From the sequence record PQ850628.1: a stretch of 64,000 bases of DNA; one strand, given 5' to 3'. The notes below the pieces were generated by a model, which was given only the letters and a program-made list of their open reading frames with translations, ran no database searches and had not been told where the DNA came from. This document shows, in pieces, positions 1 to 64,000 of the stretch. The translations under genes and the position numbers were made by a program. Each line of letters starts with the position of its first letter. Within the stretch, counting starts at the first letter, position 1. The DNA comes from Escherichia phage StefiGeyer_Bas88.

Positions 1-1025
1 AGGGAAGATATAACACTTTACACATCGACGCATCTCGTTCCAATGCTATATATGGTGCATCAGCTGATGAAATCATGGGTCGTAACTTTGTTGGTGTTTG
101 GACTATCCGTGCTCATGGTGGATTCACTGCTGCTAATACTTCTTGGTCTGTTATTAACAGTGATGCCTCAGAACCTCCTAGTGGTACACCGATTACTGGT
201 GGTTTGGTTTCTTCTAAATACCTAGTGGGTGGTGTAGATAAGTACCGTTCTTCCCTTCAACTACAAGGTGCTAACGAAGTCGATCTATCTACAAGACTTA
301 CAACAATAAACGATAGGTATGCAATTGGGGCAGCTACTTGGGATTTTAAACTGGATGGTAAACTACTTTTTAATAAATCACTTACCCCCAATGGGATAGG
401 CTATTCTCCAGGGAATACATACCTAACCCTAGCTAATACATGGATGACCTCTCCTTACAGTGGATATGTTGGTTTCGTTGGTGGTGGTGTTGGGGTTTCT
501 GCTGGCGGTTGGAGAAACTTTATTTCTTTAGGGTCTTTGATTTTCCCTGATACAAGTCATCCTACTGCTGTTATTTCTCAGGTTTATGATTATGACCTTT
601 CTACAGGAAACCAACCTAATGGAGATATTGTCAGAAATACCTATTTCATTGCTGAGAGCTATGATATCACTTTTGGAAACAACAGTGGGACTACCAATTA
701 CATCTTCAGTAAGTCTCCAGTCTCTGACGAACGGCTAAAACATAGCATTAAGGAAGAAGGGACAGCCACAGCTCTTTCTAACTTAAATAAGATGGAGTAT
801 AAAACCTTTATCTATAATTATGATGAGAAAGCAACTACAAGGCGTGGATTTATTGCCCAGCAACTTGAAGCTATTGACCCTCAATATGTTAGGAAGTATA
901 AAACCTTCAAAGGTACTGATACCCTAGCTTTAGATGAGAATGTGTTGCTTTTAGATGCAATTGCTGCTATTCAAGAGCTTACCAAAAAGGTTGAGGCTTT
1001 AGAAGCAAAATTGGCAGAGAAGTAA
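1..1025 (+). CDS. tail fibre/tailspike, C-terminal part (5'-truncated at window edge) with self-cleaving intramolecular chaperone domain
   Basis: Reading frame is open from the window start. C-terminus has SDERLKHSIKE...GFIAQQLEAIDPQYV followed by a coiled coil, the signature of peptidase-S74-type chaperone domains of tail fibres and endosialidases. Confidence 0.6.
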   Translation, partial: GRYNTLHIDASRSNAIYGASADEIMGRNFVGVWTIRAHGGFTAANTSWSVINSDASEPPSGTPITGGLVSSKYLVGGVDKYRSSLQLQGANEVDLSTRLTTINDRYAIGAATWDFKLDGKLLFNKSLTPNGIGYSPGNTYLTLANTWMTSPYSGYVGFVGGGVGVSAGGWRNFISLGSLIFPDTSHPTAVISQVYDYDLSTGNQPNGDIVRNTYFIAESYDITFGNNSGTTNYIFSKSPVSDERLKHSIKEEGTATALSNLNKMEYKTFIYNYDEKATTRRGFIAQQLEAIDPQYVRKYKTFKGTDTLALDENVLLLDAIAAIQELTKKVEALEAKLAEK

Positions 1026-1028
1026 TAT

Positions 1029-1049
1029 AAGCCCCTTCGGGGGCTTTAG
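1029..1049 (+). terminator. stem-loop after tail fibre gene
   Basis: AAGCCCC-TTCG-GGGGCTT hairpin right after the stop codon; weak T-run. Confidence 0.35.
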
Positions 1050-1117
1050 TAGTAAGTCTGTTCAAGAAGTAATGAAACTACTATATCACAAAAGGAATAC
1101 ACATAGGAGATACGAAG

Positions 1118-1336
1118 ATGAAAATGATGAAACAAATCAGTTATGGGTTAGCTTGTGTTGCTACCGGTTTTGCTGTGTCAGTGGCTGTTCCTGTTAACGC
1201 TGTGCATCCTCTGGTAACACAACCTGCACCAGTTGAGAAATTGAGTGCATCATGCAAGCAGCGTACAATTCAAAATAATCTTGTGGTTATTTGTCCGGAC
1301 TCTGATTCTAGTGCTCTGAGAAATATGCTTCAGTAA
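1118..1336 (+). CDS. small exported/membrane-anchored protein next to endolysin (lysis accessory candidate)
   Basis: RBS AGGAGA upstream of ATG; N-terminal hydrophobic segment (LACVATGFAVSVAVPVNA); position immediately upstream of lysozyme. Confidence 0.35.
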   Translation: MKMMKQISYGLACVATGFAVSVAVPVNAVHPLVTQPAPVEKLSASCKQRTIQNNLVVICPDSDSSALRNMLQ

Positions 1337-1366
1337 TTTAGGGCTGACTAGAAAGGGAGGTGAAAA

Positions 1367-1858
1367 ATGGATAATGTCGCATTGCCACCGATACAACTGA
1401 GCTTAAGCCCAGAAGGGATGGAATTCATCATGAAGCATGAAGGTATGAGAACTCGTGCTTACCAAGATTCCGCAGGTATCTGGACGATATGTGTTGGGGC
1501 TACGCGCGATATGAATGGGTATCCAGTTAGACAGGGATTAACGTATTCTATAGAGGATTGTCTAGCTCTGCTAGATAGAGACACACAAGACTCTGTTCGT
1601 GCTACTCAGAAAAATATAAGGGTTCCTTTGTTTACTAATGAGTTTGATGCTTTAACCTCTTTCAACTTTAATGTTGGCGGTACAGCTCTCGCTACTTCTA
1701 AACTAAGGAAAGTGATCAACGGAGATGTTAGAGGTGATGTTTACTCTGAGTTTTTGCGTTGGGATAAAATAACAGTCAGAGGTGTAAAACAACAGAGTCC
1801 GGGACTTCACAACCGAAGGGTTGCAGAAGCAGACCTATACACCACAGGTAAATACTAA
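1367..1858 (+). CDS. endolysin, T4/P22-type lysozyme (GH24 fold)
   Basis: HEGMRTRAYQDSAGIWTICVGAT and VPLFTNEFDALTSFNFNVG match the catalytic Glu/Asp/Thr region of phage lysozymes; strong RBS GGGAGG. Confidence 0.85.
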   Translation: MDNVALPPIQLSLSPEGMEFIMKHEGMRTRAYQDSAGIWTICVGATRDMNGYPVRQGLTYSIEDCLALLDRDTQDSVRATQKNIRVPLFTNEFDALTSFNFNVGGTALATSKLRKVINGDVRGDVYSEFLRWDKITVRGVKQQSPGLHNRRVAEADLYTTGKY

Positions 1859-1870
1859 TGGAGGTGCCTT

Positions 1871-2674
1871 TTGGCTATTGAAACTACAGCGGTAGTCACT
1901 ACCGATTTAAACCCCCTGTACCCTCGTGACAGGGATTATATTTATGAAGGGGCGGCTCAACTCCGCCTTATCAAACAAGTCTTGATTAACACATTCCCTA
2001 ACATCACTGAACCAGTGAACCTTTCTTCTGAATCCTTTAAGGCTTTGTCAGAGAAAATCACCTTTACTGGCGATGCTATGGATGTTGGTAATCTGATGAT
2101 TAAAAACCTGACTCCGGGCACTGGTGATAAAGATGCTGTAACCAAAGGTCAGATGGAAGCTTTCATGTTGAATTGGATGCAGAACAAACTGTATCGTATT
2201 GGTGCTTACTACATCACTGAAGAAGATATCAACCCCGGTGATTCTAGTTCTCTCGGTTTTGGCTCTTGGGCTAAAGTTACTGGTGTTGTTATGGGTACTG
2301 GTGTTGTCAACCCCGATGGGTCTGTTCCTAACGCCCAACGTGTTGAGTTCCAAGCAGGCGGTACAGGTGGTCGTGTGTTTAATACAGTTCGTACTGAGAA
2401 TATGCCTCTAACTACAATCAATGGTTCTAGTTTCCAAGTTAGCTCCTACTCTCACGCACACAACATTACGATGGGCCGAGGGGATGCTAGTGGTCATAAC
2501 AGCAGCCCTAACTGGTATAGTCCGGGTGGTGGTTATACTCAAGTAACTGACACAAACACTCACTCACACTCAATCTCAGGTTCTGTTAGTTTTGGTTATG
2601 ATGATATTTCTCGTCAACCTATCAACACATTACCGCCATTCCGAGCAGCACATATTTGGAGACGTATTAGCTAA
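1871..2674 (+). CDS. tail fibre-like structural protein (TTG start)
   Basis: GGAGG RBS 6 nt before TTG; Gly/Ser/Thr-rich beta-type sequence in the tail-fibre gene block. Confidence 0.35.
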   Translation: MAIETTAVVTTDLNPLYPRDRDYIYEGAAQLRLIKQVLINTFPNITEPVNLSSESFKALSEKITFTGDAMDVGNLMIKNLTPGTGDKDAVTKGQMEAFMLNWMQNKLYRIGAYYITEEDINPGDSSSLGFGSWAKVTGVVMGTGVVNPDGSVPNAQRVEFQAGGTGGRVFNTVRTENMPLTTINGSSFQVSSYSHAHNITMGRGDASGHNSSPNWYSPGGGYTQVTDTNTHSHSISGSVSFGYDDISRQPINTLPPFRAAHIWRRIS

Positions 2675-2683
2675 GGAGGTAGC

Positions 2684-5600
2684 ATGGCTCTCTATCCAAT
2701 TAAATCACTAGGCGCAGTTGGGGTTATCGCTGACCAAGCACCTACTGACTTAGCACCAAATGCTTTTACTAACGCTATTAATGCTCGGTTTGTTGAGCAG
2801 AGAGTCTTTAAGACGGGGGGCAATGCCCCTCTTTCTTATGTAGACGAAGATAAAGATCTGACTCCTCTCTCATTCCTTTCAATGCCTTTCGACTATTATA
2901 GCGCAGGTAATAGCTTTCTTGTGGTAGGTACAGATAAGAAACTGTATAAACTTACCGACGAGAGTTTAACTGATATCAGCCGTAAGGTTGCTACAGCGAC
3001 AAAGAAAGCATCAGCGACAATTAAGATTTATCCAGTAGTCTCAAATATTGTTCCTAAAGAGACTTCTGTATCTATGAATTTTAACCAGACCAAGATTCTC
3101 GAAGTTGAAGTCACCCCTACAGATGCTCAAAATGCTAATCTAGTTTGGGAAGTAAGCAACTCTTCTTATGGTAGTATTGAAGTTGACCCTACTGACTCCA
3201 AGAAGGCTACCCTAACTTCTAAGTCTGTTGAAGGTAATTTAGTTGTGACAGTGAGCACATCTGATGAATCTATCTCAGCTCAGATTGCAGTTAATATCAT
3301 TGATGGTGATTCAGGTATCTATTTGAGCCAAGACACTTTGACTATGCGTAAAGGTGGTACATCAACCCTTACAGCAATTACAGGCAAACCATCTGTAACT
3401 TGGTCTTCCTCTAACCCATCCTTAGTTTCTGTTTCTCCTAATGCTAATACAAAGACAGTTGTTCTTACAGCTCTTGGAGAAGGACAGGTAACTATAACTG
3501 CTGATAATGGAACAAAGACTGCATCTTGTACAGTAACAGCAATACCTCAAATTGATAGCATCACATTAAGTCAGACAGACATTCAAATGAGTCGTGGTAC
3601 TCAGTACATCTTAACTGCAACAGTTAGTCCAGCTAACGCACCCAACCAAACAATCACTTGGACTTCTTCTAATACCAACATTGCTACAGTAAGTGGTACA
3701 GGTACAGAAGCTACAATAACTGGATTGCTTGCGGGGTATACAGAGATTACAGCAGTTACAGCGGAAGGAGGTCGTTCAGCAGTTTGTACTGTACGTGTTG
3801 ATTTATCTTCTCGTCTGGCAAGTAGGGCTATGTCAGCAATGACTATCACTACAGAAGATCCTGTAGAAGAACCAGTGGTTGGCTCAGAAGAAGTTACTTA
3901 TTTTGACGCTGATACAATTGGCATTGATACAACAGGGATGGCGGAAGGAAACAACTTCTACGACTACTCTAACGTCATGGACTTGGAAGGTTTTGGTAGA
4001 GCAGCAATGCTTGCTAATGATCCACCTTTGACTGGAGTTACTCTTGATGTTATTGATGCCTCTCTTGATGTAGGTGAAGAGATTGTTATCACAGCTACAG
4101 CATCTCCTACTGGAAGCTATACTTACAAGTGGACAGTTGATAAGAGTGGTTATGTTTCTACTACTTCTACAACTGACTCAACTTTGAAACTTACTGCTAT
4201 TCGTAAGGGTGAGGTTAAAGTGACTTGTACTGTAAGCCAGATGGTTCAGAAAGACTATGATGCGTTTGAAGATTATCCTTGGTATCATGCGATCATCTCT
4301 AACTGTGCAGTAGCAACTACTCACTACGAAACTCCTCAGGTTAAGGAATTCGATTCTGAATACTTCACTGATCTTCCGGGATGGGGCGAGCAGACGGTTG
4401 TTGATGCAGATGGTAATCCTTCTGTTAAGAAGTATAACTGGAAATGTGAACGAGTGAGAGCTTTTAACAATAGATTGTTTGCTCTGAATATGAGAGAGTC
4501 TAATGCCTCTGGTGTTACTACTCACTACCCTCTTCGTTTGCGTTGGTCTAACTTTGCAGAGGAAAACAAAGCCCCTCAGCTTTGGGATGATTATGCATAT
4601 GACCGAGCAGTGAGTTCTGACCTAGCAGCTAACATCGTAGGACAGACAGAAGCTCTTGAGAACGGTTATGCAGGATATATTGATTTGGCTGACTCTAATG
4701 GTAGTTTGTTAGATGTTCTTCCTCTGAAAGATTATCTGTTCGTTTACACTGAGTTTGAAACTTATATCGGCTCTCCTACCAACAACACCTATCAGCCTTT
4801 GATGTTTAAAAAGCTGTTTAACGATTCAGGGATACTTGCTCCTGAGTGTGTGGTGGAAGTTGAAGGTGGTCACTTTGTGGTAACTCAGAACGACGTCATT
4901 CTACACAATGGTGCTTCTAAGAAATCTATTGCTTCTAACCGAGTGAAGAATATGATCATTAATGAGATTTGTCTGGTGAACCCAATTGCTACACGAGTTC
5001 ATCTTCATCAGGATAAGAAAGAAGTATGGGTTCTTTATGTAGGTCCGGGTGAGCCTAAGGAAAGTTTTGCCTGTACTAAAGCAGCAGTATGGAATTATGA
5101 GTTCGATACTTGGTCTTTCCGTACGATTCCTTACTCTTACTGTATTGGTCTGGTTGATCCTCCGGTTCTGGAACGTGGTCCTATCTGGGCTGATTTCCAA
5201 GAGATCACTTGGGATGACCCTTCGATTGACAAACTAGTGTGGAGAAAAGATGCAACTAACTTCCGTCAGCGAGTTACAATCATAGGTTCTTTCTTGAAAG
5301 GATTTTACCAAGTTGATATAGGAGCTTTGGATTATATCTATGACAGAACAAATGATGTGGTTATAGAGAAGCCTCTGGAAATGAGACTAGAGAGAACGGG
5401 GATTGATTTTGATAACGTCACTAATGAATGGAATCAGAAACACATTAACCGATTTAGACCTCAAGTAACAGGAACAGGGACTTATACTTTTGAAGCAGGT
5501 GGTAGTCAATTCTCTAATGAGTATGGACACAACCACTCTACTAAAGAGTTTAGGGTTGGTGTAGATCGTCACGTAGCAGTCAGACTGAACCATCCATACC

Positions 5601-5689
5601 TATTCTATAATGTTATAGATAATGATGTTAACAGTAATGCGTCTATGAATGGTTTAACCATAGAGTTTGCTGTTGGCGGTCGAAGATAA
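2684..5689 (+). CDS. tail protein with bacterial Ig-like (Big_2-type) domains
   Basis: 1001 aa; repeated Ig-like modules such as ITATVSPANAPNQTITWTSSNTNIATVSGTG...TAEGGRSAVCTVRV; RBS AAGGAGG. Confidence 0.55.
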   Translation: MALYPIKSLGAVGVIADQAPTDLAPNAFTNAINARFVEQRVFKTGGNAPLSYVDEDKDLTPLSFLSMPFDYYSAGNSFLVVGTDKKLYKLTDESLTDISRKVATATKKASATIKIYPVVSNIVPKETSVSMNFNQTKILEVEVTPTDAQNANLVWEVSNSSYGSIEVDPTDSKKATLTSKSVEGNLVVTVSTSDESISAQIAVNIIDGDSGIYLSQDTLTMRKGGTSTLTAITGKPSVTWSSSNPSLVSVSPNANTKTVVLTALGEGQVTITADNGTKTASCTVTAIPQIDSITLSQTDIQMSRGTQYILTATVSPANAPNQTITWTSSNTNIATVSGTGTEATITGLLAGYTEITAVTAEGGRSAVCTVRVDLSSRLASRAMSAMTITTEDPVEEPVVGSEEVTYFDADTIGIDTTGMAEGNNFYDYSNVMDLEGFGRAAMLANDPPLTGVTLDVIDASLDVGEEIVITATASPTGSYTYKWTVDKSGYVSTTSTTDSTLKLTAIRKGEVKVTCTVSQMVQKDYDAFEDYPWYHAIISNCAVATTHYETPQVKEFDSEYFTDLPGWGEQTVVDADGNPSVKKYNWKCERVRAFNNRLFALNMRESNASGVTTHYPLRLRWSNFAEENKAPQLWDDYAYDRAVSSDLAANIVGQTEALENGYAGYIDLADSNGSLLDVLPLKDYLFVYTEFETYIGSPTNNTYQPLMFKKLFNDSGILAPECVVEVEGGHFVVTQNDVILHNGASKKSIASNRVKNMIINEICLVNPIATRVHLHQDKKEVWVLYVGPGEPKESFACTKAAVWNYEFDTWSFRTIPYSYCIGLVDPPVLERGPIWADFQEITWDDPSIDKLVWRKDATNFRQRVTIIGSFLKGFYQVDIGALDYIYDRTNDVVIEKPLEMRLERTGIDFDNVTNEWNQKHINRFRPQVTGTGTYTFEAGGSQFSNEYGHNHSTKEFRVGVDRHVAVRLNHPYLFYNVIDNDVNSNASMNGLTIEFAVGGRR

Positions 5690-5695
5690 CAACTA

Positions 5696-5719
5696 GGGAG
5701 CTTCGGCTCCCTTTTATTG
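5696..5719 (+). terminator. rho-independent terminator
   Basis: GGGAGC-TTCG-GCTCCC followed by TTTTATTG. Confidence 0.5.
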
Positions 5720-5738
5720 TTTATAATTGGAGGTACTT

Positions 5739-6749
5739 ATGGGTGCTGGAGGTTTTCGTAAGAATACTGGAAGAAACAACACCACACTTCCCTACAACGT
5801 TGGGTTTCTAAACAATGTAGAGGATACGGATAAATACAACGTTGCAGTTTATGATGAATTGCAGAAAGTCAGTACAGCAACTAACCAGATGTTCCAAGCA
5901 ATCGACGAGATTCATGAAGAGATAGATGTTCGTATTAAAGCTCTTAATGCAATGAACCTACAGTTTGATGAACTTGAGAACCGAATTACTACAGAGATTG
6001 AAACAGCTATTGCTGATATTCAAACACAGATGGGTAATCTTTCTACTGAAGACATTTGGGATAGAAGCACTAACCCTCCGACTAAACTAGATGGTACAGT
6101 TGCAGGTTTCAAAACTTCTATTGAAGGCAATGATTTAAAGATTCAGACAGTACAAGGTATTGTGAATGAACAAGGACAAGAGATTGCTTTAGTTCAGACA
6201 GAACTTACTGCTCAAGGTACTCAGATTGCCGAAGTGGATGGTAAGGTTACTACTGTACAGAACTCTCTTTCTCAATACATGAGACTAGATAGTTACGAAG
6301 CTACATGGGGTGTCAACTCTTCTGTTAATGGTCAGTATGCTGGTGTTAAACTAACTAACAACGGTACGAACAGCCAATTCCAAGTAACGGCTAATAAGTT
6401 TATTGTTGGTGATGGCAACTCTGGTAACACTCCTTTTGTTTTTGAAGGTGGTAGAGCTAGAATGGAATTCGCTGATATCAAGAATGTCAACATTACAACT
6501 GCTCAGATTGCTAATGCTCGAATCCAATTTGCTCAGATTGATAACGTATGGATTCAAGATGGACAGATTGCTAACCTTACTGCTAACAAAATTACTGCTG
6601 GTTCTATGAGCGGTTCTAACTGGAGACTTACAGTTGGTGGAGATTTTGTTATGGGCGGTACAGGTGGGGCACAGCTGTGGATGAATGGTAACAGGATTGA
6701 TTTCTATGATGGTGGTGGTGCTTTGAGAATTAGAATAGGGAGTTGGTAA
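5739..6749 (+). CDS. tail fibre / fibritin-like coiled-coil protein
   Basis: ATG at 5739 preceded by GGAGG; long heptad-like N-terminal half, Gly-rich C-terminal half. Confidence 0.4.
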   Translation: MGAGGFRKNTGRNNTTLPYNVGFLNNVEDTDKYNVAVYDELQKVSTATNQMFQAIDEIHEEIDVRIKALNAMNLQFDELENRITTEIETAIADIQTQMGNLSTEDIWDRSTNPPTKLDGTVAGFKTSIEGNDLKIQTVQGIVNEQGQEIALVQTELTAQGTQIAEVDGKVTTVQNSLSQYMRLDSYEATWGVNSSVNGQYAGVKLTNNGTNSQFQVTANKFIVGDGNSGNTPFVFEGGRARMEFADIKNVNITTAQIANARIQFAQIDNVWIQDGQIANLTANKITAGSMSGSNWRLTVGGDFVMGGTGGAQLWMNGNRIDFYDGGGALRIRIGSW

Positions 6750-6750
6750 T

Positions 6751-7782
6751 ATGGCATATGGAATATGGTGTCAACCTGTAGGACCGGGGCCAGCCTCTCC
6801 GGCTCCTTTGTTTATCGACAGTGGGAGTACATTCCCTCAGATTAAGAACTCTATTAGTGGGAGTTTCAACTTTAATGGGGGTGGGAGATCTTTCCCTATT
6901 AATGGTTGGGATGGTAGCGGTCAGATAATTATCGTCCCTACTGGATCTCTGTGCTGGCAGTGGGAAGTTCCTCCTAACTTGGTTCCTGATGTTTATTGTG
7001 TTAATAACATTTATGTAGAGAATAACTCCTCTTTCAGAGTTAACTTAAACCAGAATCCCGGAAGTAACCCCCTGTTTGATTGTGGGTTTAACGTTTACCA
7101 AATCTACCCAAGAGCTGACAGAAATTACGGTATTACCTTCTCTAATACAGCTGATTACTTCTCTATCTCTGATGCTGGTGTTGTTGGTCAGTGTATTTGG
7201 GCTTGGCAAGGGACTATAAACGGCGCTTTACAGATTCCTGACATTGGTGGGTTTTATATGCCTAATGCTGTAGTCTTTGCTAACTGGTCTGACGGAGGGA
7301 TTGGCCTTTCTTATACATCTGGAGATAGAGTAATCCGTGTATATCAGAACAGATCTTATAATAACGGAAACTCTAACGAAGGCGGTTCTGTATTTGCTAG
7401 GGTCGCAGTATTCTGTAATGGAGCAGGAGTTCCTGAGCACAATGGTGGATTAAATATTTATTCTCCCGGAACAACTCAGTGTGTGTTCTCTACTAATAGA
7501 ACACCTTTTACTGTTGATAATTTTGTAGGTTCTGCTGGAGGTGATACTGGTATGGCATACCCAATGATACCCCTCTCCTCTGGTGTAGGTGCTATTCGGG
7601 GTAGTGGTAGTGGTTGGTACTATCAGCAAATGAGATCTCATGTAATGACAGGATCTTCTATAGGGACTGGCTATGGTAGGTACATGTTCCAGTGGTCTAC
7701 CAATTATGACCTAGGTTCTAACTCTGCCATTAACATATCAATTCCGGTAATAAATGCGGCTAAAGTTTTTGCGGGTCTATAA
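6751..7782 (+). CDS. tail fibre/receptor-binding candidate
   Basis: Gly/Asn/Ser-rich 343-aa protein within the tail gene block; no enzymatic motif recognised. Confidence 0.3.
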   Translation: MAYGIWCQPVGPGPASPAPLFIDSGSTFPQIKNSISGSFNFNGGGRSFPINGWDGSGQIIIVPTGSLCWQWEVPPNLVPDVYCVNNIYVENNSSFRVNLNQNPGSNPLFDCGFNVYQIYPRADRNYGITFSNTADYFSISDAGVVGQCIWAWQGTINGALQIPDIGGFYMPNAVVFANWSDGGIGLSYTSGDRVIRVYQNRSYNNGNSNEGGSVFARVAVFCNGAGVPEHNGGLNIYSPGTTQCVFSTNRTPFTVDNFVGSAGGDTGMAYPMIPLSSGVGAIRGSGSGWYYQQMRSHVMTGSSIGTGYGRYMFQWSTNYDLGSNSAINISIPVINAAKVFAGL

Positions 7783-7795
7783 TAAGGAGGATTTT

Positions 7796-8590
7796 ATGAC
7801 AATTCGCATGGGAGTGTCTGAGCTTGACCCTATGGTCCAGCAAGCTTCTAAGAAGTACGGCATTCCTGCTGCTCTTATCCATGCAGTCATTCAGAGGGAG
7901 TCTAGTGGTAGACCTTCTGTTGCATCAGGTACAGGGCCAGTAGGTTTAATGCAAATCAGTAAAGGGTTGGCTAAAGACTATGGATACAAACTAGAAGATC
8001 GTTTAGACCCAGCCAAAAATATTGACATGGGTGCTAGATATATTCGTGATAATTTGAAAGCTTTTAATGGTGATGTGAAGAAAGCTATGGTGGGTTATTC
8101 TGAAGGGACTGGTGGAGCAAAACAAATGTTCGCTGGTAAGAAGGGGTTTACACCTCAAGCCTTGGATTCTATGAACAACAAAAACTTCCTCCCTTTCTAT
8201 ACAGCCAATGATGCTGCTGGTCAGGTGGCTAATCCGGTTGGGGCTTTACAATCAGCACAGCCAGTGAACCAATTCTCTCCTGAGTTGGTTACTAAAGAAG
8301 GTGCTGCTAATGCTCCTACTCAAGCTGAGATTGCTGCTGCTAAGACAGGAGCTCTAGGCGGTTCTCCTGCTGAGTTCTATTCTGACGATGCAGAAGAGGC
8401 TGGGGAAGATCAGAAACCACAACAGAACTTCGGTAATGCTGCACTAGCTGCTGCTGCGATGTTAGCAGGAAAGGCTCCTAAGTCTCAAACAGTTCAGAGA
8501 GCACATGCACCAACTCAAGCAGGTTCTCAATACAGCCCACAGACACAAGCCGTTCTTAGACGTTTGGCAAGTGTTGGTGTTATTAAATAA
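7796..8590 (+). CDS. virion-associated lytic transglycosylase (SLT domain) with Ala/Gln-rich C-terminus
   Basis: AVIQRESSGRPSVASGTGPVGLMQIS matches the SLT catalytic Glu and GLMQ motif; ATG at 7796 after AAGGAGG. Confidence 0.7.
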   Translation: MTIRMGVSELDPMVQQASKKYGIPAALIHAVIQRESSGRPSVASGTGPVGLMQISKGLAKDYGYKLEDRLDPAKNIDMGARYIRDNLKAFNGDVKKAMVGYSEGTGGAKQMFAGKKGFTPQALDSMNNKNFLPFYTANDAAGQVANPVGALQSAQPVNQFSPELVTKEGAANAPTQAEIAAAKTGALGGSPAEFYSDDAEEAGEDQKPQQNFGNAALAAAAMLAGKAPKSQTVQRAHAPTQAGSQYSPQTQAVLRRLASVGVIK

Positions 8591-8602
8591 TAAGGAGGAC
8601 GT

Positions 8603-9652
8603 ATGTCTTTATTCGGGTCTGCTTCTAAGACTAAAACTACAGTGGCTCCATCCTCTCAGGTTGATGCTCTGTTAAAACAGATTGTGGCTAATGCTCAGAA
8701 TATGAACAGCAATGATGCTGGATTTATTTCTCAGCAACTAGCTGGCCTTAACCCTAACCAACAAGCTGCTCTATCTAACTTAGCTAACTCTTCCACCTTG
8801 AATCAACTGAGTAATATGTACACTCCTCGGACACAACAAGGTCTGGATCAGATGAACACTTTGGCTCAGAGATATCAAGACTTGGCTAATAGTTCAATCA
8901 GTGCTAGTGATGTTAACAAGTTCAGTTCTGGTCTAAACAGTTCTGCACTGGCTCAGGCAACAGGAAAGGCTGCATCTAACGTATCTCTTGGTAATGGTTC
9001 TGATTCAGGATCTCTTCGTAGGGCTGCTGCTCAGGGTGCTGCTTTGAATTCTGCTAATACCAACCTGTCTCGTACTATCTCTGGTAAGAACTTAGGTGTT
9101 GACGCTTTAAGATCTAACAGTTCCTTCCAGCAAGGCCTTCTGAACGCACAAACAGGGTTGGCTGGACAAAACCTTAACCTCGGCTCTCAAGGCACTCAGG
9201 CAGCTCAACAGGCTATCCAGAATCAACTTACTGCTGGTAACTTACAACAGCAGCAAGATCAGACTCAAGCTGACCTTAATTGGCAGAATGCTATTGGCAG
9301 TCAACAGTATGGATGGAATCAACTCAACAACCAATTAAATGTATTAAACTCAGTAAGTCCTGTGGCTGGTTATACAATTACTAATAAAGGAGCCTCTCCT
9401 AACACATCCCAGCAAATTCTTGGTGCTGGAGTGACTGGTCTAGGTATTGCTGGTAGATTGGGTGCTTTCACTCCTAGTCAACAAACTCAGAATGCTTGGA
9501 ACTCTTATAATGCTTCGGGTGGTCAATCTGGTATGGCTGGTCCTATGATCGGTGGGTCTAACCTGTCCAATCAGAGTAATCAGAATAACTGGTTGTCTAC
9601 AGCTGGGAGTAATATTTTGGGTGGTGTTCTAGGTGCCTTCGGGGCAAACTAA
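8603..9652 (+). CDS. Q/N/S-rich internal virion protein (paralog A)
   Basis: Low-complexity Gln/Asn/Ser/Ala-rich 349 aa; shares NQ.EAL.NL...L..LS..Y....Q.GL block with the next gene. Confidence 0.45.
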   Translation: MSLFGSASKTKTTVAPSSQVDALLKQIVANAQNMNSNDAGFISQQLAGLNPNQQAALSNLANSSTLNQLSNMYTPRTQQGLDQMNTLAQRYQDLANSSISASDVNKFSSGLNSSALAQATGKAASNVSLGNGSDSGSLRRAAAQGAALNSANTNLSRTISGKNLGVDALRSNSSFQQGLLNAQTGLAGQNLNLGSQGTQAAQQAIQNQLTAGNLQQQQDQTQADLNWQNAIGSQQYGWNQLNNQLNVLNSVSPVAGYTITNKGASPNTSQQILGAGVTGLGIAGRLGAFTPSQQTQNAWNSYNASGGQSGMAGPMIGGSNLSNQSNQNNWLSTAGSNILGGVLGAFGAN

Positions 9653-9663
9653 GGAGGTAAATA

Positions 9664-10635
9664 ATGGCAGGTTTATTCGGTGGAGGGGGTAGCTCTTCTA
9701 CTTCCAAAATGACAAGACCTGAATATATTCAATCCTATATTGACCAACTGGTTAATCAGGTGAATAACACAAGTTCAGGCGATTATGTTTATAGAGATAA
9801 TGTAGGTTTCAATCAGAACCAAACTGAGGCTCTGAATAACCTTTCTCAATCAGGAGCACTTGGTGCTCTGTCTTCTCAATATATGGATGCTGCTCAATCT
9901 GGTCTGGGATATCTCGACCAAGCCAATTCAGGCTATAACAACCTATCTAACTCTGGTCAAATTACTGGTGAACAGATTGGTGCCTTGGCTGGTCAGCTCT
10001 ATGACGATGAAGCTGTTCAGTCTGCTATTACAGCTAACAATGAACAGACACAACAGGATTTGGCTCGTAATGCTCTACCTCAGTTGGCTCAGCAATATGC
10101 TGGACAGCAAGGTTCAGGTGCTAGAATGGCTAAATCTTTTGCTCAAGGTGATGCTCTTAATCAGATGCAGAACACAGCAACCAATATTACCAACAGTGCT
10201 TATGATTCAGCTCTTAATCAAGCTCAAAGCATTCTGTCAGGTAATAGACAATCTCAAGCTTCTGCTCTAAGTGGACTCTCTGGAATTGGTAGTTCTTTAT
10301 CTAATCTAGGAACCCAAGCAGGTCAACTATCCCAGCAGCAGATGAAGAATCAGTGGGCAGCAGGTTTGCAGCAACAGCAACAGCAACAAGCTGGTCTGGA
10401 TAATGCTTATACAAATGCTCAGAATGCAGCCAATTGGGGCTGGCAAGACATTAACAATCAACTCGGTGCAGCTGGTGTTCTCAACGGTGCTTTAGGTACT
10501 ACAACTACTAATAAGGTTTCAGGTGGTGGGAGTGGTTTCTTAGGCGGTGCTATGAGTGGCGCAGCAGCAGGCTCTTCCTTCGGACCTTGGGGTGCGTTAG
10601 CAGGTGGGGTTATCGGTGGGTTGGCTAGTTCTTAA
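9664..10635 (+). CDS. Q/N/S-rich internal virion protein (paralog B)
   Basis: Tandem paralog of 8603..9652; Gly-rich termini; RBS AAGGAGG. Confidence 0.45.
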   Translation: MAGLFGGGGSSSTSKMTRPEYIQSYIDQLVNQVNNTSSGDYVYRDNVGFNQNQTEALNNLSQSGALGALSSQYMDAAQSGLGYLDQANSGYNNLSNSGQITGEQIGALAGQLYDDEAVQSAITANNEQTQQDLARNALPQLAQQYAGQQGSGARMAKSFAQGDALNQMQNTATNITNSAYDSALNQAQSILSGNRQSQASALSGLSGIGSSLSNLGTQAGQLSQQQMKNQWAAGLQQQQQQQAGLDNAYTNAQNAANWGWQDINNQLGAAGVLNGALGTTTTNKVSGGGSGFLGGAMSGAAAGSSFGPWGALAGGVIGGLASS

Positions 10636-10649
10636 TTAGGAGATTAATT

Positions 10650-12281
10650 ATGCAACAAACATCTTACGCGTATCTTCGTAGTCAAGACCCGCGAAATCAG
10701 ATTTATGGTGATCGTCAGAGAGGGGTTACGGCCTCTCCTTACATGTCCAGACCTGCTGGTCCAGCAGCTGACTTATCTATGTATCAGCGTCCAGCTCTTC
10801 CTGCTGTCTTAGGAGCTACAGTTGAACAAGCACAGGCTGACCAAGAAGCTATGATGAATCCGGGATTCAAGCAACGTCTTTATGAACAGCAGGGTATTTC
10901 CACTCCTACTAGTTTGGCTGGTATTGATGCTGGCATTAATCCGGGTGATGAAGGCTCTATGATTCCTGCTGATGTAGCTCCTGCTTCTAGCCCTCTTCCG
11001 GTTACAGCTCCTGCTAAACCAATTGAAGAGTCAGATAAAGAGTTTGCCCCTGAACAAGTACAACAGGCACAAGGTGTCATGAATACTATCGCTTCTGGTG
11101 TTCCTCAGGGTGAAGGTATGAGCGGTGCTACTCGTGCTGCTGATCAGGAACGTGTGAATCAGGATATTCTTAAAGTTGCACAATCTAAGAACCCAGCAGA
11201 TGCGTGGAAGACTATGCAGAAACAGCCTTTCTATCAAAACTCTAGTTTCTATACAGGATTGATGGGTGTGGGTCTTTCTATTATGTCTGGTAAATCTCCG
11301 ATTGAGGCATTCCAGATTGGCTCTGGTATGGCATCTCAGGATGAAGCTAAACAACAATTAGAACTGAACCGTGATAACCTGATCGAACAAGGTTACTCTC
11401 AGGATTCTGTAGCTGCTGCTGTAGCTGCTGGTGATCCTTCTCTTCTGAAGATGCGTCAGATTAGTCCTCAAGAGAAGATGGCTCTAGCCGCTCAAGACGA
11501 AGCTCGTGCTAATCAAGAGTGGGACAGACGTCAACAGATTCAAGAGAATTCGATGCGGGAACGTGCTGCTGAAACTCGACGTGCTGCTGAACAACGTGCT
11601 GATGCTCAGTTTGAGAAACAGAAAGAGTTGATTGGTTATCGTGATCAAGTTAAGGCAGACCGTGCAGAACAAGCTGCTCAAAGTTTTAACTTTAACCCGA
11701 AAGAAGTTCGTCTTGCTCAGAACACTGCTGAAGGTACGGTTGCTAAACAGTGGGCAGAGAAGGCAGGACTGTTTAACCAGTCTCATAAAGACTTGGATTT
11801 GGCAGACAAAGCAGTTAAGGATGGTGATTATCAGACTGCTCGTTCTGCTTACATGCAGGCTATTATGAACTCCGCAAGAGCTGAGATTGGTGCTAACCGT
11901 TCTCTGCAAGCTGATGACTTATCACACTTCGCAGAAGACCCATCCATTCTTGTTAAGGTAGGTAACACTTGGTCTCTTAAAGCTGGTTATCGTCCATCTG
12001 ATGCTGCTCTGTCTTATGCTCGTAAACAAGCGACGGTCGGTGCTACTTCTGCTGAGAAAGGTGTTAAAGATTCTAAGAAAGCAACTATTGAAGCTTATGT
12101 TGGTTCTGGTATGGACAAGAAACGTGCAACTGCTCTTGTTAACCGAGCTATTCCTTCTGCTGGTTTCTATGACCCTCTCGGTGTATTCGAAGCAGAGTCT
12201 GAAGCAGCTGTTGGTGGTTCAGCAACCAATCCTAAACTTAACGGTGCTTTGTCTTCTAACACTGATTGGATGACTCAGTAA
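10650..12281 (+). CDS. internal virion protein
   Basis: 543 aa, Ala/Gln/Glu-rich, in the block between the virion transglycosylase and the giant virion protein. Confidence 0.35.
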   Translation: MQQTSYAYLRSQDPRNQIYGDRQRGVTASPYMSRPAGPAADLSMYQRPALPAVLGATVEQAQADQEAMMNPGFKQRLYEQQGISTPTSLAGIDAGINPGDEGSMIPADVAPASSPLPVTAPAKPIEESDKEFAPEQVQQAQGVMNTIASGVPQGEGMSGATRAADQERVNQDILKVAQSKNPADAWKTMQKQPFYQNSSFYTGLMGVGLSIMSGKSPIEAFQIGSGMASQDEAKQQLELNRDNLIEQGYSQDSVAAAVAAGDPSLLKMRQISPQEKMALAAQDEARANQEWDRRQQIQENSMRERAAETRRAAEQRADAQFEKQKELIGYRDQVKADRAEQAAQSFNFNPKEVRLAQNTAEGTVAKQWAEKAGLFNQSHKDLDLADKAVKDGDYQTARSAYMQAIMNSARAEIGANRSLQADDLSHFAEDPSILVKVGNTWSLKAGYRPSDAALSYARKQATVGATSAEKGVKDSKKATIEAYVGSGMDKKRATALVNRAIPSAGFYDPLGVFEAESEAAVGGSATNPKLNGALSSNTDWMTQ

Positions 12282-12300
12282 GACCTAAGTCCTATCTCTT

Positions 12301-12312
12301 ATAATGTATATA
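12301..12312 (+). promoter_or_regulatory. phage-specific promoter-like motif TAATGTATATA
   Basis: Motif about 35 nt upstream of the 12347 ATG; same motif recurs in gene-matching orientation at 21691, 21762, 27855 and 32887. Confidence 0.3.
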
Positions 12313-12346
12313 GGAGGTAGGACATTTTTATTTATAAGGAGAAATT

Positions 12347-15300
12347 ATGGCTAACTTAAAACCGTGGGAAGAAGCTTCTAAAAGCCCTGCGTATTTGAAT
12401 GCCTCCCCTGAGCAACAGTCTCAGATGCGAGAACAGTATAAAGCAGCGGGTGGAACGATTCCTGAGGCTGCTCCAGCTCCTAAACAAGAAGAGCAACCGG
12501 GGTTGGTTGGTGATTTTGCCCAAGGTGTGTCCAACGCTATTCAATCAGGTGGTGCAAACATTGCAGCTAGTGCTGCTAGAGGTATTGGTGGATTAGTTGA
12601 GATTGGAGAAAATCTAGCTGGTACACAGACAAGTTACGGTAAGCGTATTCAAGACAACTCTAAAAACTTACTAGAAGAACGTCTCTCTCAAATCGAAGAT
12701 GGTGTAGGTAAATCTGTAGGTCAGTATGCTGGCGTTGCCGCTGATATTGGTCTTACGGTTGCTAACCCAGCTGTAGCTGCTGCTGTTATTGCAGCTCGTG
12801 AAACAGGTAGAGCTTATGCAGACCAAACTCCAGAAGAGGGTGAAGAGAAGTCTGTTCTTGATGCTGGTTTAGTTGGTGGTGCTAACTTTGCAGCTCAGAA
12901 GATTCTTCCGGGGATGACAGGCACTGCTTCTACTACTCTAGGTCGTGTTGGTCAGAGTGTAGCATCTAACGCAGTGGCTGGTGCTAAAGGTGGTGCTCTT
13001 GTAGGTGCTGCTGAAGCACAGAACAAATATGGTGATGACACTACTCTTGCTAATATTATTGAAGGTGCTGTAGAAGAAGGTGCGATGGGTGCTGCTTACG
13101 GTGGGGCTATTGGTGGGGTTCATGGATTGATAAGTCGTCCTAGTCCTCAAGTCTTTGACCGTACTCCAGAACACGTTAAGACTGACATTGCCGCTGAAGA
13201 TGAAGCTATTCGCTCAGCTAAAAATGCAGACGAACTAAGAGAGGCTTACTCTAAAGCTGATAATGCTAACACAGCTTCTGCTCTTAATCTCCTCGATGAG
13301 AACGGTTTCCGTGTTACTGATGCTGTGGCTATGGACTCTCCTGCTGCTCAGCGTATCCTTAATACTGATCAAAGTCGTGCTGAGAAGGCTGCTACTATTC
13401 TGGAAGATCGTTCTAATGTTCCTGGTTTAAATCCTCTTGCTGCTCCTAATAAGAAGCAAGGTAAAGCTAACGCAGACAACGAACATAACCAGAAACAAGC
13501 TGTGGCAATGAAAGATGCAATGGCTGATTATACAAAAGACAACACTAAATCTTTGTCTGATGTTCTGGATAATCTTGATCGTGAATTAACAGCTGCTCGT
13601 GCCAGTGGTGATTTTACTGGTAGTGCTATGGACATTAAGAATCGTACCCAAGCAGATCGTGATTTTATTGATGCTTATAAGACTTTCTATAACGAAGCTA
13701 ATCGATTCAAAGCTCGTGATGGTGAAGACTTTAATAACTTCATAGAGAAAGCTACAGAGCTTCAGAAACTAGCTGATAATGTATCCCCAGAAATGAAAAC
13801 TGCTATTGGTGGTTTGAAGAAACTTAAAGGAATGCCTGAAGGTTTCAACCCAATCCAAGATGCTTTCACTCTGAATAACACAGCTAAGTTGATGAGTAAT
13901 CAAGACCGTGGTTGGACTTCTCTGACTGCTGATGGTTTTAAAGAAGCTGCTCCTCCAGTTCTGATTAAGAATCCTCTTGGTGCTGCTAAGCATGTTCTTA
14001 ACCGTTTCCGTTCTGACCGTGCTCGCTCTCAACGTGAAAGCCAGCAGGCTGCTAACAGTGAAGCTATTCGTTCTCTTGCTCGTAGTGATATGGAAGTAAC
14101 TCGTGCTCGTGCTCAGGCTGATGAAGCCCGTGCTGCGATGGAGAAAGAACCTGAAGTTGATGACATTAAATTTAAGACTCAAAATGACATGGAAATCGAA
14201 CCGGTTCGGGAGCCTTCTGCTACTACTGTGACGGAAGAAATTTCCTCTCCAGAAACCTCTCCTTTAACTGCTCGTGATTTGGTCGCACAGAGACGTGCTT
14301 TGAAGGAAGCTGAAGCTAGACGTCAAGAAGCCGAAGCTAACAAGGTTCAGGAAGAACCAACTCCAGAGCCAGTTCCACAAGAACCAGTTACTACCGCAAG
14401 GGATTTAGTTGCCCAGCGTCGTGCTGTTGCAGAAGCTCGTAAACGTCAAGAAGCAGAAGAGGCTAGCAAGGCTGCTGAGAGCGTTCCTGAGGAGCCTATC
14501 GTTCAAGCCGAGCCATTACCTACCCGTGCTCCTAAAGCTCCTGAGGTTGAGCCTGAGCCTGTTAAACCAGCTACTGGAATAGAGCGTCTGGCTGCTATGT
14601 CAAGTGCTGCCCGTCAAGCTACTAAAGATCGTGCAGATCGCTTTGCTCGTTCTCTGTATACGGCAGGTGCTAAGGCTAAAGCCACAGCTGAGAACTTCCT
14701 TTCTTATAAAGGTGACCCGAAAGAGTTGATGCGTCGTATCCGTCAGGAAGACCAAGCCAACAATGCTGAACGTCATGCTGAGATGGCTCGTAATCAACTT
14801 GCTTCTCAACAGGGTATTGCTGCTGCTAAGTCACAACGTGTTCGTTCTTCGTTTGCTGATTGGGTTAAGGAACGTGGTCTACCTTCTGATATTGCTACCA
14901 AGGCATTACGTGCTGAGGAGAAAGGTATTGGTGGGAACGTGACTAGTCTAGACTCACTGAAGCGTAGGTCTGAACGTCTGTATCAGAAACAACGTGATGA
15001 TGAATTTAATAGGATGTATGAAGAAGCTCTTGCAGAGAATAAGAAGCTTGATAAAGCTGATGCTCCTAAGCTGGTTGACCAGAAGAAAGAGTTACACAGC
15101 GAAATCAATTTACTTCTTGATGCAGAGCCATTACGTCCAGCTCAAAAAGATGCTATGCGTAAGTTGATGGAAGACTTTGTAGATGGGAAGTTTAAAGCTT
15201 CAGAGAAGGCTGGAAGGGAAGATGCTTTGGAAGTGGGACAGATGAAGGATATATGGGATGGCTTCATTAACACATATAACCGTGAAGTTAACATGTTCAA

Positions 15301-16765
15301 CAAAGCTAATAAGAACTCTCAGTACGAAGCAGCAGCTAAACATTTGCAAGCACGTCAAGAACGTCTTGAGACGCTCCGTAACAGGGCTAAAGCTCGTAGT
15401 GATGCCAAGGCAGCAATAGAGACAGAAAGACAGTCTCTCGAGGCTATAGCGGCTCAGAAATCGGAGATGGAGAACCTGTTGAAAGATTTACCAGAGTCGG
15501 TACGTGAGTCTCAGGAAGGTCGTACACTGAAACAGTTAGCAGCTCACCACGATAAGAACTCTCCTGTACCACCGGAGCGTTTCCGTAGTATTATCGAACG
15601 TATCCACAACGCAGAAAGTGATTACATTGACCGTAAGCGTCGTCTCACTGAAGCGGAAGAAGATGCTCGAGAAGCTAAGTGGAATAAGATGTACGAACAG
15701 GCGGAAGAGATGAACCGTAAATACGACATTGATTCCCGTGTACAACGTGACAAGAAGCTCAAAGAAGCTCAGGAAGCAGAGAACGATCGCATGGCAATAC
15801 AACGCCAACGTGATGACATTCATAAGCGCCTGATGCGTTCTATGGAGGATAAAGGGATTCCTAAAGAAGATGCAGAAGTCTTTGCAGGTTCTTATATGGA
15901 TAACCGTTACTCTCTTCTGGAGAAACCTATGACTCCTACTGAGCACCAGAATGCTCGTTCTCGTATTGAATCTGATATTTCAAAGTTTGCTAAGGATTTT
16001 GAGAAGATGACACCTATCGAGAAAGATATTGCTAAGGCAACTGGTGACATGGATGGTAAGGTAGAGGTGGATGCAGATACTTCGAAAGCTATCGAAGATG
16101 CGAAGAAGGTAGATTCTGAGTTGAAGAAACTTCAGGATGAAGAGTTGGAAATGGAGAAAGTTCGTTCGGCATTGCCAGAAGATGAAAGATCTCAAGCCTC
16201 CTCTGATATACTGGAAAGCATTAAGAAGCAGGAAGATGACTTTGCTAACAAAGCAGAGAAAGCTTTTATCGAAGGGAAAGACTTGCAGGAGCTGGCTAGT
16301 GTAGCAGAGGTTCTAGATAGAGTTCATGGTGCTGACAAGGCTGGTAACAATCGTCGCTTTGTACGTGCATTACAAACTGCTGCGGAGAACAAGAAACAAT
16401 ATGGAGATAATCCAGTGGCTTGGTTTAGTGCTGATGATTACTCTGCTATTGCGAAACTTGGTGCTGCTTCAGCGGGTGGTAACAAATCTAGAGCACTGGA
16501 GAAAATCTTTGGTTCTACTGCTGAACAAGCTAAAGGGAAACTTTTAGGGCGGGATGATGTAGCGAAGATTAGACGTGTGATTGAAGAGAATCCTGATGTT
16601 AAGATTCCTTCTTACAAGACAACTACTCGACAAGAGTATTTACAGTTCTTGGAGAAGTATAATGACGAGGGAGAATTGAAAGTCAAACGTGGTTCTCTGT
16701 CTGACAAGTTGGAGAGGAGTAAGCGTCAAGCTAAACTCCGTGTTAGAGTTCGAGCTAAGGAGTAA
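12347..16765 (+). CDS. giant internal virion/ejection protein with charged coiled-coil core
   Basis: 1472 aa; long E/K/R/A-rich helical region; internal protein repeat TARDLVAQRRA(L/V)..EA..RQEAE; Pro/Glu linker. Confidence 0.45.
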   Translation: MANLKPWEEASKSPAYLNASPEQQSQMREQYKAAGGTIPEAAPAPKQEEQPGLVGDFAQGVSNAIQSGGANIAASAARGIGGLVEIGENLAGTQTSYGKRIQDNSKNLLEERLSQIEDGVGKSVGQYAGVAADIGLTVANPAVAAAVIAARETGRAYADQTPEEGEEKSVLDAGLVGGANFAAQKILPGMTGTASTTLGRVGQSVASNAVAGAKGGALVGAAEAQNKYGDDTTLANIIEGAVEEGAMGAAYGGAIGGVHGLISRPSPQVFDRTPEHVKTDIAAEDEAIRSAKNADELREAYSKADNANTASALNLLDENGFRVTDAVAMDSPAAQRILNTDQSRAEKAATILEDRSNVPGLNPLAAPNKKQGKANADNEHNQKQAVAMKDAMADYTKDNTKSLSDVLDNLDRELTAARASGDFTGSAMDIKNRTQADRDFIDAYKTFYNEANRFKARDGEDFNNFIEKATELQKLADNVSPEMKTAIGGLKKLKGMPEGFNPIQDAFTLNNTAKLMSNQDRGWTSLTADGFKEAAPPVLIKNPLGAAKHVLNRFRSDRARSQRESQQAANSEAIRSLARSDMEVTRARAQADEARAAMEKEPEVDDIKFKTQNDMEIEPVREPSATTVTEEISSPETSPLTARDLVAQRRALKEAEARRQEAEANKVQEEPTPEPVPQEPVTTARDLVAQRRAVAEARKRQEAEEASKAAESVPEEPIVQAEPLPTRAPKAPEVEPEPVKPATGIERLAAMSSAARQATKDRADRFARSLYTAGAKAKATAENFLSYKGDPKELMRRIRQEDQANNAERHAEMARNQLASQQGIAAAKSQRVRSSFADWVKERGLPSDIATKALRAEEKGIGGNVTSLDSLKRRSERLYQKQRDDEFNRMYEEALAENKKLDKADAPKLVDQKKELHSEINLLLDAEPLRPAQKDAMRKLMEDFVDGKFKASEKAGREDALEVGQMKDIWDGFINTYNREVNMFNKANKNSQYEAAAKHLQARQERLETLRNRAKARSDAKAAIETERQSLEAIAAQKSEMENLLKDLPESVRESQEGRTLKQLAAHHDKNSPVPPERFRSIIERIHNAESDYIDRKRRLTEAEEDAREAKWNKMYEQAEEMNRKYDIDSRVQRDKKLKEAQEAENDRMAIQRQRDDIHKRLMRSMEDKGIPKEDAEVFAGSYMDNRYSLLEKPMTPTEHQNARSRIESDISKFAKDFEKMTPIEKDIAKATGDMDGKVEVDADTSKAIEDAKKVDSELKKLQDEELEMEKVRSALPEDERSQASSDILESIKKQEDDFANKAEKAFIEGKDLQELASVAEVLDRVHGADKAGNNRRFVRALQTAAENKKQYGDNPVAWFSADDYSAIAKLGAASAGGNKSRALEKIFGSTAEQAKGKLLGRDDVAKIRRVIEENPDVKIPSYKTTTRQEYLQFLEKYNDEGELKVKRGSLSDKLERSKRQAKLRVRVRAKE

Positions 16766-16772
16766 ACGAGAA

Positions 16773-16811
16773 AAGCCCCCAACCTGAAAAGGAAGGGGGC
16801 TTCTTTATTTC
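16773..16811 (+). terminator. rho-independent terminator ending the + strand late block
   Basis: AGCCCCC...GGGGGCT hairpin followed by TCTTTATTTCT. Confidence 0.5.
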
Positions 16812-16903
16812 TAGCTGCACTTAAAGGTAGCAAATCACCTAAATTTTAAATATTAGAATCCATCGAACTCATCATACATCCCAGTTTTCTTCTTCGAAAT
16901 CAA

Positions 16904-17170
16904 TCATAAGATCTCCCAATCATCTGCAAATAAATCACCTTGAGATGGAACCCATCCGGGCTGTATAATACCTTGAGCATTCTTTAAAACTAAATGAGGG
17001 GCAATATAGAACTGACCTATAATATCAGCTTTTTCATAAAGAGAACCCGGTAGAGCTTCTTCTACTTCATACCCACCTGCTTTAAAGACAAACTGGTTTG
17101 CACCGTTCCATCCAGAGCGGGTGATCTTTTTCCCTTCTTTTACTTTAATAAGCGCTGAACTAAAATCCAT
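16904..17170 (-). CDS. DUF2829/Tad2-like small protein (candidate anti-Thoeris signal sponge)
   Basis: 88 aa; MDFSSALIKVKEGKKITRSGWNG at the N-terminus and PGWVPSQGDLFADDWEIL at the C-terminus resemble the DUF2829 family signature as I recall it; AGGAGA RBS. Confidence 0.45.
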   Translation of the reverse strand: MDFSSALIKVKEGKKITRSGWNGANQFVFKAGGYEVEEALPGSLYEKADIIGQFYIAPHLVLKNAQGIIQPGWVPSQGDLFADDWEIL

Positions 17171-17178
17171 TTGTTCTC

Positions 17179-17481
17179 CTAGATTAAATCATAATACTTA
17201 ATAATATCGGAGAGCTTAAACTCTCGAATGTCATTCTTGTCGTTGTCCCAAGCGGTCATTATCCAACAAGGTTTGCCCCCATTATGATAACGGGAAGAAG
17301 CAACTGAGGTTCGTATAGGAATAACGGAGCGGTCTGCAACTTCGCCTCTCCAATTACGATAGCTAAAGCGAAGAGTTTGTGTCGTAGATACTTGATCATT
17401 TGTATTTTCCTTGTTCATAGATTCAAAGACTTCCTTCTCTTCAGGAGTCTCTAGATTTTTTAAATTCGCGTCTTGCATCAT
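17179..17481 (-). CDS. hypothetical protein (start uncertain)
   Basis: ORF overlaps the HNH gene 3' end; internal ATG starts likely; no motif recognised. Confidence 0.3.
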   Translation of the reverse strand: MMQDANLKNLETPEEKEVFESMNKENTNDQVSTTQTLRFSYRNWRGEVADRSVIPIRTSVASSRYHNGGKPCWIMTAWDNDKNDIREFKLSDIIKYYDLI

Positions 17482-17845
17482 TCTCTTCCTTAGTTTTAAT
17501 CTTATGGCAAGGTTCTTTACACAAGACTTGAAAGCCATCTACCTCAACCAAAGCTCTCTCAATGATTTCATCCCAAGATGCTTCATGGTCCACTGGAACA
17601 ATAGGATTAATGTGGTCAACAGCTACTTCCTTAAGAGGAGAGTCATTACCACACATGGCACACTTGTAGTGCATTGCCAGCTTGCCAGTCTTAGGGTTGA
17701 TCTTACGTTCTGTCTGAGCTTCTTTGAGAGCATCAAACATAGGCTTCCACTTTCTAGTCAGAGAACGAATCCCTGACTTGATGAAGGAATTGTAACGTGC
17801 TTCAGTCCACTGGTTTGAACATCTTGTTTTCTCAGCCTTCGCCAT
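17441..17845 (-). CDS. HNH endonuclease
   Basis: MHYKCAMCGNDSPLKEVAVDHINPIVP...QVLCKEPCHKIK: Cys pair, DH, N and CxxCH of the HNH motif; ATG at 17845. Confidence 0.65.
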   Translation of the reverse strand: MAKAEKTRCSNQWTEARYNSFIKSGIRSLTRKWKPMFDALKEAQTERKINPKTGKLAMHYKCAMCGNDSPLKEVAVDHINPIVPVDHEASWDEIIERALVEVDGFQVLCKEPCHKIKTKEENDARREFKKSRDS

Positions 17846-18023
17846 AACCAACATCCATCTCAGCGTCTTCCCAAATACGTTTGTTAATACGATGTGATTC
17901 TTTTTCAGCACGAGGGATACGTCCAGTACGACGATCAAATGCTTGATGTTTAATCTTCTGGTCTTTGCGAGACTCACGATTAGAGGAATTTTCATCATAC
18001 GAACGATAGTCAAATTTACCCAT
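17832..18023 (-). CDS. small highly charged protein
   Basis: RBS AAGGAT before ATG at 18023; 63 aa rich in R/K/E/D. Confidence 0.3.
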   Translation of the reverse strand: MGKFDYRSYDENSSNRESRKDQKIKHQAFDRRTGRIPRAEKESHRINKRIWEDAEMDVGYGEG

Positions 18024-18036
18024 TATAATATCCTTA

Positions 18037-18855
18037 TTACCAAGTTTTATCTAACCATGACCATTCAAAGAGGTCACCTTCAGCTTGTCCGACGAAGAGC
18101 AATCGAGCATTTTCTAACATCTTAGCTTCTGCTTCTTCCTCGAACCTCTTATAGTATTCCATTCGTATAATATGATAAAGAGTCCACTTATCGAATACCT
18201 TCTCAATAAGTTTGATAGCAGCTTTGCTACCAATACCCTTACGACGCATAACTAAGTTACCGCCCCACATCATTTCAACTTTCTCACCACATCCGGGGAT
18301 GTTGTCTGTACTGTCCCCAATCAACATCTGATAGAAGAAGTTCTGCCATGCTACTTCCTCTGGTACATAATGAGGGGGTACTTCTTTCTGTCGTTCACCA
18401 CAAGCCCAGCGATAATGCCATCCGGGAGTGATTAACAAATCCTTATCACGAGTACAGATGATTGTGTTCTTTTCTATACGCTGTCGTTCAGCGAGTGCAT
18501 CATCTGCTTCTCTGCCAAACACTTCAACATACTGGTAATGTTCTTTGATATAATCACTAACGTTCTGCCAGTGATGTGGCCTTTCTCCCGGAGGTCGGTT
18601 AGCTTTATAACCTTGCTGCTTGGCAACATCGAAGCGGAAGTTTCCACCTTCGCTGAAATAAAAGATTGTTCTTTCACAACCAGCTCTTGAGATGATTACA
18701 TCAATCTTATGTTGGAGACGTTCAATCAAGAATCCATAATCAACTGGAACACGACCTGTGTCTAGGAAAGGATGCTCTTGTGTAAGAGCACCAACCTCAT
18801 ACCGTAGAACATCTGCATCCACAATTGCTACTTCAGGATAGATTACATCAGACAT
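18037..18855 (-). CDS. 5'-3' exonuclease / flap endonuclease (T7 gp6 / T5 D15-like)
   Basis: IVDADVLRY N-terminal motif and LIGDSTDNIPGCGEK...GIGSKAAIKLI helix-hairpin-helix typical of FEN/RNase H-like exonucleases. Confidence 0.7.
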   Translation of the reverse strand: MSDVIYPEVAIVDADVLRYEVGALTQEHPFLDTGRVPVDYGFLIERLQHKIDVIISRAGCERTIFYFSEGGNFRFDVAKQQGYKANRPPGERPHHWQNVSDYIKEHYQYVEVFGREADDALAERQRIEKNTIICTRDKDLLITPGWHYRWACGERQKEVPPHYVPEEVAWQNFFYQMLIGDSTDNIPGCGEKVEMMWGGNLVMRRKGIGSKAAIKLIEKVFDKWTLYHIIRMEYYKRFEEEAEAKMLENARLLFVGQAEGDLFEWSWLDKTW

Positions 18856-19444
18856 AGAGACCTCTCCGTGTCCCTTCAATAATCCACTCCAAATCCTCCA
18901 CTGCCTCTTCTACAGAACGGTCATTAAAGAGGAGGTAGGTTGGTAGGTTTGTTCCTTCAATATAAGAACGGGAGTCCCCTTCAAAGGAGCATCCATCTCG
19001 GAGAATCTGAACTACTCGAACATGGAAACGTTTTTCCAGTTCTTCAACTTCTGCTTTAAACCCACCATCAGAGAATACAATAACATCATTCTGTGTTGGG
19101 ATGCGTTGTTGAATACTGCTAACAGCAAGTTTACCCATGCAGGTATCACCAAACATTGGTTTCAGGTAGTTCTCACTAGTCGCAATCATTAAATCTCGAA
19201 CTGTCTTACCGCCCCATTCAGGACGGCTATATTCTTTCCACTCACGGTCGTTGTATAGCTCCATGAACTCATAAAGAGGAAGTCCTAATGCAGCAGCAGC
19301 CACTCGATACATAGGCTCCTTAAAAGCCTTTACATGCGGTCTAAACTCAGTGTTACCGACGGTCTTCTCTAACCAAGCATTAGCGATTGTATCTTTACCA
19401 CAACCCGGTGGTCCATTCAGAATTACTACTAATGGTTTACTCAT
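18848..19444 (-). CDS. deoxynucleoside monophosphate kinase (T4 gp1-like)
   Basis: P-loop NGPPGCGKDT, the GKDT variant typical of phage dNMP kinases; start overlaps the sigma-factor stop (TAATG). Confidence 0.55.
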   Translation of the reverse strand: MSKPLVVILNGPPGCGKDTIANAWLEKTVGNTEFRPHVKAFKEPMYRVAAAALGLPLYEFMELYNDREWKEYSRPEWGGKTVRDLMIATSENYLKPMFGDTCMGKLAVSSIQQRIPTQNDVIVFSDGGFKAEVEELEKRFHVRVVQILRDGCSFEGDSRSYIEGTNLPTYLLFNDRSVEEAVEDLEWIIEGTRRGLYV

Positions 19445-20094
19445 TATTGAATCATCCCTTGAAGATCTTCTTTATCAAAGTGCTTCTCTACTACAGCTTC
19501 ATACAGATCACGATTCTCTGCATATCGGCGATAGAAGGTTCCGTGTGAAATTCCTAACTGCTGCTGAATATGATCATGAGGTATTCCAAGGAAGAGCATA
19601 GAGAACATGCTTGCCATTTTCTTGGTATCCATAATATCACTTAAGTCTTGGAAGAAGAAAAAGATTCTAGATTCCAAGAATGGGTCTCCAGTAGAGTCAT
19701 GCTTATCCATCGCAATCTCTAAAGGACTTTCCCATGAGTTCATCTCAGGGGGTCTAAACATATCAGCCTCTGGAATAGAGTAGATACGTCGGTCTCCAAC
19801 TGTCTGACGGTTAGAACGAATTGACCAGATGATATTCTTAACACGATAAGTCATGTGTTCAATATCTTTTTCATCAGTGAGCAGAAGTTCTTCTTGCTTT
19901 GCAAACACAAAACGCCAAGCGTTCAGTAACACTTCCTGAGCAACATCCTCTGCTTCGTGATAATCTTTAATGTCATACATAAAATAGCGATGCACAACTT
20001 TCCAATTCTCTCGATAGAATTCATCGAAGGTTGGATAATATTTAATAGGAATGCCATGAATACGATAGCGTGTGGGTGTTGTCTTCTTCTTCAT
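19444..20094 (-). CDS. phage-encoded sigma factor (sigma70-family, ECF-like size)
   Basis: [14 protein letters not shown] resembles sigma region 2.2; C-terminal [20 protein letters not shown] resembles region 4.2 helix-turn-helix. Confidence 0.5.
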
Positions 20095-20118
20095 AAGTCG
20101 TCCTTAACTTACTTTATA

Positions 20119-20343
20119 TTAAACTACACAGAACAAATACATTGCTGTGTCAGGACAAGGGATGGCTGTCTGAATACCACTTACCTTAATCCACATATCT
20201 TCTTCAGGGTCGTAATAGGCCCAATAGGATTGATCTCCATCTACAAAGAATTTAAAAGTTCGTCCCCAAACCTGATTATTATATTCCCATACTGCATGAA
20301 GTTGAGTAACACCTTCTGGTATTGTAAGTTCCGCTCTGATCAT
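20119..20343 (-). CDS. hypothetical protein
   Basis: 74-aa ORF with ATGA overlap to the o-spanin stop. Confidence 0.3.
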   Translation of the reverse strand: MIRAELTIPEGVTQLHAVWEYNNQVWGRTFKFFVDGDQSYWAYYDPEEDMWIKVSGIQTAIPCPDTAMYLFCVV

Positions 20344-20600
20344 TGTATTCCTCTCTCCTTGAGAGCTTTCAGTAAACCATTATGGTTAGCAGCACAGGTT
20401 GTGTAGTTGTCCTGATACCACTCTAATGTTGTTGCAAATGCCACTCCCTGTGCACTCTGAAGCAAAGGGAGATCAACATCACACTCAGCTTTTAGGTTTG
20501 TTGGTAAGGGTATTAGCTGCCTGCTGTTGTCGCTCATTGAACAAGCTGACATACTCATCGCTAGCGCACACATTGTAAAAAACTGGCTTAGTCTTCTCAT
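20340..20600 (-). CDS. rz1: o-spanin (Rz1-like outer-membrane lipoprotein), overlapped architecture
   Basis: Signal peptide ending in a lipobox-like MSAC; Pro-rich mature part (LIPLPTNL...DLPLL); starts inside the i-spanin gene in another frame and extends past it. Confidence 0.5.
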   Translation of the reverse strand: MRRLSQFFTMCALAMSMSACSMSDNSRQLIPLPTNLKAECDVDLPLLQSAQGVAFATTLEWYQDNYTTCAANHNGLLKALKERGIQ

Positions 20601-20832
20601 AATGCATCTCTTTGTAAACAGTTTCCGTGTTCTTCTTCCAGTTAGTTAAACTAGTTAGAACTTTCTGAGCTACTTCATCAGCAGCCTTAGCTCTCTCAAT
20701 CTCAATCTCTTGTTGTTTCTTCTCTTGGTCAAGAGTGTTACTATCATTTCGATATTGTTCAAACTTCATTCCACCAAAGAATACAAGAGCTGTAAAGATT
20801 AAGAAGCCGATATTGTTTTGAAGCTTTTCCAT
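20485..20832 (-). CDS. rz: i-spanin (Rz-like)
   Basis: N-terminal TM helix (IGFLIFTALVFFGG) then charged coiled coil; GGAG RBS before ATG at 20832; overlaps o-spanin gene. Confidence 0.55.
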   Translation of the reverse strand: MEKLQNNIGFLIFTALVFFGGMKFEQYRNDSNTLDQEKKQQEIEIERAKAADEVAQKVLTSLTNWKKNTETVYKEMHYEKTKPVFYNVCASDEYVSLFNERQQQAANTLTNKPKS

Positions 20833-20843
20833 TTTAACTCCAA

Positions 20844-20868
20844 CGAAAAAAGCCACCCGAAGGTGGCT
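20844..20868 (-). terminator. rho-independent terminator (- strand)
   Basis: AGCCACC-UUCG-GGUGGCU followed by UUUUUU on the - strand transcript. Confidence 0.55.
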
Positions 20869-20891
20869 AAGCTATTACAAGGAGAGATTCA

Positions 20892-21632
20892 TTAGAAAGG
20901 GCTGTCATCTTCTTCAAAGGTAGATTGCGGCTCTTCATTAATAGTAGGGATACTTGGAGTCGCGTCTTTCTGTTCAGTGTCAGAAGCGCGAGTAACTTCA
21001 CGACCAGCCAGAGGAATGTTTTTAGCATCATTAGCTTGGGTCAGGAGGTTACGTTGGAATGGGAACATAGCTTGATAAGCAGCCAAGTTAGCGTCAGTTT
21101 CAGCATACGGTTCGAAGAAGATCAACTCACTACGAGGAGCACCTACAGCATCACGATACTTAGTTGGGATGGGGGTGATGCTCTTGATAGAGTTTTTCTT
21201 CTCACCAGCTTTGTTGGTGTAAGAATTAACCAGAATGTTGACAGGCTGACCAAGCAGCATATCTTTGAACCAACCCAAATCACCTTTCAGTGCTTGAACA
21301 CTTGGGTCGATCATTTTAATTAGGTTCAGAATACCAGAGTTCTTAGCTCGTGGGTTTACATCGAAGGATTTAAACTGACAAGCAGGACGTGGGTCCAATG
21401 CCTTACCATCATTATCTGTACCAGTCGCGTCAACACCAATCAGTTCAAATGCCAAGTCCATACGGAAAGCGGGGTTCTTAGGAGTAACTGCTTTGGTCTT
21501 AGGGTCAATCCAAGGGTCACGATTGTGAACACCTAAACCTACTACACGAACAATGCGTGCTTCGTACTCGCCATCAGGGATTACATCGTAGTTGGATTTA
21601 CGGGATACAGACAGTTCAGGGATCATAGACAT
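20892..21632 (-). CDS. single-stranded DNA-binding protein candidate with acidic SSB-like C-terminal tail
   Basis: 246 aa ending FEEDDSPF, resembling the DDDIPF tail of SSBs; AAGGAA RBS. Confidence 0.35.
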   Translation of the reverse strand: MSMIPELSVSRKSNYDVIPDGEYEARIVRVVGLGVHNRDPWIDPKTKAVTPKNPAFRMDLAFELIGVDATGTDNDGKALDPRPACQFKSFDVNPRAKNSGILNLIKMIDPSVQALKGDLGWFKDMLLGQPVNILVNSYTNKAGEKKNSIKSITPIPTKYRDAVGAPRSELIFFEPYAETDANLAAYQAMFPFQRNLLTQANDAKNIPLAGREVTRASDTEQKDATPSIPTINEEPQSTFEEDDSPF

Positions 21633-21690
21633 ATTAATATTTCCTTATATAAATTTAAGATTGTTGCTCTCTTTGAGCGGTTGGTATACT

Positions 21691-21701
21691 ATATACATTA
21701 C
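21691..21701 (-). promoter_or_regulatory. phage promoter-like motif (GTAATGTATAT) facing SSB-like gene
   Basis: Motif on - strand about 60 nt upstream of the 21632 start. Confidence 0.3.
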
Positions 21702-21761
21702 ACCTATACAGATAAGGTTCTATTATACTATAACCTTTTTGGTAGTAGATAACAGTAAGTA

Positions 21762-21774
21762 GTAATGTATATAT
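21762..21774 (+). promoter_or_regulatory. inverted copy of promoter-like motif
   Basis: GTAATGTATATAT on + strand, forming an inverted pair with 21691..21701. Confidence 0.25.
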
Positions 21775-21974
21775 GGTATAGCTAGTAAAGCTATTGCAGG
21801 CTTGTATATTGGGCAATCATCGTAACCCTTGCAAGTACCGAAGGGCAGGAGACACCTGCGAGATAAAAATAGAGAATTAAGGAAACCCTTGATTTAGGTT
21901 GAGGACTCCTAGGACTTTGATTCTCTATTAAAATCAAAAGAAAACTAATTAACTTAACTTAAAAACAATAACTT

Positions 21975-22595
21975 CTACCATTCTAAAAGACCTTTAAAGC
22001 TAGTTTGTTCTACTGTTCTCTGAAAAGGTGAGTTAGATTCAGCTTGTTTACTTAACATCTCTTGTACTTCGCTGGTAATTGGATAATCTTTTTGTAATAA
22101 AGAAGCTACCCACTCTTTCCTACTTTCTAGTTCTTTTCTAATCTCTTGCAGAGATACAGCTCTATAATCAATTTGTTCCATAGAAGTACAAAAGTATCTC
22201 CAATCTTTAATAGTAGAATTATGAGTATGAGCATAGATATTATACTTCCCTCTCATTTCATCAGAGTGAATAGGAATATGAGTTACCCAAAACTCTTTGT
22301 ACTTATAATCACCACTGATGTGTCTAAAGACTTTCATCATATCAGGGAGAAGTTCTAATCTGTCATGGTTTCCTAGGACAAGATGTTTCTCTCCTTTTAC
22401 TTCAGCGATAATATCAAGTGCATATTTCTCAAACACCCAATCACCTGTAAAGAAAGTTTTATCACGTTTAGTAACATGGTCAAAAGCTGCTAGGATAGCT
22501 TTGTCATGTTCTTCAATACTACTAAACTTCTTCCTAAAGTTACAGATGTTACGATGGCCTAGGTGACCATCACCTGCAAAATAAACTTCAGCCAT
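21975..22595 (-). CDS. calcineurin-like metallophosphoesterase
   Basis: GDGHLGH ... FTGDW ... LVLGNHD metal-binding motifs. Confidence 0.65.
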   Translation of the reverse strand: MAEVYFAGDGHLGHRNICNFRKKFSSIEEHDKAILAAFDHVTKRDKTFFTGDWVFEKYALDIIAEVKGEKHLVLGNHDRLELLPDMMKVFRHISGDYKYKEFWVTHIPIHSDEMRGKYNIYAHTHNSTIKDWRYFCTSMEQIDYRAVSLQEIRKELESRKEWVASLLQKDYPITSEVQEMLSKQAESNSPFQRTVEQTSFKGLLEW

Positions 22596-22755
22596 TCTCG
22601 TACGTGTCCTCGTAATATGAGTAGTTGAAGGATTCGGCTTTCGTTTCAGCCTCCTCCCTATCGTCTGTTTCCAGAATCACTCTCCAGCCAAAACCTTCAG
22701 GATATTCAGCCCCTTCGTCTAGCCAGACTTTAAACCTTTTAGATAGTACAGCCAT
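22588..22755 (-). CDS. small acidic hypothetical protein
   Basis: ORF with internal ATG start; no motif. Confidence 0.25.
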   Translation of the reverse strand: MAVLSKRFKVWLDEGAEYPEGFGWRVILETDDREEAETKAESFNYSYYEDTYENG

Positions 22756-22942
22756 CGCAGATATAATCTCCGCTGAGAGACTCTTGTAAGAGTCGGGATT
22801 GTTCATCTGACACCAGCTTATCAACCTCTTCTTTCAGAGCCATAAGGTCAACAAAAGTCAGTAGTTCATGCCGATCAGCAATCACTTGGTATTTGTAATC
22901 ACTGATATGTCCTACAGTTTGTGTGACGTAAATATTAGACAT
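22739..22942 (-). CDS. hypothetical protein
   Basis: 67-aa ORF in tight gene array. Confidence 0.3.
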   Translation of the reverse strand: MSNIYVTQTVGHISDYKYQVIADRHELLTFVDLMALKEEVDKLVSDEQSRLLQESLSGDYICDGCTI

Positions 22943-23166
22943 TACAACAACTCACTCTGTTTATTATTGATGATAGTCATCGCTGTGACTGGATTATTTG
23001 TTCCGAGATACTCTAGAACAGGTGGACTACTAGCTGGTTTACCAGCCTCTACATAATTTTTAACCTTGCCACCAAGAATCGCTAGAGAAGCCTGAGCTTC
23101 GGATTCATCAGTATGAACTCGGTCAACTGTCTTCTTTCCAATCTTATAAGTGTGAACGTAAATCAT
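22942..23166 (-). CDS. hypothetical protein
   Basis: 74-aa ORF. Confidence 0.3.
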   Translation of the reverse strand: MIYVHTYKIGKKTVDRVHTDESEAQASLAILGGKVKNYVEAGKPASSPPVLEYLGTNNPVTAMTIINNKQSELL

Positions 23167-23174
23167 TTTAATCC

Positions 23175-23357
23175 TTAGTAACGGGTGTTAGTACGACTCC
23201 AACCCTCAACGTAACAGCGACCACCTACAAACTTAGTAGGTGCATTAAACTCTTTTGAGATTCGAGTCTCGCAATCTTCTTTACTATAGTCTCCAAGAGC
23301 ATCCATCACCCAAAGAAATAGAGCAATAATAATAGACCAGATTAGGAACTTCTTCAT
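23175..23357 (-). CDS. small membrane/exported protein
   Basis: N-terminal hydrophobic helix MKKFLIWSIIIALFLWVMDALG. Confidence 0.35.
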   Translation of the reverse strand: MKKFLIWSIIIALFLWVMDALGDYSKEDCETRISKEFNAPTKFVGGRCYVEGWSRTNTRY

Positions 23358-23746
23358 CGTATCACCAGAGGCTCTTCAGAGTACACAGGAGAAGCTATTT
23401 CTACTGGAGGTGCTGCTCTAAGGTCGTTAAGTCTTACGCCCTTCAGCATCCCTTCTAGGTGGTCCATTTTAGGAATACCAACAGGGAAGTCATCAATCCA
23501 AACATCCACAAAGAAACCTAAGCTCTGAGTAACAGAATCCTTCTGAACACCATTGCAAAAGATAACCGGGATATCTAGACTAGCAGCATCTGCCAGTAGT
23601 TCTTCATTTGTATACCCATTAGGTTCAGCGAATCGGTAAGTCACGATACGAACATCATGACCACGGGACTTCATAAGTCCTACGATATGTGTCCACATCT
23701 CTTTGTCCGCTGTAAAAGTGTCGTCATAATCTAAGCCAATCTTCAT
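23354..23746 (-). CDS. HAD-superfamily phosphatase (nucleotidase/polynucleotide phosphatase-like)
   Basis: N-terminal MKIGLDYDDTFT carries the DxDxT motif of HAD phosphatases. Confidence 0.5.
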   Translation of the reverse strand: MKIGLDYDDTFTADKEMWTHIVGLMKSRGHDVRIVTYRFAEPNGYTNEELLADAASLDIPVIFCNGVQKDSVTQSLGFFVDVWIDDFPVGIPKMDHLEGMLKGVRLNDLRAAPPVEIASPVYSEEPLVIR

Positions 23747-23761
23747 ACCAGCCCCTTAGAC

Positions 23762-23786
23762 AAGAAAAGCCACCCGAAGGTAGCTT
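23762..23786 (-). terminator. rho-independent terminator (- strand)
   Basis: AGCUACC-UUCG-GGUGGCU hairpin followed by UUUUCUUG. Confidence 0.45.
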
Positions 23787-24027
23787 ATTTATTTTGTGTT
23801 TCCAGCTCGATAATACGAACCTTCAATCCATTGATCTCTGCATCAGCAGCTTCTAGCTTAATCAAACTTTCTTCAGCGTTAGCTTCAATCTGGATAACAG
23901 CAGTAGTCAGTTCATACAAAGCTTGACGTAAGGTATCCTTACCCATAGAGTGAATCTGTGCAAGGAGATGTTGTTTACCTTCGGTTGTTTCCAGAGTTTC
24001 TTTTAATTCTTTAGAGGTTAGAGTCAC
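23785..24027 (-). CDS. coiled-coil hypothetical protein
   Basis: 80 aa, heptad-like helical sequence. Confidence 0.3.
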   Translation of the reverse strand: MTLTSKELKETLETTEGKQHLLAQIHSMGKDTLRQALYELTTAVIQIEANAEESLIKLEAADAEINGLKVRIIELETQNK

Positions 24028-24409
24028 TATTAATTCCTTTCGTAGATTTTGAGAACTGTACCACCATCTGCTTCAATCTGAGCAACGACTTCATCGCACT
24101 CTTCATCAGTATAAACCAGTTGGTTATGAAATTTACCAGTGGAATCTTGGTAATAGATGTTCCACTTTGGGGCGGGTTTACGAATCAGGTCCATCATTTA
24201 GCTTTCTCCTCTCGTTCTACCCATGTTTGAAATAATTCACCATAAGCTTTAGCGTCTTCAAAACGACCTTCATCCTGTGCGAGCTTTTGTTGCTTCAAGC
24301 ACCATTCAGAACTTTTTACTTCTTCCACTTCCTTGTCTCCTTAAAAAGAACTAATCAATAAGACTAGTTCATTTCGTAATACCATTCAACTCTTCCACTG
24401 AACTAATCA

Positions 24410-24721
24410 CTACTTCTCCACCACAAAGAGGTTAACTTCAATGAAAGTTTCGTATTGTGTTGACTCCTGCTTACGGGTGTAGTAGAAATGACGACCTTCT
24501 AATGCACCTCCGTACTGAGTGGCACATCTTTTAACCATCTCTTTTATCACATCTACAACTGATACGCCTTTCCACGGACGTAACCCATGAGTAGGAATTT
24601 CTGCTGTGCAGGTTACTTGTGTGTAACCCACATCTTGGAGAGGTATATCAAGAATCAGTTTTGCCCAAGCATCAAAATTGAGCTTGGGATTATATTTAAC
24701 TTCAGTTTTGATATCAATCAT
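24410..24721 (-). CDS. hypothetical protein
   Basis: 103-aa ORF directly downstream of the polymerase gene. Confidence 0.35.
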   Translation of the reverse strand: MIDIKTEVKYNPKLNFDAWAKLILDIPLQDVGYTQVTCTAEIPTHGLRPWKGVSVVDVIKEMVKRCATQYGGALEGRHFYYTRKQESTQYETFIEVNLFVVEK

Positions 24722-26568
24722 TAGTGAGTATGATTCCAGTTAAGCCCAATCTTACAATCTGATGCAAGAGGGCATTCCATCTTGAGGTATTCACCCGCTT
24801 TACGAACACACTCCTCAGTGAGAGTGCGAAGTTTGTTAACATCGTCACGATGTACAGTGAACTGACCTTCATCATGCATGTCGATAACCTTCGCACAACG
24901 AACACCATCACGCTCAATCCATTTATTGAGGAATAGCATTGCATACTTCATAACAATCGCCCCAGCGCTCTGTAAGAGCGTATTTAAGGCTTTGTGTGTC
25001 ATGACCTTTCCTGTACCGTCACGTCTCATTGTAATACGACGACCGTCAACACCGTAGATGTATCCACTTTGTGCTTTCTCTGTCATACGTTCAATAAGGA
25101 TTGCAATACAAGGGTTCTCTGCTAAGAATCTAGCTCTCATTATAGAACCTTCATCAGCCCCACCACCAACAATACTACCTAGCTTAGCATCACCAGCTCC
25201 GTAGTTGAATGCGTAGATAAACGTCTTAGCATTATCACGGGTAGGCAAGCCAGCAAGTTTCTGGTTATGGGAGTGAATATCACCCTGTAAGAGAATATCT
25301 CTGTACAATACGGCAGATGCTAAACCGCGTTCAGCTTCTCGTTTCTTAGCTGGGTTATTCTCTTGTTCTGCCTCTGCCAACATCTCACGACACTCTTTAA
25401 TAAGGTAGTGAGCCAGCATACGCAGTTCTAACCCTGAACCATCATAACCAAGAAATACTTCATGACCAGAAGGTATGTAATATTTCAGAGCACCTATCGG
25501 TTTGTCTTTCTTGCCCGGTTTTCCCACTTCGTAGATAGTGTTTGTACCTTTTCGTACGTAACACCCATCAGGGATATGGTTGGTAATGATGATAGGATTG
25601 TGATTACTATCACTTGAGGTACAGTCAGACTGAAATAGACTGCGGCACTCGTGACCAAACAAACCGCGAGAAGGAATATTAACAACAATACGGTGTTTAA
25701 AACGAAATGTCGGAGTAGCGCAGCTATTAGCTTCGGCGGACAACTTACCATCTTCTCGTTCCTTGTCTATAAGACCATTAATCAAGCCAAGCCTATGAGC
25801 CGCTACAACACGTCTCTTAAGCAAACTTCCCACACCCCCTAGCTCACCCCCAAGACCTTCTTCAAGCGTCTCCTCGAGGTTTGTAGGAGCTGTAGGCCAT
25901 TTGTTTGACATGGCTAGAGCTTTCTTAATTTCATCAAAGGTTACAGGCTTCTTCCTGTTCGGATTCAAACCTAAACCGCTAACGTACGCTTTCATGTAAT
26001 TGACAGTGTGATAACGGAAGTGTTTATCCAAGAACCGACGAATGTCAGCGTCAATCATCTCAGCTGTCTGTTTTTCTTTAGCGTTTCCTCGCATCCAAGC
26101 AGAATACCAAGCAGCATATGTGCCATACTTCTTCATCGCTTTACGGATTTCGTAAGTATTCCAAGGTTTCTTGGATGTGTTCCACTCTGGAGGAATAAAG
26201 CCTTCGTCCATCAAGGCTTCTTTGATACGTGCATCTTTCGATGGGTCGAAGTCTACATACTCAACGCAAGTAAACGCCCCACCGATATCTTCTCTTTTAA
26301 GACCAACTCTGTCACAATAGAGCTGAGGCCACTTCTGTAAAGCACCTGACTTCTTAAAAGGTTTCGAATAAGTTGAACCATCCACCCGCATTTTGGGGAG
26401 GAGAGGAATCAGTTCTTTATCAATATTGACAATAATCTCTTTGAGAAGGTGAACAAACCACCGAGCGTTTCTTCTGTGGAAGTTGACGCCATGCTTCGCC
26501 TGCTTTGAGATTATATCAGCGACTGTCATCTCCGTTATGAAAGGTAACTTATCAGGGTTATCCATCAC
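24721..26568 (-). CDS. family-A DNA polymerase, polymerase domain only
   Basis: Motif B RDNAKTFIYAFNYGAGDAKLG and motif C MHDEGQF; no 3'-5' exonuclease motifs in this ORF. Confidence 0.8.
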   Translation of the reverse strand: MMDNPDKLPFITEMTVADIISKQAKHGVNFHRRNARWFVHLLKEIIVNIDKELIPLLPKMRVDGSTYSKPFKKSGALQKWPQLYCDRVGLKREDIGGAFTCVEYVDFDPSKDARIKEALMDEGFIPPEWNTSKKPWNTYEIRKAMKKYGTYAAWYSAWMRGNAKEKQTAEMIDADIRRFLDKHFRYHTVNYMKAYVSGLGLNPNRKKPVTFDEIKKALAMSNKWPTAPTNLEETLEEGLGGELGGVGSLLKRRVVAAHRLGLINGLIDKEREDGKLSAEANSCATPTFRFKHRIVVNIPSRGLFGHECRSLFQSDCTSSDSNHNPIIITNHIPDGCYVRKGTNTIYEVGKPGKKDKPIGALKYYIPSGHEVFLGYDGSGLELRMLAHYLIKECREMLAEAEQENNPAKKREAERGLASAVLYRDILLQGDIHSHNQKLAGLPTRDNAKTFIYAFNYGAGDAKLGSIVGGGADEGSIMRARFLAENPCIAILIERMTEKAQSGYIYGVDGRRITMRRDGTGKVMTHKALNTLLQSAGAIVMKYAMLFLNKWIERDGVRCAKVIDMHDEGQFTVHRDDVNKLRTLTEECVRKAGEYLKMECPLASDCKIGLNWNHTH

Positions 26569-26581
26569 CCACTCCTTATAA

Positions 26582-26935
26582 TTATTGGTATATTAAATCA
26601 GTGAACGCTTGGTTATCCTCGACAATATCTAACTGTTCATAGGATTCCGTTAATTCATCCACATAAAAGACTGCTGGAATATCTTCTGCTCGCTGTCTAC
26701 GAGTTTCTCTTTGTTCATTGCTGTTTCTCTGAACCTGTGCAAGTTTCATACCCCACACCTGCTCATACAACTCAGGATACTTATCACTAACCACTACAAA
26801 GTTTCGAGCTGGTTGGTTTCGGTTAATCTTCGCTGTTAATTCAATAAACTGACGAAACTCTTGAATGGAGAGGTTGTCATGAATATTGTCCCATTTGAGA
26901 ACGCAGTGACGTTCTAGGCGTTGAGGTACTGGCAT
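26582..26935 (-). CDS. hypothetical protein
   Basis: 117-aa ORF; no motif. Confidence 0.35.
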   Translation of the reverse strand: MPVPQRLERHCVLKWDNIHDNLSIQEFRQFIELTAKINRNQPARNFVVVSDKYPELYEQVWGMKLAQVQRNSNEQRETRRQRAEDIPAVFYVDELTESYEQLDIVEDNQAFTDLIYQ

Positions 26936-26938
26936 AAC

Positions 26939-27208
26939 TTACTCCACTGTCGGGAAAGGTTTCAGATTGTTCATAGCTGTACGAACATCAGCACAGATTT
27001 CAAGATCACGATAAGAAAGGAATTTTCCATCCTTACCACGAATCATTACATTAGTTCGTGCTGTTTTATTAGGCAATAAAGAAATCCCTCCAATCAGATG
27101 GTTGGTAGGGTGTTGTCCTTGATTAACCTTGTAATCATGAGTCTGAGCATCACCATTAAAGAGATGATCACGGATTTGGATTAAGCTGATCTTCATATTA
27201 TGCACCAA
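26939..27208 (-). CDS. small protein, TARTNV...NLKPFP family (paralog 2)
   Basis: Shares TARTNV.(I/L)RG.DGKF.S.RD ... NLKPFP with the adjacent gene. Confidence 0.4.
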   Translation of the reverse strand: MVHNMKISLIQIRDHLFNGDAQTHDYKVNQGQHPTNHLIGGISLLPNKTARTNVMIRGKDGKFLSYRDLEICADVRTAMNNLKPFPTVE

Positions 27209-27449
27209 AGTTAGGGAAAGGTTTCAGGTTTTCAATAGACTTAGCAATACGCTTAGGAACACTCTTATCACGGAAGGAGATGAACTTGCCATCAGGACCA
27301 CGAAGAGCCACGTTAGTACGAGCTGTTGTTGGGTTAAATTGAATCATCTCAACAGAGCTTGTAACATTGCTCACGGGGAAGGTGTAGCTTTCAGTTACAT
27401 CCAGAAAAGGAAAGAAATCAGTTACAGTGATATAAGTTACTTTAGACAT
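27198..27449 (-). CDS. small protein, TARTNV...NLKPFP family (paralog 1)
   Basis: Tandem paralog of 26939..27208. Confidence 0.4.
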   Translation of the reverse strand: MSKVTYITVTDFFPFLDVTESYTFPVSNVTSSVEMIQFNPTTARTNVALRGPDGKFISFRDKSVPKRIAKSIENLKPFPNFGA

Positions 27450-27469
27450 ATTTATTACCTTAGGTTATA

Positions 27470-27500
27470 TAAAAGAAAAGGCCACCCGAAATGGGTAGCC
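27470..27500 (-). terminator. rho-independent terminator (- strand)
   Basis: GGCUACCC-AUUUC-GGGUGGCC followed by UUUUCUUUU. Confidence 0.5.
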
Positions 27501-27505
27501 TTATA

Positions 27506-27820
27506 TTAACTTGAGCTTAAAGCTCCTTTGCGACCGCCTGCTGATTTTCCAGCACGATCTCCACTTTTGCCGCCGTTCGAGCGATTTCCAGAGACTGATT
27601 CAACACGTAAGTTACTTGACGCATTAGAACCTCCCGACTTGATTGATCGTTTATGTCCAACATCTTTACCTCGGACAGCAGCTTTTCCATCGCGCTTTTC
27701 AACGATGCGACGTGCACGGTGGCGCTGAGCATCTCCGCTCTTGCTACCAACGCCGGTTTCACCCCTTGCGATTGCAGTTCTTCGTTCTTGTGCATAATCA
27801 CGTTTTGCCTTATCAGTCAT
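27506..27820 (-). CDS. basic Gly/Lys/Arg-rich small protein (stress-protein-like low complexity)
   Basis: Strong AAGGAG RBS before ATG; promoter-like motif upstream; an overlapping alternative frame (27517..27801) lacks an RBS. Confidence 0.35.
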   Translation of the reverse strand: MTDKAKRDYAQERRTAIARGETGVGSKSGDAQRHRARRIVEKRDGKAAVRGKDVGHKRSIKSGGSNASSNLRVESVSGNRSNGGKSGDRAGKSAGGRKGALSSS

Positions 27821-27854
27821 CATAACTCCTTAATATATCAGTGTACACTAAGGA

Positions 27855-27864
27855 GTATACATTA
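27855..27864 (-). promoter_or_regulatory. phage promoter-like motif TAATGTATAC
   Basis: Between PhoH stop and next gene start, - strand orientation. Confidence 0.3.
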
Positions 27865-27867
27865 TGT

Positions 27868-28605
27868 TTAGGATTTTTCAGATTCCATTGCTTTAACAAT
27901 AGCTTTACAGAAACCTGAACGAACAATATCATCTGACTCACCATCAACCAAAGCAGCAAACTCAAACAGGTTGTGCTTGTCAATGAAGTCAGTAGCCCAT
28001 TCCAAACCACTCTCACCACGCATGTCGTGCTGGTTAGTGTCACCCATACAGAACATCTGAGAGGTTTCACCAAGACGAGTCATAATAGAATATGCTTCAT
28101 CAGGAGTGGTGTTCTGAAACTCGTCAACAATCACAATAGCATCATTGAACGAACGACCACGGAGGTATTCCAGAGGTACGAACTCAATGTTACCATTACC
28201 AATTTGACACTCGTAGAAACCTTTACCGTAACGCTGAGTAATAACATCAACGATTGGCATCAGGTATGGTTCGAACTTCTCACGCAACCCACCGGGGAGT
28301 AATCCAAGCGAGTTACCCATACCAACAGCAGGTCGGCTTAGGATAATCTTTTGAATCTTCCCACTTTTCAGAGCATCAATAACTGTTGTTGTGATAACAT
28401 AGGTCTTACCACAGCCAGCAGGAGCATCCGTAAAGACTACTTGTTTAGTCTTGATAGCATTGAGCAGTTCGGATTGAAACTGATTCTGAGGGACTACAGG
28501 CTTAGCAAGAACAACTTCTTGATACTCACGTTTACCTTTATTAGTCACCTGTTCACCACGACGAGCTGCTTTCCGTGCTTCTCTACGAGTTTCTCTGCGA
28601 TTCAT
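27868..28605 (-). CDS. phoH: PhoH-like ATPase
   Basis: Walker A APAGCGKTY, Walker B IVIVDEF, and RPAVGMGNSLGLLPGGLREKFEPYL typical of PhoH. Confidence 0.85.
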   Translation of the reverse strand: MNRRETRREARKAARRGEQVTNKGKREYQEVVLAKPVVPQNQFQSELLNAIKTKQVVFTDAPAGCGKTYVITTTVIDALKSGKIQKIILSRPAVGMGNSLGLLPGGLREKFEPYLMPIVDVITQRYGKGFYECQIGNGNIEFVPLEYLRGRSFNDAIVIVDEFQNTTPDEAYSIMTRLGETSQMFCMGDTNQHDMRGESGLEWATDFIDKHNLFEFAALVDGESDDIVRSGFCKAIVKAMESEKS

Positions 28606-28783
28606 TTTCTACCTCCAAGTTCTTCATACGTGTAGCTACAGGATTTACACTCTGAACAATGAGTACCTATAACCTTAACTTCGACAAATTTCTTATTCTT
28701 CCCTTTCGTCGGAGAGCCTTTAGCAAGCTCTCGTATTACTTTCGAGTCCAGATGGAGAAGAGTGGATTCACATTTAAAACATT

Positions 28784-29104
28784 TCAGATAGATTTGTCCT
28801 TATGTAAACGATATACTTCAGTAGCCATACAAGCAATACGCTCGTCATGAGGGAGATGCATACCAGTAGAGCCATTCCACCCATTGAACTCTGAATCAAA
28901 GAATCCAATAGGCTCAGGATACATCTCTTGCAAAGTGGTTAAGTCATCAGCCACTTGTTGCCATTTATCATCAGACCAGATTGGGTCATCCAACCAATAA
29001 TACAAATAGGAGTGGATAAGCATCTGCGTTCTGTGTCGTTTAATCACTTCAGCAGGACTAATCTCGTTTCCGTTACCAGTCCTAAATGTATTATCATTAA
29101 TCAT
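28784..29104 (-). CDS. hypothetical protein
   Basis: 106 aa; HSYLYYWLDDPIWSDDKW faintly resembles a ligase N-terminal helix motif but is too short to call. Confidence 0.3.
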   Translation of the reverse strand: MINDNTFRTGNGNEISPAEVIKRHRTQMLIHSYLYYWLDDPIWSDDKWQQVADDLTTLQEMYPEPIGFFDSEFNGWNGSTGMHLPHDERIACMATEVYRLHKDKSI

Positions 29105-29105
29105 T

Positions 29106-29318
29106 TTAAACCTTTTCGATTTTAATTAAATCAACATCAGCCCAAATACCAACAGGTATCAGCTTCTTCTTGGATTTAAGGGCAACATCATAGATGCTTT
29201 GCCAAGGCCAGATAAACACTTCAGAGATAATCTCATAAGGTTCAATCTTGGTGGGGTATGGATTCCTGTCTGAGATACGGAAAGTAAATCGATGTTTTCC
29301 TAATACTAAACCTTTCAT
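29106..29318 (-). CDS. hypothetical protein
   Basis: 70-aa ORF in tight array. Confidence 0.3.
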   Translation of the reverse strand: MKGLVLGKHRFTFRISDRNPYPTKIEPYEIISEVFIWPWQSIYDVALKSKKKLIPVGIWADVDLIKIEKV

Positions 29319-29528
29319 TTACTTAACCTCAATAATCCCAAGTTTCCAAACATATCCGGGAGAAGAGTCCTGAACAGCTCCGTATTGAAGAACAACATCA
29401 CAAGCATCACTACCCATACCATCTAGCATCAGCTGACCACGAGTAGGACGGTCTTTGTAATAAGTTGCTTTTACTTCTGTGTCGTGAGTCCATTCACTAA
29501 AGCATAGACTTAATTTGTAGATTCTCAT
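29319..29528 (-). CDS. hypothetical protein
   Basis: 69-aa ORF. Confidence 0.3.
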   Translation of the reverse strand: MRIYKLSLCFSEWTHDTEVKATYYKDRPTRGQLMLDGMGSDACDVVLQYGAVQDSSPGYVWKLGIIEVK

Positions 29529-30004
29529 TCCAAAACCCTTTCTTCTAAATCATAAAAGATTTGATTTGTCCCATTATTCTCAACAAGCACTGTACCATTA
29601 TCTAACAGAGTAGCAACTTGTGAATAAGGAATGTTCTTTAACATCAGAGCGTTGATGGTTGGCTTATTTTTGAAGTAAGCGACCGGTTCAACATAGAAGG
29701 AAATCCCACGACTCCCTTTGATTGGGGTACTCGAAGATAAAACCCAAATCGTTTCTGGCTTGTCTATTTCCTTTTCAACACCAACCTCAACAAGTGAGTC
29801 AGCAGCGAAACCTACAGGACGACTAGAAGAGCCAAGTGCCCGAATAAATCCTGGCAATTTTGACATGTTAGACCAACTACCAGTGTTTTCATTAAACACA
29901 GGTCTTACGTCTCCATATGCCCAAACCAGATTATCATAGTCACGGGCTATGTATTTAACCCAATCAGGAACATCATACTCCCTTCCTTCAAAAATAGCTT
30001 TCAT
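29525..30004 (-). CDS. hypothetical protein
   Basis: 159-aa ORF; no motif. Confidence 0.35.
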   Translation of the reverse strand: MKAIFEGREYDVPDWVKYIARDYDNLVWAYGDVRPVFNENTGSWSNMSKLPGFIRALGSSSRPVGFAADSLVEVGVEKEIDKPETIWVLSSSTPIKGSRGISFYVEPVAYFKNKPTINALMLKNIPYSQVATLLDNGTVLVENNGTNQIFYDLEERVLE

Positions 30005-30235
30005 TTAGATAACCTTGTGCTTATAGATGTTAGGGTTGTAGTAATGCAACCAGTTTATGTATTGTTTCTGTTCGAGGTAGTGCCTGCAATCATGACAAAA
30101 AGCATGACCCAAACCTGTTTCCTCATTCAGTTTGAAATTGATAAGAAGCTTCTGCTTTCGACAGAAGCTACATGCTTTAGTGGGCTTCACGTAATGCATC
30201 CCAAGAGATTGGATATATTTTACGAAGCTCTTCAT
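30005..30235 (-). CDS. small zinc-ribbon protein (start uncertain)
   Basis: CSFCRK ... CHDCRH Cys pairs; overlaps the 3' end of the ThyX-like gene. Confidence 0.3.
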   Translation of the reverse strand: MKSFVKYIQSLGMHYVKPTKACSFCRKQKLLINFKLNEETGLGHAFCHDCRHYLEQKQYINWLHYYNPNIYKHKVI

Positions 30236-30827
30236 CAATTGTTGATGCGAACACTCGTACTTCGTACTGAGCATGGTCTGACAGTCGCTGACGACACAAC
30301 TCTGACCAACCATATAGAGAACCAGTCCATACCCACTCAGTGATCATACCCTGAGGTAATACGAATCGAGCTTGTTCTGGAGCAATGAACTTAATCAATT
30401 CATCGTACGACTCAAGAGCTGTTTCATATGCTCGGTTAATCAGAACTAGTGCAGAGTTTTGTGCTCCTGTGGTGAGGAGATTCCCTGCACCTGCATGGAG
30501 GTCCGAAGGTCTTTCAAAAATCTCTTTAGGGATGAAGAGTTCAACTGCTCCATCTTTATACCGCCGGGACATTTCGTTCCACGAGAATCCAACTTGATGC
30601 TTGCCCAACTGTCTCGCAATTGCGATTGGCGCTTTGCATCGGAAGCTAATTGTCGGATGACGGAATGGTGTGACATGCTTTTCTCTGGCAAGGAACTTGA
30701 TAAGGCGTTCATCTCGTTCATTTAACTCTCCTTCACGAGTAACCCCAAAGGAAACTCGAGCTGCATTAACAACAGATTTATCAGAACCCATTGCTTCGAT
30801 TAGTGTTGCTTGTAATTGTTCATTCAT
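30177..30827 (-). CDS. thyX: flavin-dependent thymidylate synthase (ThyX)-like, non-canonical RHR motif
   Basis: AARVSF...HVTPF.H...F.CKAPIAIARQ ... SRRY ... SDHAQYE align to ThyX; the RHRx7S motif reads KHQVGFSWNEMS here. Confidence 0.65.
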   Translation of the reverse strand: MNEQLQATLIEAMGSDKSVVNAARVSFGVTREGELNERDERLIKFLAREKHVTPFRHPTISFRCKAPIAIARQLGKHQVGFSWNEMSRRYKDGAVELFIPKEIFERPSDLHAGAGNLLTTGAQNSALVLINRAYETALESYDELIKFIAPEQARFVLPQGMITEWVWTGSLYGWSELCRQRLSDHAQYEVRVFASTIDEELRKIYPISWDALREAH

Positions 30828-30841
30828 CCTTGAACTCTTCC

Positions 30842-31057
30842 TTAATAATGAATCTTTTTATAAATCATGTTGCTTCCACTTTCTGTTTCAATCCCTTTCT
30901 GAATTGTAATCTTAGAAGCGCCAGTGTTAGCAATTTTTAAAGCTCGCTTAAAGCGGCGAGCCTCTCTCCGTGTTGTATATGAGGAGAAACTAGGGATTGT
31001 GCTATCAAAATTAAACCACTTAACTGCCCAAAAAGTAATCCAAGGTTTCTTTTCCAT
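30842..31057 (-). CDS. small basic protein, W..W/TRxEAR/K(V/I)HY family (copy 3)
   Basis: WAVKW ... TRREARRFK ... KIHY, shared with 32922..33128 and 33128..33340. Confidence 0.4.
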   Translation of the reverse strand: MEKKPWITFWAVKWFNFDSTIPSFSSYTTRREARRFKRALKIANTGASKITIQKGIETESGSNMIYKKIHY

Positions 31058-31058
31058 A

Positions 31059-31334
31059 TTAAATACCTTTCAGAGCCGTGTCTAAAAATGCACGGAGATT
31101 AGATTCAGTTTGCATACCTGATAAGCTGTAATGAGCACCACTGTTCTTATCAGGGATGACAAAGGCTGGGATACTGCGAACACCATATTCAATGGCTCGC
31201 TCTCGACCATCACCTTCAGAGATATTTACTTCTTCAACTTCTACACTGTAGTCAGCCACAACCTTCTTAAACACAGGAGCCATAGCTGCACACGGAGCAC
31301 ATGAATTACTATAAAACTTAATTACTTTACTCAT
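31059..31334 (-). CDS. thioredoxin-like protein
   Basis: MSKVIKFYSNSCAPCAAMAPVF with CxxC active site and the cis-Pro region VRSIPAF; ATG at 31334. Confidence 0.6.
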   Translation of the reverse strand: MSKVIKFYSNSCAPCAAMAPVFKKVVADYSVEVEEVNISEGDGRERAIEYGVRSIPAFVIPDKNSGAHYSLSGMQTESNLRAFLDTALKGI

Positions 31335-31524
31335 TCTATTCCTTGTTAATAAACAGGTTGATATGACGCTGGGTAGCAGGAACAACAATAAAAGATTTAT
31401 ACTGACCTTTTGCTAAGTCATGAGCAATCTTCTTTGTCTGACCAAGACCCATCACACAGCCACTAACGATAATGGCATGTGCTTGTAATTCTTCAGGTAG
31501 GTTTAGTTTCACTCTTTAGATTCC

Positions 31525-31710
31525 TTATAGCATACAAAGAATAATAACAAGAGGTAGTGTTATAGCAAAATGTACCAGAACAACACTACCTAGCTTGATA
31601 GCTTTAACATCCTCTTCTGCTGGGTTTTCTTTAATTGCTAAATTTCGAGCTTTATATATAACAGTACCAACTATTAACGACCACACGGCCCACACAATCA
31701 GTGAAATCAT
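31525..31710 (-). CDS. small two-helix membrane protein (paralog 2)
   Basis: Two hydrophobic segments; similar to the adjacent gene (IVWAVWSLIVGTVIY vs IVWSVWAILVGGIVY). Confidence 0.4.
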   Translation of the reverse strand: MISLIVWAVWSLIVGTVIYKARNLAIKENPAEEDVKAIKLGSVVLVHFAITLPLVIILCML

Positions 31711-31719
31711 ATCAAACCC

Positions 31720-31941
31720 TTATGCAGTCAACAGGTGGAGAAGGAAAGGAATGACAACAGAGAAAATTACCAGAGCAATGCTGCCATGTTTAATGGGTTT
31801 AGCATCATTCGGATTTTCTTTAAGCATCTGTTTCTGAGCCAGATAAACGATACCACCAACAAGAATTGCCCACACAGACCATACGATTGCTGAAAACATA
31901 TTCACATCCTTATAAAGAAGTTCGCCCCACCTCTTAAACAA
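31720..31941 (-). CDS. small two-helix membrane protein (paralog 1)
   Basis: Tandem paralog of 31525..31710. Confidence 0.4.
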   Translation of the reverse strand: MFKRWGELLYKDVNMFSAIVWSVWAILVGGIVYLAQKQMLKENPNDAKPIKHGSIALVIFSVVIPFLLHLLTA

Positions 31942-31962
31942 AGAGACAGGGCGGAGGTTTGA

Positions 31963-32529
31963 TTAGTAAGACACGTCACCACTAGAGTGGGACATGTTGC
32001 TCTTGACGAAGTAACAGAACTTGCCAAGACCTTCATTAATTTCTTGAAGCATACTCTGGTCTACTGGATAGGTGCACAAGTCTGAATCAAACTCGTCCAT
32101 CTTTTCAATGATACACATCAGAGTCATGCACATGTCGGAAAGCATACCGTCCATGTCGAGATCAGCACTACCTTCTCTGAACCAAGCACAACTAAGATAG
32201 CTACTAGCTGTTGCATCCACTTTGATACAGTGATAACGCATTCGCTCAGCTACTCGGTCTCCTGTTTCACGAGCATAGTCTTCTAATTCATCGAACATAC
32301 CATGAACACCTTGGAAACCAGCTCCAGAGACGTTCCAGTGGTAATTCTTTGCTTTGATGTGTAGAAGCTCAAGGTTAGCCTGCACACCGCATAGGATGTG
32401 CTCTAGACTGTTACCGCTGATCAGTTTATTCATTCCCTCAAGACGAGAGATAGAGGAGTCAGTTGTAGAGAATGGGTTACTAGAACCCACTCGTGTTAGT
32501 TCAGGTAAGTCGAAGACATTATTATGCAT
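31963..32529 (-). CDS. Dps-like ferritin-fold protein
   Basis: LELLHIKAKNYHWNVSGAGFQGVHGMFDELEDYARETGDRVAERM aligns to the Dps ferroxidase region, with the His, His, Asp and Glu ligand positions present. Confidence 0.55.
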   Translation of the reverse strand: MHNNVFDLPELTRVGSSNPFSTTDSSISRLEGMNKLISGNSLEHILCGVQANLELLHIKAKNYHWNVSGAGFQGVHGMFDELEDYARETGDRVAERMRYHCIKVDATASSYLSCAWFREGSADLDMDGMLSDMCMTLMCIIEKMDEFDSDLCTYPVDQSMLQEINEGLGKFCYFVKSNMSHSSGDVSY

Positions 32530-32869
32530 TAGGAGTCTCTCCTTCTAAGTTAGTTGAATTAGCCACATTACGAGCAATGTTATCCATGACCTGCTGTGTA
32601 ATAACAATGCAATTCTGAGGGTCTACTGATTTAGAACGCCCCATTTCAGGGTCATAGACTTTGACTCGCTTGGCTGTTGAGCCAGTAACTTGCAACACTT
32701 TGAGAAGATAACCTTGATTTCCAATAGACCATGCAACAACATCACGATTCTTGATATAACGACCAAGCATATCACGATGATAGAACTGCTGCATAACTTT
32801 AGCTTTGCTAATCTCTTCAGATGGCGGGGCCACTTTACTCAAATCTAACATAACTCTCTCCTGTTTCAT
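32522..32869 (-). CDS. hypothetical protein
   Basis: 115-aa ORF; promoter-like motif immediately upstream. Confidence 0.35.
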   Translation of the reverse strand: MKQERVMLDLSKVAPPSEEISKAKVMQQFYHRDMLGRYIKNRDVVAWSIGNQGYLLKVLQVTGSTAKRVKVYDPEMGRSKSVDPQNCIVITQQVMDNIARNVANSTNLEGETPNA

Positions 32870-32886
32870 ACAATATTCTTATACTG

Positions 32887-32896
32887 TATATACATT
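32887..32896 (-). promoter_or_regulatory. phage promoter-like motif AATGTATATA
   Basis: Intergenic, - strand, 17 nt upstream of the 32869 ATG. Confidence 0.25.
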
Positions 32897-32921
32897 TGAG
32901 AGTTATCATATCTACTACCAA

Positions 32922-33128
32922 CTAGTAATGAACCTTGCTAGTCAAGGATCCTGCACTGTTATTGTCACTTTGAAACCAACGATGAATCTCTACTTTTTCA
33001 GCGAGACCTAAAGCTTTTGTAGCTTTCTTAGCAAGACGAGCTTCTTGTCGAGTGTCGAATAATTTAAGACAATCACCACCAAGGTCTTTGTTAGCCCATT
33101 TAACGCGAACTGCCCATAATTTAGTCAT
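32922..33128 (-). CDS. small basic protein, W..W/TRxEAR/KVHY family (copy 2)
   Basis: WAVRVKW ... TRQEARLAKK ... KVHY. Confidence 0.4.
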   Translation of the reverse strand: MTKLWAVRVKWANKDLGGDCLKLFDTRQEARLAKKATKALGLAEKVEIHRWFQSDNNSAGSLTSKVHY

Positions 33129-33340
33129 TAGTAATGTACCTTTCCACTGATATAGAAACGACCTGATTTAAAGTCTTGAGCTTTGTGAATAGTGACCTTA
33201 TCAATTGTACTTTCACAGCTTAATAAGAATTTCTTATGAGCGCGAGCCTCTTGACGAGTATTCCTGATGCCCATTGATTCCGTACCACTACTCCAGCGGA
33301 TACGAACGACCCAACGTCTTTTCATTGTTCCAAACTCCAT
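33128..33340 (-). CDS. small basic protein, W..W/TRxEAR/KVHY family (copy 1)
   Basis: WVVRIRW ... TRQEARAHKK ... KVHY. Confidence 0.4.
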   Translation of the reverse strand: MEFGTMKRRWVVRIRWSSGTESMGIRNTRQEARAHKKFLLSCESTIDKVTIHKAQDFKSGRFYISGKVHY

Positions 33341-33540
33341 TATCTGTCAACCGATTCAGGGACAAACTGCATTACACATACCTGATTACGAGGGAGATTT
33401 ATTTCACAAGCAGCTTTTCTATCAGCAACCTTTGCTGATGAGTTAGGGCCTATTTGAGCCATCATTATTCCCATAGCAAACATGCCGATGATTATGCCAA
33501 TTGATAGAGATGCTACGGTTTCTTGTTTCATCTTAATCAC
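33340..33540 (-). CDS. small membrane protein
   Basis: Hydrophobic helix SLSIGIIIGMFAMGIMMA. Confidence 0.3.
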   Translation of the reverse strand: MIKMKQETVASLSIGIIIGMFAMGIMMAQIGPNSSAKVADRKAACEINLPRNQVCVMQFVPESVDR

Positions 33541-34070
33541 ACCCCTTTAGATGCAACTACACTATTGCTACCATTGTAGCGACCCTTCACTGCATATGAA
33601 TCGTCGCCAGCGTGAGAGTGTTCAAACATAACCATCTGACCAACACGCATTCCAGCACGAACTCGTAAGCTGTGATTGTGGGTAACATTATGGAACTCAA
33701 AGGTCAGCTTACTGTTGTTAAACCCTGCATCAGCCCAACCAGCATGGAGATGGTTTAAACCACAACGAGCCATTGAGGAGCGGAGTACAAACAGACTTGA
33801 AATATTATCTGGAAGGTTAAACTCTTCCATTGAGTGAGCTAAGAAGAACTGTCCCGGAGTGATAACGATACCATCTTCAGGGATTTTTACTTCTTTCCAC
33901 TTGAGGTTTTCTTTAGCATCAATGTCAACAATACCATCAGCCTGCTCTTCAACAAGGATAGTATCACCAATACGGATATCCACACTAGCAGCGTTAACAT
34001 ACTTATGCTCCGCATCTAAAAAGCCATTATCAATAACGCTGTGTAATTCTTGAGAACCTAAAAGACTCAT
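33537..34070 (-). CDS. dcd: dCTP deaminase (dUTPase fold)
   Basis: FVLRSSMARCGLNHLHAGWADAGFNNSKLTFEF matches the dCTP deaminase/dUTPase family core. Confidence 0.7.
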   Translation of the reverse strand: MSLLGSQELHSVIDNGFLDAEHKYVNAASVDIRIGDTILVEEQADGIVDIDAKENLKWKEVKIPEDGIVITPGQFFLAHSMEEFNLPDNISSLFVLRSSMARCGLNHLHAGWADAGFNNSKLTFEFHNVTHNHSLRVRAGMRVGQMVMFEHSHAGDDSYAVKGRYNGSNSVVASKGV

Positions 34071-35503
34071 GAGTTTCTGTTTCCTTGTACAGATGATGCC
34101 AAATTGTTAATCATATTACGAGCTGTTTCACGAGTTAGTGTAACACCTGCTAAGTTGTTATGAAGTTCACCAGAGAGTTCACGAGCAGTAGCCCGAAGCT
34201 CTTCACCAAGTGAAGTGTTAGAGTGAGCCAAACCATTACGACGACCAACAGGTCGAGGAGTTTCGTTAGCGTCATTAGCTAAAGATGCAAAACCAATACG
34301 AGCAGCTTCACGAGCGGCTATAGCTGCTACCCGATCTTCCGTAGGGGTTGGCAAATCACCAACCCCTACACGTTCAATATCACTAGCACGTAGACCCTGA
34401 GTAACAGATCTTACTGTTTCCCATGAACGACGAGAGCGCTGCAAATCATCCATTGATGGAGAAGAAACAGGACGAGCAGTTCCTCCTGAGACATGCCATG
34501 TATGGTTATGCATTCCAGAAGATCGTGCACTACCAAAACTACCGGTGAAAGTATCACGAGGTGCCATTGTACTAGGGGCTGCGAATCTTGCCTGTTGCCA
34601 AGAGTCACGTCTGTCAGTTCCCGGAGTCCAAGGCTGCGTAATTGCTTCAACACCAATAGTGGTTAACTCACTAGACCAATCTGTCTGTAGGTTAACTTCT
34701 TCATCCAGATAGATACGACCCGCTTCCTGAGGAATATTTAATACAGTTTCCATCATCTTCAAGGTGTAGTGGCGACGTTGATTCTGATACAAGTTTACAC
34801 CAGCCATAGGCCCAACTAAATCACTGATCAGATGAACTTCTGGTTCACCAAAAGCTCCCATTGCAAGGTGCATATACTCAGTAGAACTGCTGTAAACTGC
34901 AACTGTTGCTTCAGGCCACTTTTTGTGGACATACTTCATGTCACGACTTGTCACCACAGGGATATCATTAGTATATGCCATTGCAAACATACCTTCGTTC
35001 GACACATACATATCATCGAGAGTCATAAACCCTTGACAGATCATAGGGAAGCGACCGCTCAGAGTATCCATATCCAGAGGAAGGTTAATCATCATCTGAA
35101 TCTTCACTTCATCAATCTCAATTTCCAGAATCTCTTGGAAAGTGAAAAGTGCGTCAGCATAAGTTGTCCCACTAACAGGCTGGACTAAACGAGATGTAAC
35201 TTGAAGTCCCTTACTCTCTGTCCAAGACAAGAAGTTGTCAAGGAACAGTGCAGCATTACCCACGTTAGCAGGGCTGTTTTCCTGACGAGTGTTCCAACGA
35301 AACCCTCCTTGAACTAGGAAGATATCAACATCATTCGGAGTTCGGTTCTGGAAGAACGTATCACGGATAGCACCACCTGCAATAACAGGATAAATACCAT
35401 CAGGGACTACGTTATCTCTGATCAAATTACGAATCAGGTCAAGCCCTACGCTGAGGGCTTCTCCTTCTTGAAGGTTCAATTCAGACAATGGAATCTTAAT
35501 CAT
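34067..35503 (-). CDS. nucleotidyltransferase with CCA-adding/poly(A) polymerase-type head domain and divergent C-terminal region
   Basis: VIAGGAIRDTFFQNRTPNDVDIFL matches the GGxxRD...DxD head-domain signature of class-II tRNA nucleotidyltransferases; C-terminal ~200 aa is low complexity. Confidence 0.45.
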   Translation of the reverse strand: MIKIPLSELNLQEGEALSVGLDLIRNLIRDNVVPDGIYPVIAGGAIRDTFFQNRTPNDVDIFLVQGGFRWNTRQENSPANVGNAALFLDNFLSWTESKGLQVTSRLVQPVSGTTYADALFTFQEILEIEIDEVKIQMMINLPLDMDTLSGRFPMICQGFMTLDDMYVSNEGMFAMAYTNDIPVVTSRDMKYVHKKWPEATVAVYSSSTEYMHLAMGAFGEPEVHLISDLVGPMAGVNLYQNQRRHYTLKMMETVLNIPQEAGRIYLDEEVNLQTDWSSELTTIGVEAITQPWTPGTDRRDSWQQARFAAPSTMAPRDTFTGSFGSARSSGMHNHTWHVSGGTARPVSSPSMDDLQRSRRSWETVRSVTQGLRASDIERVGVGDLPTPTEDRVAAIAAREAARIGFASLANDANETPRPVGRRNGLAHSNTSLGEELRATARELSGELHNNLAGVTLTRETARNMINNLASSVQGNRNS

Positions 35504-35505
35504 TT

Positions 35506-36054
35506 CTACATTTTCCAGTTGAGAGATGGGGGATTCTTATAATCAAATCCAGCCATTTGGCAAAGACACATGTAAACCTTAACTGTCAAGTTAACGTCTT
35601 GCTCACAATACGTGAACATGTCTTCAGTGAAAGCATCCCATGCTTCTTCCTGCTCACCATAATCACCCTTTAGCTCACCCAGAAATTCGCCCCATTGCTT
35701 GAGGCCATGACCACGAGGGCCATGTCTTGGGTCGCCTTTGGGATATTCTGGATTGTCTCCAATACGGTCAGGCTTGAGATAACGACTCAGGCAAAGTGTA
35801 TCGAAAACATTGAAACGGAAGGGTGTTACATGAGAGTAGAATTTAAAGAGAGCTGGTAGGTCAAAATCTATGATATTGTGTCCTACAACTACATCAGCTT
35901 CCTTCAGTTTGTGAAGAGCTTCTTCAATTTGGTGAGGGCGATACCCCCACCGCTCTCCTGAGAGAATATCAAATATCCAGATACACCAGACATTTTGGAT
36001 ACCCTCATAAAGATTATCACCCTCAATATCGAAGGCGAATATTTTCTTTACCAA
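35506..36054 (-). CDS. DnaQ-like 3'-5' exonuclease (stand-alone proofreading domain)
   Basis: Exo I FDIEGD, Exo II HNIIDFD, Exo III YCEQD. Confidence 0.7.
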
Positions 36055-37838
36055 GGTCGTGCCTCCCCGTCTTGTGTTAGAAGGGAAGCTGCATCTTCAC
36101 CATTGGTTAAGACAAACGGATTAGCTTCATCAACTTCATGATCTTCTCGTTCTACAAGACGACCTGTTTCGTTGATGTATTTGGTGTAGCAAACACCTGT
36201 CTGACCATAGTTACGCTCCTTAAGGAGACGTATGATTGACAAATTCTTGCCTAACCCATCTGCTTGCTTATCTCGTTCAAAACCGATGATACACTGACAC
36301 CAACGCATCAGTGAACGTGAACCAGTGAACTGAACCTCTTTCACCTGTCCACCTTCTTCGTGAGGAGCACCACCTGCCGGAGCATTCAAGTGAGATAATA
36401 CAAAAGCAGTGAAGTCTAATTCCTTACACATACCAGCAAGCTCTGAGGCAATCTTACTGATTTCTGTATTCACTTCAGAAGGAGTTAGGTGAGATACCAA
36501 TGCAGTGATGTTATCAAGAATGATAAACTTACATTGATTCTCAACTACCCAAAAGCGAATACACTGCTTAATATCATCCCACTCATTCTGACCGAAGTTA
36601 TCATACAAGAAGAATTTATCAGCATAACGAAGTGCTTCATCACGTAGCTGAGATTCCTCATATTCAACATCAGGTCGGTGGAAAGGTACAGATGCTGACT
36701 TACCTGCAATGTTTTTAACAGACATGCCTACCTTCTCTTCCAAGAAGAAGCCACCACCATTAAACCCATGTTCAAGGCAAAGCCATGCTACCAGTTCGTG
36801 TGCTATCAGGGTTTTACCTGAACCAACACCACCACCGATTGCAACCATCTCTCCCCAACGAATGCCGAAGGTCATTTCATTCAGAGTTTTCCACGGATAA
36901 GGAATACCCCACTCTGCTTTCTTCAGAGCATCTTCTAAACAATCAAAGACAGTAACAGCACCAGCAGGTGATTCCCGCTTCGCTGAATACTTCAGATTGT
37001 TGAATAACTCTTGACCTCGACCAGCGAGTAACATGTCATTTGCATCTTTGATTTCCTTCTCTTGACCATTGTAAGCGAAGGTTCCTTTCGGAATACGAGC
37101 AAATTTAACATGGGGATATAATGCACGACCTTTAGTTAATGCAATCTCACCTGCATCATCATTATCCATGCAGAGCACAATCTCCTCAAAACCATTCAAG
37201 AAGTCACGGTTACGTGAGAGAACGGAAGAGATTGAACCTGCACCAAACGGTAGAGATACACACGCAGGTTTGATGTTTGTAGCGTTCGTGAACGCAGTGA
37301 GCACATGGAAGCCAGACATACAAGAGAGTGGGTCTTCAAAGATGAAGAGTTTCTTGTTGTACACGTCACCACGTTGTGCTTGAGCCATACCGAATAGGTC
37401 AGCTTCTTTAACACTGCCGATGTAATAGAATTTCTTGCTGTCTAGAAGCTTAACTTCATAGCCAACAATGTTTCCATCACGTTCACGAGGGAAGAAGTAA
37501 CTATCAGGAGTTTGCCCATCTGTCTGACTCAAACCGATACGACATTCATATCGTTCAGAGACAGCTTTAGGAATCAAACGACGAGTAAGCTCACCCTGAG
37601 GTAGCTCTAAGCAATCGTCTAAGATCTCTCGGAGTTCTTCAGGGGATAGTTCTTTCTTCTCATTCGGTGTAGGAGTTGTTCCCTTTTCGAAAACTTCATA
37701 ACTACCACAGCGATTACAACTGCCCCACTCTTCACCGGACTCTTCATTTCGGAAGAGAATCATGTGATTGTGGGTCTTATCACGACCATGAGAGATACAT
37801 TCTTTACAACCTGTATCCCCTAAAATGATCTTTGACAT
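36048..37838 (-). CDS. primase-helicase (T7 gp4-like)
   Basis: N-terminal zinc-binding Cys clusters, TOPRIM-like middle, Walker [10 protein letters not shown] and DnaB-family helicase motifs. Confidence 0.85.
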
Positions 37839-37874
37839 GCTCTATCCTCCTTGGAATTCCTTGAGCAGACTTCT

Positions 37875-38081
37875 TCAATAAAACGAACGTATTTCTTCCC
37901 ACACATCATCTTGAAGATTTTTAAAACCCTGTAAAGCTGATTGGGTTCTCATGATAAAGTCTTCAGAATGTTTATTGCGGTCAAGCATACTGACAAACTT
38001 GTCATAGCGGTTAATCTTCCACCGTAACTTTAAGTAGTCAGACTCGAGCTTTCTCAGCTTCTGTCGCTCAGTTACTGTCAT
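37875..38081 (-). CDS. hypothetical small protein (start uncertain)
   Basis: ORF overlaps the GGCT-like gene end; internal ATG likely. Confidence 0.25.
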   Translation of the reverse strand: MTVTERQKLRKLESDYLKLRWKINRYDKFVSMLDRNKHSEDFIMRTQSALQGFKNLQDDVWEEIRSFY

Positions 38082-38499
38082 CCTGATCACCTGCCAGATA
38101 CGCTGTCCAGTCGCCAGATTCAACCAAAACATCTTGTTCTTCGTCGATATGATAAATCCATGCTTCCACAGTCTCGCCATTATCCAGCACCACTGGAATC
38201 AGTGTACGATTGTAGAAAGTGTATGGATTGTCTTTACCACGATAACCTTCCAGACCGTCATACGGACCTTCCAGACCAGCTTGGGTTGTTTCAAAGACTT
38301 CTACACGAACAGGCTTGCCATTGCTGTCATGCACCAGAGATACACTTGGGAAGTATGCTGTGCAATACTGATACAGGTTACAGTTGTTCACTGTCCAACC
38401 TTCACCAATAGACACACCACCTGCACGAGCATTGATAGCGTGGTTGTGTTGACCTTTACGAAGAGAACCATACGTTGCAACTAATACTTTATCAGACAT
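38068..38499 (-). CDS. gamma-glutamyl cyclotransferase (GGCT/AIG2)-like protein
   Basis: N-terminal VLVATYGSLRKGQHNH matches the YGSL motif of the GGCT/AIG2 fold; 143 aa. Confidence 0.45.
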   Translation of the reverse strand: MSDKVLVATYGSLRKGQHNHAINARAGGVSIGEGWTVNNCNLYQYCTAYFPSVSLVHDSNGKPVRVEVFETTQAGLEGPYDGLEGYRGKDNPYTFYNRTLIPVVLDNGETVEAWIYHIDEEQDVLVESGDWTAYLAGDQDDSN

Positions 38500-38564
38500 T
38501 ATATTACCTTTTGTGTTTCAGTTAAATTCGAACTAGCCTCCTCTTTCGAAGAGGCTAAAGCAAA

Positions 38565-38750
38565 TTATTCTACTTCGAAGTGTTTGATCACACCAGTCAA
38601 TACATCAGATTGGAACGTACCTACTAACTCTGCGCCTCGGAAGAAATTGACATTTGTTCCAAGTGTTTCAAAGCGTTCTGCTTGAATGTCCAGAGATTGA
38701 ATATTCCCTTCTGAGTTTACTGTACGAAACATGATTGTGTATTTATTCAC
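38565..38750 (-). CDS. hypothetical protein
   Basis: 61-aa ORF. Confidence 0.25.
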   Translation of the reverse strand: MNKYTIMFRTVNSEGNIQSLDIQAERFETLGTNVNFFRGAELVGTFQSDVLTGVIKHFEVE

Positions 38751-38989
38751 AGAGTTGTTACTCCCTTATCTTCTTGTGCAATTGCGATGATACGCTCAAC
38801 ACATTCCATTGAATATTTATCACCTCGTTTAAGGAAGGTGACAATTGCAGAGAACTGATTACCAATCATTCTCTTGTTTGTGATTCCAAACTCTTCACAG
38901 AGTTGGTTAATAGCTTTACGAGAACCAACAATCAGAGGTTCTTTTTGTTCGGTCATTCCACGACTGATCAAATCTTCGATAGACAACAT
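38747..38989 (-). CDS. hypothetical protein
   Basis: 80-aa ORF. Confidence 0.3.
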   Translation of the reverse strand: MLSIEDLISRGMTEQKEPLIVGSRKAINQLCEEFGITNKRMIGNQFSAIVTFLKRGDKYSMECVERIIAIAQEDKGVTTL

Positions 38990-39009
38990 TACAAATTCCT
39001 TTTGTTTAA

Positions 39010-40257
39010 TTACAGAGTTACTGCTACTTCACTACCTTCAACAGTTACAGACTCTAACTTACGAGGGTTGTGGACTTGTTGCGGATGAACCGGAACGTTC
39101 CAGCCACTGCGGTAGAAGTTACGACCATCGCAGAACAGAATGACATTGGCAGACATTGCATTAGGTTGCAGGTTGTTATGAACATGACGAATATCTGCAA
39201 TCCAGTAACCACGAGACAACACATAACCAGTAGGTGCATTACGGATTGTCTGAGTATTCATCTGACCTTCCAGTTGCATTTCTTCAGGAACTACATCCAC
39301 TGAATCAACCGGCTGTGCGACTTGGCCTTCCAGTGCGAAGTTTTCATCATCAGCACTTTCACTGTCAGCAACCAATTCACCATCTCCATCTTCAATTGGA
39401 GCTTCAACAGGTGTTGCATAAACCACTTTATACTGAGGAGTATAGAGAGGGTTTTGAGCTTTAACAAACTCAAGGATATTGTGACGGTAGATATCCAGAG
39501 TTGTGCCAGTTAGGCCCGGTGCTGTATTAACTTCCAGTACCCATGCTTCTTGACCTTTGGTGATGATATCAACTGCACCGAAATCTAGACCCATTGATTC
39601 AACAGCTTTCACTGCGTTGATCAGAGAGGCATCGTTCGGAACGTCTGTGAAGGAACTTGAGTAAACCCAACCAGTGTGATGGTTACGAACATCTTCACGA
39701 TAGTTAGGGTCTTCACGATAACCGTTACGACGAATCTTTTTCTGAACATAGGTGATAGCACCTTTGAACACATGGACACGCCATTCACGACGTGGGCCTA
39801 GAATACCTTTGGTGTACAGTTCAGCTTGACCAACTGAATCACGAGGCTCTACAACAATGATACCTGAACCAGAGTGACCAGTCAGTTCATGACGTTCATA
39901 CACAATGTTGCCAGAGTTTGACCACTCCTGAGCAGTTGATTGAACATCTGTATACTCAACAGTTTTAACACCTGCTTGGTCCATTACACTGAAAGCGCGA
40001 CGTTTGTTCGCTGCCATATGTAAGGCTGCGGTACGGTTAAGAACAGTTGCAGAACCAAAGAAGGATTCAGGATAGCGACGGTTCCCGTAGTTCACAACCA
40101 CATCACCCTCACGAGAACGCCAGCGACTGTTCTCTGAAAGAAGACCCATTACGTTAGCGTTGATACGTTCATCACGGATAGTATCGTTAATGGCAGTTAC
40201 CAGAGCGTTAACAGAATCAGAAGGGCCATACGGAAGAACACGGATACGAGTAGTCAT
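39010..40257 (-). CDS. ATP-grasp ligase, RimK-like
   Basis: GLDFGAVDIITKGQEAWVLEVNTAPGL matches the RimK-type ATP-grasp C-terminal motif; acidic insert EDGDGELVADSESADDENF. Confidence 0.6.
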   Translation of the reverse strand: MTTRIRVLPYGPSDSVNALVTAINDTIRDERINANVMGLLSENSRWRSREGDVVVNYGNRRYPESFFGSATVLNRTAALHMAANKRRAFSVMDQAGVKTVEYTDVQSTAQEWSNSGNIVYERHELTGHSGSGIIVVEPRDSVGQAELYTKGILGPRREWRVHVFKGAITYVQKKIRRNGYREDPNYREDVRNHHTGWVYSSSFTDVPNDASLINAVKAVESMGLDFGAVDIITKGQEAWVLEVNTAPGLTGTTLDIYRHNILEFVKAQNPLYTPQYKVVYATPVEAPIEDGDGELVADSESADDENFALEGQVAQPVDSVDVVPEEMQLEGQMNTQTIRNAPTGYVLSRGYWIADIRHVHNNLQPNAMSANVILFCDGRNFYRSGWNVPVHPQQVHNPRKLESVTVEGSEVAVTL

Positions 40258-40259
40258 TT

Positions 40260-40490
40260 TTAGATACCTTTTAGTTTAAGAATTTCGTTACGACAGGATT
40301 GAATTTTAACTTCGATTTCCCAATACTTGGCGAACATCTCGTCTTCTTGGTCATCGCTTGGTGAATCAATTAGGTTAAAAGCAAACGGATACAGCTTTCG
40401 CTGCTCCGTTACCAGTTGTTGAAGTCGGAGTTGTTGATACTCCAGCATTGTCAGGTGAGGCTTAGCTCCCTTGCTTGACATGAGGCTCAA
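40260..40490 (-). CDS. hypothetical small protein
   Basis: 76-aa ORF inside the cluster. Confidence 0.3.
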   Translation of the reverse strand: MSLMSSKGAKPHLTMLEYQQLRLQQLVTEQRKLYPFAFNLIDSPSDDQEDEMFAKYWEIEVKIQSCRNEILKLKGI

Positions 40491-40695
40491 CTTTAATCCC
40501 CTTCAATTTCACATAGTCAGCCAACACGTTGTTGATAACGGTTGGGAAAGGGATTTCAACTGGAGAGTTAACCAGTCCCCCAATACCTTCTTGCATCCAT
40601 TTCTGAATAGCTCGAAGGTTATCACATCCTGTGCTTGTCATTGGGATACGTCGAGTGGTTACAACGTTATCCAACATCAATTTACGAACTTCCAT
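40462..40695 (-). CDS. hypothetical small protein
   Basis: 77-aa ORF inside the cluster. Confidence 0.3.
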   Translation of the reverse strand: MEVRKLMLDNVVTTRRIPMTSTGCDNLRAIQKWMQEGIGGLVNSPVEIPFPTVINNVLADYVKLKGIKVEPHVKQGS

Positions 40696-40706
40696 AACTT
40701 CACCTC

Positions 40707-42710
40707 TTAATGTTTACCTTTACAGTAATCTGAATTACAGATCACCCTGTTTTCTTTGTTTAGTGAGCAAATTTCTGCATCACGCCACGGAATTTGTTTA
40801 TAACAGACCGCACAAAACCCAATTGAAGTCCAGAGGGCTTTTGTGAACTCAGCTGTTCGTTGTCCGTCGTAACTGACAACTGTTTTTCGGAGAGTTGTTT
40901 GCTTTTCTGGAAATGTTTCCGCTTTCTCAGCGGGCACCTCCTTTGGGGCATTCTTTGGACCATAAACAGAGATGGCATAGGTATCGCCACCACGTTTTTC
41001 CAAATAAGAGTTTGGAACATCAGACAGCTCAATATCACCAGAACGTTTAGCTGAACTAGCCATTACAGTCATTCGGCTAAGCATACGCTGATCAACACGA
41101 ACTGCTACTTCAGGGCGACGTGGGTTAGTTGTGTCGACTGCTTTAGTCCAAATGTAACCTTCAGACAATGTAGTGTTAGTCACTTTGTCTTTGATTTCTT
41201 TGGCACAGACATAACAAATATCTTCACCACGAAGTTTACTCATTTCGTTATCAAACTCGAAATCAGTTTTAACATTGCCACATACAGCACAGACACCTAA
41301 AGGAATGTCTTCATCTTCTTCAGACGGTTTGGACAACGCTTCGAAACAGGCCGGATGCCAATATGCTTGGTAAGCGAACACAGCTTTCTTAGCATCTTTC
41401 CATTCAATGTGCTTGTCACAACCGCCACAATCACCATGAGAATGTGATTCCCAGAACTTACGGGTGACTTCCACACCATTCTTAGTGATGAAGGAGTCTT
41501 CTAAATCAAAAGGGATATCATCATCAAAATCAGCGGTGGTGCTTTGAGGCTCCTTATCGGTAGCATCAACAAACAGCCCTGAAGTGAGTACGAGGCGAAT
41601 CATACTGTCCACTTCGGAGATACAAGCAACCGTCCCGCGATACACCACCTTTGGGTTTTCGAGAGCCTTCAAGTATTCACTCTTGGCTACATTATGAACA
41701 TCACCCTCAACATACTCTTGAGCAGCATCATCATAAATATAACCAACCATCTTACCACGGTCAGTGTTGTTGTAAGCGTGGAACTCGTGAGGGATGATAT
41801 CCACACGACCGTCACGACGATACGGAAGACCACGATCGGCAGCCAGTTTATTCTGATCTTCAATCGCTTTACGACGACGAATGTCTCCGCTTGTCACGCC
41901 GGGCTTGTCGTCTTTGTTTCCGTAAATGTCGCTTGTGCTGCTGCTTGACTTGTTTGTCTGTTGGTTCTGATATAGAGAGGAGTTCGAGTAATAGCCGCCC
42001 CAGCGACTCGTTACCGTAAAAACCGGAAGCTTGTGCTCCACCTCTTGAGTCAGAGTCATACGGTTGCCAGACAAATCAAAGATGTATTCAGTTCCCACTT
42101 TACACTCAAAGTGATCATTGATACGGTTCTTGTGTGACTTGGAACGATTAAGAATCCACATCAACATATCTTCTTCAGAAGCACCAAACCAATCCAGACC
42201 ACAACGGGCCAGATGGAAAGGACGTTCATCGTTACGAATGATATGCAGAGTATTGTCTTTGGCGTCATGCCAGATTAAAGTGAACGCACCATCCAACTTC
42301 TGGATAGTCTCTGCTGCGCCGATGGTGTTGATTGAATGACAGATGTTTTCGCTATCAACTTCGAAATTCTTATGATCTGGTAACAGTTCCTGATCTAACA
42401 GTGTACCATTATGAACCAGAGTAATGTCACCATGAGAGAATGGGTGAGCATTTCGAGCATTGACAGCACCACGTGTGGCATGTCGGCTATGACCAACAAT
42501 CCACGATGGAGGAACTACATAGTTCGTAAGCCCCTTAGTAAGATTCGTGTACCCTGTCTGGAGCATGAAGGCATAGGAAGGAAGTGCTTCTTTATAAGAA
42601 AATACTTTTTCATCACCTTTACGCTGACCGAACACACCAGTTGAGTGCTGACCACGGAAGACTCCAGCATACAGAAGCTGGTTGAATACGTCTAAGTCTG
42701 TGGAGGTCAT
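40707..42710 (-). CDS. class-II (Ntn-type) glutamine amidotransferase domain protein with C-terminal zinc ribbons
   Basis: GHSRHATRGAVNARNAHPFSHGDITLVHNGTL matches the GAT-II core; C-terminal CxxC clusters (CGGCDKH, CAVCGN, CYVCAK, CAVCYK); N-terminus is MTSTD, with no Cys at position 2. Confidence 0.55.
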   Translation of the reverse strand: MTSTDLDVFNQLLYAGVFRGQHSTGVFGQRKGDEKVFSYKEALPSYAFMLQTGYTNLTKGLTNYVVPPSWIVGHSRHATRGAVNARNAHPFSHGDITLVHNGTLLDQELLPDHKNFEVDSENICHSINTIGAAETIQKLDGAFTLIWHDAKDNTLHIIRNDERPFHLARCGLDWFGASEEDMLMWILNRSKSHKNRINDHFECKVGTEYIFDLSGNRMTLTQEVEHKLPVFTVTSRWGGYYSNSSLYQNQQTNKSSSSTSDIYGNKDDKPGVTSGDIRRRKAIEDQNKLAADRGLPYRRDGRVDIIPHEFHAYNNTDRGKMVGYIYDDAAQEYVEGDVHNVAKSEYLKALENPKVVYRGTVACISEVDSMIRLVLTSGLFVDATDKEPQSTTADFDDDIPFDLEDSFITKNGVEVTRKFWESHSHGDCGGCDKHIEWKDAKKAVFAYQAYWHPACFEALSKPSEEDEDIPLGVCAVCGNVKTDFEFDNEMSKLRGEDICYVCAKEIKDKVTNTTLSEGYIWTKAVDTTNPRRPEVAVRVDQRMLSRMTVMASSAKRSGDIELSDVPNSYLEKRGGDTYAISVYGPKNAPKEVPAEKAETFPEKQTTLRKTVVSYDGQRTAEFTKALWTSIGFCAVCYKQIPWRDAEICSLNKENRVICNSDYCKGKH

Positions 42711-42817
42711 GTTGCCCCCAGCTAATACGATACCACAAATTTTCTAATCCACCTGAAGGGTAAACCCTTTCATCTAATTAACCTTTAAATGCGCCCTTTA
42801 TCAGAGCGCCCATTGTG

Positions 42818-43918
42818 TTACAGCAGTCGTTCTAATTGCATTTCCAGATGGTCTGGAATGTAATCGGTGATGTTATTATCACTGCTACCTGATTCACGCA
42901 TCAGAGCAAACATGTGACGAATTTCACGAACCGTTGCGATTCGAGTGTTTTCAATCTGAGGGGTGTAATAGGTCATGATCTCTTCATAAACAGAGTTAGC
43001 ATTACCTCGTACATATCCCAAGAAACCGTAGAAGTCACCCATGTCACGCAAGTTGATAAGGATTTCACCATCAGGTCCAGTCTGCTGTACACGAACACGA
43101 CCAACCAGAGTAACAGAATGTTCACGACAGAACAGAATATCACGAGCCAAACGATAACCGCCAGTCAGGTCATCATCATTAGGTGTGTAGTCCAGAGGCA
43201 GATACTGAATCATAGGAGCGAAGCGTAGCTCATTCAGTTTCTCAACATATGCTTCATTGTCCAAATCTGCATACTCAACAGCTAGTTTCTTGAGAACCAA
43301 GAAGCGGTTGACCAGATTAAGGAGTTGGCTTTTCTTCCACTTTGGCTCTGAGATACGAAATTCAACAGAACCAAACTGAGCCAGAGGTAATAGGTTAAGG
43401 GAGGTGTACTTGTCCCAGCTATTAACAAGAGTATTGAAGAAGGCTTCACCATCTCGGTTGAACGCTGCGGAAGCATTCATTACCTGTGCTTGAACAACAG
43501 CAAAGGCAGGACAGAAGTTGCTACGATAGCGATGGTATCCAGAACATTTGAACATCATCTTTTCATAGAACGTCCATCCAAGAATTACTTTCTTCAGGAT
43601 GTTACTATCAGCGTCACGCATATCCATATGAACGTGAGTAGAGCAGCGCCAAGTCCCTTCAGCTTCAGAGTCTTGTACTGCTTCACTCAGATTGTTAATA
43701 GCACTAAGCAATTCTACACCGTTATAAGGCCGTGCACAAACCATCTCACAGCCATCACGAAGTGAACCATCTTCAGTACAAACCCAAAGGTCTGCATCAA
43801 TTTCAGAGGTTCCTTCAACTTCCAGCTCGATGCCAATACCACACTGAAAAGCGATGCTTGGGTGCGGCTCAGCCAGACGAGCATTACGGTATCCAAAAAC
43901 TTGTGCTACGGTTGTCAT
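42818..43918 (-). CDS. amidoligase, glutamine synthetase/GCS2-like (copy 1)
   Basis: GIGIELEVEG and CSTHVHMD motifs typical of carboxylate-amine ligases of the GCS2/amidoligase family. Confidence 0.5.
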   Translation of the reverse strand: MTTVAQVFGYRNARLAEPHPSIAFQCGIGIELEVEGTSEIDADLWVCTEDGSLRDGCEMVCARPYNGVELLSAINNLSEAVQDSEAEGTWRCSTHVHMDMRDADSNILKKVILGWTFYEKMMFKCSGYHRYRSNFCPAFAVVQAQVMNASAAFNRDGEAFFNTLVNSWDKYTSLNLLPLAQFGSVEFRISEPKWKKSQLLNLVNRFLVLKKLAVEYADLDNEAYVEKLNELRFAPMIQYLPLDYTPNDDDLTGGYRLARDILFCREHSVTLVGRVRVQQTGPDGEILINLRDMGDFYGFLGYVRGNANSVYEEIMTYYTPQIENTRIATVREIRHMFALMRESGSSDNNITDYIPDHLEMQLERLL

Positions 43919-44541
43919 AACGTTTCCACCAACTCTACATTATATGATGACAGATCTGAAGAAATATGCTTGAACTTCTCCAGAAGATTTAAAGATTGAC
44001 GACCATTGTCGCCGTAACCAGCAGAAAGATCAACTTGACCTACAAGTGCCCCTTTGTAATAAACTTTACCATCGACAGGGTTGATGTAGATGAAGCGAGT
44101 AACCAGACCTTCGAAGTCAGGATTAAACAGATTATACACCAGCTCTCCCGGAATCGAACGACCCATTGAAGGAGGTGCGCCACGTAATTTGTTCCCCATC
44201 AGACCTTTAGCTCGCTGACGAACAGGGTTGATATGAGTCCAGCTTACCATGTTGTTGCCGTGTTGTAAGTATCCCACATCTGGAGATTCCAGAATAAGGC
44301 TTTGATCAAACACAGGAATGCCCTGAACAACCTGTCGTTCAAACTGCCCTTCGGCGTTCTTAGACCAGCGTTCAACTTCAAAAGTTAAGGCCATTTCTGC
44401 TTCGTGAGAGAAGTCATCTTCTCCAAAGCGGTTTGCTTGGTTCACGTTGAGTACATAAAGAGGTAAGTTAATTCCTCGTTCTGCACGTTGGGCAATCCAT
44501 GTTCCGCAATAATAATGCTGAAAATCTCTTAACAGGCTCAC
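43915..44541 (-). CDS. hypothetical protein in amidoligase cluster
   Basis: 208 aa; start overlaps the upstream stop; no motif. Confidence 0.35.
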   Translation of the reverse strand: MSLLRDFQHYYCGTWIAQRAERGINLPLYVLNVNQANRFGEDDFSHEAEMALTFEVERWSKNAEGQFERQVVQGIPVFDQSLILESPDVGYLQHGNNMVSWTHINPVRQRAKGLMGNKLRGAPPSMGRSIPGELVYNLFNPDFEGLVTRFIYINPVDGKVYYKGALVGQVDLSAGYGDNGRQSLNLLEKFKHISSDLSSYNVELVETL

Positions 44542-44550
44542 GATAACACC

Positions 44551-45357
44551 TTAGATAATCTGGAGTTTAGAGGAGAACTTATCCGCTTCTTTAACATCGT
44601 TGCTATTGATGATGTTGTGAAGCTTTTCGATAGGCAGACGGGAGTGCAGAGACATGAGAATTTCCATATCACAGCCCTGAATAACCTTATCAACTTGATC
44701 GTAAACAAACTTACGAGTGGACTGTTCACCAATCCAGAAGTTCGACAGAGAACGGTATTCAATACCATAATCTTTATAACGAATAGCAGATGCCTTGCCG
44801 TAAAGCTCTTTACGACGAGTGTCCTTATCCATAATTACCGCTGGAAGTGACAAGAAGTAATCACACAGAACACCCAGCATCATCTGAGTCTGTCGAGTTA
44901 CTTCCAAAGACCCTGCAACACCGAGGTGTACGTGACCGCCAGCAGTACGAAGACCTTTGTCTGTCGCTACCGGAGATGGGTTTTTCTGACCAGTGAAGGC
45001 GTTGAAATCAGGAGTACAGCCAAACACAAAGGCTGATGGATGGAATGATTGCAGCTCTTCAGAAGTGTACACATGAGAACTAATCCCAAGTGCAGCTTCC
45101 ATACCACGTTCATTAAGAACTTTGTTGGTCAGATCAATACCACGCTGGATGTTATCATCAAACGCTTCGAACCCTTTCTGTGGGTTAATATCGAATTCAG
45201 CCAGAACGTTGTCTTCTTGAAGACGAACATCAGGGGCCAGATCAATTTTGTTATCTTTAGAACAGCCCAGCTTACCAGCCACAGAGGTGATAATACCAGA
45301 AGCAGTACGAACAAACATTTCAGGGTCAGAACCAATAAGGAAAGCACGCTTAGTCAT
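44551..45357 (-). CDS. amidoligase, GCS2-like (copy 2)
   Basis: RTAGGHVHLGVAGS and EFDINPQ motifs; ATG at 45357 abuts the upstream gene. Confidence 0.45.
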   Translation of the reverse strand: MTKRAFLIGSDPEMFVRTASGIITSVAGKLGCSKDNKIDLAPDVRLQEDNVLAEFDINPQKGFEAFDDNIQRGIDLTNKVLNERGMEAALGISSHVYTSEELQSFHPSAFVFGCTPDFNAFTGQKNPSPVATDKGLRTAGGHVHLGVAGSLEVTRQTQMMLGVLCDYFLSLPAVIMDKDTRRKELYGKASAIRYKDYGIEYRSLSNFWIGEQSTRKFVYDQVDKVIQGCDMEILMSLHSRLPIEKLHNIINSNDVKEADKFSSKLQII

Positions 45358-46300
45358 TGTAATACTCCACAAGTTCATCAAAAAGGGAAACAACACGGGC
45401 ACCAGCTTCTTCTGGTGTCATTGAGGAAGGTACTGCTTGCATCAAGCGTTCAATAAAACTGCGAACAGTAATTCTGTCCATACGCTGATCTAATACTTCA
45501 CGTTTATGGCCTGCACACATTGACCAGAGACGCAACCACTCACTCATACTTTCGTAATAGTCAGGGTCTTGGTCACGACGACGAGCCATACTACGAAGAA
45601 CTCCGTCATTATGGTTTCGTACATAACCATCTCTGTTATCACCAACACCGAACACGTTCTGAACCCATACGTTTTCAGAAAATTCGTCAGTGGTACAGAC
45701 CAGTGGCAAGAATGCAATTGCACTCATTTCGCCAGTAAAATAGGTCGCTGCTGATTCATCATCAGTATCCACATCATGTGAATAATCCCAACGACCAAAG
45801 AAGTTACGACTTAAACCAGCTAAGCGTAAAGCTAAGCCGATTCGTTGTCGCTTGAGTAACTCTTCCTTGTCTTGAACGCCTTCCTGAAGGAACTCCATTC
45901 CCATAAAATCCCCATCCAGATAACTACGGAGGGTCATTAATCCAGTAAACACCTTGTCTGCTGGGTGGTCTCGAAGGTTCACGGCAACTGAGTTCACCGA
46001 AGTGACAGAGAACATGTTTTTATAGCAAGACATTGAGTTAAAAATGTCTGTTGCTTCAACTAAAGCTCTTTCGATATCTTTAGCTGGTACGCCATAAAAA
46101 TTGTGAGGCCAGAAGTTGATAACTCCAACTTCTGAAGTTCTATCACGAAGGCTTGAGAGATTGATACTGTCGCCATTAATGTCTGTAACAGCATACATAT
46201 GCTGACAGTTGAAAGTACCAAAACAAGCTCGCCCTCTGAACACTGACTCACCAAAGTTCTCTGATGGTGTTACCGGAGCAGTCGATGCGGAGATTGACAT
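45350..46300 (-). CDS. hypothetical protein in amidoligase cluster
   Basis: 316 aa; tightly packed with neighbours. Confidence 0.35.
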   Translation of the reverse strand: MSISASTAPVTPSENFGESVFRGRACFGTFNCQHMYAVTDINGDSINLSSLRDRTSEVGVINFWPHNFYGVPAKDIERALVEATDIFNSMSCYKNMFSVTSVNSVAVNLRDHPADKVFTGLMTLRSYLDGDFMGMEFLQEGVQDKEELLKRQRIGLALRLAGLSRNFFGRWDYSHDVDTDDESAATYFTGEMSAIAFLPLVCTTDEFSENVWVQNVFGVGDNRDGYVRNHNDGVLRSMARRRDQDPDYYESMSEWLRLWSMCAGHKREVLDQRMDRITVRSFIERLMQAVPSSMTPEEAGARVVSLFDELVEYYND

Positions 46301-46308
46301 ATTCGCCT

Positions 46309-47526
46309 CTATTTATTGAAGAATAATTTTTCCAAAATGTTTTCCCACTCTTCTGAGGGACGTACTGTATAATTACTACCTGTCAGTCCATTGGACATAC
46401 TACTGATAATGTTATACATGTTGTAGCTTCGAGCTGAAGCTGTTTCATTGTTCCAGTTATAACCGAACACAATTTTAGCAAAAGATGTTTCAGATTCAGC
46501 CACCTCTCGGATAAATTCAACCAAGAGTGACTTTTCTGTGATGATTGGGCGGGTATCTTCCGACAGATGGCAATATTGAGGCAAAAGGATTGGCAAGAAC
46601 ATCGAGTTGTTCACTCGACAATCACGAACACCTTCACTGCGATAGATCAGACTGGAGAAGTCTTCATCACGAAGATGACCTTCACCTCCAGTGTATTCAC
46701 ACTGTCGCCATTTGGTCTGGCGAGGCTCAACCATTGTACTACCAACACCCACTGTATACAGAGATGCTTGGAAGATACAGGAATCGTAATCATTCCCTGT
46801 TAAAGCAACACGTTCGTTACCGAACACATCCACTGAAGAGTTGATCAGTCGGCTGAATGCAAGAGAGGCTAAAGGAGACCAGCCCTTCTTATACATCTTG
46901 TTCAACATTTCATACACAGCAGATTTTTCATCATCTGTATAGAATGTGCGATTCAACATCAGATAGAACAGAGCACGATCAGCGGGACAGCCATCAGTGC
47001 AAACACCCATGAACCCTACTTCATGCCATACCAGACATGAGTCAGAGTCTTTGTCCATGAATGCTGCAAAGGTTTCCATAACAACACGATCAGTGATGTC
47101 AGGACGGTTGTTTTCTTCTGCCCACGTTTCCACATGAGAAGGAGGACGAGGGTCTTCATTTTCTAACCCTTCACGGAAATACTGAGTAGCGATATATTCA
47201 GTATCACCATAACGTCTTACACCGTGAGCTGGAAGATGTGTTCCGGAGTTCCAGATATACTTGATTTCAGACATAGGCAACATATTCTCAAGAACGTTCT
47301 CTTCAGCAGTGCCTTGACGAACCATCATATTTCCACTCCACACCTTGATGCGGATATTCCAGCCGAAATTACTATCGTATGTATTATAGTAATCAGGATC
47401 ACCATCTTCATCATCGTCATAATCACCACCCTGATAGTAACCTGCTTTCAGGAAACCATAACAAGGGGGCCAGACGGTTACAACGTCTTCTGATTCTTTC
47501 CAGCTTTGAAGTGTTACAGGGAACAT
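46309..47526 (-). CDS. hypothetical protein in amidoligase cluster
   Basis: 405 aa with acidic N-terminal stretch GGDYDDDEDGDPDYY. Confidence 0.35.
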   Translation of the reverse strand: MFPVTLQSWKESEDVVTVWPPCYGFLKAGYYQGGDYDDDEDGDPDYYNTYDSNFGWNIRIKVWSGNMMVRQGTAEENVLENMLPMSEIKYIWNSGTHLPAHGVRRYGDTEYIATQYFREGLENEDPRPPSHVETWAEENNRPDITDRVVMETFAAFMDKDSDSCLVWHEVGFMGVCTDGCPADRALFYLMLNRTFYTDDEKSAVYEMLNKMYKKGWSPLASLAFSRLINSSVDVFGNERVALTGNDYDSCIFQASLYTVGVGSTMVEPRQTKWRQCEYTGGEGHLRDEDFSSLIYRSEGVRDCRVNNSMFLPILLPQYCHLSEDTRPIITEKSLLVEFIREVAESETSFAKIVFGYNWNNETASARSYNMYNIISSMSNGLTGSNYTVRPSEEWENILEKLFFNK

Positions 47527-47537
47527 CTTTTACCTCT

Positions 47538-47900
47538 TTACTCTGCTACCAAAAGGCTCAGAGATTTACGAATGTAGGCAATGCTACGGAAGTTTCGATA
47601 GTTCTCTTGGAAGCGCATCTTTTCAAATTCTGCTTCCTGAAGTTCTACCTCTGCTGCATTGTATCCTGCCACAGCCAAACTCACCACATCCTGAGGTAAG
47701 ATATTACGACGACGAATAAGATATTTATTCGCCTTTAGTTTGCTTTGTGCACGAGCCATTTTGGCCTTTGCCGCCTTAATGCCATGAGCAATCCAGAGCA
47801 GTTGCTGCTCCAAATCATTCTCGTCCATGCCACCCAAATCATTTGCTACTTTATGCAGCGTAGACAGGTTCACATGGCCTTTGATGGGGCGTAGGTTCAT
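47538..47900 (-). CDS. hypothetical protein
   Basis: 120-aa helical ORF; ATGA overlap with upstream small ORF. Confidence 0.35.
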   Translation of the reverse strand: MNLRPIKGHVNLSTLHKVANDLGGMDENDLEQQLLWIAHGIKAAKAKMARAQSKLKANKYLIRRRNILPQDVVSLAVAGYNAAEVELQEAEFEKMRFQENYRNFRSIAYIRKSLSLLVAE

Positions 47901-48063
47901 AACTTCTCCTGTTTATCACATTGATTGGTCAGCCAGTTGTAAGCCCCTCTGTTGTTCTTGCTTAACTCACAAGATGCAAAAGAATAGGTTCTGACAAACC
48001 CCACGGTGGCTAAGCAAATAAAGATTGCTGCCAATAAGAACTTAACTTTCAACTTATTATCCA
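47899..48063 (-). CDS. small membrane/exported protein (not in ORF track, <60 aa)
   Basis: Translates to MDNKLKVKFLLAAIFICLATVGFV...; stop overlaps the next ATG. Confidence 0.3.
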
Positions 48064-48269
48064 TACAACCTCTTCTTTGAACTTAAAAAAGGACTCTCCT
48101 AAGAGAGCCAAGCTTTAAGGCCAATTAAATAGATATCACCCAATATCTGTGGATAACCTGCTCTTAAAATATTCTATCCGACGGATGTTCGAGGACTATT
48201 CCTCTCCCTAGCATCGGCCCCATACGGGTAAGATTAAATTAAGTTTAGGTTAGTTGAGCCAGAATAGCT

Positions 48270-48305
48270 CACATAGCCCTCTGATACTCACAAGGGCTAT
48301 AGATG
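48270..48305 (-). repeat. conserved post-stop hairpin element (copy A)
   Basis: ATAGCCC...GGGCTAT stem; about 37 nt near-identical to 53479..53518. Confidence 0.5.
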
Positions 48306-48557
48306 TTACTCTGTGGCTCCGTCAAAGCGAAGGATTGCTGTTGGAACAGGGATTACAACCATGTCAATCTCTAAACGGAAAAGATGTCCTGTACTTAGCT
48401 GAACTGCTGTTACAGGTTTAGCGATACCACCAACAGATGCTGAGGGGATTCGAATAAAGAAATCCCCCGGATATTCCGTTGCACGAAATACATCTCCCGG
48501 TGACATATCCTTTACTTGGATAATTGATTCAGGAGGGGTTTTATTAGCAATTTGCAT
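48306..48557 (-). CDS. small protein, PGDxF family
   Basis: SPGDVFRA motif shared with five other small ORFs. Confidence 0.4.
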   Translation of the reverse strand: MQIANKTPPESIIQVKDMSPGDVFRATEYPGDFFIRIPSASVGGIAKPVTAVQLSTGHLFRLEIDMVVIPVPTAILRFDGATE

Positions 48558-48790
48558 TACAGACCTTTCTTAGCACGATCTTTGGCAGTTTTACCAGTGC
48601 GGATACGATGGGAAACATTAACCAGCTCACCACCTTCGACGATGGTCACGCTTTTATTTTTCGCAATATCAAACACAGATTTCTCTGTGCCGCCCAGACG
48701 AATCTGGCGAGGTTCGCTGAAGGTTTGGGTTGATTTGGACTGGAACTGGAACGGCTGGCGGATGGCATCAATTGCGCTAACTTTAGACAT
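48557..48790 (-). CDS. hypothetical protein
   Basis: 77-aa ORF. Confidence 0.3.
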   Translation of the reverse strand: MSKVSAIDAIRQPFQFQSKSTQTFSEPRQIRLGGTEKSVFDIAKNKSVTIVEGGELVNVSHRIRTGKTAKDRAKKGL

Positions 48791-48818
48791 GTTTCTATTA
48801 CCTTATATTAAAGAGAGA

Positions 48819-49232
48819 TTAAACAACGAATTGGAACGCTTCGTATCCAAACTTATAAGAGAAGTCGTGCTTAAACTTCACTACACGACCACGATCACGG
48901 AAAGATTTCAGACGGCTGCTGAACCCAGCCATTGGCTCAGGGTCAATAGGACTACGAATCTTCATAGCTACAGAATGCAGCTTGAAGCGTTTACCAGTGC
49001 TACAGGCCATCATCACATACTCCATACGAGTAGTCCAGATGTTGAGCACCATGCTTGTTTTCTCCGCTGACCAACCAGTCTTACGGGCGATTTCCTTATG
49101 GATGTTAAGCTCCAAAGGAAGAGGGAATTGCTTGTTGAATGAAGCCGGATAAAGCTTGACCAGAAGATCAATGTTTTCTTTATACGTGAGGTAGGCCAAT
49201 TTCTTGCTTACGTTGGGGAATTTCCCAGACAT
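48819..49232 (-). CDS. ProQ/FinO-domain RNA-binding protein candidate
   Basis: KKLAYLTYKENIDLLVKLYPASFNKQFPLPLELNIHKEI...MVLNIWTTRMEYV...GKRFKL aligns to the ProQ/FinO N-terminal domain pattern. Confidence 0.4.
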   Translation of the reverse strand: MSGKFPNVSKKLAYLTYKENIDLLVKLYPASFNKQFPLPLELNIHKEIARKTGWSAEKTSMVLNIWTTRMEYVMMACSTGKRFKLHSVAMKIRSPIDPEPMAGFSSRLKSFRDRGRVVKFKHDFSYKFGYEAFQFVV

Positions 49233-49430
49233 TTTTGAAGCTCCAAAACAGCGCCGAAAAGAGAGGCGTCATAGTAGCTAAAGGGAGGAGAGAAGAGGGC
49301 TTATTTACTTGCCTTTTTCTGTCCGTTAATGTACCAGATAACTGAGCCATCAGGCTGTCGTTGACCGAAGCCTTTCAAGTTAACCATTTCTTCTTCAGAG
49401 TAGGCACGTTTTCTCACTGATTTTCTCCTG

Positions 49431-49688
49431 TCAATAGAAGGTGTGTGTAGAGTCGTCGTTCATAGATAACCAAACAAAGAAGACAATCACACAGAAAGCA
49501 ATAATACCGAGAATTGCAAGGATTATAGTGTTAGCTAATGTGATATCTAACACGCTTTGCAGATACATAAAGAACTGTACGACACCACATATCATTAGCA
49601 CGACACCAACAACAATGAGGAGCCAATATGTGCAGAGAAGGGCTGCATCCAATAGTGACACATATTTTGGATGATCTTTACGTTTCAC
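49431..49688 (-). CDS. small membrane protein (2 TM)
   Basis: Two long hydrophobic helices. Confidence 0.35.
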   Translation of the reverse strand: MKRKDHPKYVSLLDAALLCTYWLLIVVGVVLMICGVVQFFMYLQSVLDITLANTIILAILGIIAFCVIVFFVWLSMNDDSTHTFY

Positions 49689-49944
49689 TAACCTTCTCCA
49701 CTAAATCCAGAGTTGCTGATTCAAATACAACACCAACTGGCATATTAGGTGCCATATTACGAACGTACCCACTCTGCATAGACACGGCTCGAGAGTATTC
49801 AGAACCGTTAGAGCTTTTGTTTACCTTCATGTAAAGGGTTTGTTCTTTATCTTCTTTAAGGGTAAAGAAAGAGCCGGGAAGAATCCCCTGAACAGTCAGA
49901 GGGATATCTGCAACATGAGTCTTATTGATAGTAAGAACTGTCAT
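49678..49944 (-). CDS. small protein, PGDxF family (divergent)
   Basis: GILPGSFFTL ... LYMKV pattern. Confidence 0.3.
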   Translation of the reverse strand: MTVLTINKTHVADIPLTVQGILPGSFFTLKEDKEQTLYMKVNKSSNGSEYSRAVSMQSGYVRNMAPNMPVGVVFESATLDLVEKVSET

Positions 49945-49947
49945 TGC

Positions 49948-50202
49948 TTATTCCTTAATAATTGCTTCAGCTTTAATAGGAATAACAGCAACATCTTTAC
50001 GAGGCGCTGTCGCTCGGCCTGTGTTAAGACAGGCTACAAGTCTATGCTCGTCCGCACCCTTAATGCACAAGCGAGTGGAGAACTCTGTAGAGAGTAAGAT
50101 GTATAAATCACCATCTTCACTGTTAGGGTACATGAAGCAATCCCCAAGTCGCAAAGCACTGAGAGGTATTGAATTTTTACCTGCTGGCATGTTAACTTTC
50201 AT
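49948..50202 (-). CDS. small protein, PGDxF family (divergent)
   Basis: ALRLGDCFMY ... LYILL pattern. Confidence 0.3.
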   Translation of the reverse strand: MKVNMPAGKNSIPLSALRLGDCFMYPNSEDGDLYILLSTEFSTRLCIKGADEHRLVACLNTGRATAPRKDVAVIPIKAEAIIKE

Positions 50203-50478
50203 TTAACCACCTTTAGTTATGGACCAATTTATGAGAGAACTCTCGGAAGAATGCTTTCATAAATAGGGGGAGGGGACGAATCCTCCCATATCCTATTAAT
50301 TAATGTTGCATGTAAGACCTAACAATCCGATGCTGTAGTGGATAGCGTAAAATGCTTACCGGCATTAAACCCAGCCCATGAGGGGCTTATGTGATTAAAA
50401 TGCTCAACATTGAGCGGTTAGTTGATAGGAGATCTGAAGTCCTATCTCAAAGGACTCTCGTAAGAATCCTTCACGATA

Positions 50479-50733
50479 TTACTTAGTAACAAAGATTGTC
50501 ACCTTATCCATTACCCAGCCTATCAACATAAGGAAAGGTAAGAAGAGGATAAAGATCAGCATAAAAGGCCAGAAGAATATCACCGTCCAAATAGAATATT
50601 CATCAGGCTTACCACTCCATGAGGAATGGAAGAAGTTGTAGAGTGTATTGGTTTTGAAGCACCATTTAACTACAATGGCTGCTAACCACCAACCAATAAC
50701 ATAAATCAGGAGGACATACGCTGCTGTAACCAT
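50479..50733 (-). CDS. small multi-TM membrane protein
   Basis: Three hydrophobic segments, Trp/Phe-rich. Confidence 0.35.
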   Translation of the reverse strand: MVTAAYVLLIYVIGWWLAAIVVKWCFKTNTLYNFFHSSWSGKPDEYSIWTVIFFWPFMLIFILFLPFLMLIGWVMDKVTIFVTK

Positions 50734-50960
50734 TCACCGTTCCATTGATAGTTGCGAGTTACCACGTTTCCGTGGATAAGGAAGTGCTGGCGGCGAAGGA
50801 TATCTTTAACGTTGTAATAGGCAGCGTTTCCGATATGACCTTCTTTGATAAGCCAGCGCAGATTACGAATATCAACCAACAACATCTTTACTTGCTGTTG
50901 GCATGAAGTTTGAGCCGCTGTTTCAAGTAGAGCTTTCGTATCAGAATAATGACCAGACAT
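50706..50960 (-). CDS. hypothetical protein
   Basis: 84-aa ORF. Confidence 0.3.
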   Translation of the reverse strand: MSGHYSDTKALLETAAQTSCQQQVKMLLVDIRNLRWLIKEGHIGNAAYYNVKDILRRQHFLIHGNVVTRNYQWNGEWLQQRMSS

Positions 50961-50961
50961 A

Positions 50962-51288
50962 TCACCACTCCTTACCTGTTGTTGTCACAGAGCCACCACA
51001 CAGCTCACCACGAGAGATGAAGTCATAACGTGACCAATCACCTTGCGTCTCCATGTCACGCTCTGCATAAGCCTTCTCGTCAACAGCACCGCCATTGGAA
51101 CAAGAAGCACCAGCATAACGCATATCAATTTCTCCACTAGGAATCTTCTCTCCGCTATGCCAACGGGAAACACAGACACCTTCTACAGATAATGCACACC
51201 ACCCATCAGGACGATGCTGTACGCAGCCTGTAAGAGCTACACAGGTGATAAAGATACAGGTTAAGGTAATTACACCACCCCAGCTCAT
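50962..51288 (-). CDS. lipoprotein (Cys-rich)
   Basis: Signal peptide ending in lipobox LTGC. Confidence 0.45.
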   Translation of the reverse strand: MSWGGVITLTCIFITCVALTGCVQHRPDGWCALSVEGVCVSRWHSGEKIPSGEIDMRYAGASCSNGGAVDEKAYAERDMETQGDWSRYDFISRGELCGGSVTTTGKEW

Positions 51289-51425
51289 GATCCCTCCTGA
51301 AGCGCCTTACGGCGGCTATCTCGCCAAGCCATCCATAGGTAGGTTTTAAGTTCTTCTCTTTCTTCTTCGCTGAACAGAGGAGAAGTAAAGATATCATCGA
51401 ACCACTCATTAAACTCAGGGGTCAT
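51285..51425 (-). CDS. small ORF coupled to lipoprotein gene (not in track)
   Basis: GGAGGG RBS, MTPEFNEWFDD..., stop overlaps the next ATG. Confidence 0.3.
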   Translation of the reverse strand: MTPEFNEWFDDIFTSPLFSEEEREELKTYLWMAWRDSRRKALQEGS

Positions 51426-51443
51426 AAACCCTCCTACGTTGAT

Positions 51444-51520
51444 TGGTGCACCCTACAGGATTCGAACCTGTAACCAACGACTTAGAAGGTCGCTGCTCTG
51501 TCCAATTGAGCTAAGGGTGC
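51444..51520 (-). tRNA. tRNA-Arg(UCU): tRNA-Arg, anticodon UCU, CCA encoded
   Basis: Folded by hand: acceptor GCACCCU/AGGGUGC, D-stem GCUC/GAGC, anticodon stem GCGAC/GUCGU with loop CUUCUAA, T-arm ACAGG-UUCGAAU-CCUGU, 3' ACCA. Confidence 0.85.
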
Positions 51521-51529
51521 TGAGTTTGT

Positions 51530-51739
51530 TTAACTGAAGATACGCAAGGCCACATCGTGACCGATATGACCGGGAACTTTATGCTGTTCTATTTTCAAAC
51601 AGCGTTTACAGATACGAGATACACGAGACTCTTTTCTCTCGACTGGAGTGTCTTTAGCGTGAGTGATTTGAAGGTTTTCAGTGATCACCCACTCGTGTTT
51701 ACATCCAGAATCTTCGGGCTTTTTCTTACGAAAGAACAT
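51530..51739 (-). CDS. small zinc-finger-like protein, MIKW/HEW family (copy 3)
   Basis: Internal start MFFRKKKPEDSGCKHEW ... CKRC; related to two upstream unannotated ORFs. Confidence 0.35.
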   Translation of the reverse strand: MFFRKKKPEDSGCKHEWVITENLQITHAKDTPVERKESRVSRICKRCLKIEQHKVPGHIGHDVALRIFS

Positions 51740-51747
51740 AACACCCC

Positions 51748-51912
51748 TTAAATCAGGTCTGTTTTCTTGTGCAGACCACACACTTTACAGCGAGAGTAGA
51801 TACGCAACCCTTGTCGCTCTCTGTCAGTAAGTTTATTTGTGATCGTCAGTTCATAAGTAGAAAGATCTTCCCACTCATGGAAATGAAATAGACGTTTGAA
51901 CCATTTAATCAT
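51748..51912 (-). CDS. small zinc-finger-like protein, MIKW family (copy 2, not in track)
   Basis: MIKWFKRLFHFHEW ... CKVCG; AAGGA RBS. Confidence 0.4.
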   Translation of the reverse strand: MIKWFKRLFHFHEWEDLSTYELTITNKLTDRERQGLRIYSRCKVCGLHKKTDLI

Positions 51913-51921
51913 AATGATTCC

Positions 51922-52083
51922 TTAGATTACATCACGATGACTAACATCACCACACACCTTACACTGAATAACGTAACGTGTACCCTTGTCATTGTTCCCA
52001 TCTGAATCTGTATAGACCAGAGGACGGGTGTTAATAATCTTCCAATCATGACAATGGAAGACACGCTTTAGCCACTTAATCAT
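51922..52083 (-). CDS. small zinc-finger-like protein, MIKW family (copy 1, not in track)
   Basis: MIKWLKRVFHCHDW ... CKVCG. Confidence 0.4.
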   Translation of the reverse strand: MIKWLKRVFHCHDWKIINTRPLVYTDSDGNNDKGTRYVIQCKVCGDVSHRDVI

Positions 52084-52084
52084 A

Positions 52085-52342
52085 TTAAGCACACGCCGGT
52101 AGTTCGATTAACTGAGGAGTACGACAAGGACCCTCTTCATACACACCGATTAACGTTGGCATGTAAGGCCCAGCGCACTGGTATTCGTCGAACAGCTCAT
52201 TATAAGTAGGCTTCCACTTCCACGCCCACACATAACCCATTCGATCAATAGCAATGTAACGAGTATTCAGAGGAACCTGCATCATTACATCACCAACTGC
52301 TATTACTTTCGTAATAACTGCTGCTCGGAAGTTTGTCTTCAT
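52085..52342 (-). CDS. hypothetical protein
   Basis: 85-aa ORF. Confidence 0.3.
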   Translation of the reverse strand: MKTNFRAAVITKVIAVGDVMMQVPLNTRYIAIDRMGYVWAWKWKPTYNELFDEYQCAGPYMPTLIGVYEEGPCRTPQLIELPACA

Positions 52343-52590
52343 GGCGCTTTAATCTCAATCTGAACGTTGACAACAAATACAGTATGGTTTGCACTGTACA
52401 CCGAAGTGCCTATGATTGGCTTGTCATCGCTGAGGATTTCAACAGCGTGCTCAAGGTTAATCTTCAGATGAAGACGACCTGATTCCATGAAGAAATCACC
52501 AGCACGTATCTCACCAAACTTGGCTGGCACACCGATAGAAGGTATCAGTATGTCAGTACGACCTTTACGGTCAAATAAACGATTGAACAT
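52339..52590 (-). CDS. small protein, PGDxF family
   Basis: EIRAGDFFMESGRLHLKI. Confidence 0.35.
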   Translation of the reverse strand: MFNRLFDRKGRTDILIPSIGVPAKFGEIRAGDFFMESGRLHLKINLEHAVEILSDDKPIIGTSVYSANHTVFVVNVQIEIKAP

Positions 52591-52599
52591 ATCAACCCC

Positions 52600-52809
52600 T
52601 TATGTGATATCAACCTCAAACCAACAGGTAAGAGCTTTTTCGTTGTTGCGCTTTGGTTCAAAGGATTTAGTAACTGATAACACCCGTCGCTGTTGTCCAT
52701 CAAACCAGATAGTTTCATTTCTTTCAGGAAGTAGGTTGTGTGCAGCACAAACGATTTCACCTAGCACAACCTGTCTGCCATCTTGTTTACGAACTAAACG
52801 AATGTTCAT
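52600..52809 (-). CDS. hypothetical small protein
   Basis: 69-aa ORF. Confidence 0.3.
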   Translation of the reverse strand: MNIRLVRKQDGRQVVLGEIVCAAHNLLPERNETIWFDGQQRRVLSVTKSFEPKRNNEKALTCWFEVDIT

Positions 52810-52851
52810 ATCAACCTCTCTTATTAGTTTAAGTAAGAGCTACCTCTTAAT

Positions 52852-52883
52852 TAAAACAACAAAGGCCACCCCGAAGGGCAGCC
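52852..52883 (-). terminator. rho-independent terminator (- strand)
   Basis: GGCUGCCC-UUCG-GGGUGGCC (two G-U pairs) followed by a U-rich run. Confidence 0.4.
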
Positions 52884-52888
52884 TCTTA

Positions 52889-53086
52889 TTAAGCACTACG
52901 CAACTTGTTATTCAAGAAGCGATCATCTGCGTTATAGATGAATGCAAAGAATAATTCTTTGGCTACATCCCTGTCACAATTAAGGCATTTAGAAACCTGT
53001 AACAACAGGCCATTGCGACTGTTAGGATGATCAATTATCGCAAGACGAATAATCTCACGAATACCAACATCATGCTCAGCCGCCAT
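52889..53086 (-). CDS. hypothetical small protein
   Basis: ORF with ATG at 53086. Confidence 0.3.
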   Translation of the reverse strand: MAAEHDVGIREIIRLAIIDHPNSRNGLLLQVSKCLNCDRDVAKELFFAFIYNADDRFLNNKLRSA

Positions 53087-53478
53087 AGAACCAATCACCT
53101 TGACGTTTACGGATGTTAGTTGTCAGACGAAGCATGGCAGACTCAATCTTCAGAGCACCATTTGCTACTGCATCCATACGTTCAGGACGGTTCATACGCT
53201 TGGTTGACTTCTTCATAACGTTCTCTCTTTGTTAGTGGAGGCAGGGTTGCCAGTTAATATAAAGGGAAGCCCTACACGTTAAGGCTTCCGCTTGTACAAA
53301 CTGTCGAGAACTTTCTACCCCTAGATTGTTCTCTATCCCAAACCGATACATACCCCTACATATCGGAATGCCATTCGAAAATTAACAGGTTTTAGTCTAT
53401 CACCGGATGTTTGAGACGAGTCTCGCCCTAGCGGTGAGCCATATGGCATTGAGATTATAGTTAATTGAGGAACATCCT

Positions 53479-53518
53479 CACATAGCCCTCTGATAAGCAC
53501 AAGGGCTATAAGTTGATG
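53479..53518 (-). repeat. conserved post-stop hairpin element (copy B)
   Basis: Near-identical to 48270..48305, again directly after the stop of a PGDxF gene. Confidence 0.5.
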
Positions 53519-53743
53519 TTACTTGTTGGTCAGTCGTACATTAGGCACAAGTCTGATTGCTGCTGTTTTCCTCTCTCCAGTAACCTTACCAGTAGAGAGA
53601 TTAACGTAATAAGCAGTGACTTCACCATCACCAGCTGTACGCATATAATAACTGCTTCCAGTTCTGTCAAACTGAAAAACGTCTCCCGGCTTTACATCAC
53701 CAAGAGTTGTGACGCTTTGCTTTTTATCAATATCAATCTTCAT
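53519..53743 (-). CDS. small protein, PGDxF family
   Basis: DVKPGDVFQF ... VPNVRLTN. Confidence 0.4.
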   Translation of the reverse strand: MKIDIDKKQSVTTLGDVKPGDVFQFDRTGSSYYMRTAGDGEVTAYYVNLSTGKVTGERKTAAIRLVPNVRLTNK

Positions 53744-53974
53744 TTAACCACCAATATTCGTTACTTGTACATTAGGTACAGAGATAACTTCATGATCTTC
53801 AGGTATCTGGAACAAAGTCCCCTGACCAAGACCAACGACACGGTGCATACCCTGCACATAGGTGTCTGTCTTTAGGTAGAGGTGTTCAGTGTTATTTTGT
53901 AATCGGAATACGTCACCCGGACGTAACTCACTAAGCTTTTTAGTAACAACTTCAGAGGAGAGATTGATTTTCAT
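53744..53974 (-). CDS. small protein, PGDxF family
   Basis: ELRPGDVFRL ... VPNVQVTN; tandem with 53519..53743. Confidence 0.4.
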   Translation of the reverse strand: MKINLSSEVVTKKLSELRPGDVFRLQNNTEHLYLKTDTYVQGMHRVVGLGQGTLFQIPEDHEVISVPNVQVTNIGG

Positions 53975-54162
53975 TTGATCAACACCAAATCAGTACGACG
54001 TTCGAAGGAAGGAGAGGATTCACCATTCCACTGAACAAGATAACAGAGAACACCATCAATCGTTGTTCTCCGACGAATAACACCTGTTTGAGTACCGCCA
54101 ACAAGGCGAACAGTGTGACCAGTGGTGAACTTAACCCTTGAGCGCATCCTCTGTTTCCTCAT
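53971..54162 (-). CDS. small basic beta-rich protein (start uncertain)
   Basis: C-terminal VKFTTGHTVRLVGGTQTGVI...CYLVQWNGESS looks like a small SH3/KOW-like domain. Confidence 0.3.
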   Translation of the reverse strand: MRKQRMRSRVKFTTGHTVRLVGGTQTGVIRRRTTIDGVLCYLVQWNGESSPSFERRTDLVLIK

Positions 54163-54436
54163 TCTGGCGTTTAATTTCTTCAGTGAGTTGCTTATTGAGA
54201 TCTTGAATACGCTTAATCTCCCAACCCAAAGAAGCCAAACGATCATTACGTGCTTCAATTTGCTCCTGCATCTTGACCAACTTGGAACGAATATCAGCAT
54301 TAAAGACTTCCTCTTGCTTAAGAAGGAACTCATAACGACGCTTCCAGCTTGCTGACTTATTACTTAAAGCAATAAATCCTAGAGTAGAAATCGTTACAGT
54401 GAGTACGAGAAGGAACTTATAAACCTCTAAAGTCAT
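54131..54436 (-). CDS. membrane-anchored coiled-coil protein
   Basis: N-terminal TM helix then charged coiled coil. Confidence 0.35.
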   Translation of the reverse strand: MTLEVYKFLLVLTVTISTLGFIALSNKSASWKRRYEFLLKQEEVFNADIRSKLVKMQEQIEARNDRLASLGWEIKRIQDLNKQLTEEIKRQNEETEDALKG

Positions 54437-54637
54437 ATCTTTATCCTCTTAAAGTAAGATATTATAAGAAATATTATTTAGAATTTATTATTTCTAAACT
54501 TAATTTCTATCAATAATTTTCAGAGGTCTATATACAGTCATTACCTCTGGTTCCGAATCACTACCACTTCTTACAGAGAAAATCATAAGTAGGTGATTTA
54601 TAAGGGAATTTAGTTTGTCAATCTTGGCACCTATGAA

Positions 54638-55024
54638 TCAGTCACGGGCACTATTATTGAACACTAAATCACCACAATACATTGGATTGGTATACCACTT
54701 TGGCACCCCTTCGCTCTTACTCTGAAAGTATGTACCGCTATATAAAGGCACATAACTTTTCTTCAGTGCACGTCTTGCAAGCTGCTCGCTCTCCCTGATT
54801 GACTTCTTCGTCAGAGGGTTATCATCACGAATTAGCTTTACATAACGTTTAAAAGGCTTCTCCTTCTTTAATAAGACGGGTATCCACTCGAACTGGTTTC
54901 GTTGTTTTATAACCTGCTCGGCAGTCAGTTTTCGTTGTGACATTCTGTTTATTACGGTATCCGCTACTAATGCTTTGCAAGCGGTTGGCTGATTCCCTGC
55001 CTCATAATAAATAGTCAATGTCAA
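54638..55024 (-). CDS. SleB/CwlJ-type cell-wall hydrolase-like protein
   Basis: LTIYYEAGNQPTACKALVADTVINRM and NQFEWIP resemble the Hydrolase_2 family pattern. Confidence 0.35.
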   Translation of the reverse strand: MTLTIYYEAGNQPTACKALVADTVINRMSQRKLTAEQVIKQRNQFEWIPVLLKKEKPFKRYVKLIRDDNPLTKKSIRESEQLARRALKKSYVPLYSGTYFQSKSEGVPKWYTNPMYCGDLVFNNSARD

Positions 55025-55073
55025 AAGTAGCTGGGCTGTCGTTATCAGAACTTACTACCCCCTTGTTTTACGG

Positions 55074-55103
55074 GCATAAAAAAGCCCCATCCGAAGACGG
55101 GGC
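55074..55103 (-). terminator. rho-independent terminator (- strand)
   Basis: GCCCCGUC-UUCG-GAUGGGGC followed by UUUUUAUG. Confidence 0.5.
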
Positions 55104-55260
55104 GACCTGAAAGAGTGAACATGACCTCACTCATTTAAGAATCCTCTCAAAGACTCTTAAAAAAGCGGCCTCGTTAAAGGCCCGGTCAAATGACCATCCA
55201 ATAGGGATTGAACCATGCCAATGATTCACAAAGGGCTTTCCCTTTAGGTATCACTAGCTA

Positions 55261-55286
55261 CGCAAAAAGCCGCACAAAGGCGGCAG
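55261..55286 (-). terminator. rho-independent terminator (- strand)
   Basis: GCCGC-CUUUGU-GCGGC followed by UUUUUGCG. Confidence 0.45.
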
Positions 55287-55344
55287 ACACAAAGACGCCC
55301 AAGAAGAGCGTCATAGTAGTTGACTACAGGTGTAGAGAAGAGGC

Positions 55345-55788
55345 TTACTTTACTCTCGCTTCCTTGATAGGGTCGATGTATTTTTCGACTCCCCATTTAT
55401 GCTGACTATCAGCGTAGAAAACATCAGGTGCACATTGGCTGGTAGTAGGGAAAGCTTTCGGTGGCTTAGTGCTACCTTTATTCTTCTGCTTACCCTTAGT
55501 GCGACCATTGCAATAAATCTCTAAACGTTTCTCTTCTTCTGTTTTCGCTGCACCGTTAGTTAACAGTGAACGGCTATGATCAGCTTTAAGAAGCGCATCA
55601 GCACGATGAACGCGACGCCCTAACACCTTTGCTACGGTAGAGGGTTTATGTTCTTGAGCGGCTTGTTTGATAGCCCTGCGTTTAATGCTACGTTTGCTAA
55701 TGTGGTTAGTAGCGACTGGCTTATCTTTTTCCAGTTCACTCATCGAGAACACACGCCCGCCTTTCATGCTGATTTTAGATTTAGCCAT
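55345..55788 (-). CDS. basic (Lys/Arg-rich) early protein
   Basis: 147 aa, highly basic. Confidence 0.35.
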   Translation of the reverse strand: MAKSKISMKGGRVFSMSELEKDKPVATNHISKRSIKRRAIKQAAQEHKPSTVAKVLGRRVHRADALLKADHSRSLLTNGAAKTEEEKRLEIYCNGRTKGKQKNKGSTKPPKAFPTTSQCAPDVFYADSQHKWGVEKYIDPIKEARVK

Positions 55789-55858
55789 TGCTTTATTCCT
55801 TTCGCTGATAAATTATATCGTGCAAGCCTTACCACATAGCAAGGCTTAACCAAATAAC

Positions 55859-56068
55859 TTAATCAATCAAACTAAACGACTTCCAGCTACGCGTAATTGC
55901 TACCCGTTCGCCATCAAAGAGAACACTTACAGAGATCAGTTTACCGCGACAACTGGATACCGTGGTAATACGTCCGGTTAATGCCTTGCCTTTATTCAGG
56001 TAGTGATAGCGGACACGACGCCCTAACAAACGAGTAGCTTTCTTCTCTAACGTGCTTAAGCTGGTCAT
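55859..56068 (-). CDS. hypothetical small protein
   Basis: 69-aa ORF. Confidence 0.3.
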   Translation of the reverse strand: MTSLSTLEKKATRLLGRRVRYHYLNKGKALTGRITTVSSCRGKLISVSVLFDGERVAITRSWKSFSLID

Positions 56069-56289
56069 TAAATAACCTCCCTATATTGGAGTGATCTTAC
56101 ACGACGATACATTACAGAAGATGCACTAATCGCCGCTTGTTTTCTTTCGTGCTCATGCTGATTTTTGTGCAGCTTATCCATCTCGGCATCATTACGACGT
56201 CGTTGTAAGATTCTACTACACTTGCGATGGTTGTTATTAGCACGCGCTTTCTTACAGATAGGGCAAAGGTGGGATTGAGTTAAGATCAT
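56068..56289 (-). CDS. small basic Cys/His-containing protein
   Basis: HLCPICKK ... HRKCS motif, Arg/Lys-rich. Confidence 0.3.
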   Translation of the reverse strand: MILTQSHLCPICKKARANNNHRKCSRILQRRRNDAEMDKLHKNQHEHERKQAAISASSVMYRRVRSLQYREVI

Positions 56290-56510
56290 TTGCGCAGTCC
56301 TAGTTTACGAAGGAATCGGCCTAACTTAGTTTCTTGCGTGATAGTGTAAGTAACAGAGTTATCAATCAAGGCTTGTTCTTGAATCGGCGACGGATACCAT
56401 TCACCGGTAAGAATGCACTTACACTCGATTCCATATTTATCGGTTTTTCGATAGGTCATGTTGTTGATGACGTTACGATACATCTTAACTTCTGTTTTCA
56501 ATTTTGGCAT
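56286..56510 (-). CDS. hypothetical small protein
   Basis: 74-aa ORF. Confidence 0.3.
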   Translation of the reverse strand: MPKLKTEVKMYRNVINNMTYRKTDKYGIECKCILTGEWYPSPIQEQALIDNSVTYTITQETKLGRFLRKLGLRK

Positions 56511-56564
56511 GGTGTTTATCTCTTTTTAGTTTCTTTGATTAGTACACTGAATCAATACACTAGT

Positions 56565-56598
56565 AAAAGAAAAAGGCGCTACCCTTTCGAATAGCGCC
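56565..56598 (-). terminator. hairpin terminator
   Basis: GGCGCTA...TAGCGCC perfect 7-bp stem flanked by A/T runs. Confidence 0.45.
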
Positions 56599-56619
56599 TT
56601 ATATGTTCTTTATTGTAAG

Positions 56620-57522
56620 TTATGCAGCTTGTTGGCGTGCTGCCATGATTGCGGCAGCTTTGCGCAATACTTCTTCCTCATCTGCCGCCGCCTTCTCGTT
56701 CGCTTTGACAGTTGAAGCATTTGAGATACGACCGCGAAGGTTAGACAATTTTTCAGTCATTTCGTTGATCGCTTTCTCCATTTCATCAGCGTATGAATCC
56801 AGAGATTCAAGCTCTTTGGCTGAGGCATTGATCAGATAGTCATCGCTGATAGATACAGTTGATGCGGTTACTTTCTTAAGGAGTGAATCAAAAGTTTTCT
56901 TAACTTTGCCTACCTCTTCACTCAATGCGATAGTGTTATCAGAAGATGCACCGTTGCGCTCATCAGCCAGTAAGGCCGCTTCAATACGGATTGCAGCCAA
57001 ACGATCAGTTAAGGCGTAAATATCCTGGCTGAAGTTTTCGCCAACTTTCTGGTTGATTTGGTTGGCAACTGGCACGTTGTCGTTGCAGCCTTTATAGAAA
57101 GCTGGATTATCGACCTGTACATCTTCACCTTTAGCAAAGCGTTCGAAGGAGTTAGACCAGCGGGCACGGTTTTGCTCCATTTTGGTTTTAACCTGTTCCG
57201 GTTTAGCATCTTCTTTCGCTTTCGCTTCACCTTCCAGATTAATCCATTTCTTTTTACCGTTCGCCCCGTCGCTGTTGTACTTGATAGGAGTGAGGAAAGA
57301 GATTGCAACCGCAATCACATCTAAATCACGGTAACGCTCAGTCAGTAAGAAATCTACCGCCCCCTGCAATACATCCAGCTTCTTACCGTTAGCACGGAAG
57401 TGCTGCAAATGACCTAACAGGAAGTTAGAAACATCTTGCTTAATCGCTGCGTTGTTGCTACGGATATTGTTAGCCAGTGCGTTAAAGCCAGATTCGTTAA
57501 CCAGATTGAAAGATTTAGCCAT
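56620..57522 (-). CDS. first gene of the leftward early block, function unknown
   Basis: 300-aa helical protein downstream of the tandem sigma70-like promoters. Confidence 0.4.
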   Translation of the reverse strand: MAKSFNLVNESGFNALANNIRSNNAAIKQDVSNFLLGHLQHFRANGKKLDVLQGAVDFLLTERYRDLDVIAVAISFLTPIKYNSDGANGKKKWINLEGEAKAKEDAKPEQVKTKMEQNRARWSNSFERFAKGEDVQVDNPAFYKGCNDNVPVANQINQKVGENFSQDIYALTDRLAAIRIEAALLADERNGASSDNTIALSEEVGKVKKTFDSLLKKVTASTVSISDDYLINASAKELESLDSYADEMEKAINEMTEKLSNLRGRISNASTVKANEKAAADEEEVLRKAAAIMAARQQAA

Positions 57523-58435
57523 GATAATTTACCTTTTAATTAAAACGCTCTATGCGCCGCTCTCTATGAGCTATTCAAGTCACAATGACTTAACACTAAT
57601 CACTAACTATTAGTAACCAGTGGTAAATCAGGCGGACTTATCAGGAGTTAACCTTGCCGCCTAACTTGCCGTGATGTTTCATCTGGTATCTTTAATTAGT
57701 CGCTATAAACTAAGCCGACCTGATAGCGATGATCAATCATCACAATAAGGCAGTGTGCCCGACTCTAATTAGTTACTTTATTGTAACCGTCGGTAATATC
57801 GTTTACTTTGCTTTCGCTCCCGCCTATCCTTTTATACCAACTCTCAATCGCTAACCATCGCCCACTACGGGAGGTTATTGCGAAAGAGTCATTAGCCGCC
57901 TGATACATTGACGTTTTATATCTTTCAGCAGGTTTACTACATAAACTGATTATGTACGCCATCAATAGTGGCCTCAAATCATTCACTTCGTAAACGTTCA
58001 CACTAAACCTTATTGTTAAATAGCAATTTGCCACTTTTTAACCACTCCCCGCCGCTCTCAATTGAGCGTTAATTAGTCGGACTTGTCTACCCTGATTAAC
58101 TTCTTTCACCGTAGCGCCTTGTTAGCGATGACCGCCGCTACCCTTAACCGTGGGCGATTAGCTTAAGTCTTTGCGTGCACTCGATGAATCCGCTTATCAG
58201 TGGTGACGTTTCCAGTAAGGGATTGTAAAACTGTTTACCCTGATAATTTAGGGAGTTTTACGCCGTTTTATCTGGTATACTTTCCGATGGTTATTATCAT
58301 CAAGTATATTTAACCGATATAGGAGAATGTTTAAATTGTTAAAGAGCGGTAAATCTATCAACGTGCTTTCTCACGTTATGCAACTGTTAGCCGTTGTTAC
58401 GCTGTTCACTTAGCGGTGACTTGCTTAGTGAGTGC

Positions 58436-58468
58436 TCATTATGAATCATCTCGTTTAGCGTGTCAACC
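58436..58468 (-). promoter_or_regulatory. sigma70-like promoter P1
   Basis: - strand reads A-tract, TTGACA, 17-nt spacer, CATAAT. Confidence 0.5.
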
Positions 58469-58604
58469 ACTTTTTTAAATCTTTTTCTCGTCTATTCTTT
58501 CGAATGACCAGTTAATCACGTATTGGATTAACAAGATTGTAAGCGGTTGCGCTTAACTTTCTGATTCATATTTTTAAAGAGCGGTGTTTCTTACTGCTTA
58601 GTGA

Positions 58605-58637
58605 ACATTCTATCAGAGTGTTTCACCTTGTCAACTC
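58605..58637 (-). promoter_or_regulatory. sigma70-like promoter P2
   Basis: - strand reads A-tract, TTGACA, 16-17-nt spacer, TAGAAT. Confidence 0.45.
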
Positions 58638-58836
58638 TTTTTATCATCTTCTTTTATTCTATTCCCTTATCTCGCTTGAATCTTTGCGAAAGGGCAAGAT
58701 GATAAATTGTTAAAGAGCGTTAAGTCTATCGCCGTCTTCCTCGGCGTCATGCCTTGAGTGTTCCCACTCCTTCCAGTTTAAGCCTTTTTACATGATGCTA
58801 ATCATCTATCTGGAAGTGTTCTGTACTGCTGAGATC

Positions 58837-58868
58837 ACATCTTATCATAATGATTCGACGTGTCAACA
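58837..58868 (-). promoter_or_regulatory. sigma70-like promoter P3
   Basis: - strand reads A-tract, TTGACA, then a weaker -10 (TAAGAT). Confidence 0.35.
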
Positions 58869-58926
58869 ATCTTTTTCGATTAATGTATCTTGATAAACTA
58901 GCGACCAGTAAGGCCGCTAACCTATC

Positions 58927-59127
58927 CTAGTTCATACGTTTAAAGGTTAAATCTTTATCTGTACTTACCAGCGATAGCACCGCAATAGATTTGCCTTTAT
59001 CGGCATCTTCTATCATCTCCTTAGCTTGCTGTAGCGTACTACCGACTATTCTCATAATCATGTTAGTAACGTTAATGCTAGTGCAAGTGATTTGTGTGTC
59101 TTTGCTTGAGAAGGTATAGATGTTCAT
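58927..59127 (-). CDS. small early protein
   Basis: GAGGA RBS before ATG at 59127; TTGATA/CATAAT promoter-like pair about 59140..59166 upstream. Confidence 0.35.
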   Translation of the reverse strand: MNIYTFSSKDTQITCTSINVTNMIMRIVGSTLQQAKEMIEDADKGKSIAVLSLVSTDKDLTFKRMN

Positions 59128-59627
59128 TGATAAATCCTCATTATGGCATGGTTGGGAGTTTATCAAGATACACTAATCGAGTTTTTAAAGAGCTAGTAAA
59201 CAAAGTTTGCCTTGAGAGAATCTAGTACACTGTTAAACGCTGATTTCTTTGAAGTATCGACCTTATAGGCCGCTAAATCCACGCATGGAAGAAGAATCGA
59301 CTAGGATAATCAACTAAGTGCCTTATAGTAATGACGCTTGTTAGCACCACTCCTAAGCAAACCTTGTTTTTAAAGAGCAAGGCTAAAAGTCTAGCCTATC
59401 AGGCTTGCTACCGACTGCATAACTAAACCTGAGATTCAAATATAAATCTATCAAGCAAAGAAAGCAATACCTTTTTCTAAAATAATTTCACTTTCTTTTA
59501 GGTATAGATGAGCACGCGCACGAATAACATCAAGGGAGGAAGAAAACAAGCATTATAATCAAAAGCTAGGCATGTAGGAGGCGTTCTAACGAGATAAACA
59601 GGGGCAAGATGTGCAATCACCTTAGAA

Positions 59628-59655
59628 ATGAAAAAAGCGCCTCAAAAGGGCGCTT
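59628..59655 (-). terminator. rho-independent terminator (- strand)
   Basis: AGCGCCC-UUUUGAG-GGCGCU followed by UUUUUU. Confidence 0.5.
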
Positions 59656-59674
59656 AGAGAGTCTTACGGGTTGG

Positions 59675-60001
59675 TTACGGATTGGTGCAAGTGCCGTTAC
59701 CTGATGCTATTTCGTTCATCGACTCATCGAACAACGTCATGCTAGACCGCATCATGTGATCAATAGTAATTTGCTTGCCTGTAGTTTCATTGACTAGCAT
59801 TGCATGCTTGCCATCAACGACACGATGATCATAATCATTCAGGTCAATCAATACTACCTTGCTAGACTTTTTGCCAGTGTCGTAATTGTCCATTAGATAG
59901 GTGCATTGCAGACCATCAAGGCTAGCCTCATTGAATACGGCAGCATGTGACACGGAAGAAACAGCGAACAAGGCAGCACATACAGCTAATTTAATTTTCA
60001 T
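59675..60001 (-). CDS. secreted (periplasmic) protein
   Basis: Signal peptide MKIKLAVCAALFAVSSVSHA. Confidence 0.45.
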   Translation of the reverse strand: MKIKLAVCAALFAVSSVSHAAVFNEASLDGLQCTYLMDNYDTGKKSSKVVLIDLNDYDHRVVDGKHAMLVNETTGKQITIDHMMRSSMTLFDESMNEIASGNGTCTNP

Positions 60002-60106
60002 AATCCAACCCTTACAAGGAACGTGCAACATAAGAAATCATGTCATAGGTAAATAACATGATACAGAAAGCAATCAGGCAATGCAAGAAATATTTATGAA
60101 TCACCA

Positions 60107-60355
60107 TTAACGATCCTCGACGGTTAACAGTTCTTCCAGTGATAGACCGGATTTAACCAGCAAATCACGATATTCGTTAGCATCCATCGGATCAAGGCCG
60201 GACAACCGGGCAATAGTCATGCGTGCATGTGCTGAAGACAAGGAAGCCAAAGCACGGATAGGAATCAGTACAAGCCCATATTTACCGCTGATAACCAAAT
60301 CACCATGCTGGATGCACATATGGGAGTTTATTACGGTTGCAAATGATTCGTTCAC
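60107..60355 (-). CDS. hypothetical small protein
   Basis: 82-aa ORF; start overlaps upstream stop. Confidence 0.3.
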   Translation of the reverse strand: MNESFATVINSHMCIQHGDLVISGKYGLVLIPIRALASLSSAHARMTIARLSGLDPMDANEYRDLLVKSGLSLEELLTVEDR

Positions 60356-61221
60356 TGGATAGCCTCACAATTAGCAAAGTTAATAAAGGTTGTATAAACT
60401 GCTACACCGTCATTGTAAGCAGTGGTAGCGAGTACAGTTTCACTCACATCGCCATAGCTAACGAGATTAGTTACAAACTGTAATTTCTCTTTCTCAATCT
60501 TCTGATATAGAGAATAAGTAACCATGTCATGATCACTATCAGCACGATTTAAATTAATAACCGACTGAATGCCTGATTTCTCACCTAACGGGGTAAGAGT
60601 GACACGCACATCTTTTACGGTTACAGAGTTAAAATGCACCTTCCAGAATGAATCATTACCATCACTGCCAACGTCACGGCAGACCATATCAGGAGCATTC
60701 TTAAACGTGCTAACAAAAGATTGCAGACCAGTAGAAAGAGAGTCTTTTGCCTGAACATTGGTAGCGATAGCACTAACACCGATAGCTGCAACCAGTGCAT
60801 AACTTGCAAGGTTGACAGACTTCATAATCTTACTTGCAATAGAAGGCTTGCTATCTTTCTTCTTCTTGTTCTGAATAGCTTCAACCATAGCAGACAAGCG
60901 GGATAATACTGCGTTAACATCGCGGCAAGATTCAGGCCAATCATTCTGAGTCCAACTATCTAAATTAGCCTGAATGTAACAGTTGATAGCATCTTGCATA
61001 TCTGTAAAACCATTCTCTTTCATTGACTGCTCATCTTCACACTGTAAGGCGTTCGCAGCGGAATCTATGATAAGACAAGCCAGAATGACAGAGTTTTTAA
61101 AGCTGGTACGAGCTTGCTGATTATTCATCCATTGAGAAGGCACACCAACGGAAAGACCTAACGGAGAAAGTACATCATTTGCTTGATTCAAGTATTTAAT
61201 TGCTAACTTTGACATTTTCAT
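60352..61221 (-). CDS. membrane-associated protein with central TM helix
   Basis: 289 aa; central hydrophobic helix SVNLASYALVAAIGVSAIATNV. Confidence 0.4.
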   Translation of the reverse strand: MKMSKLAIKYLNQANDVLSPLGLSVGVPSQWMNNQQARTSFKNSVILACLIIDSAANALQCEDEQSMKENGFTDMQDAINCYIQANLDSWTQNDWPESCRDVNAVLSRLSAMVEAIQNKKKKDSKPSIASKIMKSVNLASYALVAAIGVSAIATNVQAKDSLSTGLQSFVSTFKNAPDMVCRDVGSDGNDSFWKVHFNSVTVKDVRVTLTPLGEKSGIQSVINLNRADSDHDMVTYSLYQKIEKEKLQFVTNLVSYGDVSETVLATTAYNDGVAVYTTFINFANCEAIQ

Positions 61222-61399
61222 TAATCCTTTCGGTTGATGTGAACTACAAACTACAATCGCAACTATATATTAAAGGAAAAACTTGTCAACCACTTATTTT
61301 CAAACTATTTCATAACTCACTGAATTTAAAAGGAATTTAATTTACTAAACTTTCTTACTCAGAGGTACAGCTTACTGACAGAATGTTACTTTATAACAC

Positions 61400-61510
61400 T
61401 AATAGAACGGGTAGCAGACCAACGGGATAGATAGATGGGTAAGACGTGCCGCATAGGTTAGCCAATGGGTAAGAAGCCTAACGAGGAAGGGGAAACGGGT
61501 AGGGTATAAT
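61400..61510. repeat. iteron-like array I, (A/C)(A/T)GGGTAG
   Basis: ACGGGTAG, GATGGGTAAG, AATGGGTAAG, ACGGGTAGGG within about 100 bp. Confidence 0.55.
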
Positions 61511-61559
61511 GTAAGTTAGTTACAGATGACAGACCAGACCATGCGGGAGTTAATTACCA

Positions 61560-61850
61560 GTCAAATAATTTACTCAAACAACTAAAAGAAAAAGAATAAA
61601 GACACGCTGAAAAAGAAACAGACCTAAAAGATAAAGATTAACATAATCATTAAAAGAAACTATTAACCAGTCTAATGATACATACATCAATAATCCACTC
61701 ATGAAACATTAACATAAGTTATCACTATTAAACTTGGGGGATTGTGTGAATGCTTATAGTTGCATGGTGTTACTAGTAGTTATCATAGGTTATCATTAGC
61801 CTGATCATAGTCACTATTATAGCCCCTTAACAGAGTCTAGCCTTTCATCC
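61560..61850. repeat. A-tract-rich region with TTATCA boxes
   Basis: AAAAGAAAAAG...AAAAAGAAACAG...AAAAGATAAAG runs, then GTTATCACTATT, AGTTATCATAGG, GGTTATCATTAG. Confidence 0.35.
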
Positions 61851-61869
61851 CTTCTCAATATGAGTAAGA

Positions 61870-61980
61870 GAAATACGGGTGGGAAATCACTGGTTAGATA
61901 TACATGGGTAGATAATCAATGTCTAATATTAATGGGTAGTGTATTTATGGGTAGGCATGCCACTGATAGCAGGTAGGGCA
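61870..61980. repeat. iteron-like array II
   Basis: ACGGGTGGG, CATGGGTAGA, AATGGGTAGT, TATGGGTAGG, AGGTAGGG. Confidence 0.55.
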
Positions 61981-62178
61981 AGGCTTAGAGCTTAAAGGCG
62001 ATGTGATTCTGTACAGGCGATTGCATCGGTAATAACCCTTTTTTAAATGAGGACTCCCCCTTTTACCAAAACGCGCTCGGAGGGGCTAGGTCCACTCGGT
62101 CAAATCAGAATTTTAAACCCTTATATATAACTATATGCCCCAACGTTAGTTGTGGATTTAAGAGTGAGGAACAACTTT

Positions 62179-62343
62179 ATGTGGAAGATTAAGTTACTAG
62201 TTAAGCAATTCAAATGTAGTCATGAGTATTATCCAATCCGGATATCAAGAGGTGATGAACGATTACACGCTTATTACAAGAGTACATGGAGATGTGCAGA
62301 CTGTGGTAAGGTGAGGAATAGTAAATGGGTGGATAGGCCTTAA
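62179..62343 (+). CDS. small Cys/His-containing protein
   Basis: GAGGA RBS before ATG at 62179; CSHE ... CADCGK motif. Confidence 0.35.
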   Translation: MWKIKLLVKQFKCSHEYYPIRISRGDERLHAYYKSTWRCADCGKVRNSKWVDRP

Positions 62344-62460
62344 TGGGTTTGTATGGGGTGGCCTTAATGTGACATGGCCTTTATGGAGTCCCCCTTACAT
62401 CAGCGTACATGGGTTCATACATGGGTGGGCCTTTAGATGAATACGCCTTTATGGGTTAGC
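62320..62460. repeat. iteron-like array III, GGCCTT(T)A(A)TGGG units
   Basis: At least seven (A/T)ATGGGT(G/T/A) copies spaced 10-30 bp, several preceded by GGCCTT. Confidence 0.55.
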
Positions 62461-62488
62461 CACTCTCGTTTATCAGAGGAGATATAAA

Positions 62489-62755
62489 ATGATTCTAGAC
62501 TTTTTATCAGAGTTACTTCCTTTCTTCCGCACTGAGACATGTGCATTCAAAGTTGAAGAAGATGGGGACTTTGAAGTAATAACTTGTTTGGGTAGATTAG
62601 TAGACCTAGATGACGATGAAGATTTTGATGCTACGATGGACATTAGTTCATTGGGCTGGTTGTACATGAGATGCTTTGTGAGTTACAAGGCTGAGACGTT
62701 TAAAGATTATCGTTATAGTGATAACGTAAATACTGAAGGAGAGAATGATGAATAA
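62489..62755 (+). CDS. small acidic protein
   Basis: GAGGAG RBS; Asp/Glu-rich 88 aa. Confidence 0.4.
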   Translation: MILDFLSELLPFFRTETCAFKVEEDGDFEVITCLGRLVDLDDDEDFDATMDISSLGWLYMRCFVSYKAETFKDYRYSDNVNTEGENDE

Positions 62756-63401
62756 TATGACAGGAACTACTACACTGAATGCAATCTATGAGAACATGGG
62801 ATGTAAAGGCGAGGTTGTTTACAATGGTAATCTCCGTCCTTTATCAGAGGACATTCTCTATCTGAATCGTGTTCATGAAACTACTGGAGGTAAATCCCAA
62901 GTTGAGATGGTAAAACAACTGGCTCATGGTTCTGTGTATGGTTATGCTCCTTCAACCCGTGAATTGTGGGAAGGTTTGATTCCTAGTACAGAAGCGAAAG
63001 ATGTGAAAGATTATTTCACTGTAGCAAAAGAAGTTAAACGCAAGTGTCCATCCAATCTAGAAGTTGTTCCGTATGTAGCTGACAAACATGCACACCTACC
63101 GGATTATGCCCGTGAGATGATTGAGATGATAGAAGAAGCCGAGTATGAAGCTCTGAATAATTATTTAAATTCAAAAGATCAATGGTCACGTAATGTAGTA
63201 ATTGATGAAGAAGGTAATGAAGTAGTTACGTGGGTACATGCTAGTGAACAAGCTCTGGACCCCGAGCTTGAAGAATACAAAAAATTTTTGGCGTCCTCTT
63301 CTTTTGATGTAGAGAATGACAAATCTGTTCCAGTGACTTGGGAAGGTGAAACTGTAGCTCTCCAGACTTTGTTCAACCTGCACGTAGGTAATGTAGATTA
63401 A
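62745..63401 (+). CDS. hypothetical protein
   Basis: 218-aa ORF with RBS; followed by a terminator. Confidence 0.4.
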   Translation: MMNNMTGTTTLNAIYENMGCKGEVVYNGNLRPLSEDILYLNRVHETTGGKSQVEMVKQLAHGSVYGYAPSTRELWEGLIPSTEAKDVKDYFTVAKEVKRKCPSNLEVVPYVADKHAHLPDYAREMIEMIEEAEYEALNNYLNSKDQWSRNVVIDEEGNEVVTWVHASEQALDPELEEYKKFLASSSFDVENDKSVPVTWEGETVALQTLFNLHVGNVD

Positions 63402-63410
63402 TAAAAGGTG

Positions 63411-63438
63411 TTGCCTCCTCTAGTGGGAGGCTTTTTGT
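63411..63438 (+). terminator. rho-independent terminator (+ strand)
   Basis: GCCTCC-TCTAGTG-GGAGGC followed by TTTTTGTT. Confidence 0.5.
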
Positions 63439-63466
63439 TATAACGATAATGTAGAAGGAGTATAAG

Positions 63467-63934
63467 ATGTTTGGAGAAAAAGGAGAACTCACGCCTGCAC
63501 AGGTAGCTGAGGTTACAGGAAGATTACCCGGTGTAACTGATGAATTGGAAAACCGTGGTATGGAGCCAAGCACAGGGAAGTTCCAAAAGGGAAATAAGTT
63601 CGGACGACCCAAAGGTAGTAGAGGTAAGTTGACACAGCTCATGTTGGACCGAGTTGCTGCAAGTCATCTGTCCCCTGATGAAGTGTTGATTCAAATTTAT
63701 GAAGATCCAAATATTCCACCTGATCTTAGATTCAAGGCTGCAAGTAAAGTTGCAGATCTGGTATATCCGAAGGCAGCTTCTGTTGAGATTAAGATTGAGG
63801 AAGAGAATGTAATTAATGAAGATTCACTGAACGCACAAATCAAGGACTTCTTGGCTGGAGCATTAGGTGCAGATGTGCTACCTCCAGAGGACTCTGAGGA
63901 CGCTGAAAAGGAGGAGGAAGCGGACGAGAGTTAA
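63467..63934 (+). CDS. possible small terminase subunit-like protein (GRPKG motif), acidic C-terminus
   Basis: KFQKGNKFGRPKGSRGK resembles a basic motif I recall in small packaging proteins; AAGGAG RBS. Confidence 0.3.
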   Translation: MFGEKGELTPAQVAEVTGRLPGVTDELENRGMEPSTGKFQKGNKFGRPKGSRGKLTQLMLDRVAASHLSPDEVLIQIYEDPNIPPDLRFKAASKVADLVYPKAASVEIKIEEENVINEDSLNAQIKDFLAGALGADVLPPEDSEDAEKEEEADES

Positions 63935-64000
63935 TAGGAATAAAGGGGAGGGTTCTTTTCGCGAGGGATCTCTCCCTTTTCTATTTTAATTGGAGGAAAC

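What the first reader, a model, noticed from the sequence alone, without database searches (positions are those of the whole stretch)
31963..32529. Dps-like ferritin encoded by a phage
The YHWNVSGAGFQGVHGMFDE...DRVAERM region matches the Dps ferroxidase site with its His, His, Asp and Glu ligands. Dps is a host DNA-protection and iron-sequestration protein and is unusual in a lytic phage. It could protect replicating DNA from oxidative damage, manipulate iron for nucleotide metabolism (it sits near thioredoxin and ThyX-like genes), or be packaged.
Basis: partly seen in the sequence, partly recalled or inferred. Interest (0 to 1): 0.6.

Follow-up and report, generated by a model that had tools for sequence, protein, structure and literature searches.

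The report
Known Dps mini-ferritin of phiEco32-like phages
The gene really encodes a Dps-type iron-detoxifying mini-ferritin, but it has been annotated since 2008 as a conserved core gene of the phiEco32-like prolate E. coli phages, and its role in infection has never been tested.

Summary
Window 31963..32529 (- strand) is a 188-aa ORF with a strong ribosome-binding site, under strong purifying selection (dN/dS about 0.05). It belongs to the Dps branch of the ferritin superfamily. All five intersubunit ferroxidase ligands and the adjacent Trp align with those of E. coli Dps and are invariant in 21 homologues. The AlphaFold model is a Dps four-helix bundle with the short BC helix, 1.2-1.5 A rmsd to solved Dps structures.

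The claim that this is unusual is overstated. The window comes from a Gordonclarkvirinae (phiEco32/SU7-like) coliphage. The orthologue phiEco32 gp67 is annotated in its GenBank record (EU330206) as a 'member of the Dps family'. SU10 CDS67 was reported as one of eight middle genes shared by all five sequenced C3 phages and was detected by mass spectrometry. PHROG 3636 covers the family.

The gene always sits in a conserved dNTP-synthesis block: dCTP deaminase, a 109-aa unknown ORF, Dps, thioredoxin, ThyX, and NrdD in relatives.

The likeliest role is removal of Fe2+ and H2O2 during phage DNA replication. DNA binding is doubtful, because the N-terminal extension is acidic. Packaging into virions is only weakly supported.

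Novelty: already known. Interest: low to moderate.

The parts
31963..32529 (-). Dps-family mini-ferritin gene (188 aa, 21.1 kDa, pI 4.7). Orthologue of phiEco32 gp67 and SU10 CDS67.
   Evidence: ORF. Pfam, PHROG and PDB matches. AF2 model with pLDDT above 90 for aa 46-180. Foldseek target-normalised TM 0.8-0.9 to Dps structures. dN/dS about 0.05. 100% aa identity to phages TH34 and TH42.
32245..32340 (-). Codons for residues 64-95, holding the intersubunit ferroxidase centre: H64, W65, H76 and D80 on one subunit, D91 and E95 on the two-fold partner.
   Evidence: Aligned column by column with E. coli Dps H51/W52/H63/D67/D78/E82. Invariant in 21 homologues.
32395..32529 (-). N-terminal extension, residues 1-45. 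It carries the motifs MHNNVFDLP and SxxRL[DE]xM, is net acidic, and is confined to the Kuravirus-like lineage and its metagenomic relatives (in shortened form in the more distant ones); it is absent from the Proteus, Salmonella and Aeromonas phage homologues.
   Evidence: Alignments. Charge count of 3 K+R against 5 D+E. Low AF2 confidence (pLDDT 39-57). No non-synonymous changes against SU7 or Bas87.
32522..32851 (-). Conserved upstream ORF of 109 aa (start at the second ATG, which has the RBS AGGAG), phrog_10984, function unknown. Its stop overlaps the Dps start by 8 nt.
   Evidence: Homologues abut Dps in Proteus phage P59, Aeromonas phage LAh_6 and the metagenomic contigs. It has the same host distribution as Dps across the Gram-negative-host phages in the collection. 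It corresponds to SU10 CDS68.
32887..32897 (-). AAATGTATATA, a 10-of-11 match to the phiEco32/SU10 phage-sigma promoter motif tAATGTATAtA, about 36 nt upstream of the 109-aa ORF start.
   Evidence: The motif and a promoter upstream of CDS68 are described in PMC4281155. The 9-mer with one mismatch is not enriched window-wide (19 found, 18.9 expected), so the assignment rests on position and literature.
31923..31953 (-). 13-bp hairpin starting 10 nt after the Dps stop codon. It could be a weak terminator, an attenuator or an mRNA-stabilising element.
   Evidence: terminator-like. (dG -20.3 kcal/mol, z -2.9). The stem is conserved in SU7, Bas87 and phiEco32, with a different loop in phiEco32. The T-run is weak, and one such site is expected by chance in the scanned region.
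31059..31334 (-). Thioredoxin gene in the same gene block.
   Evidence: PF00085 at E 1e-12 and phrog_22.
30177..30827 (-). Flavin-dependent thymidylate synthase ThyX in the same gene block.
   Evidence: PF02511 at E 5e-43 and phrog_85.
33537..34070 (-). dCTP deaminase gene upstream in the same block.
   Evidence: Annotated as such in the syntenic records. PF22769 DCD is found at the same position in metagenomic relatives.

Best explanation
The gene encodes a genuine Dps-type mini-ferritin.

Shown here:
- Dps fold.
- An intact intersubunit ferroxidase centre.
- Strong purifying selection.
- Position as the second gene behind the first middle promoter, inside the dNTP-synthesis and replication block.

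Protein expression during infection is shown only for the SU10 orthologue, from the literature.

Inferred from what is established for the Dps family:
- The protein assembles through two-fold dimers into a hollow dodecamer.
- At each of the 12 sites, built from H64/H76/D80 of one subunit and D91/E95 of its partner, two Fe2+ are oxidised, preferentially by H2O2.
- The Fe3+ is stored as a mineral core. Both Fenton reactants are thereby removed, and hydroxyl-radical damage to replicating phage DNA and to the dNTP-synthesis enzymes is limited.

A further inference concerns why the phage carries its own copy. phiEco32-type phages inhibit host sigma-70 transcription, so the host cannot mount its own stress-induced dps response.

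This protein probably acts chemically rather than by coating DNA. It lacks the Lys-rich tail that E. coli Dps needs for DNA binding.
For: Family membership and catalytic residues.

Fold: the model has helices 42-66, 72-99, 108-113 (the Dps-specific BC helix), 126-146 and 155-178 with pLDDT above 90. Foldseek gives rmsd 1.2-1.5 A over about 140 residues to M. smegmatis Dps2, B. anthracis Dlp-2 and S. aureus Dps.

Both halves of an intersubunit site are conserved, which implies at least the two-fold dimer.

Selection: dN/dS is 0.05 against SU7 and Bas87, and 0.05 against phiEco32 although dS is saturated there.

Expression: SU10 CDS67 was seen with 6 peptides and 35.8% coverage in a PEG-concentrated lysate. 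CDS68 and CDS67 head the middle region behind a promoter, and the matching motif is present in the window.

Context: the order dCTP deaminase, 109-aa ORF, Dps, thioredoxin, ThyX is kept in phiEco32, SU7, Bas87 and 81-101 kb metagenomic relatives that also carry anaerobic RNR NrdD. Dps abuts ThyX in Salmonella phage SE131. It lies beside NrdD/NrdG-type genes in Aeromonas LAh_6 and Proteus P59. An unrelated Streptomyces phage also has Dps 2 kb from a ThyX.

Literature: host dps, catalase and peroxiredoxin are strongly induced during lytic infection by YerA41, which points to oxidative stress in infected cells (PMC7354516). The same antioxidant rationale was proposed for Dps in gut phages (PMC8008677). 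Sigma-70 inhibition by a phiEco32 protein is described in PMC4281155.
Against: There is no biochemical or genetic test of any phage Dps in the searched literature.

Dodecamer assembly, iron binding and ferroxidase activity could not be tested here.

The protein scores far below the NCBIfam equivalog cut-off for enterobacterial Dps (34.8 against 114 bits). It shares only about 19% identity with E. coli Dps, so its properties may differ.

This phage encodes no obviously iron- or oxygen-sensitive enzyme of its own, because NrdD is absent from the window.

The conserved N-terminal extension and the conserved co-transcribed 109-aa ORF are not explained by a simple antioxidant role.

Clustering with nucleotide-metabolism genes may only reflect shared timing of expression.
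Confidence: 0.6

Rival explanations
1. DNA-coating role. The protein binds and condenses DNA as E. coli Dps does, either phage DNA or the host nucleoid. This would physically shield it from nucleases or restriction enzymes, or would reorganise the nucleoid.
For: The family precedent and the database label 'DNA binding protein' point this way.

The shorter N-termini of the Proteus, Salmonella and Aeromonas phage homologues are basic, with 4-5 K+R in the first 30 residues.

Gordonclarkvirinae are reported to be remarkably resistant to restriction-modification systems without a known mechanism (PMC11990801).
Against: In this protein the 45-residue N-terminal extension is net acidic (3 K+R against 5 D+E). 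The C-terminal tail SHSSGDVSY has no basic residue, and the whole protein has pI 4.7. From established knowledge of the family, Dps proteins without a mobile basic tail, such as those of Listeria and Agrobacterium, do not bind DNA.

The 'DNA binding' label is transferred annotation, not a test.

A middle-gene product would arrive too late to protect incoming DNA from restriction. The BASEL authors attribute the resistance to a suspected DNA modification made by the adjacent dCTP deaminase and nucleotidyltransferase.
Confidence: 0.15
2. Virion-associated cargo. The Dps cage, or its subunits, is incorporated into or tightly bound to the prolate capsid. There it would protect the packaged genome or be delivered to the next host.
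For: The Dps homologue of Proteus phage Privateer was among the virion-associated proteins detected by LC-MS/MS of CsCl-purified particles (PMC7881722).

The gene is conserved in every C3 prolate podophage lineage examined.

BFVD lists uncultured-phage proteins named 'Prohead protease' that contain a Dps-like domain.
Against: The SU10 detection came from a PEG precipitate not purified on CsCl. That sample also contained DNA polymerase, thioredoxin, PhoH and the sigma factor.

The SU10 cryo-EM study lists gp20-24 as the internal ejection proteins. Neither its text nor its supplements mention Dps.

The gene is a middle gene in the replication block, not in the late structural module.

A 9-nm dodecamer could not pass through the tail channel. 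An iron-loaded cage could simply co-band with phage in CsCl; this is an inference.

The 'prohead protease' label could not be verified. A 334-aa representative with a C-terminal Dps domain has an N-terminal region matching only an unknown-function PHROG and no protease Pfam family.
Confidence: 0.1
3. Iron-management role. The cage acts mainly as an iron store or sink that redirects host iron. It could supply iron to iron-dependent dNTP synthesis (host class I RNR, or NrdG in relatives). Alternatively it could lower free Fe2+ and so change Fur-controlled host functions.
For: The ferroxidase site is intact. The gene lies close to thioredoxin and, in relatives, to anaerobic RNR genes. Siderophore genes are induced during another lytic infection (PMC7354516).
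Against: Chemically this mechanism overlaps the best explanation and differs only in which consequence is selected for.

This phage has no RNR or other evident iron enzyme of its own.

A Dps core holds at most about 500 Fe atoms. From general knowledge of the family, Dps is regarded as a detoxifier rather than a supply store.
Confidence: 0.1

Closest known systems
phiEco32 gp67 (ABY52868, 'DNA-binding protein, member of the Dps family'), SU10 CDS67, and the identical proteins of Escherichia phages TH34 and TH42
   Same: These are orthologues. TH34 and TH42 are 100% identical at the amino-acid level, SU7 and HC-25922 about 96%, and phiEco32 and SU10 81-82%. Length, N-terminal extension, neighbours and the overlapping upstream ORF are the same.
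   Different: Nothing of substance differs. Many GenBank records mislabel the same gene as 'integrase'.
Bacterial Dps mini-ferritins: M. smegmatis Dps2 (2z90), B. anthracis Dlp-2 (1jig), S. aureus Dps (2d5k), E. coli Dps (1f30/1dps)
   Same: They share the four-helix bundle with a BC helix, the five ferroxidase ligands with identical spacing, and the conserved Trp.
   Different: Identity is only 19-26%, below the NCBIfam Dps equivalog cut-offs. The phage protein has a 45-residue acidic N-terminal extension in place of the Lys-rich DNA-binding tail. It has seven non-conserved Cys where E. coli Dps has none. It is expressed from a phage middle promoter rather than under OxyR or sigma-S control.
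Dps genes of other phage lineages: Privateervirus, Moazamivirus, Lahexavirus, Gratiaviridae and other gut phages, Lactobacillus Herelleviridae, Streptomyces Stanwilliamsviridae, Bacillus phage G, and cyanophage S-SRM01
   Same: All are phage-borne Dps domains in non-structural, often nucleotide-metabolism regions. An antioxidant role has been proposed in the literature (PMC8008677).
   Different: The C3-podophage homologues are 30-42% identical and lack the long N-terminal extension. The others are more distant, at 29% identity or less, and are probably independent acquisitions.

Membership tests
Dps (DNA-binding protein from starved cells; 12-mer mini-ferritin) | Sequence-profile membership in the ferritin-like domain family, with Dps proteins as the nearest relatives | tested here: met
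   PF00210 scores 31.4 bits against a cut-off of 24.5. The family profile against PDB gives E 7e-19 over the full domain, and all 53 hits are Dps-family proteins, with no 24-mer ferritin or bacterioferritin among them.
Dps (DNA-binding protein from starved cells; 12-mer mini-ferritin) | Four-helix bundle with a short extra helix in the long BC loop | tested here: met
   The AF2 model has helices 42-66, 72-99, 108-113, 126-146 and 155-178 with pLDDT above 90. Foldseek gives target-normalised TM 0.8-0.9 and rmsd 1.2-1.5 A to solved Dps structures.
Dps (DNA-binding protein from starved cells; 12-mer mini-ferritin) | Intersubunit ferroxidase centre: His, His (and Asp) from one subunit, Asp and Glu from the two-fold partner, with an adjacent Trp | tested here: met
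   H64, W65, H76, D80, D91 and E95 align with E. coli H51, W52, H63, D67, D78 and E82. They are invariant in 21 homologues.
Dps (DNA-binding protein from starved cells; 12-mer mini-ferritin) | Assembly into a hollow dodecamer with 23 symmetry | not testable with these tools
   Only single-chain prediction was available. Conservation of both halves of an intersubunit site argues indirectly for the two-fold dimer.
Dps (DNA-binding protein from starved cells; 12-mer mini-ferritin) | Fe2+ oxidation by H2O2 or O2 and an iron mineral core | not testable with these tools
   This needs biochemistry. No such study of a phage Dps was found.
Dps (DNA-binding protein from starved cells; 12-mer mini-ferritin) | Mobile Lys/Arg-rich N- or C-terminal tail for non-specific DNA binding. 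This feature is present in only some members and does not define the family. | tested here: not met
   Residues 1-45 hold 3 K+R against 5 D+E. The C-terminal tail has no basic residue, and the protein has pI 4.7.
Enterobacterial Dps equivalog (NCBIfam NF006975) | Score above the curated equivalog cut-off | tested here: not met
   The score is 34.8 bits against a cut-off of 114. The protein is therefore a divergent Dps-family member, not a copy of the host dps.
PHROG 3636 (phage 'DNA binding protein', i.e. phage Dps) | Full-length profile match | tested here: met
   E 5e-53, covering aa 37-181 on profile positions 3-149 of 149.

The most novel reading that the evidence does not exclude
The most novel reading not excluded is that the Dps cage does more than soluble antioxidant chemistry in this lineage. 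The Kuravirus-type N-terminal extension (MHNNVFDLP...SxxRLExM) and the co-transcribed 109-aa partner, which is conserved across the whole clade, would tether the cage. The target could be the replisome or phage DNA, or the prolate capsid, which would fit the detection in CsCl-purified Privateer virions. In that case the C3 podophages would carry a dedicated, targeted iron/peroxide-scavenging nanocompartment. This would resemble the way encapsulin shells package ferritin-like cargo.
Probability: 0.1. Interest if true: 0.6.

Novelty: already known. Interest (0 to 1): 0.25.

Why it matters
The find itself matters little, because the gene and its Dps assignment have been in GenBank and the literature since the phiEco32 (2008) and SU10 (2014) papers.

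What remains open is function. Dps is one of only eight middle genes reported as shared by all five sequenced C3 prolate podophages. It is under strong purifying selection, and it recurs independently in gut, Lactobacillus, Streptomyces and cyanobacterial phages. Even so, no phage Dps appears to have been purified or deleted.

Members of this group now infect E. coli K-12 (BASEL Bas86-93), so a deletion or active-site mutant is practical. Such an experiment would show whether controlling iron and peroxide chemistry is a general requirement of lytic replication.

Tried and rejected
1. The 109-aa upstream partner ORF could not be characterised. AF2 gave mean pLDDT 43, so I ran no fold search on it. 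Pfam and NCBIfam gave no hits. A profile against PDB gave only a marginal hit, E 0.037, to a beta-propeller region of PH0594, which I regard as chance.

2. The lead that Dps is fused to a prohead protease came from BFVD names. The long Dps-containing representatives I could retrieve (P0122, P0108, P0080 and others) show only the ferritin domain. The extra regions are either unknown (phrog_16075) or a weak STAS match, with no protease family. The lead is not supported, and the exact BFVD entries could not be fetched.

3. SU10 mass spectrometry does not count as evidence for packaging. The sample was PEG precipitate only, and the SU10 cryo-EM paper and its supplements do not list the protein.

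4. Conserved cysteines as a redox or Fe-S feature linked to thioredoxin were rejected. None of the seven Cys is invariant.

5. A recent capture of the host dps was rejected. Identity to E. coli Dps is about 19%, and the NCBIfam equivalog score is far below cut-off.

6. The phiEco32 paper (PMC2587145) is not held in the library.

7. A literature search for H2O2 production by ThyX found nothing usable. That link rests on my own knowledge only, and I give it little weight.

8. The sigma-70 consensus scan found no promoter on the - strand upstream of the operon. Only the phage-sigma-type motif is present.

Full report
**What is at the coordinates.** Window 31963..32529 on the - strand is a single 188-aa ORF with an ATG start. 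AAGGAG sits 9 nt upstream of that ATG. The start overlaps the stop of the preceding ORF by 8 nt. The product is 21.1 kDa with pI 4.7.

**Is it a Dps?** Yes, on every test.
- Pfam PF00210 (Ferritin-like) passes its gathering cut-off, at 31.4 against 24.5 bits. That match covers only aa 56-99.
- PHROG 3636 matches full-length at E 5e-53.
- phmmer against all PDB sequences returns Dps proteins as the top 56 hits, with M. smegmatis Dps2 best at E 1e-9; chance-level chloride-channel hits appear only at E > 0.4.
- A profile built from 21 homologues matches B. anthracis Dlp-2 at E 7e-19 across the whole domain. All 53 hits are Dps-family proteins, with no 24-mer ferritin among them.
- An alignment with E. 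coli Dps places H64, W65, H76, D80, D91 and E95 on H51, W52, H63, D67, D78 and E82. I first checked that my E. coli sequence is identical to PDB 1f30. These are the ligands of the intersubunit ferroxidase centre and the adjacent Trp, as established for the family.
- All six residues are invariant in homologues down to 40% identity. They are also kept in the Proteus, Salmonella and Aeromonas phage proteins.
- The AlphaFold2 model has pLDDT above 90 from residue 46 to 180. It shows the Dps-specific architecture: helices A, B, the short BC helix 108-113, C and D.
- Foldseek superposes the model on solved Dps structures at 1.2-1.5 A rmsd over about 140 residues, with target-normalised TM 0.8-0.9.
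- Codon comparison with SU7, Bas87 and phiEco32 gives dN/dS of about 0.05. The gene is therefore real and constrained.

**Where the window comes from, and what was already known.** The region is 94% identical in DNA to Escherichia phages ECBP2 and SU7. The protein is 100% identical to that of phages TH34 and TH42. These are Gordonclarkvirinae, the phiEco32-like podophages with prolate C3 heads.
- The phiEco32 GenBank record (EU330206) annotates the orthologue gp67 as 'DNA-binding protein, member of the Dps family'.
- The SU10 paper names CDS67 ('contains a DPS domain') as one of only eight middle genes shared by all five C3 phages sequenced at that time. It detected the protein by mass spectrometry with 6 peptides and 35.8% coverage (PMC4281155).
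- The Privateer paper notes a Dps family protein in purified virions and its presence in Kuravirus phages (PMC7881722).

The finding is therefore correct but not new. Many database records mislabel the gene as 'integrase'.

**How unusual is a phage Dps?** It is rare overall but recurrent.
- This subfamily is found in 135 of 50,697 phage records. Nearly all are C3 podophages of Escherichia, Shigella, Salmonella, Proteus, Cronobacter and Aeromonas.
- A search with E. coli Dps finds a further set, mostly about 95 Streptomyces and 16 Lactobacillus phages.
- BFVD adds Bacillus phage G, a crAss-like phage and many uncultured phages.
- Benler et al. reported Dps in the proposed 'Gratiaviridae' and in 36 other gut phage genomes (PMC8008677).
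- In the 1.84-billion-protein representative library, only 14 clusters match at E of 1e-10 or better and 531 at E of 1e-3 or better. The C3-phage proteins thus form a well-separated Dps branch.
- They are not a recent copy of the host gene. Identity to E. coli Dps is about 19%, and the NCBIfam equivalog score is 34.8 against a cut-off of 114.

**Context.** All neighbours lie on the - strand:
- dCTP deaminase, 33537..34070
- three small ORFs
- a 109-aa ORF, 32522..32851
- Dps
- two small membrane-protein paralogues and one further small ORF (31336..31512, phrog_19504)
- thioredoxin, 31059..31334
- one further small ORF (30842..31057)
- ThyX, 30177..30827

The helicase-primase, polymerase exonuclease subunit and a nucleotidyltransferase lie upstream. 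PhoH and DNA polymerase lie downstream.

The order dCTP deaminase, 109-aa ORF, Dps, (thioredoxin), ThyX is kept in phiEco32, SU7 and Bas87. It is also kept in 81-101 kb metagenomic relatives whose Dps is only about 50-57% identical and which add an anaerobic ribonucleotide reductase, NrdD. In Salmonella phage SE131 the Dps gene abuts ThyX. In Aeromonas LAh_6 and Proteus P59 it lies among anaerobic RNR-type genes. In an unrelated Streptomyces phage, Dps is again 2 kb from a ThyX. In a Lactobacillus phage it is not.

**Transcription.** The SU10 paper places a promoter upstream of CDS68, the first middle gene. It also describes the phage-sigma motif tAATGTATAtA. The window has AAATGTATATA at 32887..32897, about 36 nt upstream of the 109-aa ORF. 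A 13-bp hairpin follows the Dps stop (dG -20.3 kcal/mol, z -2.9). Its stem is conserved in SU7, Bas87 and phiEco32. The hairpin's function is not established.

**The conserved partner.** The 109-aa ORF (phrog_10984, SU10 CDS68) has homologues directly upstream of Dps in the Proteus and Aeromonas phages, at 36-38% identity. In Salmonella 7-11-type phages its homologue sits next to thioredoxin. Its host distribution in the phage collection matches that of Dps across the Gram-negative-host phages. Since both are core genes of the clade, co-occurrence alone does not prove a functional link. Its structure could not be predicted (pLDDT 43). It has no Pfam, NCBIfam or credible PDB relative.

**Likely mechanism.**
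- Shown: the Dps fold, the intact intersubunit ferroxidase site, purifying selection, and position early in the middle operon within the dNTP and replication block. Protein expression during infection is shown for the SU10 orthologue, from the literature.
- Inferred from established Dps biochemistry: dodecamer assembly, oxidation of Fe2+ preferentially by H2O2, and storage of Fe3+ in the cavity. This removes both Fenton reactants while phage DNA is being replicated.
- Supporting rationale from the literature: host dps, catalase and peroxiredoxin are among the most strongly induced host genes during a lytic infection by YerA41 (PMC7354516). phiEco32-type phages inhibit sigma-70 transcription, so a phage copy would replace a response the host can no longer mount. 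The presence of oxygen-sensitive NrdD in relatives and the gut habitat fit the argument made for gut phages.
- I put about 0.6 on this reading.

**Rivals.**
- DNA coating is the function implied by the database label. It fits this protein poorly, because the 45-residue N-terminal extension is net acidic and neither tail is basic. The shorter tails of the Proteus, Salmonella and Aeromonas homologues are basic, so the property may differ within the clade.
- Packaging into virions has one positive observation: Privateer, CsCl-purified, whole-particle LC-MS/MS. The SU10 detection came from a PEG precipitate that also contained polymerase, sigma factor and PhoH. The SU10 cryo-EM study does not list the protein. 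The gene is a middle gene, not a late one.
- BFVD names suggesting Dps fused to prohead proteases could not be substantiated on the long representatives I could retrieve.
- An iron-supply or iron-sink role overlaps chemically with the main model and cannot be separated from it here.

**Verdict.** The feature is an already annotated core gene of a known phage group, so novelty is 'already known' and interest is low to moderate. The open points are experimental. No phage Dps seems to have been characterised. The lineage-specific N-terminal extension and the conserved co-transcribed partner remain unexplained.

Noticed in passing
window 32522..32851 (-): A 109-aa ORF (phrog_10984, SU10 CDS68) overlaps the Dps start by 8 nt. 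It is conserved across all C3 podophage lineages and usually lies directly upstream of Dps. It has no recognisable domain, and AF2 could not fold it (pLDDT 43).
   Followed up: partly
window 30842..31057, 32922..33128 and 33128..33340 (all -): Three paralogous small ORFs of 68-71 aa belong to phrog_4939, of unknown function. Each carries a basic 'RQEAR..KK'-type motif and ends in K[VI]HY. They are scattered on both sides of the Dps gene.
   Followed up: no
window 31525..31710 and 31720..31899 (both -): Two tandem paralogous small membrane proteins (phrog_9296, about 60 aa) lie directly downstream of Dps. phiEco32 has only one copy at this position.
   Followed up: no
window 31923..31953 (-): A 13-bp GC-rich hairpin starts 10 nt after the Dps stop codon (dG -20.3 kcal/mol, z -2.9). 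Its stem is conserved in SU7, Bas87 and phiEco32, while the loop differs in phiEco32. The U-tract is weak, so it may be an attenuator or a stabiliser rather than a full terminator.
   Followed up: partly
window 33537..35503 (-): dCTP deaminase is followed by a 478-aa nucleotidyltransferase (phrog_12715). The BASEL paper (PMC11990801) speculates that this pair makes a DNA modification explaining the strong restriction resistance of Gordonclarkvirinae. That idea remains untested.
   Followed up: no
GenBank records of relatives (e.g. IME267, MLP3, ES17, vB_EcoP-101114UKE3), at the position equivalent to window 31963..32529: The Dps orthologue is annotated as 'integrase' in many deposited genomes. 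This is an annotation error that has propagated through this strictly lytic phage group.
   Followed up: yes
BFVD entries A0A6J7XDU5, A0A6J7WPK9 and A0A6J7WIS1; representative P0122 (334 aa): Some uncultured-phage proteins of 290-760 aa carry a C-terminal Dps domain, and some are named 'Prohead protease'. The one representative I could inspect has an N-terminal region that matches only phrog_16075 (unknown function). The protease label is therefore unverified.
   Followed up: partly
L013 (Streptomyces phage Watermoore) 4956..5357 and 7372..8115; L003 (Salmonella phage SE131) 3294..4399: Dps lies next to or within about 2 kb of a ThyX gene in evolutionarily separate phage lineages. It is directly abutting in SE131. 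No survey was done to test whether this exceeds ordinary clustering of nucleotide-metabolism genes.
   Followed up: partly

What the first reader, a model, noticed from the sequence alone, without database searches (positions are those of the whole stretch)
38068..47526. Operon-like cluster of two GCS2-like amidoligases, a class-II glutamine amidotransferase, a RimK-like ATP-grasp ligase and a GGCT-like cyclotransferase
Eleven tightly packed - strand genes, several with overlapping start/stop codons. They combine two carboxylate-amine ligases (GIELEVEG/CSTHVHMD and GGHVHLGV), a GAT-II domain (HATRGAVNARNAHPF...HNG), an ATP-grasp of the RimK type (GLDFGAVDI...VLEVNTAPGL) and a GGCT/AIG2-like enzyme (YGSLRKG). 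Together that is the toolkit for making, transferring and recycling gamma-glutamyl or peptide linkages. Four interspersed proteins (208, 316, 405 and 120 aa) have no recognisable motif and could be scaffolds or substrates. Comparative genomics has, as far as I recall, predicted amidoligase-GAT-ATP-grasp associations in phages as peptide-tagging or small-molecule systems, but I know of no biochemical characterisation. The target (virion protein, host protein, nucleotide or metabolite) is open.
Basis: partly seen in the sequence, partly recalled or inferred. Interest (0 to 1): 0.85.

Follow-up and report, generated by a model that had tools for sequence, protein, structure and literature searches.

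The report
Phage amide-bond ligase gene cassette
This is the well-conserved but never biochemically tested "phiEco32-type" cassette of three amide-forming ligases, a glutamine amidotransferase and a gamma-glutamyl cyclotransferase found in many podophages; the gene calls are right, the cassette was already predicted in 2009, and what it modifies is still unknown.

Summary
The window is a Kuravirus-like (Gordonclarkvirinae) E. coli phage, 98.7% identical to phage TH43. Profile searches confirm GGACT, a RimK-like ATP-grasp, a class-II glutamine amidotransferase (GAT), Amidoligase_2 and the "phiEco32-like COOH-NH2 ligase type 2".

The cassette is not new. It is the archetype of a system predicted by Iyer et al. 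in 2009. Later papers call it a putative "peptidoglycan modification cassette". I found no biochemical study.

Things I add:
- The GAT has its catalytic Cys1 only if translation starts at an ATT codon.
- The five enzymes and a ~200-aa partner keep their order, next to the primase/helicase gene, in Kuravirus, LUZ24-like and Zobellviridae phages. A cyanophage has the enzymes in another order, without the partner.
- The 208-aa protein models as a tandem small beta-barrel. Its R..K-G loop is modelled with low confidence and recurs in the relatives inspected.
- The 405-aa protein gives a confident model with no PDB match. It is probably a distant paralogue of the 316-aa protein.
- One small ORF is the orthologue of gp79, the phiEco32 RNA polymerase regulator, so it is not part of the chemistry.

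All enzymes look cytoplasmic. Best reading: an ATP-dependent pathway that builds and trims a gamma-glutamyl or amidated conjugate. The target is open.

The parts
38068..38499 (-). Gamma-glutamyl(amine) cyclotransferase, AIG2/GGACT-like, 143 aa
   Evidence: Pfam GGACT E 4.7e-16. PHROG 2520 E 1.6e-42. Orthologues in LUZ24 and CW02. 64% identical to phiEco32 gp77.
38747..38989 (-). 80-aa orthologue of phiEco32 gp79, an RNA polymerase sigma-70 inhibitor and activator of the phage sigma. It is embedded in the cassette but is not part of the ligase chemistry.
   Evidence: 80% identity over 80 aa to phi32_79. gp79 function from PMC8948821 and PMC12276001.
39010..40257 (-). RimK-like ATP-grasp ligase (residues ~1-290), then an acidic linker and a ~70-aa C-terminal domain that also occurs as a stand-alone phage protein family
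   Evidence: Pfam RimK E 6e-4, below the cut-off. PHROG 2599 E 1e-171 and PHROG 20552 on residues 340-409. Profile A4 hits RimK 5zct/4iwx at E 7e-9. The GLDFGAVD...LEVN.APGL motif is invariant across four phage groups.
40260..40695 (-). Two small overlapping ORFs (76 and 77 aa) between the GAT and the ATP-grasp. The 77-aa one matches the position of an 80-aa DUF7195 (PF23825) gene in distant relatives.
   Evidence: 84% and 63% identical to phiEco32 gp82 and gp81. Privateer-like contigs carry an 80-aa PF23825 gene at this position; this is a match of position only, no sequence comparison was run.
40707..42740 (-). Class-II (Ntn) glutamine amidotransferase domain (residues ~1-250) plus a ~430-aa C-terminal region with three Cys-rich, zinc-ribbon-like motifs. 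Translation probably starts at ATT 42740.
   Evidence: GATase_6 E 9.2e-15. An in-frame CGIVLAGG follows the ATT, behind AGGTGGA. The same ATT start is annotated in Bas87 and phiEco32. LUZ24 and CW02 start ATG-TGT, giving MCG.
42818..43918 (-). Amidoligase_2 (COOH-NH2 ligase type 1), 366 aa
   Evidence: Pfam PF12224 E 1.7e-6, above the cut-off. PHROG 7469 E 2e-143. Invariant E33, E35, D50, E58, H95, H97 and E186-F-R188 across five divergent phages.
43915..44541 (-). 208-aa tandem small beta-barrel protein. Its stop overlaps the Amidoligase_2 start. The loop INPVRQRxKGLxGNK is conserved and modelled with low confidence.
44551..45357 (-). phiEco32-like COOH-NH2 ligase type 2, 268 aa from ATG 45357 (the maximal ORF runs to 45402)
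   Evidence: Pfam PF14395 E 4.4e-8. tblastn finds it in 310 phage records. Invariant D11, E13, E54, H142, H144, E200 and R202 across five phages.
45350..46300 (-). 316-aa protein of unknown function, probably a distant paralogue of the 405-aa protein
   Evidence: PHROG 13102. Shares the motifs PAD[RK]..LM..R and W.Q...G[HY].R[DN] with the 405-aa family, although hhalign probability is under 1%. hhalign 99.8% to the 287-aa gene at the same position in Privateer-like contigs.
46309..47526 (-). 405-aa protein whose confident model matches no solved fold, the first large gene of the unit
47538..48064 (-). Leader genes of the unit: a 120-aa basic protein and a 55-aa protein with one hydrophobic N-terminal segment. 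Membership in the system is uncertain.
   Evidence: PHROG 11370. A 126-aa gene sits at the same position in distant relatives. Hydropathy maximum 2.13 for the 55-aa ORF. Terminator-like hairpin just upstream at 48109-48092.

Best explanation
This is the phiEco32-type amidoligase cassette. It is a cytoplasmic enzyme set with no phage-sigma promoter of its own, presumably read from upstream host-type promoters.

Shown:
- Two COOH-NH2 ligases (Amidoligase_2 and type 2), a RimK-like ATP-grasp ligase, an Ntn glutamine amidotransferase with an intact Cys1, and a GGACT-type cyclotransferase.
- Their key motifs are conserved across very divergent phages.
- In Kuravirus, LUZ24-like and Zobellviridae phages the gene order is kept, next to the primase/helicase gene.

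Inferred from what these families do:
- Each ligase activates a carboxylate with ATP, as an acyl-phosphate, and joins it to an amine. That allows up to three amide bonds.
- The amidotransferase hydrolyses glutamine to supply ammonia that turns a carboxylate into a carboxamide.
- The cyclotransferase removes a gamma-glutamyl group with a free alpha-amine as 5-oxoproline and frees the amine. This is either a deprotection or maturation step, or recycling.

My preferred, unproven version is that the substrate is not mature cell wall. I favour a gamma-glutamyl-amine conjugate handled in the cytoplasm, either a small molecule or a group carried on the conserved Lys-Gly loop of the 208-aa beta-barrel protein. 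That protein's gene always directly precedes Amidoligase_2, so it would act as adaptor or carrier. The fast-evolving 405/316-aa pair would supply a lineage-specific step or target recognition.
For: - Family calls.
- Catalytic-type residues invariant at 22-41% identity across Kuravirus, LUZ24, CW02, CVT22 and Lbo-JY46.
- Cys1 restored by the ATT start, which is also annotated in relatives. ATG-TGT in LUZ24 and CW02.
- Same gene order upstream of primase/helicase in LUZ24, CVT22 and CW02 and in UFV-P2. Identical order in metagenomic relatives only 27-39% identical.
- The cyanophage Lbo-JY46 has the same enzymes in a different order and adds two Peptidase_C26 proteins, a family of gamma-glutamyl hydrolases. 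That points to gamma-glutamyl chemistry.
- The nearest solved relative of the ATP-grasp is RimK, an alpha-L-glutamate ligase.
- No transmembrane or signal segment in any enzyme.
- The homologous cassette in Pseudoalteromonas phage HP1 is expressed immediately after infection.
- No phage-sigma promoter consensus inside the cassette.
- The 208-aa protein: barrel model, low-confidence loop, and an R..K-G motif that recurs in LUZ24 gp17, CW02 gp8, CVT22 gp57 and the six distant homologues inspected.
Against: - No enzyme of either COOH-NH2 ligase family has a solved structure or a known substrate. The chemistry is extrapolated from superfamily membership.
- The carrier-loop idea rests only on conservation and low model confidence. 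A basic loop could equally bind nucleic acid or a partner enzyme.
- The 208-aa family was not detected in the cyanophage cluster.
- The 405/316-aa pair was not detected by sequence in LUZ24 or Zobellviridae. The structural link to CW02 gp70 is weak (TM 0.27-0.32).
- The published hypothesis is peptidoglycan modification, and nothing here excludes action on cytoplasmic murein precursors.
Confidence: 0.5

Rival explanations
1. Peptidoglycan modification, the published hypothesis. The three ligases build unusual peptide linkages on murein stem peptides or their cytoplasmic precursors. The GAT amidates a D-Glu or meso-DAP carboxylate. The altered wall blocks superinfection or tunes lysis.
For: Later papers attribute this to Iyer et al. 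2009 and Hardies et al. 2013. From general knowledge, each enzyme class has a murein precedent: Ddl and D-aspartate ligase are ATP-grasp enzymes, and MurT/GatD and AsnB/LtsA-type amidotransferases amidate stem peptides. The ATP-grasp profile also gives weak hits to D-Ala-D-Ala ligases (E 1e-3).
Against: No experiment supports it. All proteins look cytoplasmic. No Mur-ligase, transpeptidase or export component is in the cassette. A cyclotransferase needs a free alpha-amine on the gamma-glutamyl residue, and the N-acylated D-Glu of a stem peptide has none (family knowledge). These are strictly lytic phages, for which remodelling the wall of a doomed cell has no obvious pay-off. The closest solved ATP-grasp is RimK, not Ddl.
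Confidence: 0.17
2. Post-translational tagging of a host or phage protein. The ligases attach glutamate, or a short amidated peptide, to a lysine or a C-terminal carboxylate of a target as part of host takeover or counter-defence. This would resemble RimK acting on ribosomal protein S6, or PafA attaching Pup.
For: RimK is the nearest solved relative. GS-fold ligases can tag proteins, as PafA does (general knowledge). The cassette diverges much faster than the neighbouring replication genes: 42-79% identity against 94% for the primase. That fits components that track variable partners. The HP1 homologue is expressed early. A host-takeover regulator, the gp79 orthologue, lies inside the unit.
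Against: No tag-like small protein is conserved across the phage families. The repeated small proteins of Zobellviridae owe their shared acidic tails largely to an embedded Shine-Dalgarno sequence and an overlapping ATG. GGACT enzymes act on free gamma-glutamyl-amines rather than on folded proteins (family knowledge). None of the ten proteins scanned matches a model in the PADLOC library of defence-system proteins.
Confidence: 0.2
3. Modification of DNA or the nucleotide pool. The cassette decorates a base with an amino-acid or amide group, and this explains the strong resistance of Gordonclarkvirinae to restriction-modification (RM) systems.
For: The BASEL study reports these phages as remarkably resistant to RM systems without any known modification pathway. 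In the three podophage families examined the cassette abuts the replication genes. Amidoligase and amidotransferase genes co-occur with thymidine-hypermodification genes in viral metagenomes. The window carries 24 EcoRV and 8 EcoRI sites. Tudor/KOW-like barrels and zinc ribbons can bind nucleic acids.
Against: Pfam scans of the cassette proteins and of ten other large ORFs in the window found no 5-hmU DNA kinase, aGPT-Pplase, DpdA or dUMP hydroxymethylase; the thymidylate synthase is ThyX. The genome strongly avoids restriction sites (CCWGG 4 against 74 expected, CTGCAG 0 against 15.6, 6-mer palindromes 594 against 793). That suggests its DNA is exposed to restriction. The gDNA of U17, a LUZ24-like phage with the cassette, was cut by 11 of 16 restriction enzymes.
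Confidence: 0.1

Closest known systems
The phiEco32 / LUZ24 / RIO-1 'putative peptidoglycan modification cassette' (Iyer et al. 2009; Hardies et al. 2013; Pfam PF14395 and PF12224)
   Same: It is the same cassette. Every gene from the 55-aa leader to the GGACT has an orthologue in phiEco32 in the same order, at 35-84% identity. The five enzymes recur in LUZ24, UFV-P2, CW02 and CVT22.
   Different: Nothing fundamental. This lineage (ECBP2/TH43-like) has very diverged 405-aa and 316-aa genes (42% and 53% identity). It lacks the homing-endonuclease insertions seen in some relatives.
Gamma-glutamyl cycle and glutathione enzymes (GshA/YbdK-type ligase, GshB ATP-grasp, GGCT/ChaC)
   Same: The enzyme classes match: a ligase that Pfam files with the carboxylate-amine ligases, an ATP-grasp ligase and a gamma-glutamyl cyclotransferase.
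   Different: No sequence-level membership in GshA, GshB or YbdK: the NCBIfam search gave no such hit and the PDB sequence searches were empty. The cassette also has a second ligase, a GAT and three conserved proteins with no counterpart in that pathway.
Pathways that use gamma-glutamylation as a transient handle: E. coli Puu (PuuA ligase, PuuD Peptidase_C26) and butirosin BtrJ (ATP-grasp) / BtrG (cyclotransferase)
   Same: The logic matches: make a gamma-glutamyl-amide, work on the molecule, then remove the glutamyl group by hydrolysis or cyclisation. The cyanophage version of the cassette carries two Peptidase_C26 genes beside the GGACT gene.
   Different: This analogy comes from general knowledge, not from detected homology to PuuA, BtrJ or BtrG. 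No oxidase, decarboxylase or acyl carrier protein is present.
RimK / LysX family of alpha-L-glutamate (amino-acid) ligases with protein or carrier-protein substrates (S6, LysW)
   Same: Best solved match for the ATP-grasp (E 7e-9). A small non-enzymatic partner protein is encoded in the cluster.
   Different: The phage enzyme scores far below the NCBIfam RimK/LysX cut-offs (28 bits against 143). The candidate partner is a 208-aa tandem barrel with a Lys-Gly loop, not a protein with an acidic C-terminal tail.

Membership tests
phiEco32-type amidoligase cassette (Iyer 2009 / Hardies 2013) | Co-occurrence in one transcription unit of COOH-NH2 ligase type 2 (PF14395), Amidoligase_2 (PF12224), a class-II GAT, a RimK-like ATP-grasp and a GGCT/AIG2 protein | tested here: met
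   All five found on the minus strand between 38068 and 45357.
phiEco32-type amidoligase cassette (Iyer 2009 / Hardies 2013) | Orthology and synteny with the phiEco32 genes gp77-gp90 | tested here: met
   One-to-one BLASTP matches in the same order. 95.7-98.7% DNA identity to ECBP2 and TH43.
Class-II (Ntn) glutamine amidotransferase | Cys as the first residue after Met removal, plus the conserved Arg/Asn-Gly/Asp glutamine-binding residues | tested here: met
   Met only with the ATT start at 42740, which gives M-CGIVLAGG. HATRG...NAHPF...HNG is present. Use of the ATT start was not tested experimentally.
Class-II (Ntn) glutamine amidotransferase | A recognisable acceptor (synthase) domain fused to the GAT, as in GlmS, PurF or AsnB | tested here: not met
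   Only residues ~55-215 match any profile. The ~430-aa C-terminal region has no Pfam or NCBIfam hit. The database label 'GlmS-like aminotransferase' is therefore unfounded.
Pfam COOH-NH2 ligase families PF12224 and PF14395 | Metal- and ATP-binding acidic residues, a His-x-His motif and an E-[FY]-R motif | tested here: met
   Invariant E33/E35/E58/H95/H97/E186-F-R188 (Amidoligase_2) and D11/E13/E54/H142/H144/E200-Y-R202 (type 2) across five divergent phages. The fold itself was not modelled, and there is no PDB relative by sequence.
RimK family ATP-grasp (alpha-L-glutamate ligase) | Score above the curated family cut-offs | tested here: not met
   Pfam RimK 19.9 bits against 21. TIGR00768 28 bits against 143. 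It works like a RimK-type ATP-grasp (E 7e-9 to the structures) but is a separate, divergent family.
Thymidine hypermodification pathway (5-HMUDK / aGPT-Pplase) | Presence of a 5-hmU DNA kinase, aGPT-Pplase and dUMP hydroxymethylase | tested here: not met
   No such Pfam hits in the cassette or in ten other large ORFs of the window. The thymidylate synthase is ThyX.
Peptidoglycan modification system | Demonstrated change of muropeptides or murein precursors | not testable with these tools
   Needs muropeptide LC-MS. The literature offers only inference.

The most novel reading that the evidence does not exclude
The cassette makes a new kind of covalent modification of phage DNA or its precursors: an amide-linked amino acid or carboxamide, made independently of the known 5-hmdU-kinase route. 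This would account for the so far unexplained resistance of Gordonclarkvirinae to type I-III restriction. The tandem barrel protein and the zinc-ribbon tail of the GAT would hold the nucleic acid.
Probability: 0.1. Interest if true: 0.9.

Novelty: already known. Interest (0 to 1): 0.45.

Why it matters
The cassette occurs in at least 310 sequenced phage records, including Kuravirus and LUZ24-like phages that are candidates for therapy. It takes up about 12% of a 77-kb genome. It has kept its composition, and in the podophages its order, across hosts from E. coli and Pseudomonas to marine bacteria; a cyanophage has the enzymes too. After some 16 years nobody has reported what it makes.

Relatives that plate on E. 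coli K-12 now exist (Bas86-93). The question has therefore become directly testable with deletions, metabolomics and mass spectrometry. Any outcome would be a new piece of phage biochemistry: a wall modification, a protein tag, a carrier-bound metabolite or a DNA modification. The finding as submitted, however, re-discovers a known prediction.

Tried and rejected
- Sequence and profile searches of the 405-, 316- and 208-aa families and of both COOH-NH2 ligases against all PDB sequences gave nothing.
- hhalign of the 405- and 316-aa families against LUZ24 gp14/gp15 and CVT22 gp67 found no similarity. Whether those positional analogues are homologous stays open.
- I considered the 8-14 small proteins with acidic tails in CW02 and CVT22 (LLEENV, SLENE) as LysW- or Pup-like tags. 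I rejected this as primary evidence. At DNA level the tail is GGAGGAGAAT-GTATGA, a Shine-Dalgarno sequence plus an overlapping start. An unrelated gene ends with the same nucleotides but different amino acids.
- I looked for a fusion of the 208-aa domain to an enzyme. An exhaustive search found 85 clusters, almost all stand-alone. The four longer members scanned have no Pfam domain in their extra part. The N-terminal extension of the cyanophage amidoligase is not related to it.
- A PADLOC scan of the cassette proteins found nothing.
- The phage-sigma promoter consensus TAATGTATA has no exact match in the cassette.
- The primary papers were not available: Iyer 2009, Hardies 2013 and Savalia 2008. 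Their content is cited second-hand.
- Several loci did not reach the scripting machine, so some cross-phage comparisons were done pairwise with the tools instead.

Full report
**What the window is.** DNA of 38000-48000 matches 98 phage records. The best is Escherichia virus TH43 at 98.7% over the full length, then ECBP2 at 95.7% and a large set of Kuravirus and Gordonclarkvirinae phages at about 89%. The region is the leftward, non-structural arm of a phiEco32-like podophage genome. It lies directly upstream, in transcription order, of the primase/helicase, the polymerase exonuclease subunit and the dCTP deaminase.

**Checking the observation.** Pfam confirms GGACT (E 4.7e-16), GATase_6 (9.2e-15), Amidoligase_2 (1.7e-6, above its cut-off) and PF14395 'Phage phiEco32-like COOH.NH2 ligase-type 2' (4.4e-8, above its cut-off). 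The RimK domain hit is marginal (19.9 bits against 21). I aligned the ATP-grasp with its LUZ24, CW02, CVT22 and Bas87 orthologues. That profile hits solved RimK structures at E 7e-9 over about 205 residues, well ahead of cyanophycin synthetase and D-Ala-D-Ala ligases.

The span holds twelve ORFs rather than eleven. The 120-aa protein lies just outside the stated end. Start/stop overlaps are real.

**The GAT start codon.** The ORF as listed begins MTSTDL and has no N-terminal cysteine, so it would be a dead Ntn amidotransferase. Ten codons upstream and in frame the sequence reads ATT-TGT-GGT-ATC-GTA. This encodes CGIVLAGG, the canonical class-II N-terminus, seven bases after AGGTGGA. Bas87 and phiEco32 annotate the same ATT start. 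LUZ24 and CW02 have a plain ATG-TGT. The enzyme is therefore probably active and translated from a rare ATT start.

**It is a conserved cassette, not a chance cluster.** The type-2 ligase is found by tblastn in 310 phage records from Escherichia, Pseudomonas, Vibrio, Aeromonas, Proteus, Salmonella, Cronobacter, Klebsiella, Citrobacter, Salinivibrio and a cyanobacterium.
- In LUZ24 (gp14-gp23), UFV-P2, CVT22 and CW02 the five enzymes recur just upstream of the primase/helicase. LUZ24 and UFV-P2 keep this window's order; in CVT22 and CW02 the GAT precedes the ligases.
- The cyanophage Lbo-JY46 has the five enzymes in a different order. It adds a class-I GAT and two Peptidase_C26 proteins.
- Metagenomic Privateer-like contigs have proteins only 27-39% identical to those here. 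They keep the entire order from the 126-aa leader to the primase.
- Across these phages the putative catalytic residues of all three ligases are invariant.

**The unknown proteins.**
- *Relatives of the 208-aa protein.* Its gene always directly precedes Amidoligase_2. It aligns over its full length with LUZ24 gp17 (hhalign 75%, E 2.6e-5). CW02 gp8 and CVT22 gp57 sit at the same position and are homologous to each other. CW02 gp8 gives only a weak C-terminal match to the family (42% probability). All of these, and the six distant homologues I inspected, carry an R-x(2-3)-K-G motif.
- *Size of the 208-aa family.* It is tiny: 85 clusters among 1.84 billion representatives, almost all stand-alone.
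- *405-aa protein.* It gives a very confident model (pLDDT 88.8, pTM 0.90). Nothing in the PDB matches it. In the viral structure library it matches only proteins from related podophages. Cronobacter phage GAP52 and Aeromonas phage LAh_8 each give two matches. One weak match is CW02 gp70, which sits at the head of the CW02 cassette.
- *316-aa protein.* It shares two motifs with the 405-aa family. It is clearly orthologous to the 287-aa gene at the same position in Privateer-like contigs. I read the two as a diverged paralogous pair.
- *80-aa ORF.* It is 80% identical to phiEco32 gp79. gp79 is a characterised factor that shuts off sigma-70 transcription and activates the phage sigma. It is a passenger in the cassette.

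**Expression and location.**
- No enzyme has a hydrophobic segment. Only the 55-aa leader ORF does.
- A terminator-like hairpin precedes the unit.
- The phiEco32 phage-sigma promoter consensus has no exact match inside it. Exact copies lie further downstream, at 27856 and 21692. The unit therefore probably depends on upstream host-type promoters.
- In the Pseudoalteromonas phage HP1 the homologous genes are expressed immediately after infection.

**What it most likely does.** The families involved give a clear chemical outline:
- three ATP-dependent carboxylate-amine ligations;
- glutamine-derived ammonia for an amidation;
- cyclotransferase removal of a gamma-glutamyl group.

The extra Peptidase_C26 genes in the cyanophage strengthen the gamma-glutamyl theme. 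The target cannot be read from sequence. I weigh four readings.
1. *Cytoplasmic small-molecule or carrier-bound conjugate.* This is my preference. The ligase families, GGACT and C26 enzymes typically act on small gamma-glutamyl amides. A conserved non-enzymatic partner with an exposed Lys-Gly loop is encoded next to a ligase.
2. *Protein tagging.* RimK is the nearest structure. The cassette evolves much faster than the adjacent primase (42-79% against 94% identity to phiEco32).
3. *The published peptidoglycan idea.* It has precedents for each enzyme class but no data. It has to act on cytoplasmic precursors, and it fits poorly with a cyclotransferase.
4. *DNA modification.* This is attractive because Gordonclarkvirinae are unexplainedly resistant to restriction-modification systems and because amidoligases accompany thymidine-hypermodification genes in viromes. 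Three things weaken it. The known pathway genes were not found. This genome strongly avoids restriction sites. The DNA of a LUZ24-like phage that carries the cassette is cut by most restriction enzymes tested.

**Comparison with what is known, and novelty.** This is the archetypal cassette itself. Pfam PF14395 is named after phiEco32. Papers from 2014 to 2025 list the same genes and cite Iyer et al. 2009 and Hardies et al. 2013 for a cell-wall or superinfection hypothesis. I found no biochemical work. The finding is therefore already known as a prediction.

Details I did not see in the literature I could read:
- the ATT start;
- the barrel fold and conserved loop of the 208-aa partner, and its weak relatives in LUZ24-like and Zobellviridae phages;
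- the confident but unmatched model of the 405-aa protein and its probable paralogy with the 316-aa protein;
- the embedded gp79 orthologue;
- the uneven evolutionary rates.

**Verdict.** The function remains an open and now testable question. Interest is moderate.

Noticed in passing
window 42732-42754 (- strand): The glutamine amidotransferase appears to start at a rare ATT codon behind a strong Shine-Dalgarno sequence. The same start is annotated in Bas87 and phiEco32, while LUZ24 and CW02 use ATG. This may keep expression low or regulated.
   Followed up: partly
window 38747-38989 (- strand): The 80-aa ORF inside the cassette is the orthologue (80% identity) of phiEco32 gp79, a sigma-70 transcription inhibitor and activator of the phage sigma.
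   Followed up: yes
whole window: Strong avoidance of restriction sites: CCWGG 4 against 74 expected, GATC 131 against about 240-300, CTGCAG/CCATGG/AGTACT/GGTACC all 0, and 6-mer palindromes 594 against 793 expected. Yet there are 24 EcoRV and 8 EcoRI sites in a phage group reported as resistant to restriction-modification systems.
   Followed up: partly
window 34067-35503 (- strand): A 478-aa protein with a Pol-beta-type nucleotidyltransferase signature (GGAIRD...NDVDIF) and a long, low-complexity C-terminal half. It has no Pfam hit. It sits between the polymerase exonuclease subunit and the dCTP deaminase, and the BASEL authors flagged it as a possible DNA-modification gene.
   Followed up: no
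window 36048-47526 compared with phiEco32 (L012): Very uneven divergence: primase/helicase 94% identical, but cassette genes 42-79%. The 405-aa protein is the fastest-evolving large gene.
   Followed up: partly
L007 (CW02) 2-8049 and L008 (CVT22) 5600-15100: The Zobellviridae cassettes are interleaved with 8 and 14 small paralogous proteins (63-106 aa) that look SH3-like by sequence pattern. They end in P-x-L-L-E-E-N-V or S-L-E-N-E. At DNA level the tail encodes a Shine-Dalgarno sequence plus an overlapping ATG for the next gene.
   Followed up: partly
L013/L014 404-2949 and L009 4849-9058: A PRPP synthetase and a nicotinate phosphoribosyltransferase lie upstream of the cassette in both Privateer-like contigs and the Leptolyngbya phage. 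They are directly adjacent in the cyanophage and about 7 kb away in the Privateer-like contigs. This could be an NAD-salvage module, and a link to the amidating enzymes is conceivable but untested.
   Followed up: no
window 30177-30827, 31059-31388, 31963-32529 (- strand): The phage encodes ThyX (not ThyA), a thioredoxin-like protein with a CAPC motif, and a protein with a partial ferritin-like domain hit.
   Followed up: no

Follow-up and report, generated by a model that had tools for sequence, protein, structure and literature searches.

A probable structured RNA module in two paralogous copies behind small genes of Escherichia phage StefiGeyer_Bas88

Introduction

The genome of Escherichia phage StefiGeyer_Bas88 (PQ850628.1) carries a short, hairpin-forming repeat directly after the stop codons of two small genes, which raises the question of whether the hairpin acts by itself or belongs to a larger element. 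The stretch of DNA analyzed here (the window) is 64 kb long, and the two sites are referred to as copy A and copy B. Because the genes at this locus are all on the minus strand, the sense RNA of the hairpin is the minus-strand sequence.

Results and discussion

The repeat and its hairpin

The repeat, CTCACATAGCCCTCTGATA(CT/AG)CACAAGGGCTATA, spans 34 nt at 48268-48301 and 53477-53510 (plus-strand coordinates), with 32 of the 34 positions identical. With up to three mismatches allowed, exactly two copies occur in the window and none in 100 dinucleotide-preserving shuffles, the chance expectation being nil. The preliminary description had rightly reported this repeat, with a low end about 2 nt off. 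In the sense RNA it forms a hairpin, P1, composed of UAUAGCCCU, a 12-nt loop and AGGGCUAUG; the stem has nine pairs (seven core pairs, a U-A and a U.G) rather than the seven described for it together with a loop of 13 to 15 nt, and its distance from the stop codon is 4 nt in copy A and 8 nt in copy B instead of 10 to 18 nt. Folding of 43- and 47-nt stretches containing P1 and its 5' flank gave free energies of about -15 and -14 kcal/mol. A U-tract after P1 is absent, in agreement with the earlier view that the hairpin itself is not an intrinsic terminator.

The similarity between the copies is not confined to the hairpin: it takes in the stop codon (GUAACAUC) and, on the minus strand, extends downstream for about 150 nt. 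P1 is the 5'-most helix of a long structured non-coding RNA module and not a stand-alone element: what had been taken for a self-contained motif of about 37 nt is one part of a module of 225 or 265 nt with at least eight helices (Table 1).

Table 1. Coordinates of the two RNA module copies, their parts and the adjacent PGDVF genes
Feature	Position	Strand	Details
Copy A, whole element	48085..48310	-	AGUAAC with stop codon to end of terminator U-tract
Copy A, conserved 5' boundary AGUAAC	48305..48310	-	contains stop codon UAA 48308-48306
Copy A, P1	48272..48301	-	UAUAGCCCU / AGGGCUAUG, 12-nt loop
Copy A, P2 hairpin	48256..48270	-	GAGCU/GGCUC
Copy A, P3 (UAACCU) and P4 (CUUAA) 5' strands	48239..48252	-	close junction; partners 48154-48167
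Copy A, P5 mini-hairpin	48219..48228	-	CCC-GUAU-GGG
Copy A, core arm	48178..48217	-	P6 (CCGAUG/CGUCGG), 7x7 internal loop, P7 hairpin
Copy A, P4 (UUAAG) and P3 (AGGUUA) 3' strands	48154..48167	-	long-range helices
Copy A, P8 hairpin	48132..48147	-	GAUAU-UGGGUG-AUAUC, G-rich loop
Copy A, intrinsic terminator	48085..48109	-	stem 48092-48109, then U6
Copy B, whole element	53255..53523	-	3' end ~53255
Copy B, AACAUC	53515..53520	-	overlaps stop codon UAA 53521-53519
Copy B, P1	53481..53510	-	second hairpin of repeat
Copy B, P2 hairpin	53467..53479	-	GAGG/CCUC, loop AUGUU
Copy B, P5 mini-hairpin	53438-53447	-	
Copy B, P6 / internal loop / P7 core	53401-53436	-	
Copy B, P9 hairpin (B-specific)	53343-53366	-	UA-GGGG-UA loop
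Copy B, P10 hairpin (B-specific)	53306-53333	-	UA-GGGG-UA loop
Copy B, terminal hairpin region	53255..53289	-	hairpin 53265-53289, weak U-rich tail CUUUAUAUUA
PGDVF gene upstream of copy A	48306..48557	-	83 aa; phrog_6570 family
PGDVF gene directly upstream of copy B	53519..53743	-	74 aa
Third PGDVF paralog, tandem upstream of copy B	53744..53974	-	76 aa

Fold and covariation

The module is very probably a structured non-coding RNA of 220-270 bases that begins at the stop codon of the small gene before it. Its architecture is assigned with equally high confidence: P1 and P2 are followed by a junction that is closed by long-range helices (P3 and P4, placed in copy A); from this junction extend a mini-hairpin of 3 bp and an arm whose 7x7 internal loop is invariant; beyond it lie one or two hairpins, their loops rich in G, and copy A ends in a canonical intrinsic terminator.

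Pairing is maintained across the homologous copies. Alignment A2 (23 sequences) has 51 pairs that are 98.5% paired, ten of them compensatory, and alignment A4 (17 sequences of copy B types) has 57 pairs that are 99.1% paired. In alignment A3 (42 distinct sequences), which leans towards structure because it is a CM alignment fitted to the model, 28 pairs are 97.8% paired as against 32-46% in slid controls, and 17 are compensatory. Independent covariation events are modest in number, since much of the covariation reflects a few deep splits (A versus B, E. coli versus Salmonella). The covariation analysis called for earlier found compensatory changes across the copies in relatives. In A3 they affect four of six pairs in P6 and two of five in P7. 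The internal loop between these helices, CUAGGG(A/C) / (G/A)AACAUC, is invariant at 12 of 14 positions in the 42 sequences, and a non-canonical position adjoining P7 covaries (A.G 23, C.A 16, A.A 3, C.G 0), an exchange between A.G and C.A that arose in several lineages.

Outside the core arm, P2 shows compensatory U-A/C-G changes among A types and a G-C/C-G exchange between A and B, and P5 exchanges C-G for G-C among A, B and Salmonella copies while conserving its RUAU loop. P4 of copy A has two compensatory pairs and P3 is invariant; P10 of copy B has four compensatory pairs, and four pairs of P9 vary on one side and still pair. The lower 6-7 bp of P1 are invariant across all E. coli and Salmonella copies, its top covaries, and its loop ranges from 4 to 12 nt. 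The 32/34 identity of the repeat arises because the upper part of P1 in copy A is of the copy-B type in this clade. Among relatives, the half-sites of P1 lie 10-16 nt apart with complementarity retained, and G.U pairs occur on the sense strand only. Variable spacing and sense-only G.U pairs point to an element that works as RNA and not as a DNA operator, which agrees with the RNA-based roles proposed earlier.

The 5' boundary AGU(A/G)AC is kept despite differing upstream genes. In copy A, AGUAAC could form the 5' strand of an alternative helix, P0, with GUUAU in the 5' half of P2 (96.4% paired, zero double compensatory changes); in copy B, RNAalifold predicts a possible P0 between AACAUC and GAUGUU in P2, with one covarying position (C-G 11, U-A 3, U.G 3). 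Possible mutually exclusive P0 and P2 helices are found in A, B and L042, with a different sequence in each, and L042 has a hairpin of wholly different sequence at the position equivalent to P1.

The 3' ends are more diverse. The terminator of copy A is annotated as such in phage SU7, and its stem and the flank 5' of it (UUAAAGYUUGRCUCU) are conserved between phages of E. coli and of Salmonella; phiEco32-type copies A have a U-rich tract before it, and P8 is missing in three of five Salmonella-type copies. At copy B of phiEco32 no terminator-like site was detected, other hairpins replacing the terminal part, and NJ01-type B copies have a different 3' hairpin. Thus, a terminated RNA is not a common feature of both paralogs, which counts against the function proposed below.

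Distribution and gene neighborhood

Copy A matches CM R1 with 246 bits. A CM built from A types alone matches copy B at 53376-53523 with 58 bits (E ~1e-13), B types in general with 47-59 bits and L042 with 46 bits; copies A and B are old paralogs of one RNA family. The searches found 102 phage records with copy A and 98 with copy B; both are present in essentially all phiEco32-like phages (~100 records), the group to which StefiGeyer_Bas88 belongs. Gordonclarkvirinae have two copies and Salmonella 7-11-like phages copy A only, with four carriers among Salmonella records; the core is conserved as far as one distant relative, a Flavobacterium phage-like contig. Thus, although the window holds only two copies, the element is conserved in related E. 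coli and Salmonella phages, as the preliminary description had asked to be checked. No copy was found in two other Grimontviridae, GAP52 and PKM.Lu.22.1, an accessory-like patchiness that counts in favor of the function proposed below. Among 5426 E. coli genomes there was no host homolog. The module corresponds to no described RNA family: no Rfam family matches, and no paper describing it was found in the literature.

All three PGDVF genes of the window lie directly upstream of the two RNAs. The 76-aa protein is modeled as an SH3-like barrel, and about two-thirds of the RNA copies are directly preceded by a gene for an SH3-like small protein; in phage LAMP this gene is missing beside both copies, a gap that counts against the proposed function. 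Position among small early genes counts for it. The PGDVF genes upstream of A and B share 30% amino-acid identity versus 94% nucleotide identity in P1, and between phages the upstream genes are unrelated while the hairpin and the next ~200 nt stay one unit. A recent duplication of gene plus hairpin is therefore excluded; the earlier suggestion that the repeat marks the edge of a duplicated gene cassette holds in part, the repeat lying at the edge of an RNA module that was duplicated. Downstream genes vary by copy and phage (small membrane-like protein, endolysin, small basic protein). Copy A is 84.7% identical to that of phiEco32 at the DNA level, versus only ~41% at the amino-acid level for the gp88 homolog; purifying selection on the RNA family is stronger than on the protein genes that flank it.

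Proposed function

The best guess at function, a weak one drawn from sequence, is that the module may be an early-made, stable, protein-binding accessory RNA. It would be transcribed within a long sigma70-driven early operon, and copy A's own terminator, the sequence of which is conserved as part of the element, would end the transcript, the last ~220 nt of which would be the fold. Most likely, the product would be a non-coding RNA that is stable, made early and binds protein, and that has an accessory role in host takeover or counter-defense. P1 may act as a 5' clamp that would shield the fold from ribosomes that terminate 4-8 nt before it; it would also cap the 5' end after processing, and is possibly part of a P0/P2 conformational switch sensing translation of the upstream ORF. 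We hold this explanation as a whole tentatively, at somewhat below an even chance; that the product is a stable trans-acting RNA-protein complex, with a putative protein partner, we rate at that level or slightly lower. A search of the 64-kb window found no trans target. Functionally, the module is unlikely to be a processing site or a terminator.

Alternative explanations

The module might instead control read-through in cis, in the style of HK022 put or lambda nut, the RNA with or without a small phage protein acting on the RNA polymerase that has just transcribed it and so allowing or regulating passage through the copy A terminator and later ones, which would divide the early operon into an immediate and a delayed part. 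For 7-11 and SU10, the early genes are described as one long sigma70 operon (PMC4331800, PMC4281155), which agrees with such control. Strong sigma70-like promoters are present only at 58.4-58.9 and 61.3 kb; the stretch after them has, on the same strand, at least nine terminator-like sites and no consensus-like promoter between these. Copy A lies directly before a strong terminator, with the ribosome-binding site of the next gene ~20 nt beyond, and the early region holds two paralogous copies, both of which begin at a stop codon; nutR likewise begins after the cro stop codon. The SH3/KOW/Tudor-like fold of the neighboring small proteins binds RNA polymerase in other proteins. However, copy B is preceded by strong terminators at 56600 and 55103, so that read-through at these sites cannot be due to the RNA, and GAP52 and PKM.Lu.22.1 share the genome plan without the RNA. 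The terminator sequence is conserved within the element, which an antiterminator would not need, no alternative pairing between core and terminator was found, and 220-270 nt with a junction is unlike the two-hairpin put of ~70 nt or a boxA-boxB nut. Read-through control is unlikely.

A specific partnership with a phage ProQ/FinO-like protein, suggested in the preliminary description, appears improbable. An ORF of this kind (48819..49232) does lie two genes upstream of copy A in the same direction, and Salmonella 7-11-like phages carry both RNA and gene. ProQ/FinO proteins prefer structured RNAs that end in a terminator hairpin and have both a U tail and an A-rich 5' flank, and copy A has all these features. 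However, the ORF is a borderline Pfam hit (27.2 bits; cut-off 27), and the link is not general: homologs were found in only ~21 of the ~100 phage records from E. coli and Shigella that carry the RNA, as well as in 12 records of Salmonella phages, and none was detected in phiEco32 and other Kuravirus members at E <= 1e-3. Host ProQ or Hfq would be equally suitable. The chance is similarly slim that the module is a ligand-sensing riboswitch of a new class or a self-cleaving ribozyme with the internal loop and junction as binding or catalytic pocket. Invariant unpaired nucleotides between covarying helices, the covarying non-canonical pair, possible P0/P2 exclusivity with different sequences in A, B and L042, and core conservation out to the Flavobacterium phage-like contig would fit such an RNA, but downstream genes differ among copies and phages, 60-170 nt of extra hairpins separate the core from any terminator, and none of the riboswitch and ribozyme models in Rfam gives a hit even at E <= 10. 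Stable 3'-end hairpins protect mRNAs, and P1 abuts a stop codon; it could be only a local stabilizer or RNase signal unrelated to the other conservation, or the repeat a functionless cassette leftover. This is very improbable and already disfavored: the genes upstream can be exchanged whereas the hairpin and the ~200 nt after it remain a single unit, seven further helices are backed by covariation, L042 keeps a hairpin of entirely other sequence at the equivalent place, and the disparity between paralogous genes and P1 argues against a leftover.

Comparison with known systems

Like the intercistronic RNase III sites of T7, the copies of P1 are paralogous hairpins between early genes, right after stop codons. 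RNase III needs ~20 bp, however, and P1, with 9-11 bp, is too short to be a classical site; invariance of internal-loop sequence is also atypical of such sites. GOLLD and ROOL, of large or medium size, are likewise phage-borne structured RNAs backed by covariation, but they have Rfam models and the module matches none. The 8,495 unnamed candidate structured RNAs from IMG/VR are also phage-borne and supported by covariation, the DNAVirus_X candidates measuring 29-151 nt (PMC10690425).

Copy A resembles the 3'-UTR sRNAs bound by Hfq or ProQ (CpxQ, SroC, RaiZ) in starting at a stop codon, using the intrinsic terminator of the upstream mRNA and being conserved more than the coding sequence. Those sRNAs usually have 50-100 nt and a single-stranded seed, whereas the module is much larger, has structure over nearly its whole length and showed no target complementarity, and copy B often lacks a terminator.

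The put site consists of two hairpins in ~70 nt, and nut of boxA and a 15-nt boxB hairpin. The module differs in its 220-270 nt, multi-helix junction and invariant 7x7 loop, shares no sequence similarity with them, and is absent from some relatives with the same operon layout. Like HK022 putL/putR and lambda nutL/nutR, it consists of two paralogous, mRNA-borne elements in an early transcription unit, just past the stop codon of an ORF and upstream of intrinsic terminators.

The repeated hairpin

Two of the PGDVF genes, which encode small SH3-like proteins, are each followed by the same hairpin, here called P1. The repeat CTCACATAGCCCTCTGATA(CT/AG)CACAAGGGCTATA is identical at 32 of 34 positions in the two places, which agrees with the preliminary description of both stretches. 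A pattern search allowing three mismatches finds exactly two copies in the window, and the repeat was recovered in 0 of 100 dinucleotide-preserving shuffles. From 44 to 58 kb, every credible gene lies on the minus strand, on which the RNA reads UAUAGCCCU-(12 nt)-AGGGCUAUG, with a folding energy of about -14 to -15 kcal/mol for 43- and 47-nt stretches containing P1 and its 5' flank. P1 does follow the stop codons of PGDVF genes, as had been noted, but its stem starts 4 nt (copy A) and 8 nt (copy B) past the UAA rather than 10-18 nt, and has 9 bp rather than 7, with a 12-nt loop.

Intrinsic terminators consist of a G+C-rich stem-loop followed by a U-tract. P1 is followed directly by GUGAG... and has no U-tract, and it is missing from the terminator scan, which bears out the earlier view that it is not a terminator; the true terminator lies about 165 nt downstream. 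RNase III sites comprise about two helical turns of double-stranded RNA, and P1, with 9-11 bp, falls short of that length.

Features in and around the two RNA modules (window coordinates)
Feature	Coordinates	Strand	Remarks
Copy A (RNA module)	48310-48085	-	
Copy B (paralogous RNA module)	53523-~53255	-	
P1 repeat	48268-48301; 53477-53510		
Arm with the internal loop (P6 to P7)	48178-48217; 53401-53436		copy A; copy B
Copy A intrinsic terminator	48109..48092	-	stem, then U6; canonical; annotated by SU7's authors
Copy B end hairpin	53289..53255	-	weak U-rich tail
PGDVF genes followed by P1	48306..48557; 53519..53743	-	
Third PGDVF paralog	53744..53974	-	
ProQ/FinO-like ORF	48819..49232	-	137 aa; Pfam 27.2 bits vs threshold 27
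Island with tiny ORF	49252-49405	-	phi32_94 homolog and adjacent intergenic DNA; 86% identical to phiEco32 5873-6024
Mostly non-coding island	50203-50485	-	78% over 251 nt to phiEco32; fold z-score -3.67
Terminator-like site in this island	50287..50268	-	
17-nt repeat	50239-50255; 50454-50470; 55129-55145		
tRNA-Arg (anticodon TCT)	51444-51520	-	
43-nt direct repeat	51871-51913; 52042-52084		77% identical
ORFs with starts in the 43-nt repeat	51748..51912; 51922..52092	-	
Near-consensus sigma70 promoter cluster	58866; 58634; 58466; 61289	-	
Strong intrinsic terminators	59655; 56600; 55312-55103; 52886; 50287; 48109	-	

Structure and covariation of the module

A conserved RNA fold, supported by covariation, starts at a stop codon in the early operon. 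In the alignment, the two loci stay alike across the stop codon (GUAACAUC) and for some 150 nt farther downstream on the minus strand; the preliminary interpretation was partly right but too small in scope, P1 being the first helix of a far larger element. Differences between copy A and copy B are largely compensatory: P2 has the stems GAGC..GCUC and GAGG..CCUC, respectively, the mini-hairpin CCC-GUAU-GGG and GCC-AUAU-GGC, the outer stem CCGAUG/CGUCGG and CACCG/CGGUG, and the inner stem GAGGA/UCCUC and GAGAC/GUCUC. The internal loop between outer and inner stems is the same in both copies (CUAGGG(A/C) and (G/A)AACAUC). Copy A has no plausible sense-strand ORF, and the homologs differ in length by amounts not divisible by three.

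A hand-drawn structure of 51 pairs (P1, P2, the long-range P3/P4, P5-P8 and the terminator) was scored on 23 distinct A types, the homologs of copy A in related phages. Its positions are 98.5% paired, with 10 pairs changed on both sides, compared with 38-47% paired in slid controls. A covariance model trained solely on A types matches the window just twice (246 and 58 bits) and scores every B type, the homologs of copy B, at 47-59 bits. Covariation, an analysis that the preliminary description had proposed, upholds the pairing: the five helices common to all types (28 pairs, 42 distinct sequences) are 97.8% paired with 17 compensatory pairs (slid controls, 32-46%), figures that lean toward structure because this alignment was fitted to the covariance model. 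The B types alone give 57 pairs (99.1% paired), among them those of two hairpins that have UA-GGGG-UA loops and are specific to this type. Several candidates for a long-range helix of copy B, such as AAUUAAC/GUUAAUU and CUCA/UGGG, were discarded, none being kept in all sequences.

The structure belongs to the sense-strand RNA rather than to double-stranded DNA, because it contains many G.U pairs, scores weakly on the opposite strand and has P1 half-sites spaced 10-16 nt apart. A palindromic DNA operator, which has fixed half-site spacing and symmetry on both strands, was rejected, as the G.U pairs exist on the sense strand only.

The internal-loop position adjoining P7 shows non-Watson-Crick covariation (A.G in 23 sequences, C.A in 16, A.A in three and C.G in none), with A.G/C.A switches inside the E. 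coli A types, the Salmonella types and the B types. Together with the neighbouring invariant G and A, it could form a tandem sheared G.A pair. Likeness to the 5S rRNA loop E or a K-turn is not claimed, as the pairing pattern disagrees.

An alternative helix, P0, that excludes P2 can be drawn in A types, in B types and in a distant relative, L042 (a Flavobacterium MAG contig), where bases immediately 5' of P1 are complementary to the 5' half of P2 (AGUAAC/GUUAUU, AACAYC/GRUGUU and UACC/GGUA). The 5' segment of P0 holds the stop codon in E. coli and Salmonella phages. Sequence comparison gives P0 modest support, with one compensatory position in the B types, one-sided changes only in the A types and one mismatch in the window's clade. 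Should P0 exist, a ribosome halting at the UAA would choose between the P0 and P2 folds.

Origin of the two near-identical hairpins

The preliminary description had also raised a duplicated gene cassette. A recent duplication was rejected since gene and flank have not diverged alike: the upstream PGDVF proteins share 30% amino acid identity over 54 residues, and the P1 nucleotides are 94% identical. The upstream genes also vary among phages, with unrelated genes preceding the RNA elsewhere (in phiEco32 the gene encodes a 71-aa protein, in NJ01 a membrane protein of 155 aa and in LAMP a protein of 77 aa). In the SU7/ECBP2 clade, the P1 of copy A has a B-type upper stem and a B-type 12-nt loop, which explains the near-identity of the window's two hairpins; other A types have loops of 4-6 nt. 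Copy A's P1 matches the P1 of phiEco32 copy B at 94%. This likeness suggests a probable exchange between paralogs A and B. In phage EcoN5, a tandem duplication of about 1.5 kb carries two identical A-type copies (2690-2903 and 4208-4421) with gp89-92 and gp94-97.

Distribution and relation to known RNA families

Escherichia phages TH43, ECBP2 and SU7, which are phiEco32-like podoviruses of the Gordonclarkvirinae, share 92-96% identity with this region of the window. A search for further copies, also proposed at the outset, finds none in the window beyond the two (three-mismatch pattern searches and covariance model). Copy A is present in 102 phage records, nearly always at two places in each. 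The records take in every E. coli and Shigella phage of the phiEco32 type, together with Salmonella 7-11-like phages (Grimontviridae), in which identity is 70-75%. Copy B occurs in 98 records, exclusively E. coli or Shigella phages. Alignment to phiEco32 gives 84.7% identity for copy A (242 nt) and 79.5% for copy B (244 nt), both forming islands of DNA similarity; the gp88 homolog flanking the RNA has about 41% protein identity. Some records annotate hypothetical proteins over the intergenic gaps of the module. The family is not universal, since Cronobacter phage GAP52 and phage PKM.Lu.22.1 (both Grimontviridae) contain no match to the covariance model. Host mimicry was searched for in 5426 complete E. 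coli genomes, which contain 0 homologs.

Two degenerate core patterns run on IMG/VR return known phages and chance matches only. One metagenome and one genome scan yield more phiEco32-like and 7-11-like copies, chance matches and one true distant relative; three candidates (L006, L023 and L040) were set aside as chance matches without P5/P6. The relative, L042 (JBOFGJ010000684.1), was found with a 21-base core pattern over 185,579 genomes, for which about four chance matches are expected in 596 Gb, so that the pattern match alone is not significant. It was accepted because of features beyond the pattern, none of which occurs in the metagenome chance matches: a perfect 6-bp outer stem (P6) of different sequence (AUAGCG/CGCUAU), a correctly spaced CCC-AUAU-GGG mini-hairpin, a pair of 5' hairpins at the P1/P2 positions and, downstream, one more hairpin whose loop is GGGG. 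The A-type model gives L042 a score of 46 bits. The contig looks phage-derived and has a small-ORF array: the ORFs at 1900-5700 (62-91 aa) nearly all have an acidic (E/D)EENE tail, several begin with KxGDxV, and they surround the RNA homolog (3018-3226). No copy was found in L048, a relative of the L042 phage.

Rfam 15 (4227 models) at the gathering threshold yields only tRNA-Arg in the window, as does ARAGORN. At E <= 10, the best match of copy A is STnc100, with a terminator-driven 21 bits against the 47 needed, and copy B and L042 match nothing relevant. Full-text literature searches found no description of an RNA at these loci. A fragment of the module may be among the 8,495 candidate structured RNAs, all unnamed, that were catalogued from IMG/VR (PMC10690425). 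The module represents a new structured-RNA family of phages, present as two paralogs in each genome.

Neighbouring genes and the early operon

All three PGDVF genes of the window lie immediately 5' of the two RNAs, and by eye a family member immediately precedes about two thirds of the A and B copies, in Salmonella phages too. The family has the motifs xG[DES]VF ... NL.TG and no Pfam match; PHROGs are assigned, without an annotated function there.

In phiEco32-like phages the genes of this region belong to the early class; they form a long operon that the host sigma70 polymerase reads from promoters at its distant end (PMC4281155, PMC4331800). In the window, strong minus-strand sigma70-like promoters lie at 58.4-58.9 and 61.3 kb, with at least nine same-strand terminator-like sites beyond and no good internal promoters. 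A sigma70-like promoter inside phiEco32 copy A (CTGACT-18-TATATT, 9/12) was rejected because it is conserved neither in the window nor in Salmonella phages and would sever the covarying P3/P4 strands. The phage-sigma promoter motif TAATGTATA is near neither copy and is not enriched.

Several other features of the region were recorded. The mostly non-coding island has two of the three copies of the 17-nt repeat, which form GGAUUCUUACGAGAGUCC-type hairpins, and may be another structured RNA or regulatory region. The conservation of the island with the tiny ORF is unusual for the region. The tRNA-Arg, the sole tRNA of the window, keeps its position in all relatives, and the 43-nt direct repeat suggests that the two ORFs whose starts it covers are tandem paralogs.

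Possible roles of the module

The module may be an early-made and stable RNA that binds protein and plays an accessory role; this is the favoured reading, put forward tentatively. Three observations speak for it. The sequence of copy A's terminator hairpin and of the hairpin's 5' flank is conserved from E. coli to Salmonella phages, which is expected if both belong to the mature RNA. Some relatives have the same operon plan without the element. The element lies amid small, fast-evolving early genes, with a recombination junction as its 5' boundary. Its conserved single-stranded motifs have no complements in the window that would mark trans targets. A broader proposal, which we consider rather doubtful, is that the new RNA class and the SH3-like xG(D/E)VF protein form a horizontally mobile RNA-protein module, whose invariant internal loop would bind a conserved cellular machine, for instance RNA polymerase or the ribosome, or else a defence factor, and in which P0-P2 competition would tie folding to upstream translation. 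Such a module would be represented in podoviruses of E. coli and Salmonella and in the phage-like Flavobacterium contig, the protein usually being encoded just upstream.

The phiEco32-like phages, which serve in therapy cocktails, are a well-studied model of how phages control host transcription. The most conserved DNA of their early region is an unannotated RNA. At 220-270 nt, with covarying helices and an invariant internal loop, retained as two paralogs in each genome and found in Salmonella phages as well, it points to an unstudied RNA-based step of early infection that could be host takeover, counter-defence or operon control. Intergenic gaps annotated as hypothetical proteins in some records can be reread as RNA, the calibrated covariance model is now usable for annotating the module, and the small size of the module permits direct testing.

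Known systems offer other explanations. The preliminary description linked the hairpin to a ProQ/FinO-like gene, which does lie two genes upstream of copy A, and copy A shows the ProQ/FinO-RNA feature of a structured RNA ending in a terminator hairpin and U tail, which Kuravirus copy B is without. The RNA and the phage gene do not, however, occur together consistently: 102 records have the RNA, whereas ProQ-like homologs were detected in about 21 records from E. coli phages and 12 from Salmonella phages, and phiEco32 and most other carriers are not among them. Since homologs were detected in a minority of carriers, the phage ProQ-like protein, on this distribution, cannot be an obligatory partner. 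These homologs are confined to the SU7/ECBP2 clade, the Salmonella 7-11-like phages and, more distantly, Erwinia and Aeromonas phages, some being annotated as RNA chaperones. Riboswitches share with the module a conserved internal-loop/junction core and covarying helices; the module has no aptamer-overlapping expression platform with consistently regulated genes, because no alternative terminator pairing was found and the downstream genes differ. An antiterminator pairing of the core GGGAGAG with the terminator was rejected, as it shows no covariation.

The main rival to a stable protein-binding RNA is control in cis of terminator read-through, in the manner of put or nut sites, which we regard as unlikely. 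The operon passes many terminators without internal promoters, and the module lies where such sites lie, in an early operon past the promoter and before terminators (PMC4331800, PMC4281155). Strong terminators nevertheless already precede copy B in the operon, and GAP52 and PKM.Lu.22.1 lack the element. The architecture differs as well: put consists of two hairpins and nut of boxA plus boxB, whereas the module has at least eight helices with a junction.
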